The notes below the pieces were generated by a model, which saw only the letters and a list, made by a program, of their open reading frames with translations, was not told the DNA's origin and searched no databases. From a virus (Duplodnaviria; Caudoviricetes), in IMG/VR virus record IMGVR_UViG_2841255697_000002, positions 1 through 64,000 of that record: a DNA stretch of 64,000 nucleotides. One strand, given 5' to 3'. Position 1 is the stretch's first letter. The number at the start of each line of letters is the position of its first letter. The position numbers were made by a program, and so were the translations under genes. Below are positions 1 through 64,000 of the stretch, piece by piece.

Positions 1-303
1 CTATTCGGCCTCCTTTTCAATTTCATCTGCGCCCTGTTTTACACTGTCCTTTTGCAGAGCAGCATTGCTGTCACGAACACCCTTTGTAGTCGGGTCAATA
101 ATGGTCATAACAGCAGCAGAAACCATGAGTCCAACAACGTAAGGATTTTGGACTGCCTTAACAATGGTTTCACCGACCATATTCCAAGTGGTGAAGTCCT
201 GATAGGACAAACCAAAATAGGTGAGGACAGGCCCGACAATGGCAATTGCCAGCATGATCCAGAACTTCGGACTCTTTACTCTAATTTTCCAGTTAATATT
301 CAT
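1..303 (-). CDS. phage holin (phi LC3-like)
   Basis: Starts MNINWKIRVKSPKFW, two hydrophobic segments, DPTTKGVRDS motif typical of LC3-type holins; lies at the end of the tail operon. Confidence 0.85.
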   Translation of the reverse strand: MNINWKIRVKSPKFWIMLAIAIVGPVLTYFGLSYQDFTTWNMVGETIVKAVQNPYVVGLMVSAAVMTIIDPTTKGVRDSNAALQKDSVKQGADEIEKEAE

Positions 304-563
304 TTCTTTTCCTCCATTTCTTCTAATGTTTTAATACGATATTCATGATCAGTCAGTGTTTCAGTATGTCCGTCAAGTAAACCATAAATTCTTTTGTTTG
401 TTTTTTCTTTGGCAGCTTCCAGCTCCTCAACACATCGCTGAAGATTATCAAGCGTTACCGTTAATTTTGTGATGGTGGTTGAATAACTGTTTGTCATCTT
501 CACGAAGGTCGCAATTAGTCCAACCAAAGCAATAATAACAAGGACAACACCCCATTCATTCAT
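300..563 (-). CDS. small membrane-anchored coiled-coil protein upstream of holin
   Basis: N-terminal hydrophobic helix then coiled coil ending HEYRIKTLE; AGGAGG RBS; overlaps holin start. Confidence 0.65.
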   Translation of the reverse strand: MNEWGVVLVIIALVGLIATFVKMTNSYSTTITKLTVTLDNLQRCVEELEAAKEKTNKRIYGLLDGHTETLTDHEYRIKTLEEMEEKK

Positions 564-578
564 AAGATGGCCTCCTTT

Positions 579-1466
579 CTAAGTTAATGTCCACCCTTTT
601 CCTGTAGCAATGGCTTTATCCGCATCTGTCAGCCGTCCAAGACAAGCAGAACCAAGAGTAAGCGTCTTTGCAGTGCCTGTTTGTTCTAACCCGTTAAAAA
701 TGTTGAGAATACTCTGTCTTGTCAGTAAGTTTGAGATTAATTTAAGTTCAGAAGTAATTCCAGAAATATTCTTGAACACACCGATTGAGCCACATTGAAG
801 GCCATTTCCAAAAGTTGTAATACCGGTTCCGTTAAATCCGTCCAGAATCTGGAGACTATTACATCCATTAAAACCCGCATAATTTAAACTGTTGATAGTC
901 GAAGCAAATGAACGTTTTTGTGGTTTTCGCCATTTAACGCCGAGAAGCCGAAGTTTTGTTTTAAAACAGGCGTTATTGCTCATGGAGCCATCGTCAATCA
1001 CACAGTAAATTATATCGTCTGTGTTTAGACAATAACCATTTTCATTTGACCTGGAATAAATAATCCATCGTGAGCCAAACCCATAGCCATCATCCGTGTC
1101 CTTTGTTTTATCCCAAGTATGGTTGATGGTATTGCCGGAATAGTAACTGCCATCCGATGTCCACCACTGCGCACCAGCATTCCCCATGCTGGCCGTGCTG
1201 GAGAAAGTGTCATCAGCATTTGACACTAGAAAGGCATGACGAAAGGGTTGATCTGTAGCTGTGGTATCCAAGGCTTCTTCCAACAAAGCAAAGTAGTCCT
1301 GACCACCACCACCGCCCTGTGGAATAGAACCTATACCTGTGATGATTTCTTCGATAGTGGGGGAGGAACCAGCAACTGTTACAGAGCCACCCAGCCCTTC
1401 AATTCCCGTTTTGGCATTAACAAGACCATTTTGAAGCCGGGTTATCTGTTCAGAAAATACACTCAT
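579..1466 (-). CDS. tail-associated protein with short LRR segment and BspA-type C-terminal cap
   Basis: FNGCNSL repeat unit; C-terminus LTRQSILNIFNGL...LTLG...KAIATGKGWTLT resembles the ends of the two long LRR proteins. Confidence 0.6.
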   Translation of the reverse strand: MSVFSEQITRLQNGLVNAKTGIEGLGGSVTVAGSSPTIEEIITGIGSIPQGGGGGQDYFALLEEALDTTATDQPFRHAFLVSNADDTFSSTASMGNAGAQWWTSDGSYYSGNTINHTWDKTKDTDDGYGFGSRWIIYSRSNENGYCLNTDDIIYCVIDDGSMSNNACFKTKLRLLGVKWRKPQKRSFASTINSLNYAGFNGCNSLQILDGFNGTGITTFGNGLQCGSIGVFKNISGITSELKLISNLLTRQSILNIFNGLEQTGTAKTLTLGSACLGRLTDADKAIATGKGWTLT

Positions 1467-3277
1467 GCCACACCTCCCGTTCCGTTCATTACATTAAGAA
1501 AAGTCTGTAGGTCGGATATGTAAGCTGAAGCAAGCTCATTTATGGCCCCAATCACTGTTTTTGAAGTGGTTTGGAGACTGCTGTCTTCTTTACTCTGCTT
1601 TAAATCAAGGGCACTTTGCATTTCGGTAACACCTTCACCAGGTGGCCCCTGTTCTCCCTGGGCTTTATTAAAAGTATCTACATCATCGACAAACCAATTG
1701 CCGTTTTCACCAATTGTTATAATCGGCGTGTGTCCATCAGAACCCTTAGAGGGAAAACCGGTATCAACATCACCAAAAAACCAATTACCGTTTGCTCCAA
1801 TAGAAGGTACAGTGCCACGTGAAGAGTGATCAGTGTCTACACCATTTATAAACCAGTTACCATTATCACCGACTGTAGGAGTATAGCCTTGATCCCCTTT
1901 ATCACCTTTAATATGACCAACATTTATCCATTGGCTATCAGCAGTTGTCCAAACATAAAGATCACCGCCAATCATATAGGCATCACCGGGATTGCCAGTC
2001 GCAGGAAGATTTACGATAGAATCCAGAGTGCCTAGAATGGACAGACCAGATCCATCCTTACCTTCTGCTTTGACATTGGTGGTTACACCATCAATAAACC
2101 AAATGCCTTCTTGAATAGTAATTACAGGGGAATGACCGTCGGCACCTCGTGGGATACCGAAGTTCAATACGATATCTGGTGCTATCCCTGTATTAGTAGC
2201 TGTCGCTTCAAATCCAGATCCAAGAGTCGTTGTCTTTCCAATGGAAAAAGCAGGAGTGGTACCATCTGCACCGGCAGCTTTGACGGTTGTTGTAGTTCCA
2301 TTGATGACCCAAAAGCCGCCTGTATTAATCTCTATAGTGGGAGTAGTACCGTCCTGCCCAATTGCAAGCACTCCTGTATCTGTTTCCCCGATGAACCAAT
2401 GATTGTTTGAACCGATAGAAGGTGTAACCCCATTTGTTCCTTCTGCTGAAATATTTAAATCAGTACCGTTTATCAACCAGTGTTTTGTTCTTGGATCAAT
2501 GGTGATTGTAGGTGTCTGACCATCCTCACCTGTAGCTTTTGTTGTAGTAGTGACACCGTCAATCACCCAAAATCCTTGTTCACTAATTGTTAAAATTGGT
2601 GTATCGCCTTTTGGACCATTAAGTAAACCTTCGTTTAATTTTTCCTGAAAAGTTTTGCCATCCGAAAAAGTAACATCTTCAGCACCAAAATTTTCAATCG
2701 TTTCCTTAGCTTGGTTTGCATAACCGATTGCTTCTTTTTTTATTGTTTCAAGTTCACTCTGAGATACATCAATATTGCGTTTTAATTCCATAACAGTATT
2801 GATAAATGCTTCTGAATTTTGAATAATTTCTGAAGCTTGAGCGGCAACCGATATGAGCTTTGCAATCATAGGAGGTGTAGAATCACCAGGATCAACCCCA
2901 TTTGCAATAATTGTTTCTGGAATGGTACAAGTTGATATTTTAGTAGACCAAATTTTGTCAGATTCTTTGTATTGTGTAAAATCTTCACACGATGCAAAAA
3001 CAACCATAAAGGAAAGATCACCAGATACATTTGTAATATGTTTATCAATTTTCCATCGGCAAATGATAGAGGGGTCTGTTACTGTTTTTTCAAGTTGGTC
3101 AATGAAACTTCCATTTCTATTTTTATACAGAATAAGAGGGGTAAGTAACGATAAATCTTCTTCCAGAAAAGCTCTTTCGATTGTGAAGTCAATCACCTGT
3201 GTATTGTTGTCATATTGGATAGCGACAACAGATAAGTATGGAATTTGAATATCTCGATTTTCAATTTTGATCTGCAA
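1463..3277 (-). CDS. tail fibre/baseplate protein: BppU-like N-terminus plus collagen-like and GxNGNWxIxGxDTG repeats
   Basis: Start moved to TTG at 3277 behind GGAGGTG; N-terminal WKIDKHIT...G.L.F.V.F...IWST pattern; about 8 G-x-D-G-x-T-P-x-I...W repeats; ends KTVIGAINEL. Confidence 0.7.
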   Translation of the reverse strand: MQIKIENRDIQIPYLSVVAIQYDNNTQVIDFTIERAFLEEDLSLLTPLILYKNRNGSFIDQLEKTVTDPSIICRWKIDKHITNVSGDLSFMVVFASCEDFTQYKESDKIWSTKISTCTIPETIIANGVDPGDSTPPMIAKLISVAAQASEIIQNSEAFINTVMELKRNIDVSQSELETIKKEAIGYANQAKETIENFGAEDVTFSDGKTFQEKLNEGLLNGPKGDTPILTISEQGFWVIDGVTTTTKATGEDGQTPTITIDPRTKHWLINGTDLNISAEGTNGVTPSIGSNNHWFIGETDTGVLAIGQDGTTPTIEINTGGFWVINGTTTTVKAAGADGTTPAFSIGKTTTLGSGFEATATNTGIAPDIVLNFGIPRGADGHSPVITIQEGIWFIDGVTTNVKAEGKDGSGLSILGTLDSIVNLPATGNPGDAYMIGGDLYVWTTADSQWINVGHIKGDKGDQGYTPTVGDNGNWFINGVDTDHSSRGTVPSIGANGNWFFGDVDTGFPSKGSDGHTPIITIGENGNWFVDDVDTFNKAQGEQGPPGEGVTEMQSALDLKQSKEDSSLQTTSKTVIGAINELASAYISDLQTFLNVMNGTGGVA

Positions 3278-6200
3278 ATGGGTCACCTCCAAGAATTTCG
3301 CCAGTTTCGGCATTTTTAAATTGCCACTTTTTATTTGTAATAATAACTTTCTGAGCTTCCGTTATTTGACTAAAAAGTGAAGAGGGAAGAGTCAATATAA
3401 ATGGATCGTATATACTAGCCTCCATTATAGAATTTACAATGTTATTAAGTGACTCAGTCGAAAGTTTTGTGCAATCAGATAAGTCTAAAGAAGTTCCAAG
3501 TTTTATGATTTCTAAAGTTTCTAAATTTGAGCACCCTTTAAACATATCCTTTGCTCCGGTTTCATAGTTAACATCAGAATCCCATCCGTCATTATAAATT
3601 ACGTCTGAAAGTTTAACATGTGTTATAGAAGTACAACCAGAAAACATTTCCGAGAAATTTTTCGACTCGGAATTTTGTCCAGTATCATCAATTGAGTATT
3701 CTTCAGGGATGTAAGGTTCAATAAATTTCTGTAGCTTAGTGCAATTTTTAAACATCTGGCTACAACATTCAGATTTTCTTATGTCAAAATTAACATCGAT
3801 TAATTTGTGGCAATTTTCGAAAGTTCCGGAACATTTTTTTAGTCGTGCTAATACTCCACTGTCAAATGAAGTCAACTGAATGCAATATGAAAATGTTCCA
3901 GACATATCTTCACATGTTATTAATAATATATTTGGGGCAGTGGTCAACGATTCACAACCATAGAAAGTATTTTTTAGAATTTTTACATTCTGTGAAGCCT
4001 TAAAAAAATTAAAGTCTTTTATTTTAGTACAATTACGAAACAAATATGTAAGATCGGTAACGAGCGGTAATTCAAGAGATTCAATGAATGTGATATTTTT
4101 ACAGCCATCAAAAAGTTCGGTAGCTTCTTGTGCACTTGTGAAAGATATCTTTGGAAGTGAAGTAAGACCAATGCAATTTTTGAATAGCCCAGAAACGTAC
4201 TTTGTATAATTCGATGATATCTCTGGTACAGTTGTAATTCCAGAGCAACCACTAAAAACATATTCTAAATTATAAGAAAGATCGAAATTAAACTTATCAA
4301 TTGATGTAAGGTTAATACAATTTTCATAAAGATGTGCGATATTGATGCTATTTGTGTAATTTAAATCAACTATTTCTTTTAACGAAGTACAGCCTGAAAA
4401 AAGACCTTTTATATTCTTAATATTTGTAATGTCAAAAACAGGGACTGTTTCAAGTGAAACACAGTTTTTGAACATTTCTTCGATGTCTGTAACATAGCGA
4501 AAATCAATATTTGAAATATCTGTTAAATTAATACAGTTTTTAAACATTCCGCGGCAAGTTATATCTCTTTTAGTATTACCAAACTCTATTTTTGGAACTG
4601 TGATTAGTGATGTACATCCCTCAAATAGGGACGTGCAATCTTCAAGCTTTGGCGCTGTAATTTTCGGTGGAGATACTAGAGAAATACAATTTTCAAAGCC
4701 ATATTCAAAACTAGTTGCTTTTGGTAAATTCAAATCAGACACAGCAGTTAATTCGTAACAACCATAAAAAGTAAAATATAGGTTTGTTACATTATCTAAA
4801 TTTGATAATGTTATACTTTTAAGTTGATGGCAATGTTTAAAAGTTGAATCTAAGTCTGTGATTTTTGGTAAAGACAACGGTGGGATATTTTTTAATGAAA
4901 AACATTTACAAAAAAGATGATAAATATTTGTAGCATTTTGCAGATTTAAACCTTCAACAGTGACAAGATGACAACATGATGAAAAAGCTTCACTGGCTAA
5001 GGTTACATTTGAGGTGTCAGAAAATGTGATTTTCTTCATACTTTTGCAGTTAATAAAAGTTTCTTCAAGTCTAATTAATTTTTTTGAAGAATTAATATTT
5101 TGTTCTTTTAGTGTATAACAATTAGAAAAAGCTCTACTTAAGCTTTCAACATCCTGTACATTCAACCCTTGAATATCCTCTAAACAATAGCAGTTTTCAA
5201 AAATACAAAATAAGCTTTGTATGTTTGACATGTTTTTAAAAACGACCGACTTTATTGAATGGCAGTTCAAAAACATATTGTACATCCGAACCGTGTTGCA
5301 ATTTGCCAGATTAATCTCTGGAATAGAAGTGAGTTTATGACAATTCGTAAATGAATCACTAAGATTTCCAAGATGCTTAGGATCAAAATGTTCGACTATT
5401 TTTAGATCAGTATAATTTGCAAAATAAAAACCTCCATCATCTTTTTCGCCATCAAAAGGTCTTACAGACTGTATTTTTTCAATACCGGGTACACCTTGCG
5501 CTCTATACCCACCACCTCCTGAGAGCCAATTTGATGTATAAGAGAGATTTGGCAATACTTTTAGGCCGCTAGTCGGAAGATTATGGTCGTATACATCCAA
5601 AACCAAATTATTATTAATGGAGCCGATGCCTAGTAGTTGATAATCTTTTAAGTAAACACTCCCCTCTTGTTGTTCCATCTTTAAATCCATTTGTTCAAAA
5701 CAGAAATATTTTGTAGTCAATTCAGGTATAAATCTTTCGATTTGAAAATATTTATTATACTCTTGACTGTAATTGCTAACAGGTGTAATAAATAAGGCAT
5801 ACCACATCATCTTTTTGTCAGCTTGGTCAATGCTATCTGGACATAGTTTCCGATCCCAAATGTGTTTATAAAAACATGTTCCGTCTAGAGAAAGTGTATA
5901 TGTTTTTTCATCGGAAGTTATGATGATTATACTACCATATCCATCAAGTACAGTATCATTGATATAATCGAAATAATTAAAACAGGAGTACTCCAAATCA
6001 TAGTCCATGCAAAGACATTTGAAAGTATGTTCATTGTTACGAAGGTTATTTAAAACCTGGTCACAATATTTAAAATCTCTAAAAGGCGTTGTCGATTTAT
6101 CGACTTCAATATCCAGAATCTTTTCTGGATATTTACTAAATGGCAAGTCATTTGAAACTTCAATACCTTGATACGCAATAGAATTCCTGATATCTGTTTT

Positions 6201-6443
6201 TACATCTCGAATATTATTTAGTTTCTCGATTGTTTTTATTGAAGGGTCTTTAAAGCCTAAGATATCATCAATTACATTCGAGATATCAGCCTCTCCGTCA
6301 CCTCCAGATATTCTGGATATTTTATCCGCATATTGTCTAAAAGGAGTACCATTTGGAATGTCAACCCCTTTTTCTTCGATTGCGTTCGTTATTAATGCTT
6401 TTGATTCAAGCAGATAATTTAATTTGTCTTTAATTGTCCCCAT
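3261..6443 (-). CDS. BspA/DUF285-like leucine-rich-repeat tail protein (1060 aa)
   Basis: More than 20 Cys-rich units of form MFxxCxxLxxxPxxdxxxxxx; duplicated N-terminal motif KLN.....K..I.N.I...G......PF..Y..KI. Confidence 0.75.
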   Translation of the reverse strand: MGTIKDKLNYLLESKALITNAIEEKGVDIPNGTPFRQYADKISRISGGDGEADISNVIDDILGFKDPSIKTIEKLNNIRDVKTDIRNSIAYQGIEVSNDLPFSKYPEKILDIEVDKSTTPFRDFKYCDQVLNNLRNNEHTFKCLCMDYDLEYSCFNYFDYINDTVLDGYGSIIIITSDEKTYTLSLDGTCFYKHIWDRKLCPDSIDQADKKMMWYALFITPVSNYSQEYNKYFQIERFIPELTTKYFCFEQMDLKMEQQEGSVYLKDYQLLGIGSINNNLVLDVYDHNLPTSGLKVLPNLSYTSNWLSGGGGYRAQGVPGIEKIQSVRPFDGEKDDGGFYFANYTDLKIVEHFDPKHLGNLSDSFTNCHKLTSIPEINLANCNTVRMYNMFLNCHSIKSVVFKNMSNIQSLFCIFENCYCLEDIQGLNVQDVESLSRAFSNCYTLKEQNINSSKKLIRLEETFINCKSMKKITFSDTSNVTLASEAFSSCCHLVTVEGLNLQNATNIYHLFCKCFSLKNIPPLSLPKITDLDSTFKHCHQLKSITLSNLDNVTNLYFTFYGCYELTAVSDLNLPKATSFEYGFENCISLVSPPKITAPKLEDCTSLFEGCTSLITVPKIEFGNTKRDITCRGMFKNCINLTDISNIDFRYVTDIEEMFKNCVSLETVPVFDITNIKNIKGLFSGCTSLKEIVDLNYTNSINIAHLYENCINLTSIDKFNFDLSYNLEYVFSGCSGITTVPEISSNYTKYVSGLFKNCIGLTSLPKISFTSAQEATELFDGCKNITFIESLELPLVTDLTYLFRNCTKIKDFNFFKASQNVKILKNTFYGCESLTTAPNILLITCEDMSGTFSYCIQLTSFDSGVLARLKKCSGTFENCHKLIDVNFDIRKSECCSQMFKNCTKLQKFIEPYIPEEYSIDDTGQNSESKNFSEMFSGCTSITHVKLSDVIYNDGWDSDVNYETGAKDMFKGCSNLETLEIIKLGTSLDLSDCTKLSTESLNNIVNSIMEASIYDPFILTLPSSLFSQITEAQKVIITNKKWQFKNAETGEILGGDPFADQN

Positions 6444-7051
6444 TATATACCCTTCCCGTTGATAGAACTCATTGAAGATTCATTACTAACAGATTCACCA
6501 TTTATATCGTCAATCATGTCAGATATCCCCTGAACAAGCCGAAATGCATCTTCTGATGCTGTCCGTGCCTGAACAGCCGCATTCTTAGCTTGCTCAATTG
6601 GCTCATACAACTCTGTAACCAAACGCATCATTTCAATCATGATCGGTTCGTCTGTTAACGTAAAATCTTCGCCAACCAAGCTTTTAGCAACGTTTAAAGA
6701 ACTAATTTTTGTTGACCAGACTGAACTACCATTATTCATATCTAAATACTCATTTGAACCAACAAATGTTACGCAAAAATCAAAACGCCCCGATTCTTTG
6801 GTAATAGAACGCGTAATTGTCCATTTTGCTATAACTTTATTCAAATCTTCACTTAAAGATCTTTCAAGTATTTCAAACTGTGTTTTAGAAGCAGTTCTGT
6901 ACACAATAAACGGGAATAGGTTAAACAGATTAGTGTCTCCCTGGTAGCGATCAAAAACGAAATTGACAGAATCAGTTAAGTTATCATTTTCGATTGCGAA
7001 CATTTCGACAGAGTCAATTTGAATATTTCTGCCAATAACTCGTATATCCAT
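6443..7051 (-). CDS. BppU-like N-terminal domain protein (baseplate/fibre adaptor)
   Basis: Parallels the N-terminus of 1463..3277 (I...GRNIQI, ENDNLTDSV.F.FDR, WTITRSIT..SG...F.V.F, VWSTKIS). Confidence 0.65.
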   Translation of the reverse strand: MDIRVIGRNIQIDSVEMFAIENDNLTDSVNFVFDRYQGDTNLFNLFPFIVYRTASKTQFEILERSLSEDLNKVIAKWTITRSITKESGRFDFCVTFVGSNEYLDMNNGSSVWSTKISSLNVAKSLVGEDFTLTDEPIMIEMMRLVTELYEPIEQAKNAAVQARTASEDAFRLVQGISDMIDDINGESVSNESSMSSINGKGI

Positions 7052-9129
7052 TATTTACCTCCTAGATTGTAATTTTTGGGATGCTCTTCATAGACTGGGC
7101 CGCCAAAATCATATGCATAAACATAGACATTCCAACCTTTTAAATTGGCCAACAAAACTTGCTCATCTGAAAACTGTTTTGCACCAGATAAGTAAATACT
7201 TCCTGTACCTCGTGGGCCTTCCTTAAGCGAATTCAATATACTACCGAAATTTTTATCCCAAATAAACTGACAGTCCCAATTAACATTTACAGTTTCGATA
7301 ATTAGTTTTGCAAATATATTTGTGACGGATGAAGTACCAAATGGAACAAGACGCATTTCGTTACAAATGATGGTCTTAAGATTGGTACACCCAATAAATG
7401 TTCTAGAGGAAGGACGTAGGGAACCTTCGAAGATTATAGTTTCTAAAGATACACAATTTGTAAAAATACTTCTGTCTGTTGGGCCGTTGAATGTAATGAC
7501 GTTAATTGTCTTTAATTCAGAACAGCCGCTAAAGAAATCGTCAATTGTGGATACTGTTGAGGCATTTATATTACCAACAGCTTTCAAATGAATACAGTTA
7601 CAAAAAAAGTTGTGAGCACTTTCAATAGATACAAGGTCAACATTTCCAATGTATTCTAAATTCTCACAACTTTCAAAAAAAGAATTTGCTTCTTTAAAGT
7701 TACCAAGATAAATAGTGCCTGTTTCTTTTAATGATTTACAATTTGAAAAAAAATGATCAACACTTACCTTATAAGCAACATCGTTTTGATAGCCTGTAAA
7801 TAGAAGATTACCAACGGATATTAAGTTTTCACATCCTGAGAAAAATGAAGAAACGAGTCCAAACTCGCAATTCATATTTGAAACAGTTTTCAAGTTTACG
7901 CAATTTAAAAAGAAATTGCTGCAATTGCTTACAAGTTCCATTGAAATCTCTTTTACACTTTCAAGAGATGAACAGTTAGGGAAAAATGAAGAAACAGTAT
8001 CGCACCCTAAAATATGAATATTCCCAATAGTTTTTATGCCGCTACAGCCATAAAACATTGAGTTGCAATACCCATGATAATGAGTTTCAGTATTAAATGC
8101 AGCGCTTATATTGATGTTATTTAGCGATTCGATAGACTTACAACCTGAGAACATATGTGTCCCCAATGTTAGTTGTAAGTTTAATTGTTTTTTAAAGCTG
8201 CTTCCTAAATTTTTCAAGCTTGAACAATTATAAAACATTTTTAAAGCTGAAAGTTGCCATTTTTCATCGATTTCGTTAATCGTTTCCAAGTTGGTACATC
8301 CATTAAACATATAATCACAATTTGCAGAACTGCCAATATGTAGTTTGTTTATTTTTTTAAGATTAGTACAACCGGAAAACATACCTTCTGCATTAACAAA
8401 TGTTTGATCCAAGGATATATTTTCAATATATTCAAATGTTTTGCAGCTTTCAAACATTGATCCAAAATTTTCACAAACAGGAAAAGAAAAAGATTTAATC
8501 GATTTTAATTTTACACATTGTCTAAATGCATTTTTAGCGTTTATTACATTTGGTGCAATAACATTTCCTACTTTTTTTAAACGAGTTGCCAACCAAAATG
8601 CATTGTCAAAATTTTTACAGTTTGGCAATATAATGTCACCAACGTATTCTAAACTTTCAATATTCTGAAACGCCCCCGATGACTCATACATTCCATAATT
8701 GCCAAAAGTTTTCATTTCTATAAAATTAATATATTCTACACTAAATACAGTATTATCATAAATGTACTGCTTTGTTACTTCGTTATAATTTGCAAAACAA
8801 AAATATGCAATAGGTCCAGTGATAATTATTGTATATTCTTTGTTAGGAACGTAGGTATGCGTAAGGTTTTGTCTAACACTTTTGTCAAAATACAATGTTG
8901 ATCCATCACCCCAGTCAACAATAATTGGCTCTGAAGAAGAACTACTACTATTTAAATAGATTAAAGTAGTTGGATTATCTGAAGTGGGTCTTACCACAAA
9001 AACTCCAGTATTTTCATTATAGTTTGGTCCACTCGGAAATACTTTTCGCCCATTTATATAACCCGATTCCATTCTCCGATCATTAACCATAATTTCAGAA
9101 ATCTCACGCCCGTTACAAGCTATTGCCAA
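7051..9129 (-). CDS. BspA/DUF285-like LRR tail protein with PKD-like N-terminal domain (692 aa)
   Basis: IIVDWGDGS...HTY...Y.I.I.G PKD-like motif then about 18 FxxCxxLxxIxxI repeats; ends LANLKGWNV. Confidence 0.7.
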   Translation of the reverse strand: MAIACNGREISEIMVNDRRMESGYINGRKVFPSGPNYNENTGVFVVRPTSDNPTTLIYLNSSSSSSEPIIVDWGDGSTLYFDKSVRQNLTHTYVPNKEYTIIITGPIAYFCFANYNEVTKQYIYDNTVFSVEYINFIEMKTFGNYGMYESSGAFQNIESLEYVGDIILPNCKNFDNAFWLATRLKKVGNVIAPNVINAKNAFRQCVKLKSIKSFSFPVCENFGSMFESCKTFEYIENISLDQTFVNAEGMFSGCTNLKKINKLHIGSSANCDYMFNGCTNLETINEIDEKWQLSALKMFYNCSSLKNLGSSFKKQLNLQLTLGTHMFSGCKSIESLNNINISAAFNTETHYHGYCNSMFYGCSGIKTIGNIHILGCDTVSSFFPNCSSLESVKEISMELVSNCSNFFLNCVNLKTVSNMNCEFGLVSSFFSGCENLISVGNLLFTGYQNDVAYKVSVDHFFSNCKSLKETGTIYLGNFKEANSFFESCENLEYIGNVDLVSIESAHNFFCNCIHLKAVGNINASTVSTIDDFFSGCSELKTINVITFNGPTDRSIFTNCVSLETIIFEGSLRPSSRTFIGCTNLKTIICNEMRLVPFGTSSVTNIFAKLIIETVNVNWDCQFIWDKNFGSILNSLKEGPRGTGSIYLSGAKQFSDEQVLLANLKGWNVYVYAYDFGGPVYEEHPKNYNLGGK

Positions 9130-9143
9130 ATAATCACCATCCT

Positions 9144-10457
9144 TTATTCCTCATATTTTAAGTACAAAATATCACCTAGCATTTCTGATGGATAATCATC
9201 AACACATTCATAAAATTTCTTTGTCTTGAACCAACCATCTAAATTTAAATCAAGGTTTTCCGTGGTTAAAAATAAATTACTTGAATTATCAATTTTGTTG
9301 CTTGAGATTGTTCCATTATTATTTATCACTGATTGTGAAGTATTAGAACGTTTGAATAATCGAACCAGTGTCGAACTGTACTCGATTTTGTTTGTTAGAG
9401 TAAGGTTTAAGGCATACTTTTCTTCATAGTCGATTGATCGTTCAATAACATAACAGATATAAGATAGTCCAATGTCTTCATCCGTTATCAAGACAGCGTC
9501 GCCAACTTTAATATTCGTATATTTATAATCGTAGACACCCGTTAAATCTAAGGCCGTTATGCTGATATTGACTACAGGAAAAGCATATTTCTTCAATCTT
9601 TCAAGCCCGTCCTTATATAGGTCATTCGCGTCATAATAATTTGTTTCACGCCAGACATTGCTTTTTACAAATAACTCAGGGTGAGCTTCGATATCCGCAT
9701 CCGTATAACCAAGGTCTTTAAAATAAGTATAATTTTCGATGTAGGCCATACCTGTCGGATTCACCGACATAATGGTTAGATCCGTACCGTCATCCGTCTG
9801 CCCACCAAAACAGTACATCCGTGTAATCATCTCAGAGGTGTCATATTCGATCTCGACCGAGGTGAGGTTTTTAGAAAGTCTTAAATCCAGAACAGGGTTA
9901 TTCGATTCCTCCATACTTAACAAGTCAACCGTCCTTGGAACAGAATTAAAACGGAGGATACCTTCGTATTTTTCAGCGATATTCAGCAAAATATTAAAAG
10001 GCGTATCCTCAACAGATTCCATTCCACGCAGTTTTGATTTATCAACGGTAATCTGACCAATAGACCATCCAAGAGTCGGAATATCCCGGTCTGAATAGGC
10101 GAGCGCACGTTTCATGAGTATTTCGACATTAACCGGCAGCACTTCCTCCATCGTAATCGTGTTTTCAGCCAGAGAGCCGCTTAAATGGGAACAGGATACC
10201 GTATAGTATTCCATTCCATCATCATCGTGTTTAACCACCGGTGTTTTCATTTTGTAGAATTCGTCATTGAACAGCACGAGATACTCATTGATAATATAGT
10301 CCGATTTTGGGTTCGCCAGAGGAAGGTCAAAAGTCAAAGAACTGATTTCGGTACAGTTAAAGGATTCTTTGATGTTGAATGCCTTGTTCTCGGTGTTGTC
10401 CAGTAGTTCACAAATCCTCTCGTAACGTAAATTATAAACAACTAAAGATTCCATCAT
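9144..10457 (-). CDS. tail spike/Tal-like minor structural protein (prophage endopeptidase tail family)
   Basis: LTFDLP, KNLTSVEIEYDTSEMITRMYCFG, VGDAV.I.D..I motifs; directly after Dit. Confidence 0.75.
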   Translation of the reverse strand: MMESLVVYNLRYERICELLDNTENKAFNIKESFNCTEISSLTFDLPLANPKSDYIINEYLVLFNDEFYKMKTPVVKHDDDGMEYYTVSCSHLSGSLAENTITMEEVLPVNVEILMKRALAYSDRDIPTLGWSIGQITVDKSKLRGMESVEDTPFNILLNIAEKYEGILRFNSVPRTVDLLSMEESNNPVLDLRLSKNLTSVEIEYDTSEMITRMYCFGGQTDDGTDLTIMSVNPTGMAYIENYTYFKDLGYTDADIEAHPELFVKSNVWRETNYYDANDLYKDGLERLKKYAFPVVNISITALDLTGVYDYKYTNIKVGDAVLITDEDIGLSYICYVIERSIDYEEKYALNLTLTNKIEYSSTLVRLFKRSNTSQSVINNNGTISSNKIDNSSNLFLTTENLDLNLDGWFKTKKFYECVDDYPSEMLGDILYLKYEE

Positions 10458-10461
10458 TCAC

Positions 10462-11229
10462 CTACACATACTTTCCATGAAACTGAATGGAGGCAGAAGT
10501 GACGTTACCAGTGAAGGAAATATCAAAATATCCAGGAGGGACAGAAGGGAAGGCCCCAACAAAATCATTGAATTTATTACGGCCAGCTGCATCCAGGCAG
10601 ATCATGGCCTTGCTGTCCACTTTAAAACTGTTAGCGACATTCTTTACAGTGAAGGTCTGGATTGCGCCGTCACTTTTACCCTTAAGTTTTACCGTAATAT
10701 TGCCAGATCCATTTACTGAAATAACGCAGTCCGACTGAATCATTCCTCGGTTATAATAGTTGTAATACTTATCGGCTATAACAGCGTTAATCGAGTAGAC
10801 CGTTTTTTCAATATCATAATAGAAGGGATCGTGTGCAATAAATTTAAGAACGGACAACCCCTCAATACCGCTATAGGTTTCAAATGCAAGCGCATCCGAG
10901 TCTAATCGGCAATTGATTCGAATGGAATCGCCTTTAAAATAAAACTCGGCTGACTTTTCAGTGTTAAGCCAGGTAGCAATACGACGGATACCGTGATAGT
11001 TGAGATCTTCGAAAAAAACAGGAACCTCCCAGGTTCGTGGAGAAAGATAGGTGGAAAATACAATTTCACCGTCATAATTGAACGGCTTGCTTGTCGTATA
11101 GTTACGGGCAGGGAGCAGGGGATAGTTCAGTTCGCCGCCGTCGTTATCCGCTACCACACCGCCTAAATCACTCAGATAATGTCCATTCCAGAAAAAATCC
11201 GTAAAATCGATATATTCAAGATCCTTCAA
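10462..11229 (-). CDS. distal tail protein (Dit)
   Basis: F.WNG..LSDLG, R...V.V, LKFIAHDPFYY and G.FP...PG motifs; position after tape measure. Confidence 0.75.
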   Translation of the reverse strand: MKDLEYIDFTDFFWNGHYLSDLGGVVADNDGGELNYPLLPARNYTTSKPFNYDGEIVFSTYLSPRTWEVPVFFEDLNYHGIRRIATWLNTEKSAEFYFKGDSIRINCRLDSDALAFETYSGIEGLSVLKFIAHDPFYYDIEKTVYSINAVIADKYYNYYNRGMIQSDCVISVNGSGNITVKLKGKSDGAIQTFTVKNVANSFKVDSKAMICLDAAGRNKFNDFVGAFPSVPPGYFDISFTGNVTSASIQFHGKYV

Positions 11230-11240
11230 TTAATCACCAC

Positions 11241-14200
11241 CTATCTTAAATTCATTCCAGACTTTTGCAAAGTCTTTTTAAACATTTTGTTTAAGTTTTG
11301 TTCGCCGTTTTCGATATCAAACGGCGTGTTGTTTACAACCTTGTCTACCTTAATCGACACAAGTTCTTTATCATAATTAACCGTCTTATTTCCACCACTT
11401 TGTGGGCTTTGAACGTTTAACAGACTGGTATTAATTTTTGGCAAAAAGTCAAAAACCATCTGGTCAAATGCTCTGGTCTGCTGATCGGTTAAGACACGTT
11501 CCTTCTTATCCAGGTATGCAACGCCTTCAGAACTTCCAGTATGTCCACCGGTTTTAAATGGAATGAGCAGCCGCTGTCCAGGGTAAATCAAATCAGGATC
11601 ACTTACCTGGTCACGATTAGCATTGTAAATTTTGTCCCATTTGGAGCCATCACCATAATAATGAACGGCTAAGTCCCACAGCGTATCCCCCCAGGGGTCA
11701 CCGCCGACAACCGTGTGATATCTTTGTCCACCACTGCCTACAGATGAACCAGAAGACCTGCCAGAACCACCGGAACCACCAGACATCGTATATTTTCCAC
11801 CGTTTGCCGTGATGGTATTGTCACGCAAGTCACGGTAATTATTTAAAGCCTTGATGACCTCCATTGCAATAACCTGTCCAGCGGTCTGTCCCATGAGCTG
11901 AGCGATACCGCTGTAATCTGGGTCATACGCCAATAAAAGGTCAATGATCTGCTGCGTCTGTTCACGCCGGATCATTTCATTGGCCTCTGCATACAAGGCT
12001 TGATTCGTCATTTGAGCATCAATATTTTTAAGAACAGGGTCATAAAGAGGGGAGTCAGAGCTGAGCAATTGTTTGAAGTAATTGTTAATTTCTTCAATTT
12101 TATCCTGCTCCTTATCGATCTGATCCTCCAGATCGTCGATTTGGATTTCCTGTTTAAGATCCTTGATCTTGCCCATCAGCTCTTTTTGTTTTGCTTTACC
12201 CAATGTGGAATCATCTTTCATCCACCCTGCGAGTTCATCCTGTAAGCGTCCAAGCTCAGCCTGTTTGTCTTCAGGCGTGTCACCTTTTATTTTATCGATC
12301 TCATCTCTGAGCTGGTCAATGCGGTCATTATGAACCTTTAACTGAGCTTCCTGTTCTTTTTCAAGCTGTTTCTTGCGCTCATCGTACATTTCCTGATATT
12401 TCTTTTTCAGGGCTTTGACGATACGATCCTGAAGCGATTCAACGTTTCGTTCGTATTCTTGTATAATACGTTCAATCGCCTGTGCTGTTTGTTCAGCAGC
12501 CCTCTCAGCGTCTTTAGCAGCTTTTTCAGCAGCTTCAGCAGCCTTTTCCTGTGCTGCTATGGCCTGTTTTAAATAATAATCGTTGCTGCCATTGACATCG
12601 CCAAGGTCTAAGTTTTTAAGCGCTTCAAGATTACCGATCATATTGTCAATATTTTGCTGCTGTATCTTTATTGCCTGAATAGTCTCTCTTGAGTGTTTTC
12701 GCTGTTCATCAGTCCAGTCTGAAAGTTCCTGACCACCGATTGTAACTCTTTCAGGAGTGATTTCAACTTCGCTATAAATATTTGAGTCAACAGCATCTGG
12801 ATCAGAATACTTTCCGGCATCTGAAACGGCCTGAGAAATGGATTGATTAAACCAATCTTTAATATTAAAATTACGATTTGTAAACATTTCCCATGCTTTA
12901 GATGCAAAACTTTTCACTAGAGTCAATGCTGCTTGTAAACTGGCAGCAAAACTTTTTATACTGTTCTGTTGAAGATTACCTGTTTTTTCGTTTGTCTGCT
13001 TGGCGGCTCCAACCACATTTGTTCCGGTATCGTTAGCAATATCACTTTTTGCTTCACCGCCAGATTCAGCGTCATCTGCTTGAATTTGTTCGGATTCTGC
13101 ATACTTTGTAACCTTTCCGTTTTCAACTGTGACAAAGTTTTCACCTTCAAGTTGCTTGTACTGTCCATAAATATCATAAAATTGCTCGGTATTACCAAGT
13201 CGTGCATTTTGACCTTCAGCATCAAGAGTGGTCAATAAGTCTTGTTTCTGTTGTTCAAGATCCAACTGATTTTGACATGCAATTTGTTGAGCTTGAAGTT
13301 CGGCAATTTGTTCGTCAATTTTAGCGTCAAACTCTTGTTCTTTCATATCTAAAACAGAATTTATGGCGGCCTGTTGTCCTTCTACAGACACTTCATTAAA
13401 AAGATTAGCCTGATATAAAAGTTCTGGATAAGTCATAGCCAGACTAAATAGTTCTGTTTTACTGAGTGCAGTACCATAGGCCAACTGTTGCTGAGCATCG
13501 GTTAACTGCTTTGTTGAAGAAACCAAATCGTTCAATACACTGGCGATTTCCTCGGCACCAACAACATCGACCATTATGGTTATGTTTTTGATTGCATCAA
13601 TTTCACGAAGTTTTTCGGAGATACCTGTTAACTCTTTATTAGCCTCTTCAAGTCGGGTTGTATCAACACCCTTACCACTTTCAATGTCTTTTTTTAAGGT
13701 GGCGATCTCTTTCATCAATTCTGTCTCACGTTCGATCAAGAGTACACGCTGTTCCTCGAGATCGTAAGCTGTTGAGTTAATCTCATTTTGGCGTATCTGC
13801 TCTAAGAAATGAAGTTGTTCTTCAGCTCCAGCGTTAAGCACATCATAAAAACCATCATATTTTTTACCCATTGTCATAAGGTCTTCTGTCGATAGAGTGC
13901 CTTCTTTAACCTTATTAATATAATTGTCAAGTTCAGACATAAAGGAAGTAAAAGTAGTGCCAATCTCATCAATGCCTTCAACGGTAATATTTTCTGTGGC
14001 AGACACATACTCGTCGACCTTCTCTGTCGCAACAGTCGTTTTTTCAATGATCTCATCAAGCGCAGCGATTTCTTCTTTTGCATTGCTGAGTTTTTCGCCA
14101 GAGAACATGCCATTATCAATCTGAGACTGAAGCTGGTTACGGTACGTTAATGCCTGTTGGTTACGTTCAAGCATTTGAAGTTCAACTTCATCCTGCATTC

Positions 14201-17200
14201 CAGTCTGTTTTTCAAGAAGTCCATTTATAGCACCTAACAGAGTATGTTTAACACCGACAAGTCCATTAGAAGTATTTTCATCATTTAAAATATCTGATTG
14301 AACTTTCTTCGTATATTGTAAAAGACCGGTAATCGATCTATATTTCCCTTGCAGAGTATCAACACTATCAATTGCATTTTTTATATCAGGAAACTTTAAT
14401 ACTGTTCCAATTTCATTGCCAGTTGCCATGTTAATATAAGAATTCAAGTAGTCTTTAAAGCCGAGCTTTGTGTTTTGTGCCTCAATAAAAGATTCAATAT
14501 TGTCACTACTACCAGAATTCATAGCTTCTTTCCATTGATCAATATAATCACTGAAAGCACCACGGCTGAAGGTTGTTAAATCAGCCATTCTCTTTTGTTC
14601 AATTTCTTGGATTTGTTTTTGAATATCCATTTCTTTATTCAATAAATCCAAACGATTGAGTTCTTCACTGGAGAGTCCAGTTGTCTTTTGTTTCTCAGTT
14701 AATTCATTAATTTCACTGTCTAATTCATTGTACCGTTCATTGGCTTCATCAAGTTTTTTCTGCTGACGGTCAATTTCTTCACTGTTATATTTAACAACTA
14801 GAGTAAAGGCTGCAAAGGCAGCGGTAGCTAAACCAAGAGGGGAGAGCAAAGCTCCAAGGGCAAATTTACCAGCATTCATAGCTTTGTTTGCAAGTTCTTG
14901 TGCCCCCGCTTTAATGGTAATAGCTGCGGCCTGTGCTTTTTCAGAAGCAGCTGCGGCTATATTGGCAATCGTACTTTTACTTTCCTGGACAATCTCATTT
15001 TTGGTTGCAATAATATTGGATTTCTTGGCTGCCGTTTCTTCATTTATAGCTACGGTTGTGCTTTTGGTAGCAATGGTTTCTGCTGTAGATGTAGCAGCGC
15101 TTTCTTGATCTACCTTCGTACCAGCTTTTTTAGTAACTGTTTTTGAAGCTTCTGCTTTGGCTTCCTCTTTGCTAGCAGCAGATGAATATTTGTCCAGAAC
15201 TGTTTTTTTCTTAGTTTCTTCACCAGCTTTTTTTGTTGCGGCAGCTTGCATGGTTAAGGCAGTTATGCAATTCCTGTCCTCTTCAGCGATCCCTTCAAGT
15301 CCTGCCATCATATTTTTACAAGCATTCGTATATTGAATGGCATTAATCTCGCCGGATTCAAGTGCCTGATTTAAAATTTGAAACTCATTAGCAGCAGCGC
15401 CAATCATATTGTTACTTGTTGTCAAAGCGATTTCATTTGAAAGAGCTATTTCTTGTTGCATAGCCAGCAGATTTTTTAGACGTTCACTCGTAACATCTCG
15501 AATTGCTTCAGCTTCAGCACGCTTACTAGCTGTTCCAATAGTAGAGATTTCATTGAGTTTTTCAGTAACACCCATATATTCATTGAGTTTTTTTACAACT
15601 GCAATCCCAATTGACAATTCTGCGAATACGACAACGGATTTTTGAACAGCTGGAGGAAGCTCATTGAACTTTTCTAATAATCCTTCAGCTCCATTCATGA
15701 TAGAGGTCATACCTTGTAAAACACCTGAGTTTGCAATAACTGTACCAAATTCAGCAATTGTAGCATATAAGGAGTTCCACTGATTTTTAAATGTCGTCAT
15801 CAATGCAGCATTTTGTTGTTCCAGATAGCTTCCAGAGCCAGAACCCGCTTCTTCGATCATTCCATAATATTTGTCTGCCTCTTCTGTCCAGTTCTGAAGA
15901 AGTGTCAGTGCAACATCCCCTTGGCGAGTGGCACCAAGAGCCTCCTGAATCTGTTTTGCAAGAACATCATTACCTTCACGCATTGCCATATTATAAGCGC
16001 GACTAACCGTGTCCATTAATCCGGCGAAATCCTTAAACTTACCATTTGCCTCAGATAAAGAATAAGTTGCATCACCAGTGCTTTCTGCAATATCGTCAAA
16101 AAGAGTTCGTGTTTTAGTTCTTGTCAAATAAGACAAAATGGTTTTAATGGAATTCCCGGCCTCGTCACCACTTTTGGCGAGACGGTCACCCACGATAGAG
16201 GTCATAACGATAGCATCATTCATATTGCCGCTTACTGAAGTCATGAACCCACCGATTTTAGCAGCAGATTCACCAAACTCATCTGCTGTACCAAGAGCTG
16301 TCTTATCAGCCATGTAGGCCCATTTATTAAGTGTCTCTATCCCTTCATCAACGTCCATATTAAACTGAAGCATTGAAGAGTTGACGAGTTTAACAGCCTT
16401 CTCAGCATCTTCGACTTCACCAACATTCATGAACTTTGCAGTTGCAGAAGATATTTTGTTCAGCAGTTCAGTGCTGTCGGCATATTTATCATTAATACGA
16501 ACCCACGCAGCCTGAATTTCCTGGGCATCTGTAACTAAAATACCGGATTCTTTAGCAATCTGGATTGCAGAATCTGTAATTGCATTGGCAGTTTCTTCAG
16601 AGAAGTCCTGCATGATACGTTGAGTATTAACAGTATTGTAATTAATACTAATTATTTGAGAACCTAAATTTTCAAAAGCATCCGCTAAAGCTCTGACACC
16701 AAGAAGTTCCACACCGCCAGTTAGAATTGAAGATTTGAGACTTTGTCTGAAATTACTGCCCGTGTTTGAAGAAATAGAACTGTAACGTGTATCAAGCTGC
16801 TGCATAGAAGCTTTATAATCTTTTACTTGTTGAGCTAACTCTGCCTTTTTTGCGGCGGTTTCTTTTTGAGCATCACGTACACGACTTTCAATTTCCTGCT
16901 TATTGTAAAGAGTCATAAGCTCATATGCTTCTTTTGAATATTTTGAAGTTTTGTCGGAAGAACGTTTTACTTCATTTTCAATCTGTGAAAATGCAGATTT
17001 TAATTTAGCCAATTCCGATGTTGTAGCTTTAGCATCGATTGGTGTTAATTTCCCACTGTCCAGTTTATTTTCAAGCTTATCTATTTCTTGCTTCAACTGA
17101 GCCATTGCCGATTTTGCAGACTCAGTACCAGCTTTCCATGCATCCTTAACCTCTTTAGCAAAATTACCCTGCGCTTTAGAAGCCTTTTCTGTCGTTTCCG

Positions 17201-17393
17201 ATGTTTTAGCTGTACTGGAGGATAGGGAAGAAGTGACCTTCTCAACATCAGAAAGTGACCTGGTGAGCTTTTCACTCTCAGCAACAGCTTTTTGAATATT
17301 TTTAGTAAGGTTTGGTAAACCGTTTTCGTCATCATAGATATTAAAACCTACTTCAAAACCCATTTTACGCATATCTTGTGTGTTGTCAGCCAT
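11241..17393 (-). CDS. tail tape measure protein with C-terminal LysM domain
   Basis: 2050 aa, Ala-rich helical; TP901-type core (SGDEAGNSIKTILS); YHTVV..GDTLWDLA..YYGDGSKW..IY.AN...DPDLIYPGQ.L.IP near C-terminus. Confidence 0.9.
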   Translation of the reverse strand: MADNTQDMRKMGFEVGFNIYDDENGLPNLTKNIQKAVAESEKLTRSLSDVEKVTSSLSSSTAKTSETTEKASKAQGNFAKEVKDAWKAGTESAKSAMAQLKQEIDKLENKLDSGKLTPIDAKATTSELAKLKSAFSQIENEVKRSSDKTSKYSKEAYELMTLYNKQEIESRVRDAQKETAAKKAELAQQVKDYKASMQQLDTRYSSISSNTGSNFRQSLKSSILTGGVELLGVRALADAFENLGSQIISINYNTVNTQRIMQDFSEETANAITDSAIQIAKESGILVTDAQEIQAAWVRINDKYADSTELLNKISSATAKFMNVGEVEDAEKAVKLVNSSMLQFNMDVDEGIETLNKWAYMADKTALGTADEFGESAAKIGGFMTSVSGNMNDAIVMTSIVGDRLAKSGDEAGNSIKTILSYLTRTKTRTLFDDIAESTGDATYSLSEANGKFKDFAGLMDTVSRAYNMAMREGNDVLAKQIQEALGATRQGDVALTLLQNWTEEADKYYGMIEEAGSGSGSYLEQQNAALMTTFKNQWNSLYATIAEFGTVIANSGVLQGMTSIMNGAEGLLEKFNELPPAVQKSVVVFAELSIGIAVVKKLNEYMGVTEKLNEISTIGTASKRAEAEAIRDVTSERLKNLLAMQQEIALSNEIALTTSNNMIGAAANEFQILNQALESGEINAIQYTNACKNMMAGLEGIAEEDRNCITALTMQAAATKKAGEETKKKTVLDKYSSAASKEEAKAEASKTVTKKAGTKVDQESAATSTAETIATKSTTVAINEETAAKKSNIIATKNEIVQESKSTIANIAAAASEKAQAAAITIKAGAQELANKAMNAGKFALGALLSPLGLATAAFAAFTLVVKYNSEEIDRQQKKLDEANERYNELDSEINELTEKQKTTGLSSEELNRLDLLNKEMDIQKQIQEIEQKRMADLTTFSRGAFSDYIDQWKEAMNSGSSDNIESFIEAQNTKLGFKDYLNSYINMATGNEIGTVLKFPDIKNAIDSVDTLQGKYRSITGLLQYTKKVQSDILNDENTSNGLVGVKHTLLGAINGLLEKQTGMQDEVELQMLERNQQALTYRNQLQSQIDNGMFSGEKLSNAKEEIAALDEIIEKTTVATEKVDEYVSATENITVEGIDEIGTTFTSFMSELDNYINKVKEGTLSTEDLMTMGKKYDGFYDVLNAGAEEQLHFLEQIRQNEINSTAYDLEEQRVLLIERETELMKEIATLKKDIESGKGVDTTRLEEANKELTGISEKLREIDAIKNITIMVDVVGAEEIASVLNDLVSSTKQLTDAQQQLAYGTALSKTELFSLAMTYPELLYQANLFNEVSVEGQQAAINSVLDMKEQEFDAKIDEQIAELQAQQIACQNQLDLEQQKQDLLTTLDAEGQNARLGNTEQFYDIYGQYKQLEGENFVTVENGKVTKYAESEQIQADDAESGGEAKSDIANDTGTNVVGAAKQTNEKTGNLQQNSIKSFAASLQAALTLVKSFASKAWEMFTNRNFNIKDWFNQSISQAVSDAGKYSDPDAVDSNIYSEVEITPERVTIGGQELSDWTDEQRKHSRETIQAIKIQQQNIDNMIGNLEALKNLDLGDVNGSNDYYLKQAIAAQEKAAEAAEKAAKDAERAAEQTAQAIERIIQEYERNVESLQDRIVKALKKKYQEMYDERKKQLEKEQEAQLKVHNDRIDQLRDEIDKIKGDTPEDKQAELGRLQDELAGWMKDDSTLGKAKQKELMGKIKDLKQEIQIDDLEDQIDKEQDKIEEINNYFKQLLSSDSPLYDPVLKNIDAQMTNQALYAEANEMIRREQTQQIIDLLLAYDPDYSGIAQLMGQTAGQVIAMEVIKALNNYRDLRDNTITANGGKYTMSGGSGGSGRSSGSSVGSGGQRYHTVVGGDPWGDTLWDLAVHYYGDGSKWDKIYNANRDQVSDPDLIYPGQRLLIPFKTGGHTGSSEGVAYLDKKERVLTDQQTRAFDQMVFDFLPKINTSLLNVQSPQSGGNKTVNYDKELVSIKVDKVVNNTPFDIENGEQNLNKMFKKTLQKSGMNLR

Positions 17394-17406
17394 TCAGTCA
17401 CTCCTT

Positions 17407-18024
17407 TCAGTTATCAGCTCTTAGACCCATCAGGTCTTTCATGGTTACCATTTTTTTCTTTTCCTGTTTCGGTGCCAGCGGATGTTCGTCATTATCGATT
17501 AGGTCATTTGGTTCAGAAACAGAGCCTAAAATGCCTGTTTTATATTCCCAATTAATCTTTTTACCAATGGCCTCAACCAGCCCGCTTAATTGAACCAATG
17601 TCATATCACGTATATCTTTAAATGTATTGGACGTGTAGGTCTGAAGTGCATAGATCGATTCATCAAAACCAAGAGCCGTTTGTTCAGATTGAAGATCACG
17701 TTCTCCGTTTTTATCCGAAACGCCATTAATCAGCTTAATATCTTGTATTAATTCAGGAAAACGCTCTTCTGTGATGTTTTTGAGAACATCCTCCGGTTCG
17801 TTTTTTTGAAACGATTCGCTTAATAAACGCAGTAAAAACTCAAGCCGTTCTTCGTCCTTTATGTTTTCCAGCAGACTGTCAGGATCAATAAGTCCTAAAT
17901 AAGTAATAATCCGACTAAGGTTTTGTATGGTGAAGGGGAAACAGTACCGTGGAACCCGATCTCCAAAACTATCGACCAACACCGGAAGGCCAAGAGCCAT
18001 TTCCATAGTTTGTCCTGTTATCAT
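17407..18024 (-). CDS. putative tail assembly chaperone
   Basis: Between major tail and tape measure genes; DI.DMTL.Q motif in C-terminal half. Confidence 0.55.
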   Translation of the reverse strand: MITGQTMEMALGLPVLVDSFGDRVPRYCFPFTIQNLSRIITYLGLIDPDSLLENIKDEERLEFLLRLLSESFQKNEPEDVLKNITEERFPELIQDIKLINGVSDKNGERDLQSEQTALGFDESIYALQTYTSNTFKDIRDMTLVQLSGLVEAIGKKINWEYKTGILGSVSEPNDLIDNDEHPLAPKQEKKKMVTMKDLMGLRADN

Positions 18025-18095
18025 GTAGTCCCTCCATTTTTCAATTTAAAAAAGCCAATAACAACCACCCGGATTGTCATTGGTTAATTCACATT

Positions 18096-18126
18096 AAAAA
18101 AATAGGGAAGGGGGATACCCTTCACC
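18096..18126 (-). terminator. probable intrinsic terminator after major tail gene
   Basis: Minus strand GAAGGG-tatc-CCCTTC hairpin followed by cta and T7. Confidence 0.55.
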
Positions 18127-18876
18127 TTACACTTCAACGTCGTCAATAAATAAAGACCATAATTTCAGGTCAGTACGCATGGGATCTTTCGCTTCAGCTT
18201 CAAATTTCGGGGAAACTGGAGACTGATGCTTTGGATCAATACTAAAGCCAGAGGAACACTGAGCCTTATATATGCGAATTTCACCTTTATGCTTCACCTG
18301 TGTATCTTCGTCAAAAATGTCAAAGATATAGCTGGCAACGAAAGGTTTAGACATAGATTTCTGACCAACACTGTATTCTGTAGTTTTTTCAGAACCAGTG
18401 TACTCATAGACAATAATTACCGCCTGACCAACATCTTCACTTGCAAAGGAAATTTCCTTTGTCGCGGTTCCAACCTTAAACTGCCCTTTGGTCGGGGCCT
18501 CTTCACCAGTTGCGGCAGTAAACCCATTGACAACGACAGACCCATCAAGCGGTGTCTGTTCCAGAGTAATCTTTGCTTCATCAGGAATTGTAACTTCTAG
18601 AAAGCCTGTAAGTTTCGCAGCGCCCTTTTCTTCAGCAGCGCCATCAAGGTACTGGAGCATACCAGGGTCAAAGCAAGCGTTCGTACCAGAAAGTTTAAGA
18701 GCCTGATCCTTCTTAAAAGAAGCGATTGGGAACATCTTATTACCGCCAGTAATGTCTTCCTTGGAGTAGCTGGATTCAACCGTTAAATCCTGAAGATCCG
18801 CAAAACCAATGATTTTATTGCGGTCACGGTAGTCTCGCAGTACCAGCTTACCGATCCCATATAATATTTGTTTCAA
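18127..18876 (-). CDS. major tail protein
   Basis: Position before chaperone and TMP; DITGGNKMFPIASF...L..TNA.FD; beta-rich; followed by terminator. Confidence 0.7.
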   Translation of the reverse strand: MKQILYGIGKLVLRDYRDRNKIIGFADLQDLTVESSYSKEDITGGNKMFPIASFKKDQALKLSGTNACFDPGMLQYLDGAAEEKGAAKLTGFLEVTIPDEAKITLEQTPLDGSVVVNGFTAATGEEAPTKGQFKVGTATKEISFASEDVGQAVIIVYEYTGSEKTTEYSVGQKSMSKPFVASYIFDIFDEDTQVKHKGEIRIYKAQCSSGFSIDPKHQSPVSPKFEAEAKDPMRTDLKLWSLFIDDVEV

Positions 18877-18887
18877 AGCAATACCTC

Positions 18888-19370
18888 CTAAATAATTAAG
18901 TATTTGTATTCAAAAATAACCGAATGCTTTTCCCATCCGGTTGTATTCGCCATTCGATCTGTCAGCCTCCGTTTGTAATTTAGTCCGTCAAGACCAATTG
19001 GTATAATCGGTAGACCACATCTCTTGCGATTATTGGTATCAAGCATCTCAATGATGCGTTTTTGTATCTGTAAATGCCTTCGGTCTTTGGTGTTCTTGTC
19101 CTGAGAGATATGAATATCAATGGAAAGATAACCGACCTCCTGAAGCTGATTCGTGTAGCCGCCTTCCGTTTCGTGAATACAGAGGCGAATATCATAGTTG
19201 TTCAGAAGGTCATCGGGGATTTCAGCGTCAATGACCTGTTTTCTCAATGCGACCAGAAAGTCATTTTCTGTGTCATAATTCGACCGATCAATACCGATCA
19301 AGGAAAGCAGTTCAGTATCCGATTGAATGACCCGGAAGACCTGGACAAAAACATTTTTAATGTCAAACAT
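18888..19370 (-). CDS. putative tail terminator/completion protein
   Basis: Synteny, size and L.IDIH motif. Confidence 0.5.
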   Translation of the reverse strand: MFDIKNVFVQVFRVIQSDTELLSLIGIDRSNYDTENDFLVALRKQVIDAEIPDDLLNNYDIRLCIHETEGGYTNQLQEVGYLSIDIHISQDKNTKDRRHLQIQKRIIEMLDTNNRKRCGLPIIPIGLDGLNYKRRLTDRMANTTGWEKHSVIFEYKYLII

Positions 19371-19380
19371 TCAGTACCTC

Positions 19381-19956
19381 CTAGACGGTAACTTTCTGTC
19401 TGGTAATGAATTTTCCTGTATTGATCATTTCCTGAATGACGGGATGGTAATTCGTATTGAAGTTATAAATTGTTGCACGATGAATTTCCTCCATACATTC
19501 AGAGATAACCGGGTCAGGACTTTCGCCTTTCAGCCATGGAATTCTTTTTCCAGCATGTGTTCCACTGGAGTATTTTACCGTAGTGCCAAACCCAGATTCC
19601 CAATCCGGTGTTTCGTATTCACCTTCCGGGCGACCGACAATCTCACTGCCATTACGTTCAGGGTTCCAGAATGGTCCATGTTTATACGATGAAAAGAAAG
19701 GGTTTGATGAAACATTCATTTTTTCACCGGAACCAAACTCCTGAATGAAGGCTTTAACATTAGCCGTTTCAATGACATATTCCACACCGTCGAAATCAGC
19801 AGCGTATTTTTTGATCGTGAGGCCATCCCCATACGACCAATATTTAACGCCATCCATGACACTTTTGATGGCGCTTTCCATTGCCAGTACCAGATAGCTT
19901 TTTACAGTGCTTTTAAAAAGCTCATTATCAAAGGTGAGTGCGTAATAGTAAGCCAT
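19381..19956 (-). CDS. neck/tail completion protein (HK97 gp10-like)
   Basis: AFIQEFGSG motif resembles gp10-family EFGT; synteny. Confidence 0.5.
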   Translation of the reverse strand: MAYYYALTFDNELFKSTVKSYLVLAMESAIKSVMDGVKYWSYGDGLTIKKYAADFDGVEYVIETANVKAFIQEFGSGEKMNVSSNPFFSSYKHGPFWNPERNGSEIVGRPEGEYETPDWESGFGTTVKYSSGTHAGKRIPWLKGESPDPVISECMEEIHRATIYNFNTNYHPVIQEMINTGKFITRQKVTV

Positions 19957-19960
19957 TTGA

Positions 19961-20590
19961 TCACTCCCTGTAATAAGTCATATATGCGGAAAAAATTTCC
20001 TTATCCAGTTCTTCGATGTCCGTGATTTTATAACGGTCACTTCCAATAAACAGAAGATCGTCTTTTTTAATGTCCCAATTATTGGTTGTGATAATCTGAT
20101 TGACCGAGTTGCGATCAATACCAGCATCAATCTGTCTTTCGCGCATTCCAACACGCTGTACAAAACAGTCAATATTATCAATGACAATGGGATTATTCCC
20201 TACAAGGTCACCATCTTGATTATAAGTAAGCTGGCTTCGATGACGCTTAGCTGTCGTATTAAACAGCAGGGTATAGAAGTAGAAGTCGACAGGTGTTTTG
20301 TTGGGTACAGAGATCACAATTCCCTTGCGGGTATATTCAGTGTCCAAATCGTCCGCTTGCATTTCAACTAAGCTTCCACGGTGAACCGGAACATCCAGCA
20401 TACAGGTGACCATTTTTGTGTGTTCTTCCTTAATATTTGTGGTACGTTCGTTATCTTTACATTGTCCCTTAGTTTTAATACCATCAATACGGACATCCAC
20501 CGAAACATAATGCGATTCCATATACCCGTCATACATGCCACGGGCTTGTTTTACAACCTTGTCAATAACATTAATTGTTGAACTTGCCAT
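19961..20590 (-). CDS. head closure/stopper-like protein
   Basis: Start moved to ATG 20590 behind GGAGGTGG; C-terminal DIKKDD.......YKITDI beta pattern. Confidence 0.5.
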   Translation of the reverse strand: MASSTINVIDKVVKQARGMYDGYMESHYVSVDVRIDGIKTKGQCKDNERTTNIKEEHTKMVTCMLDVPVHRGSLVEMQADDLDTEYTRKGIVISVPNKTPVDFYFYTLLFNTTAKRHRSQLTYNQDGDLVGNNPIVIDNIDCFVQRVGMRERQIDAGIDRNSVNQIITTNNWDIKKDDLLFIGSDRYKITDIEELDKEIFSAYMTYYRE

Positions 20591-20738
20591 CTTCCACCTC
20601 CAGGCGTTTGATGTCATTTGCAAGATCAAGGATACGTTTTCGAATAACTCCGAACTGAATCCCGTTGACCCCGCTCACTTCAATGATATCTAGTAGAGAA
20701 ATCGTATCCTGATAAATCTGGTCTTTATCCTTATGCAC
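20571..20738 (-). CDS. small hypothetical virion-module protein
   Basis: GTG start at 20738 behind GGAGGTGG; overlaps both neighbours; IRKRILDLANDIKRL. Confidence 0.5.
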   Translation of the reverse strand: MHKDKDQIYQDTISLLDIIEVSGVNGIQFGVIRKRILDLANDIKRLEVEDGKFNN

Positions 20739-21204
20739 TGCCGCCACCTCCAAAAACCGACACAACGCCGATTACACTTGAACCGCCTTTAACACGATCA
20801 ATTTCAGTCTGCAAATATCGGTTAATCTGATAGATCGAGTCATTGATGGCTTCGGGCCTTTTTTCAAGACCTTTGATCTCGAACGTCAGTGTTTTAAAGT
20901 TAATGGCATCACGGTTAAGTTCGTCTTTCAGGCGCATTAAATAGCAGCGGTAGGTGAAATAAGAGGCAAGAGATTTTTCCTTCATGGAGAGATCAATGGA
21001 TATCCCTCGCACAACCATTTCTTTACCACTTTCTTCATCAATGCTTTTTTCTTCAGTGAAGACAAACGGCGTGTCAAGCGCGACACCCATCTCCATCAGT
21101 CCGTGTGCTGCAAGGTCTGTATCCTCCATCAGTTCAGAACGATAATCCTTCGGAATAAGTGCAATGGTGATATCCAGTATTTCCTTCAGCGTGGTTCCCA
21201 TCAC
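20731..21204 (-). CDS. putative head-tail adaptor
   Basis: Synteny after capsid genes; helical, 157 aa. Confidence 0.45.
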   Translation of the reverse strand: MMGTTLKEILDITIALIPKDYRSELMEDTDLAAHGLMEMGVALDTPFVFTEEKSIDEESGKEMVVRGISIDLSMKEKSLASYFTYRCYLMRLKDELNRDAINFKTLTFEIKGLEKRPEAINDSIYQINRYLQTEIDRVKGGSSVIGVVSVFGGGGSA

Positions 21205-21209
21205 ACCAC

Positions 21210-21641
21210 CTAAAGCAAGAGAGAGCCGTCAGAAACCGCCTTGATACGTTCGTCAATCGCCTTCATAAACGGCTCTTTTTTACCTTCATCATCAGCCTTC
21301 TGACGGATGTCCCTGAGCAGATTCAAAGAGTCGATGTCAGCTAATTTTTTCTTAAGGGTTGGTAGAGAGTAATCCAGTAGTTTGTCAATATCTTCATCCG
21401 ACATAACATTTTCACTTTCGATCACCTCAACATCCGCTTTGGGGTCAACTTCCATCACTTGAATAAAACCCTTTTTAAAAGAACCAGGACAGGCTGTGGA
21501 GAGATACATGTATTCCTCCTGAGTCAGTCCAACCTCCATGTTGGGTTTCAGGTCATAATATTTGCCAGGGGTTACAAAGTCGAGGGAAATATGGAAATTG
21601 CCGCGCGACACATTTTTTACTTTAATAAGTTTTTCAGACAT
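21210..21641 (-). CDS. conserved head-module hypothetical protein
   Basis: AAGGAG RBS; follows major capsid gene. Confidence 0.55.
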   Translation of the reverse strand: MSEKLIKVKNVSRGNFHISLDFVTPGKYYDLKPNMEVGLTQEEYMYLSTACPGSFKKGFIQVMEVDPKADVEVIESENVMSDEDIDKLLDYSLPTLKKKLADIDSLNLLRDIRQKADDEGKKEPFMKAIDERIKAVSDGSLLL

Positions 21642-21717
21642 AAAAGCTCCTTTCCGTTTTGGTTTCCTTCCATGGCATCAGGGGGACAATGCCACCCCTG
21701 TCTGCCAATATTTAGCA

Positions 21718-22662
21718 TTAACCAGTTACTTCTATAACGAAAAGCCCGGTTGGCTTTGTGACGCAGTAGCCAATTTCCTTGTCGATCCGGCAAGACCAGC
21801 TCTTGTCATCAATTTTGGTTTCCTGCATGACTTCACTATCCCCATAGGTAGCGGCATAGCCGATCTTGTTACCAGCCAGGAATAACTTGTCCGTCGGCAC
21901 AATTGATTTCTGGGTCACAGGATCAAGAATTTCAGGTAAGTAGAGGATATCGCAGCCACGATAGCGGCCTAACAGACCCCTGTCTCGAATTTCATTGTAC
22001 AGCGATTCACAGGAATCAAAACCGGCGAACCCTTCAATTTTAGTACACAGGTCAAAGTCACCGATAATGGTTGGCGCGCCGCCAGTCTTCTTACGGAGAT
22101 AATTGATCGCCTTGTCCAAAGTAGCCTTGTCTAAAGCAGAAACCGCTTCATAATTGTTTTTATTAGAGGTTTCATTGTAGGTCTGAGCCAGAACTTCATA
22201 GACCTTATGGTAGATTTCCATTTCAATGGCATCTCGGCCATCACGGATCAGGTGTGCCAGGGAATCCAGACGGCCTGTTTTCAGTTCAGACAGTAAGCAT
22301 TCAGGTCTTACGCCTAAGCCTTCAAACTGCATGGTGATTTCAGTTTCGTAGTTACGGGACATTGGCACGTATGCGTTTGGAGCAGTCCAATAAGCTTTAA
22401 CGCCCTTCTTGTGGGTTTTAAAGAGGGGATTGTCACCATAATTGAAATGCTTGGTTTCAAAAATCTTTGGAGAAATATCAAAGGTATTGTAGCTGTCTTC
22501 AAGGGACATCTTAACAACCTCGGCAATTTCCTCACGACCCTGTTCAGTTCTTGCCAGTTTTGCAATCATCTGAGTCGCCTGTTTTACTTTTACGTCATTG
22601 CGGCTAATATCACCGCGTTCGATCTTTTCTGCTAATGCAATAATATTTTTTACTTCGCTCAT
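21718..22662 (-). CDS. major capsid protein
   Basis: 314 aa after decoration and protease genes; TIIGDF, GLLGRYRG, IVPTDKLF, EIGY.V motifs of HK97-fold capsids; strong RBS. Confidence 0.8.
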   Translation of the reverse strand: MSEVKNIIALAEKIERGDISRNDVKVKQATQMIAKLARTEQGREEIAEVVKMSLEDSYNTFDISPKIFETKHFNYGDNPLFKTHKKGVKAYWTAPNAYVPMSRNYETEITMQFEGLGVRPECLLSELKTGRLDSLAHLIRDGRDAIEMEIYHKVYEVLAQTYNETSNKNNYEAVSALDKATLDKAINYLRKKTGGAPTIIGDFDLCTKIEGFAGFDSCESLYNEIRDRGLLGRYRGCDILYLPEILDPVTQKSIVPTDKLFLAGNKIGYAATYGDSEVMQETKIDDKSWSCRIDKEIGYCVTKPTGLFVIEVTG

Positions 22663-22673
22663 TTATTCACCTC

Positions 22674-23129
22674 CTACAGCACTTTCACAGTGACCATTGC
22701 TTCTTCATAGCCACCCATTGCAGGAGTTACAGCAATCACCTCAAAGAGAGCAGTGTCACTTTCACTGCATTTGACAATCATGCCTTCTTTCCCGGAAGCA
22801 ACAGAAACCGTACATTTATCACCCATGACAAGTTCGCCGTCAAATTCAGTGGTTGCCCATTCTTCATTGGGTACAAGGGTATAGCATACGGCGCGGACAC
22901 CTGCTTCAATATTGTCGTACTTGCTTTCTTTGTATACGTCTTCATCTATACGCAGAGTAATAAAGCCATAGAGATCATTTAAGTCAGCGGCTGCCTTTGG
23001 CAGGGCTAAGGCATATTCTGTTTTTTCAGTATTTAATTTGCGGCAGACAGCCCGGCCTTTACGGATCACTTCATCAGTTTTCATCAGACCGTCCGGGATG
23101 CTCGCAATTGTTCTTCGTCTTTGTAACAT
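22674..23129 (-). CDS. putative capsid decoration/cement protein
   Basis: Small beta-rich protein between scaffold and capsid genes. Confidence 0.5.
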   Translation of the reverse strand: MLQRRRTIASIPDGLMKTDEVIRKGRAVCRKLNTEKTEYALALPKAAADLNDLYGFITLRIDEDVYKESKYDNIEAGVRAVCYTLVPNEEWATTEFDGELVMGDKCTVSVASGKEGMIVKCSESDTALFEVIAVTPAMGGYEEAMVTVKVL

Positions 23130-23140
23130 TCACATTCCTC

Positions 23141-24238
23141 CTATACTAATTCTTTCATCACGTCAAAAAGAGCCTTTGCAGATTCAACCATCATAGATGT
23201 CTCAAATACAGGCACACCAAAGGTTTCAGCGGTTTCAGTTTTGGTATCGGCCTTTTTTGCTTCAGAAGCGTCCATTGCCTGTTCTAAAACATCCGCATAT
23301 TCTTCTTTGGTCATGGAGCCAAGTTCTTCGGCTGTTTTTTCGGCATACTCAAATTTCTGGAGCCGTTTTAAACGATTTTCACCAATTGCCTTCTGTTCAG
23401 AAGCAATAACCTGGGTCTTGTAAGGCTCAAGCTTTTCAACCTTTAACTTCAGTTCTGCAACCTCTTCAGTAAGCGCTTCAATGCGGTTGTCTTTTTCGGC
23501 CACTTCATTCGTTTTCGTTTCCAAACCAGAGTCCGTAACCGCCTTTTCAGCGACTAAGGTTTCGTGTTCAGTTTTTAATTCGTTATAAGCTTTTTCGAAA
23601 TCCAATTCTTTTCCTCCTTTTTCTTGTTCTGCAACTTCCAGACTATATGAATTCTGGAACGCAGGATTTTTCACGATTGCCAAACCCGTGAAATGTATGG
23701 CAGTACAGTATTTAACACCATCCTCACCAATATTACAGTCCATTGTCCCTTCCATGCTGAACTTCAGCTCACCACGACGATGTAAATCCTCAAGGACACT
23801 GGCAATCTCATATAAATAATGTTTGTAAACCACAATTTTACAGATAATTCGGAGTTCTCCCTCCGGGGGAATATCTTCATGGGGCATATAGGCAACATTC
23901 TCAATTTCATCCCCTTTGACAAGCACTGGATATGCTTCGACAATGTGTCCCACAGCTTTTCGTTTGTCATTATCAAATGTCCGTTTCACAAAATCAAAAC
24001 CATGCCCGGTTGGGTATAAATTGTTATCCGTCACAATCACCAGCGGCTTTTCAATAAAACTGGGATATGCCCGCAATAGAATCTCACGATTAAAATATGT
24101 TCCATTCAGATTCAGACCCTCATGTGTGGCGAAACAGGTAATGTGCATTAAATCCAGATCTTCGACCGATCCGATTTCAATTTGATTCACCTCATCTAAG
24201 AGTTCAATATCTAAACTTTTCATGTTTTCACTTTCCAA
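23141..24238 (-). CDS. prohead protease/scaffold protein
   Basis: HEGLNLNG..F, KP.V, GH, FSME (candidate catalytic Ser), FTGLAIV.NPAF, then acidic coiled-coil scaffold. Confidence 0.75.
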   Translation of the reverse strand: MESENMKSLDIELLDEVNQIEIGSVEDLDLMHITCFATHEGLNLNGTYFNREILLRAYPSFIEKPLVIVTDNNLYPTGHGFDFVKRTFDNDKRKAVGHIVEAYPVLVKGDEIENVAYMPHEDIPPEGELRIICKIVVYKHYLYEIASVLEDLHRRGELKFSMEGTMDCNIGEDGVKYCTAIHFTGLAIVKNPAFQNSYSLEVAEQEKGGKELDFEKAYNELKTEHETLVAEKAVTDSGLETKTNEVAEKDNRIEALTEEVAELKLKVEKLEPYKTQVIASEQKAIGENRLKRLQKFEYAEKTAEELGSMTKEEYADVLEQAMDASEAKKADTKTETAETFGVPVFETSMMVESAKALFDVMKELV

Positions 24239-24272
24239 TATTTCACCACCTCACGTTTCAAATCTAACCCTT

Positions 24273-24289
24273 TCACTAATATAGTGAGG
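24273..24289 (-). promoter_or_regulatory. candidate late promoter/operator motif, copy 1
   Basis: TCACTAATATAGTGAGG (plus strand), quasi-palindromic; 16/17 match at 30100-30116; upstream of the protease gene. Confidence 0.55.
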
Positions 24290-24338
24290 AAAAACGGGAA
24301 AAGTGGAATAAAAAAGTTGAAAATATTTTTATTTTTGT

Positions 24339-25814
24339 TTATTTACTTCTATTTGTGCCTTTTAATCCAGTTCTGGGCTGTTTATTATTGCTGGATGTTT
24401 TATCACTTTTTCTTTCAGACACCTTCTTTTTTGGTGCACCGCCTTCATCTGCTTTTTCAGAATCCTCGTTGCCTTCGGTCTCTTGTTGTCCCTGGAACGG
24501 CATTGAATGGATTTTGAAAGTTTCATCCATATCCTGCTCATTCTCATCTTCACGGATCAGCTTCAGTGAATCAAAATCCATACCACAGCCTTCGTATAAG
24601 ACTTTGTAAGGAAGTCCGGCGTTTTGAAACAATTCCATCAGTAGCGACGTTTTGGCTTCAGGATCAATGACCACATCCTCAAATGACAATGTCGGTGCAT
24701 GATCCGGGTTCAGTCCTTTCCGCTTAAGTTCATTTCGATAGAGATCATGGACAATGCAAGGGATATGACGGCGAATTCCTTCAATGGTTCTTGTCAAACC
24801 CGTAAAATTCAGCATCCCTTCGGCATAATTGCCACCGCCTTCACCACGGATCAAAGTAAGGCTCACACCAAGTGTATTCAAAATATCCGTATCAATTTCG
24901 ATAAATTTGTCAGCACCAAAGATATCGGTCTTGGGTTCGATCCAGTCCATCAAAACATAGTAGGGAGTAGTAACACGAAGCGATCCGCTCTTGCCAGCGA
25001 ATAATTGGTCATAGTCTTGCAGCAGCTGTTTTGTCGGCTTGTTATCAGCGTCCCCAACCTTGATCTGTAAAATCTTATCAATAATATCGTTGGCAGTAGA
25101 TTTCTCAGCCTCCTTCAAAAGACTTTTATGGGACAAGTCCTCGAACGCCGGTAAAATGACGGAAACACCATAGGGTTCATATTGGCTGGCATTCACCTTG
25201 GCAAAATAAGCGTTATTCTCGTCAAGAACGGCATATTCATCTCCGTGTTTCATAGCTTCCAGAATTTCCTGCGGATAAGCCTTCTCAATTTCCGCATCAA
25301 TATCCTTACCAAAACTGTCAAGGGAGATGGTCTGCTGCTCAACCTTATAAGCAATGACTTGCTTATTGTTCTTAATTAAGGGCACAACCTTAATCTGGTT
25401 AATGGGATAAATATCAATCCGAAAGCCATCACGGTCATAAAGCGCCACATTTCCAGTTAAAGCGAGTTCAAAAATAACGTCTCGAATCAGCTGCTCAAGA
25501 TCAATTTGCTCATTAAAGGCAGCAATCACCTCTTGCACCTTTTTCCCCTTAGTAGGGTAATTCAGACGGTGGCCACTGGCCCCAAAGTCGCGGATAATAT
25601 TCACGACACGCATGATAATGCCGTGCTTGCGGTAGCAATACTTCGAATAAGCCACAATATTTTCAATGTTGTCCTGCGGATTATTAAAGATGGCCTCCAG
25701 GTCTGTTCCAGAGGGAGAGCCATCCACGTTAAAATTTTTGGTAAAATGAGTGGAGTAAGCACTTTTCATCGTGCCTACAGCCCCCACAACAATTTCATTT
25801 TTTTGTTCTGACAT
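24339..25814 (-). CDS. portal protein
   Basis: 491 aa directly after TerL; LALTGNV.LY, YEPYG.S...P..EDL motifs; acidic then basic tail. Confidence 0.75.
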   Translation of the reverse strand: MSEQKNEIVVGAVGTMKSAYSTHFTKNFNVDGSPSGTDLEAIFNNPQDNIENIVAYSKYCYRKHGIIMRVVNIIRDFGASGHRLNYPTKGKKVQEVIAAFNEQIDLEQLIRDVIFELALTGNVALYDRDGFRIDIYPINQIKVVPLIKNNKQVIAYKVEQQTISLDSFGKDIDAEIEKAYPQEILEAMKHGDEYAVLDENNAYFAKVNASQYEPYGVSVILPAFEDLSHKSLLKEAEKSTANDIIDKILQIKVGDADNKPTKQLLQDYDQLFAGKSGSLRVTTPYYVLMDWIEPKTDIFGADKFIEIDTDILNTLGVSLTLIRGEGGGNYAEGMLNFTGLTRTIEGIRRHIPCIVHDLYRNELKRKGLNPDHAPTLSFEDVVIDPEAKTSLLMELFQNAGLPYKVLYEGCGMDFDSLKLIREDENEQDMDETFKIHSMPFQGQQETEGNEDSEKADEGGAPKKKVSERKSDKTSSNNKQPRTGLKGTNRSK

Positions 25815-25822
25815 ATAACCTC

Positions 25823-27436
25823 CTAACGTCTATGGACAAGCGGTGCAATGAGTTGACTTTCTTCCTTGTTGAACTTTTCGTCAGCCAACAGCTGTATCCC
25901 GTATAAGCCCATTCCCATCGCAGACCAGCGGTCTTTTCGTTTGGACGTTGTTTTAAATTGCATCCAGCCTCCGCTTGTCCCTTTTGTTTCAATACTTAAG
26001 ATTTCTTTTCGTGCGTCTTCAGATTCTAAAAGTAGTACAGACTCTTCGCTCGAAAGATCCCTTTTTTCTTCAACCTTCATGGGGTACATGTGTAACCAGT
26101 TTTTCTCAACAAAAACCTTTACGGCAAATCCGAAACGATGGTTTAACTCAACGCATGGTTTCAATCCATATATAATCGGTACGCCATTTGTCGTATCGAT
26201 CCTTTTCATTGCCGTTTCGTCATTACGATCAATAAGTGGTGGATACCACTTTTGTTCTTCTACGGAAAAGTAATCCTTTGCAAGTTCATCCGCAAGGGCA
26301 GTACCGATAGTCATTGTATCCATATAAATATCGGTTATTTGTGGAAATTTCATTAAAATACCCCTTACGTTGCAAGCCTGTTTTCCAAATTCCATACCAT
26401 TAAGCGAACGAATGTAGACAAGATCAGCCTCAACATGCTGGGAAAACCAGTGGAGCTTAAAGACGTAAATGATCGTATTATCTTGTCCTTCAGAACGTGC
26501 AACGTCAACAGACATAATATATTGAAAGTTTGCAATACCTTTTGTTTCAATATGATCAAGATCAGCGCAATTTTGAAGAAGATTAAAATCAATAAACGCA
26601 CCTTCGGCAAGCTTAGGAAATTCGGCTAAATATTCTTGTTGGAATTGGAAATCAGACATAACAGCTCTTTGTTGCTTAACAATTTCCTCGTCAAAAAGTT
26701 GACATCGAATACCAGTACGGTAATCAAGATCCATGGCAAAATATTGAGTATTGTTAGGCTCTGCCATTCGCTTAAAATAATCAACCATTAATTCATAAAG
26801 ATGATTGAAGCGATAAGATGCAGTCGAACACATTAACACTTTATTTCCTTCGTAGTCATCCATGTTTTTTCCAACTTCATAGTCACGTCTGCAAATTAAC
26901 ATTGGCTTAATAACGGCATCAATGATATCTTTATCGACATATGCGGCTTCATCAATGAGCACAATGTGAAGACGCGCGCCTCTTACACGTGCACCATCTG
27001 AACCGATTGGAAACCCTTCAATCCAAGAGCCACAATAAAATTCGACTTTTGCCCGCTGGGTGCTACAAACGAAATCAGACACTTCGGCGGCTAACGCAGG
27101 AGACATGTTACAAAGCTCATCATGAAATTTTTCCTGAATATCAATTTTGGCCTGTCTAAAAGCTGGCGCAATAATACCAGCTTTTGTTCCGGGATATAGA
27201 AGGCAATAAACAACTAGACAGAGCACACCCATAAAAGATTTACCGAGTCCACGGCTCATAACAATGTTGGAAAAAGAGAAACGGAAAAAAGCGCGAATGA
27301 TAACTTTTTGATAAATGTTAAGAGAAATACCAAGATATTCTTCACAAAAAACATCAGGATACTGACGGTAATAGCTAACACTTTCTAAGTAAAGTCTTTT
27401 TTTATTTCTGACAGCTTTTGAATCTTCAACACTCAT
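25823..27436 (-). CDS. terL: terminase large subunit
   Basis: Walker A-like SRGLGKS, GARVRGAR, Walker B IVLIDEAA, nuclease SVDVAR, IYMD and KDRWSA motifs. Confidence 0.92.
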   Translation of the reverse strand: MSVEDSKAVRNKKRLYLESVSYYRQYPDVFCEEYLGISLNIYQKVIIRAFFRFSFSNIVMSRGLGKSFMGVLCLVVYCLLYPGTKAGIIAPAFRQAKIDIQEKFHDELCNMSPALAAEVSDFVCSTQRAKVEFYCGSWIEGFPIGSDGARVRGARLHIVLIDEAAYVDKDIIDAVIKPMLICRRDYEVGKNMDDYEGNKVLMCSTASYRFNHLYELMVDYFKRMAEPNNTQYFAMDLDYRTGIRCQLFDEEIVKQQRAVMSDFQFQQEYLAEFPKLAEGAFIDFNLLQNCADLDHIETKGIANFQYIMSVDVARSEGQDNTIIYVFKLHWFSQHVEADLVYIRSLNGMEFGKQACNVRGILMKFPQITDIYMDTMTIGTALADELAKDYFSVEEQKWYPPLIDRNDETAMKRIDTTNGVPIIYGLKPCVELNHRFGFAVKVFVEKNWLHMYPMKVEEKRDLSSEESVLLLESEDARKEILSIETKGTSGGWMQFKTTSKRKDRWSAMGMGLYGIQLLADEKFNKEESQLIAPLVHRR

Positions 27437-28269
27437 ACAGCCACCTCATCAGCAAAATGCCATTTATACCCGTATGCATGTTTATGTTTTCCAAGACATA
27501 CGCTGCTGATATTTGAACTTGAAGATGCCCCAACTGAAACAGCAGCGTCTTTAATGCTTTTGTGGTATGCAATAATCAAATTACTGTCAAGATCAATTTG
27601 ATAAACTGGACGTACCCTCTTCTTTTCTTTTTTCATGGCTTCAACAATGTCTTCAGAATAATCTTTTTCAAAGACCCAACGATAACCTTTTACACTTTTG
27701 CATTTGCCATAACAGGATTTTGAAATATTTGCAGCGCATGAACCAACGGTTTGTGCTGCTTCATGAACAGATGAAAATTTATTGATAATTGAAAAATCAT
27801 CTTTATTAAGCTGCAAAACAGCCTTTTTATAGTTAGAATGAGATTCGGAAAGTTTTTTCCTTGTTTCCTCACTCCAATGGACACCATAGTTAGGATGGTT
27901 TATACCGTTGAACCTGCCTACCAATGAGTCGGAAATTTTCTTCTTTGTTTGTTCAGACCAAACCTCACCATATGTTCCACCTAATTGTATATTGTAACCG
28001 TGGCTCGGATCGGTGGATTTATAAAGAGCAATGTATTCGCGTTCCTTTTTCTCGGCATCTTCAAAAGACAAACCTTCTTCTAAAACAGTCTGTTTAAAAG
28101 CATCCCACCCATAAATATCGATGTCAGCTCGTAGACTTTTATTTGAATAAGATTTTCCCCGCTTCCAACGTTGGGATAAGGGCATCGATGTCATTCCAAT
28201 ATAACGAAGACCCGTTGGACTTTCGAGCATATAAATTTTAAATTTTCTATTTTTATTAACTTTTCCTAT
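27433..28269 (-). CDS. free-standing GIY-YIG homing endonuclease with NUMOD3 and two NUMOD1-like domains
   Basis: KIYML...RYIGMT..L.QRW, GYNI..GG, SEETRKKLS, two F/H.S...AA..VG....NIS..C.GK.K...GY.W repeats; start probably ATA 28269 (AGGAGG 8 nt upstream) rather than ATG 28290. Confidence 0.85.
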   Translation of the reverse strand: MGKVNKNRKFKIYMLESPTGLRYIGMTSMPLSQRWKRGKSYSNKSLRADIDIYGWDAFKQTVLEEGLSFEDAEKKEREYIALYKSTDPSHGYNIQLGGTYGEVWSEQTKKKISDSLVGRFNGINHPNYGVHWSEETRKKLSESHSNYKKAVLQLNKDDFSIINKFSSVHEAAQTVGSCAANISKSCYGKCKSVKGYRWVFEKDYSEDIVEAMKKEKKRVRPVYQIDLDSNLIIAYHKSIKDAAVSVGASSSSNISSVCLGKHKHAYGYKWHFADEVAV

Positions 28270-29105
28270 GACAACATCCTCCTTGCACATTCAATATAAT
28301 TGTCCATTAGCGCATCGATTTCATCCTTATCGTATTCACGTTTAGGTGGAATAAATTCACCATCTTTAACCAGTTTGTCCATCCAGACAGTAAATTTTGA
28401 TTGAGCAAACTCATCCCGTGCAGAGCGCTGTTTCTTAGTCCACTTCATACTTTCCAAGGTGCTTTGGATCAGTTCGGAGATCTTCTTTTCATCGTTAATA
28501 TTGACCTCCTTGCCCTTTGCCCGACAAGTATCAATGCGATGCGCTTCAATCTCCAATGAGAGCAGACGCTTTAGAGAAGTTCGGTCAGCGCCCTCATTTA
28601 TTTCATACAGATCCATATAGACCGCATAACGTCTGCGCAGGAACTCTCGCTCCAGTGGGCTAAACATATCGATCCAGGATAAGATTTCGTTGGCATATTT
28701 GTTTTCACCATCCTCACCGGCACTGTTCTGAAAATACTGTTTATAGATATCGTCCTGCTCACCCGATAAAGCGGTTCTTCTTAAAATATCCTCACCAATC
28801 TTCTTGTAACAGGGGAGGGAGATCAATTTAAAATACTGGCTTACCGGATCTTTTATAGCGTTTCCTCTGGGAAGTACTTTTTTTCGTTCTTCAGTGCCAT
28901 CAGGATTTATCACAATCTCATATTTTTCAGGGGTTTCCTTTGTTTTATTGGCCTCAGCTTTCTCAACCGCCTTTGTCCAGCATTCTTCAACAAACGGAAG
29001 CTCAGAATCTGGGTGGGCCAGCAGATAAGTCATTAAATCCTCTTTTGTCTTTATATCGTCTGGACGATTCCGGCGGTTAGCAGTTTTCTTTTTTCTTTCC
29101 GCCAA
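28266..29105 (-). CDS. putative terminase small subunit
   Basis: Upstream of TerL; helical C-half; TTG start behind AAAGGA; assignment by synteny. Confidence 0.45.
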   Translation of the reverse strand: MAERKKKTANRRNRPDDIKTKEDLMTYLLAHPDSELPFVEECWTKAVEKAEANKTKETPEKYEIVINPDGTEERKKVLPRGNAIKDPVSQYFKLISLPCYKKIGEDILRRTALSGEQDDIYKQYFQNSAGEDGENKYANEILSWIDMFSPLEREFLRRRYAVYMDLYEINEGADRTSLKRLLSLEIEAHRIDTCRAKGKEVNINDEKKISELIQSTLESMKWTKKQRSARDEFAQSKFTVWMDKLVKDGEFIPPKREYDKDEIDALMDNYIECARRMLS

Positions 29106-29130
29106 TATATCACATCCTTTCTTTTGGTAT

Positions 29131-29152
29131 TAAAAAAAGACCTTAGTGGTCT
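29131..29152 (-). terminator. probable intrinsic terminator
   Basis: Minus strand AAGACC-actaa-GGTCTT followed by a T run. Confidence 0.5.
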
Positions 29153-30078
29153 TAGTTTAGGCAATAAATTTTTGAAGCGTTCACATCAAACTGTCTTTCG
29201 TTGAACACGGCAATGGCGTATCCGGGATTTTGAGGGGTATATCCAAGCTTTCCCCCTGATGCGTAAGGCATATCTTTTGCGAGACACCCGATCTCATAGC
29301 ACCATTTGTTTAAATTCGGCAGTTTTTCGATAATTTTGTGCGTATGGCCGATCATAACCGCATTAAAAACAAATCCGTTTCTGGTAAAATACTCACAGGC
29401 GTTTGATACGGTTCGGCCTGGGATTTTTGAAAAGCCACTTGGATGTGCGATAATCAAGTCATTAAGCTGCATATGCCACTGATCAATGACCTCATAGTCT
29501 AAACCAGAATAGACAGTTGTCTGACCAAGCCGATGGTCGTGTTTTTGAAAACCACCGATAATCTCCTGTAAAATATTCGAACTATGAAGCGGATTCAGAC
29601 TATTATCATAGGTTGCCAGGTATTTCACGAATCGTTCTTCATGGTTACCATAAATCACATAACGCTTTACGCCAGGGGTTAAATCCTCGATAGCCTTTAA
29701 AACAGAATGCGCAATCACCATTTCATCAATCAATGGAATTTTGCCAAGCTCTTTGAATTTTGAAATACTTTCACAGTCTACACAATCACCAGCGATAACA
29801 AGTGTGTCAATCTCCTTTGCGTGTGATTTGACAATCTCCAGAATGTCATCCCGATGATAGGGAATATGTAAGTCTGACAAAATCAGACATTTTTCTTGTG
29901 TGTTATCCTTTTTGGACTTCCTAGGTTTAGACCGTTTAATAATCTTTCGAATACAATCATCCGTTACCATGATATTATACTGCCCATGGACATAGAGAGA
30001 AATCTCGTGATAAGAGAACCCAGCCTCCCCAAGTTCCAGAATCTCCTTGCGCTGTTCATCATTAAAATTCTTTTTCAA
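29152..30078 (-). CDS. calcineurin-like metallophosphoesterase with N-terminal HTH-like segment
   Basis: SDLHIP, GDCVD, GNHEER, H and GHTH motifs. Confidence 0.88.
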   Translation of the reverse strand: MKKNFNDEQRKEILELGEAGFSYHEISLYVHGQYNIMVTDDCIRKIIKRSKPRKSKKDNTQEKCLILSDLHIPYHRDDILEIVKSHAKEIDTLVIAGDCVDCESISKFKELGKIPLIDEMVIAHSVLKAIEDLTPGVKRYVIYGNHEERFVKYLATYDNSLNPLHSSNILQEIIGGFQKHDHRLGQTTVYSGLDYEVIDQWHMQLNDLIIAHPSGFSKIPGRTVSNACEYFTRNGFVFNAVMIGHTHKIIEKLPNLNKWCYEIGCLAKDMPYASGGKLGYTPQNPGYAIAVFNERQFDVNASKIYCLN

Positions 30079-30099
30079 TCAATCATCCTTTCATACCTC

Positions 30100-30116
30100 T
30101 CACTAATATTGTGAGG
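30100..30116 (-). promoter_or_regulatory. candidate late promoter/operator motif, copy 2
   Basis: TCACTAATATTGTGAGG upstream of the metallophosphoesterase gene. Confidence 0.55.
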
Positions 30117-30151
30117 GAATTTGTATTTTTTGGCGTATTTTTCTCAAGATT

Positions 30152-30481
30152 TTATGAAAATTCTTCATATTCGTCGTTAATTTCACAAAAATTAATTTCA
30201 TTTTCACGAATCATGCGTTCAGACCATTCCGTAATGACACCATCTTTTTTCGAAACGTCTATAGCATTCAACAGATATTGTCCCAGCATATCGAGAAGCT
30301 TCTCAACATTGTTCCCATGCTCGTCATTTTTACTGACCGGCAGGGAATAAGTGAAATGATCTGGATATGCAGCGATCAGTTCCTCGCACAAGGCTTTTCT
30401 TTCCTCAAGTGTGTACGAATATGGAAGAACATGTTTTTCACCATTAATATATATATAATTATCCGTCAGCTTCAGTTTCAT
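30152..30481 (-). CDS. hypothetical protein
   Basis: ATG at 30481 overlaps the upstream stop (ATGA); LEERK..C..L and LD.LG.YLL motifs. Confidence 0.55.
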   Translation of the reverse strand: MKLKLTDNYIYINGEKHVLPYSYTLEERKALCEELIAAYPDHFTYSLPVSKNDEHGNNVEKLLDMLGQYLLNAIDVSKKDGVITEWSERMIRENEINFCEINDEYEEFS

Positions 30482-30822
30482 CCCTCCTTTACATAATATG
30501 ATATAGTTCTGCACGCTTGAAAAACGCATTGGCGCACCGTCCGTGACGATACATGTTCGATTTTAGCAATTGCCTTGTCGGAATAGCCGAGCATCCAATA
30601 GTAAAGACGTACACGCTGCCTGTCAGTAAGAAAAGCGTCATCAATCGCTTCTTCAAGGCAATAGATCAATAGCAGTACATCAGTATTATCGGTCTGTTCA
30701 GCGAGAGATTTGATGGTATAGAAATTATGGAAAACCCGTTTAAGGTGAGTTGGATTTTGACAATAAGAATAGAAGTCGATTACATTTGATGGCTTATAAG
30801 ATAACCGATTACGCTTTTTAAT
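30478..30822 (-). CDS. sigma-70 region 4-like HTH regulator (candidate late activator)
   Basis: LTDRQR..L..W.LGYS...IA.I..VS.RTV; frame open upstream to an ATT codon 6 nt from AGGAGGT. Confidence 0.7.
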   Translation of the reverse strand: MKKRNRLSYKPSNVIDFYSYCQNPTHLKRVFHNFYTIKSLAEQTDNTDVLLLIYCLEEAIDDAFLTDRQRVRLYYWMLGYSDKAIAKIEHVSSRTVRQCVFQACRTISYYVKEG

Positions 30823-30923
30823 AATAGTACCTCCTAAAGAAAAGTAAAATATAGAGAAGAAAAAATTAGAAATAAAAATGTATAGTAAGGAAAAGTTATG
30901 GATTCAATTTGTTTATACCATAA

Positions 30924-30952
30924 ATTATACCACAAAAGCAACTTTATGTCAA
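30924..30952 (-). promoter_or_regulatory. consensus sigma-A promoter, leftward
   Basis: TTGACA-17 nt-TATAAT with TG extension. Confidence 0.85.
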
Positions 30953-31002
30953 TAAAAATAAACAGAGTTGCCAAGAAAGAAGAAAAATGATTTAATCGAG
31001 AA

Positions 31003-31031
31003 TTGACATTCTGTAAAGTATATGATATAAT
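31003..31031 (+). promoter_or_regulatory. consensus sigma-A promoter, rightward
   Basis: TTGACA-17 nt-TATAAT with TG extension. Confidence 0.85.
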
Positions 31032-31075
31032 TTATGGTATAAAGCGACTAAAAAAACAAAGATAAGGAGTCTAAA

Positions 31076-32074
31076 ATGAATGATTTAACAGTTGACAACA
31101 GAAATGCGGTTAAGAATGGCAATTTTTGTTATTCTGAAGATTACACGAGAACACTATCGAGCAGTACACGGAAAATGTATACGATGGAGATTATGAAGTT
31201 CTTCGATGTAGAGAGATTTGAAGAAATAACGGTAGAGCAAATTCAGGCCGTTACACCTGAGTGTGCGAACAGATGGGTTGAAGAGCTGGCTGAAGACGGA
31301 ATAAAAAAATCAACAATCAACAAGAAGCTGGCCGCCATGCAAAATTTCTATAAATTCCTTTGCAGAAGAAGCGTCGGTCTTATGTCCTATAATCCATTTA
31401 GCACCGACGAGGGTTGCATAAGGTTCAAAAATACCGCTTCGCAAGCAAAAACAAGATTTCCTCTCGAAGTTGAGGATATTGAAAATATGATTGATGCGGT
31501 GCCTAAACAATGTAAGACCAAAGCCCAAGAATTAATCTATACAAGAGATAGGCTGATTCTTCAAGTTCTATTTCTTACAGGAATGCGGCGTGAAGAGCTG
31601 TGTAGACTAAAGGTTGGAGATGTACAAGGATACCAGAGCAAATATGTTGTTTATGTTATTGGCAAAGGAGAGAAGGGACGACACCTTGAAATTCCAAAGA
31701 AGACATTTGAAGGTATTAGTGAGTACCTTGAGATGCGTGGCCTTACCTTTCACAATTTTGATGAGCCATTATTCTCCAGCCATGCGAGGAATGTTTCGTC
31801 AGGAAAACTCTCAGGAGCAACAATTAACCAATTGGTTAAAAAATATGCAGAATTAGCTGGGATAGACCCTGACAGGGTTTCGCCGCATGTATTCAGACAT
31901 ACATTTTGTACAGAGAGTCTCAGAATCCCTGGCATCACCGAAACTGATGTCCAAGATTTAATGGGACATGCAGACATTAGAACATTACGAATTTATGACC
32001 ATATTGATCGAACCATTGAGCATTCCACAGCGGAAATTTTGGCTGAAAAAATTCATATAGGTAAGTCAAAATAA
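31076..32074 (+). CDS. XerC/D-like tyrosine recombinase/integrase
   Basis: TGMRREEL, GKG.K.R, SPHVFRH, MGH, RIY: full catalytic set. Confidence 0.92.
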   Translation: MNDLTVDNRNAVKNGNFCYSEDYTRTLSSSTRKMYTMEIMKFFDVERFEEITVEQIQAVTPECANRWVEELAEDGIKKSTINKKLAAMQNFYKFLCRRSVGLMSYNPFSTDEGCIRFKNTASQAKTRFPLEVEDIENMIDAVPKQCKTKAQELIYTRDRLILQVLFLTGMRREELCRLKVGDVQGYQSKYVVYVIGKGEKGRHLEIPKKTFEGISEYLEMRGLTFHNFDEPLFSSHARNVSSGKLSGATINQLVKKYAELAGIDPDRVSPHVFRHTFCTESLRIPGITETDVQDLMGHADIRTLRIYDHIDRTIEHSTAEILAEKIHIGKSK

Positions 32075-32396
32075 AAAATCGCATGAAATGACGCATATTC
32101 GAGTTTAATTCAGCAAACCCTAATAAGGTTACCTAAAAAATGATTTCTCGTCAATTAGATACCATTTTGCTCGAAAAACGACCATTTCGAATGTATGTTT
32201 GATGTGCGTTTTCAGGAGTTGCAAGAATTACATAGCAAAATAACGCTATTTATGGAGTGGAGAATAGAGCAGAGATCAATTGAGAATATCCAGACAAAAA
32301 TGACCAAATCAAGGAGATACTTTAGCACATTACATCATTATGGGTAAGCCTTATACCCCTTATTATTATATATTAATATATTAATTAATTATATAT

Positions 32397-32541
32397 ATAT
32401 TTATATATTCACTACGTTCATATATAAATATTTTAGTGGTGTTAAAAATTTAGGGTAATTCATGGAAATATAATTAAAAACAATAATCCTGTTATATGAG
32501 TCCTGGTATAAAGACATTATTCACTGCGTTCATAATGTCTT
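32397..32541. repeat. two hairpins with unrelated stems and the same 11-nt loop TCACTRCGTTC
   Basis: 12-bp stem 32397-32408/32420-32431 and 10-bp stem 32511-32520/32532-32541. Confidence 0.8.
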
Positions 32542-32636
32542 ACTCGCTTTGTTTTCCTGTCGGAAAAGGCAAAGCTCATAATATAGGCCGACAAGAGAAT
32601 AATTAGTGTCCAGATAATGATACGAACTCTTAACGT

Positions 32637-32663
32637 AAGATCACCTTCGTGTGGTCTTTTTTT
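32637..32663 (+). terminator. intrinsic terminator
   Basis: AAGATCAC-cttcgt-GTGGTCTT then T run. Confidence 0.65.
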
Positions 32664-33099
32664 ATTGCCTGGAATAGAATAATCAAATCAATGAACAGGA
32701 ACAACAGAAAAGGCCAACTGGAGAAATAACGTACAAGGATTGTTTGAATTAGTCAAAATATGAAAAGAGTAACGATTAAGTAGGTTTAAGCAAAAAATAC
32801 TATTATAAGATGAAGTTTTGAAAGAAGAGTATCAGATTAGGTTAAATCAGGTCTGGAATGAAAGATAATTTAGGAGAAAAGCAATACAATAAAAGTTAAC
32901 TAAGAGCAGAAATTAAGGGCCAAAAATTTTTTGACGAAAGCTTTGAAAGCCAGTAAAAATATAGGTTGTAGTGTAAGGTACCCCCGGCCTGGAAAAGAAA
33001 GAAAACAATGTTTCATTTTAGTAAACACCTCTGGTAAATCTATAGACAATATTTATACTTTACAGAAGTACTGTTCTATCAATGGTAAAATGAAATTTA

Positions 33100-33560
33100 A
33101 CGCATTTGATTATATTTATAAATAAAATTATGTTAAAAGAGAGATTAATTTATTTATTGAATACATATAATAATATTCAATATTATATGTATTAATGTAA
33201 TTACATAATGACAAATAAAGTTGTCAAAATCAATATATTACAAATGTAATATATAATTACATATGTCACATGCTATTACACATGTAATACTTGAATAATA
33301 TTTAATACATATATATTTAATGTGTCATAAAATCCTTAAGTATAACAAATGAGTATAAACGTTATTAATTAACTTGATATATATAATATATTACAATTAC
33401 TTATTGTTGGAATATGACTAATTGCTTTATTAAATTGCATTATTCACTATATTAATAGTAATTATGATATTCTTAATATATTTACATATAAGAATATACA
33501 ATAATACACATATCATAATACATTAAATATAATTAACAATCATATATACTTCACATAACT
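33100..33560. other. extremely AT-rich non-coding tract (candidate origin or genome-end region)
   Basis: No ORF; visibly almost only A/T with recurrent TTACA/TGTAA words. Confidence 0.45.
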
Positions 33561-33724
33561 AAAGCAACCTTTTCTGATCTAAAATTAAAAGCCTTATATC
33601 GCTTATTAAAGGCATATAAGGAAGGCTTTATAATAACCGAACATTAGCGAACGTTTTCTTAAATTGCTGAAAACCGCATAGATAGGGGATTTAAAAGATA
33701 AATAAAAAAATAGAAAATAACGTG

Positions 33725-33754
33725 TTGACATAATGGTTTTTTACGTGCTACAAT
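33725..33754 (+). promoter_or_regulatory. early promoter
   Basis: TTGACA-18 nt-TACAAT with TG extension and upstream A-tracts. Confidence 0.7.
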
Positions 33755-33759
33755 ATAGA

Positions 33760-34295
33760 CACCGAAAGGGACAAGCCCTTGAGAGTGGACAAGCGGGTCC
33801 GATGTACAAAAGCCAACGCCAAAAAAAGGCGGTGAAAATTTCTTGACAAAACAAGTAAAAATTATCGGTTAAAGTTTTCCACATTTCTTAGAAAAAATGT
33901 GAGATAGGAAAACCTATTGTGTAATACAGGTTTTAAAAGTGAAGCCCTGTATTAACCCCAAAGCAGTAAACAGCTTTAACTTTGTATTATGGATAACCAG
34001 TACAAAGGCTTAAATAGGACACCTTGAAAAAGGCGGTATTTGACAAATGAATATCTGTATATTGGACGGATTGACAACCCGGAAAATATGACAGACAGGG
34101 TATTAAGCTAGTATCCTGAATAAAGCACAAAAGTGCAAAGGCCGTTTATACCAACGTAAAAAGGTACACAAAACAAAAGTTAATCCCATTGTGTAGAGGA
34201 TTTAAAGAATAGTACACAATGTTTTACCAGTTTTCAAGGCTGGATTCCAAAAACTGGACACCAAAGGGCATTTTTAAAAGTGTTTTTTGGTGTAG
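33760..34295 (+). ncRNA. candidate large structured RNA or leader
   Basis: No credible ORF; more than a dozen consecutive hairpins, several with G-U pairs that form only on the plus strand. Confidence 0.55.
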
Positions 34296-34450
34296 GGAAA
34301 TAACATATTTTTTTACAAAGTTTAAAAGTAACGTGTTGACATTAGAGTTTTTGTCTTTTGGAAAGCAGACAATAAAGAACTTTATCCGGGTGCAAGGTCT
34401 AGTATTCAAAAATCCCCCTGATACTCAAACTATCGAGAGGGGGTGAGAAA

Positions 34451-34567
34451 ATGCTGGATAAGGTTTTAAACTTGTTGGATAGACTTTTAAAGTTTTTGAC
34501 AACAAAAAAACGACCTATGATCGCTATTCACATTAGCATTAAGGTCGTTATAATCCGCAAGCGATAA
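34451..34567 (+). CDS. candidate type I toxin peptide (38 aa)
   Basis: MLDKVLNLLDRLLKFLTTKKRPMIAIHISIKVVIIRKR; GAGGGGG RBS paired with upstream CCCCCT; antisense promoter downstream. Confidence 0.55.
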   Translation: MLDKVLNLLDRLLKFLTTKKRPMIAIHISIKVVIIRKR

Positions 34568-34582
34568 GCTAAAATCCTTGCA
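34503..34582 (-). ncRNA. candidate antisense antitoxin RNA
   Basis: Minus-strand TTGCAT-16-TATAAT (34615-34588); AACGACC/GGTCGTT hairpin plus T run ending near 34504. Confidence 0.5.
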
Positions 34583-34638
34583 CCTTTATTATACCACGTT
34601 TGATAAAAAATGCAATATAGAAAGTTGAGGACAACAAA

Positions 34639-34857
34639 ATGAAATGGGAGCTAATACATGAATGGAGTCCCGATGATGTAGACCCGACATGCTGGGCTAT
34701 AGAAATTAACAGTGCAGAATACGGGGATTATATTTGGATAACAGAAATGCCAAAAGGCTATGTGGTTGAATACCGTGAAGGAGATTCTTGTATAGAAATT
34801 ATTGCTTTTAAGACGCTTCCAGATGCTCAAGAATGGGTTGGGCATTGGCTGTTTTAA
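34639..34857 (+). CDS. small acidic hypothetical protein
   Basis: GAGGA RBS, 72 aa, Trp-rich. Confidence 0.6.
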   Translation: MKWELIHEWSPDDVDPTCWAIEINSAEYGDYIWITEMPKGYVVEYREGDSCIEIIAFKTLPDAQEWVGHWLF

Positions 34858-34875
34858 AACAAGGGAGAAACCACA

Positions 34876-35055
34876 ATGAAAAAAGAACGATTAACGAAAA
34901 TCGAAAAAGAGCAAATTAAAGAATATGCAATTGCACATTCAAACGCGGCATGTGAGTACGCAATTCATGAGAGTTTAGAGCGTGACGAATGTTTTTATTG
35001 GCTGGAATATGTTAGAGCTAATGAAAAGCTATTTAGATATATTGATTCATTATAA
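34876..35055 (+). CDS. hypothetical protein (59 aa, below ORF-track cutoff)
   Basis: AAGGGAG RBS; MKKERLTKIEKEQIKEYAIAH... Confidence 0.55.
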   Translation: MKKERLTKIEKEQIKEYAIAHSNAACEYAIHESLERDECFYWLEYVRANEKLFRYIDSL

Positions 35056-35071
35056 AAGGAGAGTAACAAAA

Positions 35072-35359
35072 ATGGATGAAAACAGGATGCAGTTTATTTT
35101 AAACAAGCTAGAAGAATTTGAATTTACTCTTGATCTGTTGGAGGCGGATATAAAAAGTGTAGGCAAGGTAACACTTGCTGGTTCCCTTATAGAGGCAAGC
35201 AGCATAAACGGGTATGCACTTGCCCTTACAGCGGAAACATACTTATACATAAAACAAAGGGTTCCGTTTTTAGAAGACATTAATGGTCGTATTACAGAAG
35301 TTGAAATACGTTCTAGACGCTTATGCGGGGCTTTGGCATCGGGGTTAATAGCATGTTAA
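35072..35359 (+). CDS. hypothetical protein
   Basis: Start moved to ATG 35072 behind AAAGGAG. Confidence 0.55.
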   Translation: MDENRMQFILNKLEEFEFTLDLLEADIKSVGKVTLAGSLIEASSINGYALALTAETYLYIKQRVPFLEDINGRITEVEIRSRRLCGALASGLIAC

Positions 35360-35561
35360 CGTTTGCACAAGGTTTTATTTCTGGTATAGCGGCATTGTAT
35401 GCGGTATGGCTATTTAAAGAAGCCTACAAATAAAAAGAAGCCTCTAACGATTGCGGCGGTAGAGGCTGAGTGTAACGGCACGGCCAAAACAAGAAAAAAG
35501 GCCATATGTTACAAGAAAATAATAACATATGGCCTCTAAAAAGGAAAGAGGTTAATAAAAA

Positions 35562-36077
35562 ATGAAGAGAGAAAAAATAAGAGAACAAGAAAACTGGATT
35601 TTAGAGCGTGAAGAAAAATATCGGTATATGCTGTTATCTCGTATGCAAATGGATTGCGAATATTTTCTAGGGTATGGGAATAGATATGAAGGCCACTTAT
35701 GGGCCTTAAAAGTAGAGGATCAGATTCATTACATGCGATTTATATTAAATTCATTCAGTGATGATGAAAAACCGGACTGGATAACAGCGGAACAGATAGA
35801 TCAATTTGAGAAAGAGATGTTAGCAGGTGAGAGAATACGGGACACCTTTTACCATAATCGAGGCGATGAGGCTTGCTATAAGGACTGTTTCGGCTATTTG
35901 GGTTATATGACCGCAGATAGCGTTAAAAAAATAAAAGAGAAAAAAGAGGCTTATGAAAAAGAGCTAGGCACTGAATATGACCTGTATAACAGCGATAACC
36001 AGTATAAAGAAGGCTATATTGAATCGGCCGAAAGGTTGATCACGTATTATAAAGAATGCACTTCAGAGGAGGCGTAA
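35562..36077 (+). CDS. LPD11 (large polyvalent protein-associated) domain protein
   Basis: Y.YMLLSRM..DC.Y.LG.G......LWA......I..M......F....KP.W.T...I..F...M. Confidence 0.75.
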   Translation: MKREKIREQENWILEREEKYRYMLLSRMQMDCEYFLGYGNRYEGHLWALKVEDQIHYMRFILNSFSDDEKPDWITAEQIDQFEKEMLAGERIRDTFYHNRGDEACYKDCFGYLGYMTADSVKKIKEKKEAYEKELGTEYDLYNSDNQYKEGYIESAERLITYYKECTSEEA

Positions 36078-36079
36078 AA

Positions 36080-36481
36080 ATGAAGTCATATTTACAACAT
36101 GCTGGATACCTTGAAATCAAGAATTTTATCGGTAAACAACACGATTGGCGGGGTTATATCTGGTATCCAGAAATTGTGACAAAAACAGATGATTCATTGG
36201 TAATCTGTTTGAATACCGATGAATATTCCCATAATTTTGAAGATTCATTATATGTACTCTATGAAGCCTTAATGGAAAAAGATGTTTATCTTGAGTCTGA
36301 ATCCGGTAGAGATTGGCTAATTGACTACAATAGAGGTCAACTTGTTTATGGGTTTATAACCTATTGTGATCCTATGAGGGAATTATGGGAAATGCTAATA
36401 GACGAAGGTGGATTTATATCATTTGAATATTGGACTAAAGAAGAAAGTGAAGAAATTATTGATGGTTTGAAATATGAATAA
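36080..36481 (+). CDS. acidic hypothetical protein
   Basis: ATG 36080 behind GAGGAGG. Confidence 0.6.
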   Translation: MKSYLQHAGYLEIKNFIGKQHDWRGYIWYPEIVTKTDDSLVICLNTDEYSHNFEDSLYVLYEALMEKDVYLESESGRDWLIDYNRGQLVYGFITYCDPMRELWEMLIDEGGFISFEYWTKEESEEIIDGLKYE

Positions 36482-36649
36482 GTGTCAATTTTCCGGTATT
36501 CCAAAGAGTGCCGGAACATGGGCATTTACCCCAAAAGCGACTAAGAAAGAAGGAAGTGTGATGGATTTTATAACTGGATTCATGTTTTGTCTTGGTGTTG
36601 AATATTTAGTTTGGATTGTTAGAGAAATTAATAAATGTGAGGTGGAGAA

Positions 36650-37177
36650 ATGATTGAATTAAGAGGATATTTAACGAATCTCGAAAAATATAACGAGGGT
36701 GAATTGATAGGAGAATGGGTAACATTCCCAATTGACGAGGACGAACAAGACGAGATTTTTAAGAGAATAGGCATAAAGAATGAATATGGAGAATATTTCC
36801 TTGAATATTTCTTTACTGATTATGAATGTGATGTTCCCAGTGTATGTGATGATCTGGCGGAGTATTCCAGTATTGATAATTTTAATGACTTAGCTGAAGC
36901 TTTAGAAAGTGTTGATGATGAGGACTTGTTAGCGGCTGCTATAGAACTCGGCGGGTATGATGTCATGGATATTATAGAAAACATCGACGATTACTCGTTA
37001 CGTACAGATATAAATAACGATTATGACTTAGGTTATGAGTATATAGTTGAAGGCTGTGCTTTGGATACTCCAGATTATCTTGAAAATTACATTGATTATG
37101 AGGCGTTTGGGCGTGACTTAAGAATGGACTTATACGGTGCTTTTACGGACTGGGGATGGGTGGAAAGAGTAGGATAA
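36650..37177 (+). CDS. ardA: antirestriction protein ArdA
   Basis: YLTNL.KYNEG.L.GEWV.FP, EYF.TDYE, YIDYEAFGRDL; very acidic. Confidence 0.92.
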   Translation: MIELRGYLTNLEKYNEGELIGEWVTFPIDEDEQDEIFKRIGIKNEYGEYFLEYFFTDYECDVPSVCDDLAEYSSIDNFNDLAEALESVDDEDLLAAAIELGGYDVMDIIENIDDYSLRTDINNDYDLGYEYIVEGCALDTPDYLENYIDYEAFGRDLRMDLYGAFTDWGWVERVG

Positions 37178-37189
37178 GGAGATCAAGTC

Positions 37190-37471
37190 ATGATAACAAT
37201 AGAAGTATCAAAATATAACGTGGATGTATATGATACCGATTTTGAGCGGAATGGATACAAATACTATGCAATAAGAATAACTGAGTTTAACGGGAATGAC
37301 AAAGAAATAGGCAATAACCTAGTCTATGTGATAGATTTTCCCAATAATGACACCATTGAAAAAATCAAACGTTACTGCGTTGATATTGATAATATTGATT
37401 ATTTAATGTTACTGCCTAAAAATACAACAATAAAGTTAGTAGATCGAATATACGCAAAAATTGTTTATTAA
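37190..37471 (+). CDS. hypothetical protein
   Basis: AAGGAG RBS. Confidence 0.55.
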   Translation: MITIEVSKYNVDVYDTDFERNGYKYYAIRITEFNGNDKEIGNNLVYVIDFPNNDTIEKIKRYCVDIDNIDYLMLLPKNTTIKLVDRIYAKIVY

Positions 37472-37546
37472 TGCGTTTTAGATGAGGGCTTTGCGGAGCC
37501 TTCTCTAAAGGGTATTGTCCTAAATTAAGGAAAGAAGGGGAAGGTA

Positions 37547-38101
37547 ATGAAATTTCAAACGAATACTGACATATTGAAGTTACTAGATGCTGGATTGTAT
37601 GAAAGTTATTTAGGTAGAATCGTATATGGTGAAGATAAACTTGAAAAGGTTGAGCAAAATCTAAAGGTAGTCGAAAATGAAGCATTAAGACTTTTAAATG
37701 AGTTATTTCTAGAATTACCGTTTAAAGCCGTTTTAAGTAATCCACAATATTGGCATCCTAAATTCTACAACTATGAAACTGACTGTATTTTGTTCGATAT
37801 AGAAGTGGACGAAAATTTCCTCGACAAGTATGTGAGCGAAAGACTGGATTATCGGTTTTATAACTTTATTTTTCAACATTACTGTTCATATGATGGATTT
37901 CTTAGTTTTTATCCATATACCAAAGAAGAATTCCATAATGTTTTTAAAAGCGAACATAAGTATAAATGCGTCAATCAAGTTATTACTTACTACATTGCCT
38001 GTGAAGTTTGGGAGAGTAAAGATATTACGGCAGCGTATCAGTTTGACAATCTGCAATGGGATTTCATAGAAAATGTGTATGAAAAAATAGAATTCATTTA
38101 G
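37547..38101 (+). CDS. hypothetical protein, acidic and aromatic
   Basis: W.PK.YNY.TD and SYDGF.SF motifs recalled from early phage proteins. Confidence 0.6.
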   Translation: MKFQTNTDILKLLDAGLYESYLGRIVYGEDKLEKVEQNLKVVENEALRLLNELFLELPFKAVLSNPQYWHPKFYNYETDCILFDIEVDENFLDKYVSERLDYRFYNFIFQHYCSYDGFLSFYPYTKEEFHNVFKSEHKYKCVNQVITYYIACEVWESKDITAAYQFDNLQWDFIENVYEKIEFI

Positions 38102-38112
38102 GAGGTCAAATC

Positions 38113-38355
38113 ATGAAAGAAGCAGTAGAAAGAACAATTAAAGTGCCTGTTTTATGGATGATGTATGGAGAAATAGAGCTGGACATTCAAGTTGATGAAA
38201 ATGCAGATGAAGAGGAGATTTTAGACAAAGTTTTCAATGAGTTTTATGATCATTATAAGGATATTCCTTTGCCTGAAGGTTATTATTTAGAGGATTCTTT
38301 CGAACTAAACATAGATGAAGAGAATGCTGACTTTTTAGAATTTTATAACAAATAA
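38113..38355 (+). CDS. very acidic small protein
   Basis: AGGAGGT RBS; IPLPEG.YLEDSFE. Confidence 0.65.
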   Translation: MKEAVERTIKVPVLWMMYGEIELDIQVDENADEEEILDKVFNEFYDHYKDIPLPEGYYLEDSFELNIDEENADFLEFYNK

Positions 38356-38488
38356 AATAGCCGCCAATAAGGAGCACCGGCGGCCAACAAATCACTGAAC
38401 GAACAATACAAAAGCGACTAAGTAAGGAGTCAGTGACCTGTAAACCTATTATAACAGGCCGCTTTGATAAAAACAAGGAGAGAAAAAA

Positions 38489-39199
38489 ATGGAATGTGCA
38501 TTAATTGAAAGATATATTGAAGATGGATATAACCCCTGTGGACTTGACGGTGAGCCTGTGCCAATGATTTTCAACAAATTGGCCTATCCTGGAGAAATTC
38601 AGGAGGTTGTTACAGATGAGGTTGTGATTTTTGATAAACAAGACTACCTGGAAGTCCAGAAACGGTGTGAAACGGAAGATGTTTTAGATTTAATGAAAGA
38701 ATTCGGGGAGTTATTTTATGAGTACGACGATTTGTTTTTAGACAATGTAAATCAAGATGATGTGATTTTTTACATAGGAGAATGGGCTGATCCAATATCT
38801 GATATTGTCACGAATGACTTCATAGCAAAAGAAGATTTGAATACACATGATTACCTTAGATATTGGAGTGATGGTCATTGGGAAACACAATGGATTGAGG
38901 GCAGGACCGATCTTGAAGTTGAAACAGATTATTTTAATCTGGATCGCTGGAACGGCAGTAATAAGGAGTTTCATAGTGTTGGACATCATGCGCGAGTATA
39001 TCGGATTCAAACAATTGACGGTGAACCTGTTAAAAATAAGTACCTCGTAGAACTTTGGAGCCAATGGCAAGGGGAAGAACTGAGCGATGGCTGTATTATG
39101 AATGAAGAAGAACTGCACCAATACTTTACAATAAATTTTAGAGACTATGAGCAAGAATGGCAGGAATTTTTAGAATTTGATTGCCAGGGGGAAGTTTGA
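38489..39199 (+). CDS. acidic hypothetical protein
   Basis: AAGGAG RBS; WSQWQG motif. Confidence 0.65.
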   Translation: MECALIERYIEDGYNPCGLDGEPVPMIFNKLAYPGEIQEVVTDEVVIFDKQDYLEVQKRCETEDVLDLMKEFGELFYEYDDLFLDNVNQDDVIFYIGEWADPISDIVTNDFIAKEDLNTHDYLRYWSDGHWETQWIEGRTDLEVETDYFNLDRWNGSNKEFHSVGHHARVYRIQTIDGEPVKNKYLVELWSQWQGEELSDGCIMNEEELHQYFTINFRDYEQEWQEFLEFDCQGEV

Positions 39200-39256
39200 T
39201 GTTGGTTGCAATTGTAATAGTGATTATTTGCTTAATACTGTTGGGAGGATAAATAA

Positions 39257-39427
39257 ATGATTAAATGTAAGGATACGGCTTGTGCCTTTAATACATCTGG
39301 TGGAACCATGTGTTGTATTGAATGTGATCTTAGAGAGAATTGTACAAGTTTTTGTGGGGTTGCTGAAGAAGATGAATGGCAAAATTGTGAGTATGCAATA
39401 GATATTGATAAAATTCAGTATGATTAA
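39257..39427 (+). CDS. small Cys-rich protein (56 aa)
   Basis: GGGAGG RBS; MIKCKDTACAF...CCIECD....C...C........C. Confidence 0.55.
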   Translation: MIKCKDTACAFNTSGGTMCCIECDLRENCTSFCGVAEEDEWQNCEYAIDIDKIQYD

Positions 39428-39544
39428 ATAATAGCTGCCCTATCGGCTATACGGGGATGCCTAACAATATGACCAAATTGTAGAGTTCAAATTAGGAGGT
39501 GGTTAAATTGGTCTAATAGGCAATTCCATATTGTTTACCTCTTA

Positions 39545-39563
39545 GCCGGGGAAACCCGGTTTT
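39545..39563 (+). terminator. GAAA-tetraloop hairpin with short U tail
   Basis: GCCGGG-GAAA-CCCGGT-TTT just before the tRNA-like cluster. Confidence 0.5.
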
Positions 39564-39565
39564 AA

Positions 39566-39635
39566 CATCGGTTAGCTCAAGGCCGGTAGAGCAGACTGTA
39601 AAGTCAAGATAATGGTTCAAATCCATTACCGATGA
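39566..39635 (+). tRNA. tRNA-like RNA with truncated anticodon arm (Tyr-like GUA)
   Basis: Acceptor CATCGGT/ACCGATG, D GCTC/GAGC, T AATGG-TTCAAAT-CCATT; anticodon arm only 12 nt (GACT-GTAA-AGTC); no encoded CCA. Confidence 0.8.
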
Positions 39636-47627: not shown

Positions 47628-48419
47628 TTGGCAAAGAAAAATGAAAACAGTAAAGTGATGATTTGTGGTGAAGTAACAAATTTATCGGTGGTGGAATTTG
47701 AGAATGGTGGATGTGCATTAGATTTTGCAATTATGGATACCCAGAGAGGCAATTTGTGTAATTGTAAAATGTTTTTTCAGAAAGGGTGGAAAGCCTATTA
47801 TGGAAAGAACACCTATGAGCCTAAGAAACTCAAACAGATTTTTATGAATCAGAATGGGGAAAGTCGAGGGGTTAAGGTGCTCGGAAGAGGTACTGTATAT
47901 GAGGATAAATATACCGATAAACAAACCGGCGATATTAAAAAAGTTAATAGAATTTTGCTCACATATATTCGCCCACTTCCAAACAATCTTGAAGAACGCA
48001 TTATATTCGACTTAAAAGGCATTATCGAAAAAGTTAACTATAATGATGATGACACACGAATCGACTTGCGTGTTGGCTTTATTGATAAACAGTGGGATAA
48101 AGATCTTCAGGCAGAAAAGAATATTATTCGTCATTTGAATATTTTTGCGACGGATAGCGTTTTAAATGAACTAAATGAATTGGAAGTTGACGATGACCAG
48201 TATATTGAAGTAAAAGGATTTATTCTAAATATGCGCCCAAAAGAGGTTGATATTTTTGACGATCCATTTGATTCAATCGGACAGCGTGGATTAAAAATTG
48301 AGAAGCTCGTAAAATTAGAAGAAGATAATGAATACCTAGAAAAGTATGAAGATGTTAAGTCAGGAAAGTCATTAAAAACTCACGAAGATGATGATAATTT
48401 AGATGATATTGGTTTTTAA
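47628..48419 (+). CDS. putative single-stranded DNA-binding protein (double OB-fold)
   Basis: Two beta-rich halves (V.I.GEV, F.LKGIIE); acidic tail DDDNLDDIGF. Confidence 0.6.
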   Translation: MAKKNENSKVMICGEVTNLSVVEFENGGCALDFAIMDTQRGNLCNCKMFFQKGWKAYYGKNTYEPKKLKQIFMNQNGESRGVKVLGRGTVYEDKYTDKQTGDIKKVNRILLTYIRPLPNNLEERIIFDLKGIIEKVNYNDDDTRIDLRVGFIDKQWDKDLQAEKNIIRHLNIFATDSVLNELNELEVDDDQYIEVKGFILNMRPKEVDIFDDPFDSIGQRGLKIEKLVKLEEDNEYLEKYEDVKSGKSLKTHEDDDNLDDIGF

Positions 48420-48521
48420 TTTTTTTTACATTGTTTAAAGATAACGTGTTGAATATTATGTTTTAAGGAGGAATGTCAAAACCAATGCAATATTTTAACA
48501 CTATACAAAAAGGAAGGGAAA

Positions 48522-48812
48522 ATGGAAGAAAACAACGTACTTGAAGAAATCGAAATAACAGAAGATAACGAATTAGAAAAACTTGAAGAATTAGCAATGC
48601 CTTTATTTAAATATGTGTACGAGCATTATTATCCATACGGAGGCATTGTTGTTGACTGTGAAGGAATTCATGGATTTAACACACGTCTTTGTATTCCACG
48701 AAATAAAATAGCAAAAGAGCAGCCAGATTTAGCTGCTCAGATTGAGGATGAATTTTTCGATCCATTTGAAATGGCAAGAAATTATGGATTTAAGCAATGC
48801 GAGTCTCATTAA
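48522..48812 (+). CDS. hypothetical protein
   Basis: AAGGAAGGG RBS. Confidence 0.55.
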   Translation: MEENNVLEEIEITEDNELEKLEELAMPLFKYVYEHYYPYGGIVVDCEGIHGFNTRLCIPRNKIAKEQPDLAAQIEDEFFDPFEMARNYGFKQCESH

Positions 48813-48996
48813 AACGTCCTGCAAACACTTGGTGGAAATATTCACCTTGTGAAGGTGCGAGCATAAACGCATCATATAAAGATTGCGGAACTTCAGAGTA
48901 TTGATATTCATAATGGTTATGAAAGCGAACAACCATCACTCCGTTTTCATAACCGACAGCAGAAACATTAGATGAAAATACCGATTGCATAAACAT
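48790..48996 (-). CDS. KTSC domain protein
   Basis: SSN..AVGY.....V.F.N...Y.Y..VP...Y..F..APS.G.YF. Confidence 0.85.
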   Translation of the reverse strand: MFMQSVFSSNVSAVGYENGVMVVRFHNHYEYQYSEVPQSLYDAFMLAPSQGEYFHQVFAGRFNETRIA

Positions 48997-49079
48997 GATA
49001 TTAAACCCCCACTATAATAAAGTTATAAGGGGATTATATCATGTTTGGGATTTTAAAGATACTATAAGGAGGAATATAT

Positions 49080-49301
49080 TTGAAAATAACACTAGAAGGT
49101 TCACAAGAAGAAATTGCGGCCATCATCCAGAAAGTACAATGGCCGTTTGGAATAGAAGAAGGCAATGACGACGAAAATGAATTGCCTAATGTTCGCATTA
49201 ACCTGAAAGGGCTAAATATTGAACGATTCACAGATGAGTATGACAGTGTTTACCTGGCAAAAGAAAAAAGACCAGAAGAGTACTGTGGAAGCACCTTTTA
49301 G
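49080..49301 (+). CDS. hypothetical protein
   Basis: AAGGAGG RBS; MKITLEGS.EEIA. Confidence 0.55.
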   Translation: MKITLEGSQEEIAAIIQKVQWPFGIEEGNDDENELPNVRINLKGLNIERFTDEYDSVYLAKEKRPEEYCGSTF

Positions 49302-49486
49302 TTATCATGTTTTGTGATAATGATATTTCCACATTTTTCACACTCATAAAGTTCAACAACAAAACCATTTTGTGTGTAAGCATTATCATTTGCTGGGTCA
49401 TAAGCTGGGATTTTGAACAGATCCGTGCCACGTGTATTAGTCAGTCGTTTCAGGTCTTTTGATCCACAAGATGTACATTTAAGCAT
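49298..49486 (-). CDS. zinc-ribbon protein (antisense moron-like)
   Basis: ATG 49486 behind GAGGTG; CTSCG...CEKCG. Confidence 0.65.
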   Translation of the reverse strand: MLKCTSCGSKDLKRLTNTRGTDLFKIPAYDPANDNAYTQNGFVVELYECEKCGNIIITKHDN

Positions 49487-49565
49487 CTTATTCACCTCTT
49501 TATAGTATTTTATATAAAGAGTATACCACAATAACTATTAAAAGTAAAAACAAGGAGGAATACAT

Positions 49566-50651
49566 TTGGCAAAGAAAAAAGAATTAGTTGATTTATTTAA
49601 TTTAGCAAAACAAACGGTGGATGGTGACATTTCGCATTATCTATTCACAATCACAGGTAATTATGGTGCAGGAAAAAGCAGTTTTGCAAATGAACTGTTC
49701 AACCGAGTAGGAAATGCTGTGATCTTTGGGTTTGAAGATCGTTTTAAAGGGATTAACGGTGCAAGACCCATCCTTATCCGATCATGGAAAGAACTCTTGG
49801 ATTATAAAAAAATGCTGCGTAAAGGTATTAGAGAAAATAATGGTGAGAATCCATTCCCATTTAACACAATCATTATTGATCCAATGGGCAAAGCAGCTGA
49901 GATGTGTGAAAAGTATGTTTGTGAAGAGAACGAATGGGATTCACTCGGAGATGCTGGATTTGGGAAGGGATATAATGAGTTTTTCAAGGAATTCAATACG
50001 ATGCTTGATGATCTGACTACAATGGGATTTACGATTCAAAAAGTTGCCCATAATCGACTGGATACCATCACACCACAAGGTGCAGCAGAAGGGTATCAGG
50101 TTTATGTACCAGATGTTCCTAAAAAACTGAAGTATATTGCGCAGGGAGAACCGGATTTCGTGTTTTATTTGGATGTTGTCAGAAATGTCGATGAAGAAAC
50201 CAGAACAAATAAACCCGTTCGTCGATTGTATCTTCAAAACTATGCAGATTTTGAGCTGAAATCTACACTTAAAGGCCTTCCAGATTACATTGAATTTGAA
50301 ACAGTCGAAGAAGGTGTGGATAAGTTTATTGAAGCTTTTGATAAGGCGGTAGCGGTGACTCGTGGTGAAGATTGGAGGGAAGAAGAGCAGGAAAAGCGAA
50401 CTGAACCAGCAGAATCGGCTAAACCAGATCCCGTAGAAGAAACAGAAAAGTTTGAAGACGATACTTCAGTTGATGTTGATATGGACGCACTCAGAGAACA
50501 GGCTGTTGATGTTCGCACAAACCTTTTGGAAGAACTTGAGAGGGAAGAAGTTATTGAGATCCTGAAACAGTATTTAGGAACGCCTAAAATTAATGAAGTG
50601 CAAGAACCTGATAAGTTGACTGCTTTTATTAAAGACTATGAGGCGGCATAA
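49566..50651 (+). CDS. AAA family ATPase (Sak4/AAA_24-like)
   Basis: GNYGAGKSSFA, FE, TIIID, D.GFGKGY, AH. Confidence 0.82.
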   Translation: MAKKKELVDLFNLAKQTVDGDISHYLFTITGNYGAGKSSFANELFNRVGNAVIFGFEDRFKGINGARPILIRSWKELLDYKKMLRKGIRENNGENPFPFNTIIIDPMGKAAEMCEKYVCEENEWDSLGDAGFGKGYNEFFKEFNTMLDDLTTMGFTIQKVAHNRLDTITPQGAAEGYQVYVPDVPKKLKYIAQGEPDFVFYLDVVRNVDEETRTNKPVRRLYLQNYADFELKSTLKGLPDYIEFETVEEGVDKFIEAFDKAVAVTRGEDWREEEQEKRTEPAESAKPDPVEETEKFEDDTSVDVDMDALREQAVDVRTNLLEELEREEVIEILKQYLGTPKINEVQEPDKLTAFIKDYEAA

Positions 50652-50662
50652 AGGAGGAAAGG

Positions 50663-51124
50663 ATGGAATACTGTAGTGTATGCGGCAAAAGAGTATCAGT
50701 AGGTAAAAATAACTGCATCCAAAACGACAATGGGAGTTATCGACATAAAAAATGTCCAAAAACAAAAGAACCTACAGGCGATCAGTCAGCTTATAAAGCA
50801 TTAAAGGAACGCATTCAATATCATTTCAATGAGAATGCGAAAGGTGCATTACTTCAGTATGGTTTAAACTGGTATGGCATTACGCCAAAGATAAAAAAGC
50901 TAAAAGAAGATGGGTATTCATATGAAGACCAGATATACGCTTTAGATGAAGTGGTAAAAGCCAATGATGGTTTCTGGGGGTATGGTTCTGTAGAGAAACA
51001 TATCTCCCGGATTGTTTATCAGCGTGACAAACATGAAAAGATAAAGGAAGCAATTGATCGCCTACCAGAAGAAGTGAAATTTACACCCAAATTTGATTTG
51101 CAGGAAGCAACATTAGATTTTTAA
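50663..51124 (+). CDS. Zn-finger replication-module protein
   Basis: CSVC...H..C; lies between ATPase and helicase genes. Confidence 0.55.
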   Translation: MEYCSVCGKRVSVGKNNCIQNDNGSYRHKKCPKTKEPTGDQSAYKALKERIQYHFNENAKGALLQYGLNWYGITPKIKKLKEDGYSYEDQIYALDEVVKANDGFWGYGSVEKHISRIVYQRDKHEKIKEAIDRLPEEVKFTPKFDLQEATLDF

Positions 51125-51136
51125 GGAGGGATAAAC

Positions 51137-51316
51137 ATAGGAAAGATAGTCAGTAAAAAATTTCTTTGGTTTCCTAAAAAGATTTTGAGTAATTGGTATT
51201 GGTTTAGAAATGTGTATATTGTTAGAAAGTTAACCAGGATGGAAGTAGATGGCAGAGATACATACTATGAAAAAAAGAGATATTTTCTCTCAAAGGAGGA
51301 TGCCTATGCGTGGTGA
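51137..51316 (+). CDS. small basic and aromatic protein with ATA start (59 aa)
   Basis: AGGAGG 7 nt upstream; KFLWFPKKI...WYWF; fills the intergenic gap. Confidence 0.5.
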   Translation: MGKIVSKKFLWFPKKILSNWYWFRNVYIVRKLTRMEVDGRDTYYEKKRYFLSKEDAYAW

Positions 51317-52046
51317 CATTATGGTTCTTACCTTTACAGGAATCGCCCACAGTGGGAAAGACACAGCCGTAAAAATGGTCAAAAAATACTTTGAAGAAAA
51401 AGGAAAGAGAGTGCTAAATCTGGCCTATGCAGACCCGCTTAAAGCGCTTTTAAAACGAAATTTCGGATATGACGAGTCAGATAAAGAAAAATACCGTTCC
51501 GTCTTACAGCAGTTTGGAACCAATTTTGTCAGGAGAATTGAACCGGATTTTTGGGTTCATGAAACCTACCATATGATTGATCTTCTGTCGAAGAAAAAAT
51601 CAGAGGAAGAACTGGACGAGCTGAGAAATGAAATGTTGGAACTTGATATTATTGACGATAATGATGCCATCCATTCGATTAACGAGATAATCCAACTGGA
51701 AGAACAAAAATATGACGTGTTTCTTATCAGCGATGCCCGATTTTTGAATGAACTCCGGCCATATCCTTACAATCTTTGCTATAACATTTTTAATGTAAAG
51801 ATTGACCGAGATATCGAAGGTGGTCTGGAAGGAGAAGAAGCATCGCATGAAAGTGAACAGCTGGCAAAAACCGCACCGGATGACCTTTTCCATATGGTTA
51901 TAAATAATAATGGTACGCTTGAAGATTTGGATCGGCAGTGCCTGGAAGTTGTAGAGTATACACTTAAATATAATGCATCACTTCATGAGGTCAGAATGGA
52001 GTCCCTAAAAGGTCTGTTGGAAATGGAGGATAAAAATGAAGAATAA
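51306..52046 (+). CDS. deoxynucleoside monophosphate kinase
   Basis: GIAHSGKDT, AYADPLK, R..LQ.FGT...R, ISDARF.NE, H.SE, I.NNGT..DL; ATG 51306 behind AGGAGG. Confidence 0.85.
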   Translation: MRGDIMVLTFTGIAHSGKDTAVKMVKKYFEEKGKRVLNLAYADPLKALLKRNFGYDESDKEKYRSVLQQFGTNFVRRIEPDFWVHETYHMIDLLSKKKSEEELDELRNEMLELDIIDDNDAIHSINEIIQLEEQKYDVFLISDARFLNELRPYPYNLCYNIFNVKIDRDIEGGLEGEEASHESEQLAKTAPDDLFHMVINNNGTLEDLDRQCLEVVEYTLKYNASLHEVRMESLKGLLEMEDKNEE

Positions 52047-52569
52047 TAAGGGTGTTGGCGTTGGAGATTATGTGAAAATCGTTGATGCAGAATGTAACGA
52101 ACCTTACAGTAATGGTGATATTTTAAAAGTCATCGATCTGGATGGAAAGAGCGGTAATATTTGGTGCGAAAATGAGAATAACCAATATTACATTTATTAT
52201 GATGAGTACGAATTCTTCAGTACCGATAATTTTACCAAAGGAAACTTACAAACAGGAGATTTTGTAGAATACCGAAATAGATGTGCCGGAATCGTAAATA
52301 TTGAAGCTGGTGGCATTGCGAGGAATGATGGAGACTATAATGGATTAAACGCATTAACCGACCATCTGGAACATACCGGTGAGAATGATGAATGGATTAT
52401 TGATAAAGTGTATCGACCAACAGAGCCGATTGCTGTGAGTTTTATTAACTATCATAAGGGACGTTTGATTTTCGATAGAAGCGCCATACAAGCGCCAAAA
52501 GAATACACCATCGAAGAATTGGAATCAAAACTTGGAGAAAAAATTAAAATTATTGGAAATGCAGCATAA
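52036..52569 (+). CDS. hypothetical protein (SH3-like repeats)
   Basis: VGD.VKIV, L.TGD.V..R, KE.TI.E.E..LG..IKI. Confidence 0.6.
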   Translation: MKNNKGVGVGDYVKIVDAECNEPYSNGDILKVIDLDGKSGNIWCENENNQYYIYYDEYEFFSTDNFTKGNLQTGDFVEYRNRCAGIVNIEAGGIARNDGDYNGLNALTDHLEHTGENDEWIIDKVYRPTEPIAVSFINYHKGRLIFDRSAIQAPKEYTIEELESKLGEKIKIIGNAA

Positions 52570-52602
52570 ACACAGTCCTGCATAATCCATAGCAGGAGGT
52601 GA

Positions 52603-54026
52603 ATATGAGTAAAACAACAGCGCTTACAAGCGAATCGCTTGTCATAGGAGCTTTATTAAACCAGGGTGACCTGTTGCTTGAAATGTCTGATTTAAGGCTG
52701 GAGTATCTAAGTTCTGAGATTAACCGCGTGTTACTCACCTGTATTAAGCGCATCTACCGACAGGGAAGTCGAAATATCGATATTGCGGATGTCTATGCCA
52801 TGCTTGAAACCAATGAATCCGATAAAAAACTAATTGATCGAAATGGAGGTGTTGAATATCTTGAACAACTTCAGGTGATTGGAAGTGGAAAAACCTCAGA
52901 AGATGTGCGTGTACATGTGAAAAATATTATCGACACAGCCTATCGAAACGAGGCTGTAGCAGTTCTGGAAGGAGTAAAGTTGGAAATTAGCGCACATAAA
53001 GATATGACTCTGGAGCGAATTAATGACCTTCTGGACAAGGAGTTGCTTGGCATCAGAGCGAAATACGCAGCCAGGCATAAGGTTGAACTCCTTAAGGATC
53101 AAACCGATAAGATCATGGAGACATTGGATATTGAAAGCCAGCAGGATTACATTGGTTTTCCAACGGCGTTACCTCTTTTAAATAAGTTCATAACCTATCG
53201 GAAGGGTGAACTGGTCGTCTATAGCGCAAAAGCCAAAGTAGGTAAATCTCAAACTGTTGTCAATGAGGTCTATAATCTGGCAATTAAAAACAAAATTCCA
53301 ACGATGGTATTGGACACAGAGCTACAGACTAAAACATTCTTTGTTCGTCTGATGGCCCGTATTACAGGATATAGTTTTAAATTTGTGGAAACTGGAAAAT
53401 GGAAACAATACCCCAAATGCAGGGAAAAAGTAATGGCCGCCAAAACCCTCATTGACGATTCACCCATTGCACACACTTATATTGTGGGGTGGACACAGGA
53501 CGAAATCTTTAACGAGGTCAAGAGAATGCAGATACAGAGCAATGTTCAAATTGTTTTCTATGATTATATCAAGGTCGAGGAAGTTTCAGAGGGTTTAGCA
53601 GAGCACCAGCAGCTGGGTAACCTGACGAACTGGTTGAAAAATGGGATTGCCGGGGAACTGAATATCGCTGTTGTAGCATTGGCACAGCTTTCAGATTATG
53701 TGACACAGGAACGCGGCTTTAAAATTGCCAATTCCGAGAAAATTAAAAATTATTGTTCCTCAACAGTGTTTCTTGTCGAAAAGACCAGTGAACAATATGC
53801 CGATGACAATTGTGAACTCGGTGGAAATGCCTATTTATATATTCAATATAACCGTAATGGGCCGCAGATGCCAAGTGATCAACAGAATAAAGGGATCAAC
53901 ATTGTCTTCGAGAAGAATAAGGCTTTGATTACCGAAGCACCGTGGCAGCATCCAAGCATTAAAAGCTTAGCCGAACAAGACGAAGAGGAATACATCGTCG
54001 ATGAAGATGGTGATGTTGCTTGTTAG
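52603..54026 (+). CDS. dnaB: DnaB-like replicative helicase
   Basis: G.PT....LN, GEL.V..AKAKVGKS, LDTE, FYDYIK, ALAQL, NRNG; start approximate (GTG 52599 or in-frame ATG 52605). Confidence 0.88.
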
Positions 54027-55015
54027 ACATTGAATATGTCAAAAATGCAGCGAACCAAAATATTGAGCGGGTGCTGGATGAGCTAGGGTTAGAATACCGT
54101 TGGGAAAATGGTTGGGTTGTTTTACCATGCCCGTTCCATAACGGTGAGGATGATAATTTTAAGTTTCGAGGAAGCGGCTTTTATTGTTTTAGCCAGTGTC
54201 AGGAGCATTACGATGTGATTGATCTTGTTATGAAAGTTAATCATATGTATTTTGGTGAGGCACTACAGTGGATAGGCAATCTATTCGGCATTGAAGACGA
54301 TGGGAATCCTCACCGGATTGAAAAGCCAGCAGATAACCGCGCTGTAATTAATTCCTTATTCAAGGCTAAAAAGCGGAATGAAGTCGTTTATATACCAATC
54401 GAGCAGCAGATTTTAAATACAGTGGAGCCTTTTTATCATCCCTGGATGGCCGAAGCTGGGTTCACAGAACAGACATGTCAGCATTTTGAGGTTGGCTATG
54501 CAAGGTATGGAACACTTGATGGAAGAGTATGTTTTCCAATTCGATCACCCGATGGAAGAATTATTTCCATAAGTGGCCGAATGCCGAATTATGAGCGCTA
54601 CGGCTGTTCAAAATACTATATTGTAGGACATACACAAGTCAAAAACACGTTGTTCAATTTGAGCAGTCTTCTTGATGACCTATGGCTTTACAAATATATT
54701 ATCGTCGTTGAAGGCTTTAAGTCCGTTCTGTGGCTTTATCAAAATGGTTATGAAAATGCAGTAGCCGCCATTGGAGCATCACTCTCGGATGAACAAAGAA
54801 ATCTGCTGTTGAAAACCGGGCTGCCCATAGTCGCTATTTGCGATAATGACCGGGTTGGTGAGTGCTTCGGACAGGCAGTTTACAACAAATGTTACCAATT
54901 CACTGAGGTAACACAAATAAAACTAAGTGAAATTACAAAAATAGAAAAGGCATCTGTAGATGACCTTACAGATAAAGAATTCAATATACTAAGGAGGAAG
55001 TTAGATGAGATTTAA
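54020..55015 (+). CDS. dnaG: DNA primase (CHC2 zinc finger and TOPRIM)
   Basis: CPFH...F.CF..C, R..FPI....G.I....GR, IVVEG.KSV, DND..G. Confidence 0.88.
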   Translation: MLDIEYVKNAANQNIERVLDELGLEYRWENGWVVLPCPFHNGEDDNFKFRGSGFYCFSQCQEHYDVIDLVMKVNHMYFGEALQWIGNLFGIEDDGNPHRIEKPADNRAVINSLFKAKKRNEVVYIPIEQQILNTVEPFYHPWMAEAGFTEQTCQHFEVGYARYGTLDGRVCFPIRSPDGRIISISGRMPNYERYGCSKYYIVGHTQVKNTLFNLSSLLDDLWLYKYIIVVEGFKSVLWLYQNGYENAVAAIGASLSDEQRNLLLKTGLPIVAICDNDRVGECFGQAVYNKCYQFTEVTQIKLSEITKIEKASVDDLTDKEFNILRRKLDEI

Positions 55016-55361
55016 AGAAGCATTTGATGTGATGGTATTGGGAGAAAGAAAAATTCGAAGAGAAGGATGGAGAGGGTATTGGTACTGGAATGCTGGTAAC
55101 ATCCTGATTGTAAATGCAGAAGGTGAGGAGTTTCTGTTCCGTGATACACCCGATTTATCTTATACATTAAGAAATACATTCGAAGATGATTGGGAGGTTA
55201 TTGATGATGAAGCCGTAGAAAAAGAATATGATTTGTTAGAGCAAATTGCACAGGCGATTAAAGAGGAAAGGTCAAATTTACTCTTTGGAAATTTTGGCGG
55301 GTATAGTGACACGACACGTTTTGAACCTTCTAACGATATTTCAAATGGTCGGTTTGCATAA
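55005..55361 (+). CDS. DUF2829/Tad2-like protein
   Basis: M.F.EA...M..G..KI.R.GW.GYW ... EDDWEVI. Confidence 0.6.
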   Translation: MRFKEAFDVMVLGERKIRREGWRGYWYWNAGNILIVNAEGEEFLFRDTPDLSYTLRNTFEDDWEVIDDEAVEKEYDLLEQIAQAIKEERSNLLFGNFGGYSDTTRFEPSNDISNGRFA

Positions 55362-55543
55362 TGGCCATGATCTGTATTAGCCACGCAAGAGAATGTGATG
55401 GATGTATGGCTTGTTATGAAGATGCAGATTTGATGGTTTACGAGTGCGACTGGTGTGGCAAATCCGTTTACTATTATGATGATTATGTTAGTGGTGTTTC
55501 TTTGTGAGGAATGTCAAAATATTTATTACGAAAAGGAGGCCTT

Positions 55544-56233
55544 ATGAAATATAAAACAGGAGATAAGGTGAGAATTAGGAAAGATTTAAATTGTGGAATC
55601 AAGTGTTATTCAAACGTTATAGAAGAAATGCTTCCTTTTGCAGGAAAAGAAGCAATGATAATGAAGGCATCTCCAAGAGCTTATATGGTCGATGCAGATC
55701 GTGGAAAATTTTTCTGGAACGATGAAATGTTTGAATGTGACTTCAAAATTGAAGGCTTCAGAAGTAACAATGCGACCGTCTGCTTAATGAAAAAGGACGG
55801 AAAAGTTATCGCAAAAGGGATTGCAAAATGCTGTCCAGAGGATGATTACGATTTTGAATTTGGCATTCGATTAGCCTTTTTCAGAATGATGGGTCTGCCT
55901 ACAGATGAGATGTTGCATGAAAGTGAGGATAGAGAAAGCACAGGACGCTTTGAGAATAATGAACTCGTCAGAGTTACAGACACGGGTTGCCTTTACGACA
56001 CCTATGGAGACTTTGTATTGGAATTTGCACCAGAAATGATTAAACATTTTACTTATGGAAAGGGTATAAGTGGCTATGAACAAAAAAAAGATGTCTTTAA
56101 AATTTTAACCCAACATAATCACCTCACCTTTGGTGTCCGTCATCTTTTGATTATTCAGAATGTTCGAACAAATGATGTGTATGTGATCGGTGAGGAAAGT
56201 GTTGAACGGTTTGATTTGGAGGCGATTGTATAG
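55544..56233 (+). CDS. hypothetical multi-domain protein
   Basis: ATG 55544 behind AAAGGAGG; MKYK.GDKVRIR.DL and G.AKC.P.D..DF..G..LAF.R modules. Confidence 0.6.
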   Translation: MKYKTGDKVRIRKDLNCGIKCYSNVIEEMLPFAGKEAMIMKASPRAYMVDADRGKFFWNDEMFECDFKIEGFRSNNATVCLMKKDGKVIAKGIAKCCPEDDYDFEFGIRLAFFRMMGLPTDEMLHESEDRESTGRFENNELVRVTDTGCLYDTYGDFVLEFAPEMIKHFTYGKGISGYEQKKDVFKILTQHNHLTFGVRHLLIIQNVRTNDVYVIGEESVERFDLEAIV

Positions 56234-57246
56234 AGACAAAAATATTCAAAGAACTCAATATTGATGGTGAAAAGAAAAAGGTGCTTGCCACAAGCTACTC
56301 CCAGATCGACACTTTTCTTCAATGCCCCTATCGCTGGTATAGACTGTACCTTAAAGGGGAACGAAAAGAACATACTGCTGAGGCATTGGCATTAGGAGGG
56401 GCAGTACATAAAACACTGGAAACCTTTTTTACAGCCAGACAAAAAGGTGAGCATATTGAAGTTGCAGAGGCCAAAGAACTTCTTAAAGAGACAATGGATA
56501 CCTATGATATCCCGTTTCTATCCGAAGAAAACCAGACATTAGCGACTGAACAGCATATGGAGATGATCACCAATCTCGCAGAAAATACAGGTCATCTCGC
56601 AGAATTTACACTTGACAAAGAAGTCATTGCATGTGAGAAAGACTTCATATACCGAATGCCATTGGATTTTGATGTCATATGGGATGGCAAGATCATTTCA
56701 GAAATTTACATTATTGGTTCCATAGATCTTATTTTAAGGGATCAAAACGGCAGCCTGATCGCCGTGGATTTCAAATCAGGAAAGAAAATTTTCGATGGTT
56801 CTAAATTAAAAAACAATCTTCAGTTACCAATTTACTCGTTAGTTATCAACGATCTTTACAAGCGTCTTCCGGCGCAAACACTTTACTATTTTACAAGGCT
56901 TGACACCTTCCAGAACGTTGAGCCACTATCAAAAAACGATCAGGAAAGCGAAATCATCCGGTTTAAAACAGGGAAAAGAGCAGGAGAAATCAAACATCAG
57001 CAAAAGAGCATTGATTCTGTTCATAAAGAGCTTCAAGACATTTTTAGATTACAGTACGCTTCTGGAATCGATGCGTATCAATCTAAACCTACGCCGCTAT
57101 GTTCATGGTGTCCTTTGGGAATGTATGAAGACAGAAGCTGCTCAAATGCGCAACAGTATATTCGAAAAGACTTGCCACTCCCAGTCGGAATTAAGAATAC
57201 ACATAAAAGGGGGAATGCGAATGAACATAACCGAATGGGCGTATGA
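56230..57246 (+). CDS. PD-(D/E)XK Cas4/RecB-like exonuclease
   Basis: SYSQI..F..CP..W, G..VH..LE, G.IDL, VDFKSG, QL.IY, C.WC......C; probable ATA start at 56230. Confidence 0.85.
   Translation: METKIFKELNIDGEKKKVLATSYSQIDTFLQCPYRWYRLYLKGERKEHTAEALALGGAVHKTLETFFTARQKGEHIEVAEAKELLKETMDTYDIPFLSEENQTLATEQHMEMITNLAENTGHLAEFTLDKEVIACEKDFIYRMPLDFDVIWDGKIISEIYIIGSIDLILRDQNGSLIAVDFKSGKKIFDGSKLKNNLQLPIYSLVINDLYKRLPAQTLYYFTRLDTFQNVEPLSKNDQESEIIRFKTGKRAGEIKHQQKSIDSVHKELQDIFRLQYASGIDAYQSKPTPLCSWCPLGMYEDRSCSNAQQYIRKDLPLPVGIKNTHKRGNANEHNRMGV

Positions 57247-64000: not shown

What the first reader, a model, noticed from the sequence alone, without database searches (positions are those of the whole stretch)
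33725..34300. About 550 nt of densely structured non-coding sequence at the start of the early transcript
Behind a strong promoter and before the first early gene there is no credible ORF, but an almost continuous run of helices. Examples: AAGGG/CCCTT, GGAC/GTCC, CGCC/GGCG, CACATTT/AAATGTG, TAATACAGG/CCTGTATTA (inside long-range GTTAAAG/CTTTAAC), CTTTGTATT/AGTACAAAG, CAGGGTAT/GTATCCTG, CATTGTGTA/TACACAATG, CCAGTTTT/AAAACTGG and a 16-bp stem at 34258-34293. Several imperfect pairs are G-U on the plus strand, favouring plus-strand RNA. The word ACAA recurs in or beside loops (GGACAAGC twice, TTGACAA three times, GCACAAAAGTGC). Hypotheses: a cis-acting processive antiterminator for the ~30 kb early operon (as with HK022 put, EAR or conAn), a protein-sponge RNA, or a new large phage ncRNA.
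Basis: partly seen in the sequence, partly recalled or inferred. Interest (0 to 1): 0.72.

Follow-up and report, generated by a model that had tools for sequence, protein, structure and literature searches.

The report
Hairpin-rich leader before phage early genes
Behind the strongest early promoter of a temperate Amboise-like phage lies about 0.55 to 0.9 kb of gene-free, unusually hairpin-rich sequence that is probably a structured leader RNA, but it has no known relatives, so its job is still open.

Summary
Window 33755-34300 has no credible ORF. It lies directly behind a near-consensus promoter (TTGACA-18-TGcTACAAT). It folds far better than shuffles: z -6.08 on the plus strand and -3.90 on the minus strand, against a mean of -0.40 (sd 1.25) for 25 control windows. 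It holds 8 perfect hairpins of at least 7 bp, against 1.1 expected.

The structured zone runs on to about 34640 (880 nt, z -7.5). That extension encloses a 38-codon ORF with a sequestered ribosome-binding site and a possible antisense RNA.

One new feature emerged. The word GACA occurs 14 times on the plus strand, with 3.5 expected and 1 on the minus strand, mostly in unpaired positions.

The region matches no Rfam family. I found no homologue in GenBank phages, PLSDB, IMG/VR, metagenome contigs or 399 Bacilli genomes, so covariation could not be tested.

Processive antitermination is poorly supported. The 30-kb operon has only four weak plus-strand terminator-like sites, and the leader has no rrn-type boxA and no terminator of its own.

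My best reading is a plus-strand structured leader RNA of the early anti-defence operon that may also bind a protein. It is an orphan of moderate interest.

The parts
33703..33741 (+). First copy of a 39-nt repeat ending in TAACGTGTTGACAT. It overlaps the A/T-rich upstream region and the -35 box of the early promoter.
   Evidence: the repeat finder family D2, 77% identity to the copy at 34314-34352. The exact 12-mer AACGTGTTGACA occurs only at 33719 and 34330 in the window.
33725..33754 (+). Early promoter P1: TTGACA, an 18-nt spacer with TG, then TACAAT. The transcription start is inferred near 33761.
   Evidence: 11 of 12 consensus positions plus the TG extension; sequence read. The transcription start is inferred, not measured.
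33755..34300 (+). The finding: an ORF-free, hairpin-dense stretch of about 15 helices. It includes two pairs of mutually exclusive hairpins: 33909-15/33928-34 versus 33922-30/33946-54, and 34165-71/34189-95 versus 34187-95/34213-21.
   Evidence: z -6.08. 8 perfect hairpins against 1.14 expected. No credible ORF. No Rfam match.
33823..33849 (+). Module copy 1: a small A-loop hairpin ending in AAAAAGGCGGT, followed by TTGACAA.
   Evidence: The 11-mer AAAAAGGCGGT is repeated exactly at 33823 and 34027. TTGACA is at 33843.
34027..34046 (+). Module copy 2: AAAAAGGCGGT followed by TTGACAA. A third, looser copy (GGACGGATTGACAA) lies at 34063-34077.
34258..34293 (+). 16-bp hairpin with four G-U pairs, which would be C-A mismatches on the minus strand. 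No U-tract follows it directly.
   Evidence: Present in the MFE and centroid structures. Neither the terminator scan nor my relaxed scan called it a terminator.
34314..34352 (+). Second copy of the 39-nt repeat with TAACGTGTTGACAT, 611 bp after the first. It has no usable -10 box, so it is a possible operator or weak promoter.
   Evidence: Spacing and the missing -10 box were read. A looser third copy lies at 48421-48454.
34388..34585 (+). Closed domain formed by the long-range helix GGGUGCAAGG/CCUUGCACC around a 38-codon ORF (34451-34567). The ORF's GAGGGGGUGA ribosome site (34435-34446) pairs with UCCCCCU (34413-34419).
   Evidence: Fold of 34294-34640, z -4.63. The 200-nt window 34400-34599 has z -6.0. 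ORF listed. No family match for the peptide.
34500..34615 (-). Candidate antisense unit: TTGCAT-16-TGgTATAAT (34615-34588), then about 80 nt, then a terminator-like hairpin and T-run (34525-34500). It overlaps the 3' half of the 38-codon ORF.
   Evidence: Minus-strand sequence read. Terminator-like site listed. I found the promoter by eye and the scan did not list it; promoter-like sites are no commoner here than in shuffles.
34527..34554 (+). Second promoter-like site (TTCACA-16-TATAAT) just ahead of the first well-supported early gene.
   Evidence: 11 of 12 consensus positions
34639..34857 (+). First well-supported early ORF (72 aa, GAGGA ribosome site). LPD11 (35562), ArdA (36650) and RtcB (40167) follow.

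Best explanation
The stretch is the 5' part of a long, untranslated, highly folded plus-strand leader RNA of about 33761 to 34640. It is made from the strong early promoter P1 of a temperate, Amboise-like siphovirus, ahead of an early operon that opens with anti-defence genes (LPD11, ArdA, then tRNAs, drum RNA and RtcB).

I read it as a cis-acting leader. Its chain of local hairpins would protect and organise the first RNA made after infection. Between and on top of the hairpins it displays 10 to 14 mostly single-stranded GACA(A/C) words, which would serve as a landing pad for an RNA-binding protein that sets the stability, processing or translation of the early message. Its 3' part locks the ribosome site of a 38-codon ORF into a helix.

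Shown: there is no ORF, the promoter is strong, the excess of structure is real, and the GACA array is strand-specific. Inferred: that the region is transcribed, that the structure forms in RNA rather than DNA, and that a protein binds the GACA words.
For: - Promoter: 11 of 12 consensus positions plus TG, directly upstream.
- Coding: no ORF with a usable ribosome site in 33755-34450 and no gene remnant by tblastx.
- Structure: z -6.08 for the 546 nt and -7.49 for 33761-34640, against a mean of -0.40 (sd 1.25) for 25 control windows.
- Hairpins: 8 perfect hairpins against 1.14 expected, with 0 of 500 shuffles reaching 8.
- Strand: the plus strand is favoured. 23 G-U pairs against 15; energy difference -13.2 kcal/mol against -3.7 +/- 5.8 in shuffles; 7 of 120 shuffles as skewed. 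The 16-bp stem needs four G-U pairs.
- GACA: 14 copies in 33755-34640 against 3.54 +/- 1.74 expected, 0 of 2000 shuffles. Its complement TGTC occurs once. This is the richest of the 886-nt bins of the window (mean 3.6, sd 2.4).
- GACA sites are less paired than random 4-mers: unpaired probability 0.59 against 0.40, with 0.8% of random draws as high, or 1.4% against 4-mers with two A.
- No intrinsic terminator lies inside the leader, so a P1 transcript should run on into the early genes.
- Long leaders at the head of long mobile-element operons have precedent: the 456-nt pLS20 leader (PMC13401043, abstract) and the 452-nt Tn916 canT (PMC11658703, abstract and sections 16 and 21).
Against: - No evidence of transcription was obtained.
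- No homologue was found anywhere, so not one base pair is supported by covariation.
- The nearest sequenced relative, Amboise, has no comparable structured stretch at this position. The element is therefore lineage-specific or young.
- The hairpins are mostly perfect palindromes. They fold almost as well as single-stranded DNA (z -5.03) and still significantly on the minus strand. The strand preference alone is not significant (7 of 120).
- No protein that recognises GACA is identified.
- A second promoter-like site at 34527 could feed the early genes without the leader.
Confidence: 0.4

Rival explanations
1. It is a trans-acting stable non-coding RNA, a sponge or decoy. The first 0.55-0.9 kb of the early transcript would be cut out, for instance at the 16-bp hairpin, and accumulate. 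Its array of exposed GACA words would titrate a host RNA-binding regulator, nuclease or defence sensor before any phage protein exists.
For: - GACA array: 14 against 3.5 expected, 14:1 strand bias, mostly unpaired.
- It would be the first product of the strongest early promoter.
- The operon it heads is devoted to counter-defence: ArdA, LPD11, RtcB, tRNAs and drum RNA.
- A relative (L004) carries another large ncRNA, ROOL, at 228.6 bits, so this phage group does use big RNAs.
Against: - No terminator or mapped processing site defines a separate RNA.
- GGA words, the hallmark of CsrA-type sponges, are not enriched: 16 against 13.4, with 415 of 2000 shuffles as high.
- No partner protein is known, no conservation is seen, and no expression data exist.
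Confidence: 0.2
2. It is a cis-acting processive antiterminator RNA, working like HK022 put, EAR, pLS20 conAn2 or Tn916 canT. The nascent leader would bind RNA polymerase and make it resistant to terminators over the 30-kb early operon.
For: - Position and size fit. It is a folded leader of several hundred nucleotides at the start of a very long operon, like canT (452 nt; 341 nt still active) and the pLS20 leader (PMC11658703 section 16; PMC13401043 abstract).
- The operon contains untranslated stretches (tRNAs, drum RNA) that could expose it to Rho.
Against: - Almost nothing needs reading through. There are 4 weak plus-strand terminator-like sites in 34000-64000 against 32 on the minus strand.
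- No rrn-type boxA: the best score is 7.1 bits; the five real Bacilli sites printed score 31.4 to 33.9, and equal or better chance hits occur elsewhere in the window.
- No Rfam hit at E up to 10, and no blastn match in PLSDB plasmids.
Confidence: 0.1
3. It is a DNA-level element and the hairpins are incidental or act in DNA. Two operator-like copies of TAACGTGTTGACAT lie 611 bp apart (about 58 helical turns) and could loop the DNA to shut P1 in the lysogen. Alternatively, the palindromes and five extra TTGACA boxes could belong to a replication origin or a polymerase-loading zone next to the AT-rich palindrome array at 33140-33530.
For: - The 39-nt repeat has exact 12-mer cores at 33719 and 34330 and a looser copy at 48443.
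- TTGACA occurs 6 times on the plus strand in 33725-34501, and only the first has a -10 box. In 33755-34640 it occurs 5 times against 0.37 expected, 0 of 2000 shuffles.
- The structure is also significant with DNA parameters and on the minus strand.
- No repressor gene lies next to P1, unlike in Amboise.
Against: - Each hairpin has a different sequence, which is not what an array of sites for one DNA-binding protein looks like.
- Several stems need G-U pairs that exist only in plus-strand RNA.
- The 14:1 strand bias of GACA and its preference for unpaired positions are easier to explain in RNA.
- The replication genes lie 15-20 kb away.
Confidence: 0.15
4. It has no function of its own: a lineage-specific spacer or decayed sequence in a 2.4-kb gene-poor zone, with a palindrome content that reflects mutational or recombinational history.
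For: - It is an orphan sequence with no relatives.
- The relatives Amboise and L005 have a different arrangement at this position.
- The whole of 32075-34450 is gene-poor.
Against: - Excess structure at z -6 to -7.5, against a control sd of 1.25, and a 4-fold excess of one strand-specific word are hard to get by drift.
- Phage genomes rarely keep 0.9 kb of useless DNA behind their strongest promoter.
- No trace of a former gene was found.
Confidence: 0.1

Closest known systems
Tn916 canT (cis-acting antiterminator RNA; PMC11658703, abstract and sections 16 and 21 read)
   Same: It is a non-coding RNA of several hundred nucleotides (452 nt; 341 nt still active) with many predicted stem-loops at the head of a long mobile-element operon. 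It has no conserved family model, and its function cannot be read from the predicted fold.
   Different: canT is defined by read-through of mapped terminators T1-T3, whereas this operon has almost no plus-strand terminators. I made no direct sequence comparison with canT. blastn of the region against PLSDB plasmids found nothing, and I did not check that a Tn916 copy is in that collection.
pLS20 conjugation-operon leader: zipper-type attenuator cATT plus conAn (PMC13401043, abstract and outline read; PMC8191782, search listing only)
   Same: It is a 456-nt leader behind a strong promoter at the start of a >32-kb operon. It has a long imperfect stem-loop and competing alternative pairings.
   Different: The pLS20 attenuator ends in an intrinsic terminator just before the first gene, and an antitermination protein gene follows it. 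Here no terminator lies in the leader and no such gene was recognised. This element is in a phage, not a plasmid.
ROOL and GOLLD, the large structured RNAs of prophages (Rfam)
   Same: Size class (about 550-900 nt), phage context near tRNA genes in the same operon, and unknown function. A relative of this phage (L004) carries a true ROOL at 228.6 bits.
   Different: No match to ROOL, GOLLD or any of the 4227 Rfam models, even at E up to 10. The genomic position differs: it heads the early operon rather than sitting beside a tRNA in the late region. No conserved core can be shown.
Protein-sponge RNAs of the CsrB/RsmZ type (recalled, no paper read)
   Same: Many hairpins with one short word repeated in exposed positions.
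   Different: The repeated word is GACA, not GGA. GGA is at chance level. No binding protein is known.

Membership tests
Any Rfam 15 family (including ROOL, GOLLD and other large or phage RNAs) | Covariance-model match at the gathering score, or at least a weak match | tested here: not met
   The gathering-score scan of the whole window gave only 4 tRNA hits and drum RNA, none in 33700-34650. A permissive scan of 33200-34800 at E up to 10 gave 4 hits, all on the minus strand, with E 3.2 to 9.4, far below their cut-offs.
Processive antitermination elements in general (put, EAR, conAn2, canT, nut) | Intrinsic terminators inside the operon that the modified polymerase must read through | tested here: not met
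   Plus-strand terminator-like sites in 34000-64000 are 34822, 53992/53993 and 62313, all weak, against 32 on the minus strand. Rho-dependent sites cannot be predicted with these tools.
rrn-type or nut-type antitermination | A boxA element. In Bacilli rrn leaders this is TCTTTGAAAACTAA, matched at 11 or more of 14 positions in 23 of 24 leaders taken from 24 of the 30 loci returned. I left out L280 and L291-L295 (contig-end, fragment or second-copy hits). | tested here: not met
   A PWM built from the 23 sites scores 31.4 to 33.9 bits for the five real sites printed. The best site in the leader (34033) scores 7.1 bits. Elsewhere in the window chance sites reach 10.4 bits on the plus strand and 15.0 on the minus strand.
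Zipper-type attenuator (pLS20 cATT) | An intrinsic terminator directly upstream of the first gene, whose 5' arm can instead extend a long upstream stem | tested here: not met
   The standard scan and my relaxed scan found no hairpin plus U-tract in 33755-34640. A long stem (16 bp) and two pairs of competing hairpins do exist. The hairpin at 34187-34221 is followed only by UUUUACC.
canT / conAn2 | Sequence or structural homology to the described elements | tested here: inconclusive
   blastn of 33700-34450 against 72,556 PLSDB plasmids gave no match. I did not confirm that pLS20 or a Tn916 copy is in that collection and made no direct alignment. The supplementary structure figures could not be seen.
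CsrA-type sponge RNA | Excess of GGA words presented in hairpin loops | tested here: not met
   GGA occurs 12 times against 8.9 expected (221 of 2000 shuffles as high) in 33755-34300, and 16 against 13.4 (415 of 2000) in 33755-34640. Only some of the sites are unpaired.
Structured non-coding RNA (generic) | Base pairs supported by compensatory changes in homologues | not testable with these tools
   No homologue of the stretch could be retrieved. The closest terminase relatives (96% and 71% identity) exist only in assemblies whose DNA I could not fetch.
Structured non-coding RNA (generic) | Transcribed on the stated strand | not tested
   The index search listed four metatranscriptome runs as holding part of 33600-34700, with shares 0.07 to 0.21.

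The most novel reading that the evidence does not exclude
The first thing this phage makes on entering a cell is not a protein but an orphan folded RNA of about 0.9 kb. It displays some 14 exposed GACA words and soaks up or misleads a host RNA-binding defence or regulatory protein. That would be a new class of large phage RNA acting as an RNA-level counter-defence, at the head of an operon otherwise filled with protein and tRNA counter-defences.
Probability: 0.15. Interest if true: 0.8.

Novelty: new variant of a known kind. Interest (0 to 1): 0.45.

Why it matters
Long folded leaders at the head of very long mobile-element operons have only recently been shown to be active RNAs, as with the pLS20 attenuator and conAn, and Tn916 canT. 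None is described for a temperate phage of Bacilli or Clostridia.

If this leader is functional, it would show that such phages also invest their first several hundred transcribed nucleotides in RNA-level control or counter-defence. The GACA array would give a concrete handle for finding the partner protein.

As it stands it is a statistically solid but unconserved candidate from an uncultured phage. It is worth a look if RNA data or closer relatives become available, but it is not yet a discovery.

Tried and rejected
Homologue searches that found nothing useful:
- blastn of 33700-34450 against GenBank phages and PLSDB gave no match.
- blastn of 31000-38900 against phages matched only a 128-nt ArdA piece in C. 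difficile phages.
- An exact 33-nt hairpin pattern in IMG/VR gave 0 hits.
- Integrase, terminase and LPD11 proteins used singly in IMG/VR gave no relative.
- A terminase alignment retrieved relatives L004, L005, L006, L084, L085 and L086 at 44-60% identity. The integrase is syntenic in six of the seven loci searched, those six plus L003/Amboise, all but L085. None shows nucleotide similarity to the region (best E 0.025). L004 and L084 end before or at their early promoter.
- A promoter pattern in metagenome contigs returned 27 loci. Only 1 of 27 had any further similarity (L100, 51 nt), and that is an unrelated XRE-gene promoter.
- Two word patterns in IMG/VR returned 119+ and 30 loci, all chance matches.
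- blastn against 399 scored Bacilli-class genomes (2 more not scored) gave short AT-rich hits of 22-56 nt in 12 of 399.
- blastn against the whole records of Amboise, L004, L005 and L006 gave nothing.
- tblastn of the 72-aa first gene found nothing. LPD11 matched only distant phages.
- Earlier findings of this scan held nothing.

Expression:
- The look-up of sequencing runs listed 17 holders, 4 of them RNA runs with shares 0.07 to 0.21.
No expression, ends or variants could be read, and these shares are not used as evidence.

Ideas rejected:
- rrn-type boxA.
- Attenuator with a terminator.
- CsrA sponge.
- Pseudogene remnants.
- A structured region conserved by position in Amboise.

Ideas considered but untestable here: a ColE1 RNA II-like preprimer, P4-type RNA immunity, a Spo0A-box cluster and a Chi-site cluster.

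Full report
**Context**

The window is the first 64 kb of a 74-kb IMG/VR provirus record. Late and structural genes fill the minus strand from 1 to 30529, with the terminase at 25823-27436. A tyrosine recombinase sits at 31076-32074 on the plus strand. From about 34450 to the end, everything runs on the plus strand.

The early plus-strand block holds:
- LPD11 (35562), the anti-restriction protein ArdA (36650) and RtcB (40167)
- four tRNA-like genes and a drum RNA (40002-40106)
- antirepressor-type proteins, a DnaB-type helicase, a primase and a ribonucleotide reductase

The only named relative is Clostridium phage Amboise, an inducible prophage of [Clostridium] innocuum (passages of PMC10197239). 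Its integrase is 40% identical and its terminase 50% identical to those here, at the same map positions. Between the recombinase and the first good early gene lies a 2.4-kb gene-poor zone. The finding is the part of that zone that follows the early promoter.

- The promoter TTGACA-18-TGcTACAAT (33725-33754) matches 11 of 12 consensus positions.
- No start codon between 33755 and 34450 has more than a 4-5 nt Shine-Dalgarno match, and all frames are at most 24 codons. tblastx against the relatives shows no decayed gene.
- The 546 nt fold with z -6.08 as plus-strand RNA, -3.90 as minus-strand RNA and -5.03 as plus-strand DNA.
- Twenty-five control windows of the same length across the phage gave a mean of -0.40 (sd 1.25). 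The lowest, -3.72, was the adjacent window.
- A simple count of perfect hairpins (stem at least 7 bp) gives 8 against 1.14 +/- 1.09, with 0 of 500 shuffles reaching 8.
- In 200-nt steps, every window from 33700 to 34299 has z between -2.5 and -3.5 on the plus strand.

**The structured zone is longer than reported**

34294-34640 has z -4.63, and 33761-34640 as a whole has z -7.49 with 20 shuffles. In this 3' part a long-range helix (34388-34397 with 34576-34585) closes a domain around a 38-codon ORF (34451-34567). The ORF's strong ribosome site pairs with an upstream UCCCCCU.

On the minus strand there is an extended -10 promoter that I read by eye (34615-34588). A terminator-like hairpin with a T-run lies at 34525-34500. 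Together these would give an antisense RNA of about 80 nt over the 3' half of that ORF. This layout recalls type I toxin-antitoxin loci, but the peptide matches no family and is not clearly a membrane peptide. I record it only as a lead.

**New features**

GACA is the most over-represented 4-mer on the plus strand.
- It occurs 10 times against 2.3 expected in the finding and 14 against 3.5 in 33755-34640, with 0 of 2000 shuffles reaching either count.
- Its complement TGTC occurs once. This is the richest of the 886-nt bins of the window.
- The sites are less paired than random 4-mers: unpaired probability 0.59 against 0.40.
- They fall into subtypes: GGACAAGC twice, GACACC three times, and TTGACA(A) five times after the promoter's own copy.

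Other repeats:
- A small module, an A-loop hairpin ending in AAAAAGGCGGT followed by TTGACAA, occurs at 33823 and 34027, with a looser third copy at 34063.
- A 39-nt repeat ending in TAACGTGTTGACAT occurs at the promoter and again 611 bp downstream without a -10 box. A looser copy lies at 48421-48454.
- Two pairs of hairpins are mutually exclusive.

**Strand**

G-U pairs favour the plus strand (23 against 15). The energy difference is -13.2 kcal/mol against -3.7 +/- 5.8 in shuffles. However, 7 of 120 shuffles are as skewed, so this is supportive rather than decisive.

**What it is not**
- It matches no Rfam family, even at E up to 10.
- It has no rrn-type boxA. I took the box from 24 Bacilli rrn leaders, where it is nearly invariant (23 of 24). 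A PWM scores 31.4 to 33.9 bits for the five real sites printed but only 7.1 bits at best in the leader, no better than chance hits elsewhere in the window.
- It contains no intrinsic terminator, so it is not a classical attenuator.
- The operon it heads has only four weak plus-strand terminator-like sites in 30 kb, against 32 on the minus strand. A processive antiterminator would have little to do, unless Rho is the target, which I cannot predict.
- GGA words are at chance level, so it is not a CsrA-type sponge.

**No relatives**

Nothing similar turned up in any search I could run:
- GenBank phages and PLSDB
- IMG/VR
- metagenome contigs
- 399 Bacilli genomes
- the full records of the relatives

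The relatives retrieved through the terminase (44-60% identity) keep the recombinase in place. However, they either end before their early region (L004, L084) or, like Amboise and L005, have a different arrangement there with small minus-strand genes and no comparable structured stretch.

Much closer relatives do exist, with terminase 96% and 71% identical, but only in assemblies whose DNA I could not fetch. An index search listed 17 public runs that hold part of the stretch, four of them metatranscriptomes. I therefore have neither covariation nor expression evidence, and these are the two main gaps.

**Most likely explanation**

My best reading, at about 0.4, is a cis-acting, plus-strand, structured leader of the early transcript. 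I infer that it stabilises and organises the first RNA of infection and carries a GACA landing pad for a protein. Its 3' part controls a small ORF.

Rivals:
- the same RNA acting in trans as a sponge or decoy (0.2)
- a DNA-level reading: operator looping between the two repeats, or an origin next to the AT-rich palindrome array (0.15)
- a processive antiterminator (0.1)
- no function (0.1)

The closest known things by way of working are the Tn916 canT RNA and the pLS20 leader (PMC11658703 abstract and sections 16 and 21; PMC13401043 abstract). Membership in those or any other family is either not met or untestable. I could not see the supplementary figures of those papers, which show the canT folds.

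**Verdict**

This is a genuine, statistically strong, ORF-free, hairpin-dense stretch in a meaningful position, with a new strand-specific word array. It remains an orphan without evidence of conservation or transcription. I rate it of moderate interest.

Noticed in passing
window 34388-34615: A 38-codon ORF (34451-34567) sits inside a closed RNA domain with its ribosome site sequestered. A possible 80-nt antisense RNA with a promoter and terminator on the minus strand overlaps it. The layout resembles a type I toxin-antitoxin locus. The peptide matches no family.
   Followed up: partly
window 40002-40106: A drum RNA (Rfam RF02958, 53.1 bits) lies between tRNA-Ile(TAT) at 39879 and the RtcB ligase gene at 40167. 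tRNA-Gln and tRNA-Trp lie at 41391 and 41472. A fourth tRNA-like hit at 39566-39635 was seen by Rfam only, not by ARAGORN.
   Followed up: no
L004 5804-6366: The closest IMG/VR relative by terminase (60% identity) carries a full-length ROOL RNA (228.6 bits) followed by a tRNA. It lies between the homologues of the window's genes at 29152-30078 and 28266-29105. The window has only a 46-nt gap there.
   Followed up: no
window 33140-33530: A very AT-rich zone (GC about 25%) lies 200-600 bp upstream of the early promoter. It holds several palindromes built on TGTAAT/ATTACA: 33195-33207, 33236-33251, 33251-33263 and 33274-33289. These could be operators or origin repeats.
   Followed up: no
window 32406-32422, 32518-32534, 33441-33457; L003 about 8308-8325 and 8350-8362: The word TATTCACTACGTTCATA is repeated downstream of the recombinase gene and recurs in the same place in phage Amboise. 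It is a candidate recombinase arm site or attP region.
   Followed up: no
window 48421-48454: A third, looser copy of the T-run plus TAACGTGTTGA repeat sits in the 48-nt gap after the gene ending at 48419. A better start (ATG 48468 with AAGGAGGA) may exist for the ORF listed from 48522.
   Followed up: partly
window 35400-35599: The intergenic stretch before the LPD11 gene folds with z -4.85 on the plus strand and -7.08 on the minus strand in a 200-nt window.
   Followed up: no
window 38358-38386: A strong 12-bp terminator-like hairpin lies on the minus strand inside the plus-strand early operon.
   Followed up: no
window 44868-45239 and 46292-47260: The only sizeable minus-strand ORF in the early block (123 aa, no family) lies between a Rha/ANT antirepressor gene and a Bro-N gene and could be the repressor. 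The ORF at 46292-47260 gives a weak integrase-family match (phrog_1, E 3.4e-10).
   Followed up: no
L084 1-60 (minus strand): A Bacilli MAG prophage related by terminase (56% identity) ends its contig right after a strong promoter (TTGACA..TAGAAT). The promoter is followed by G/C-rich hairpin-like sequence with GACA words, so a similar leader may exist there but is cut off.
   Followed up: partly
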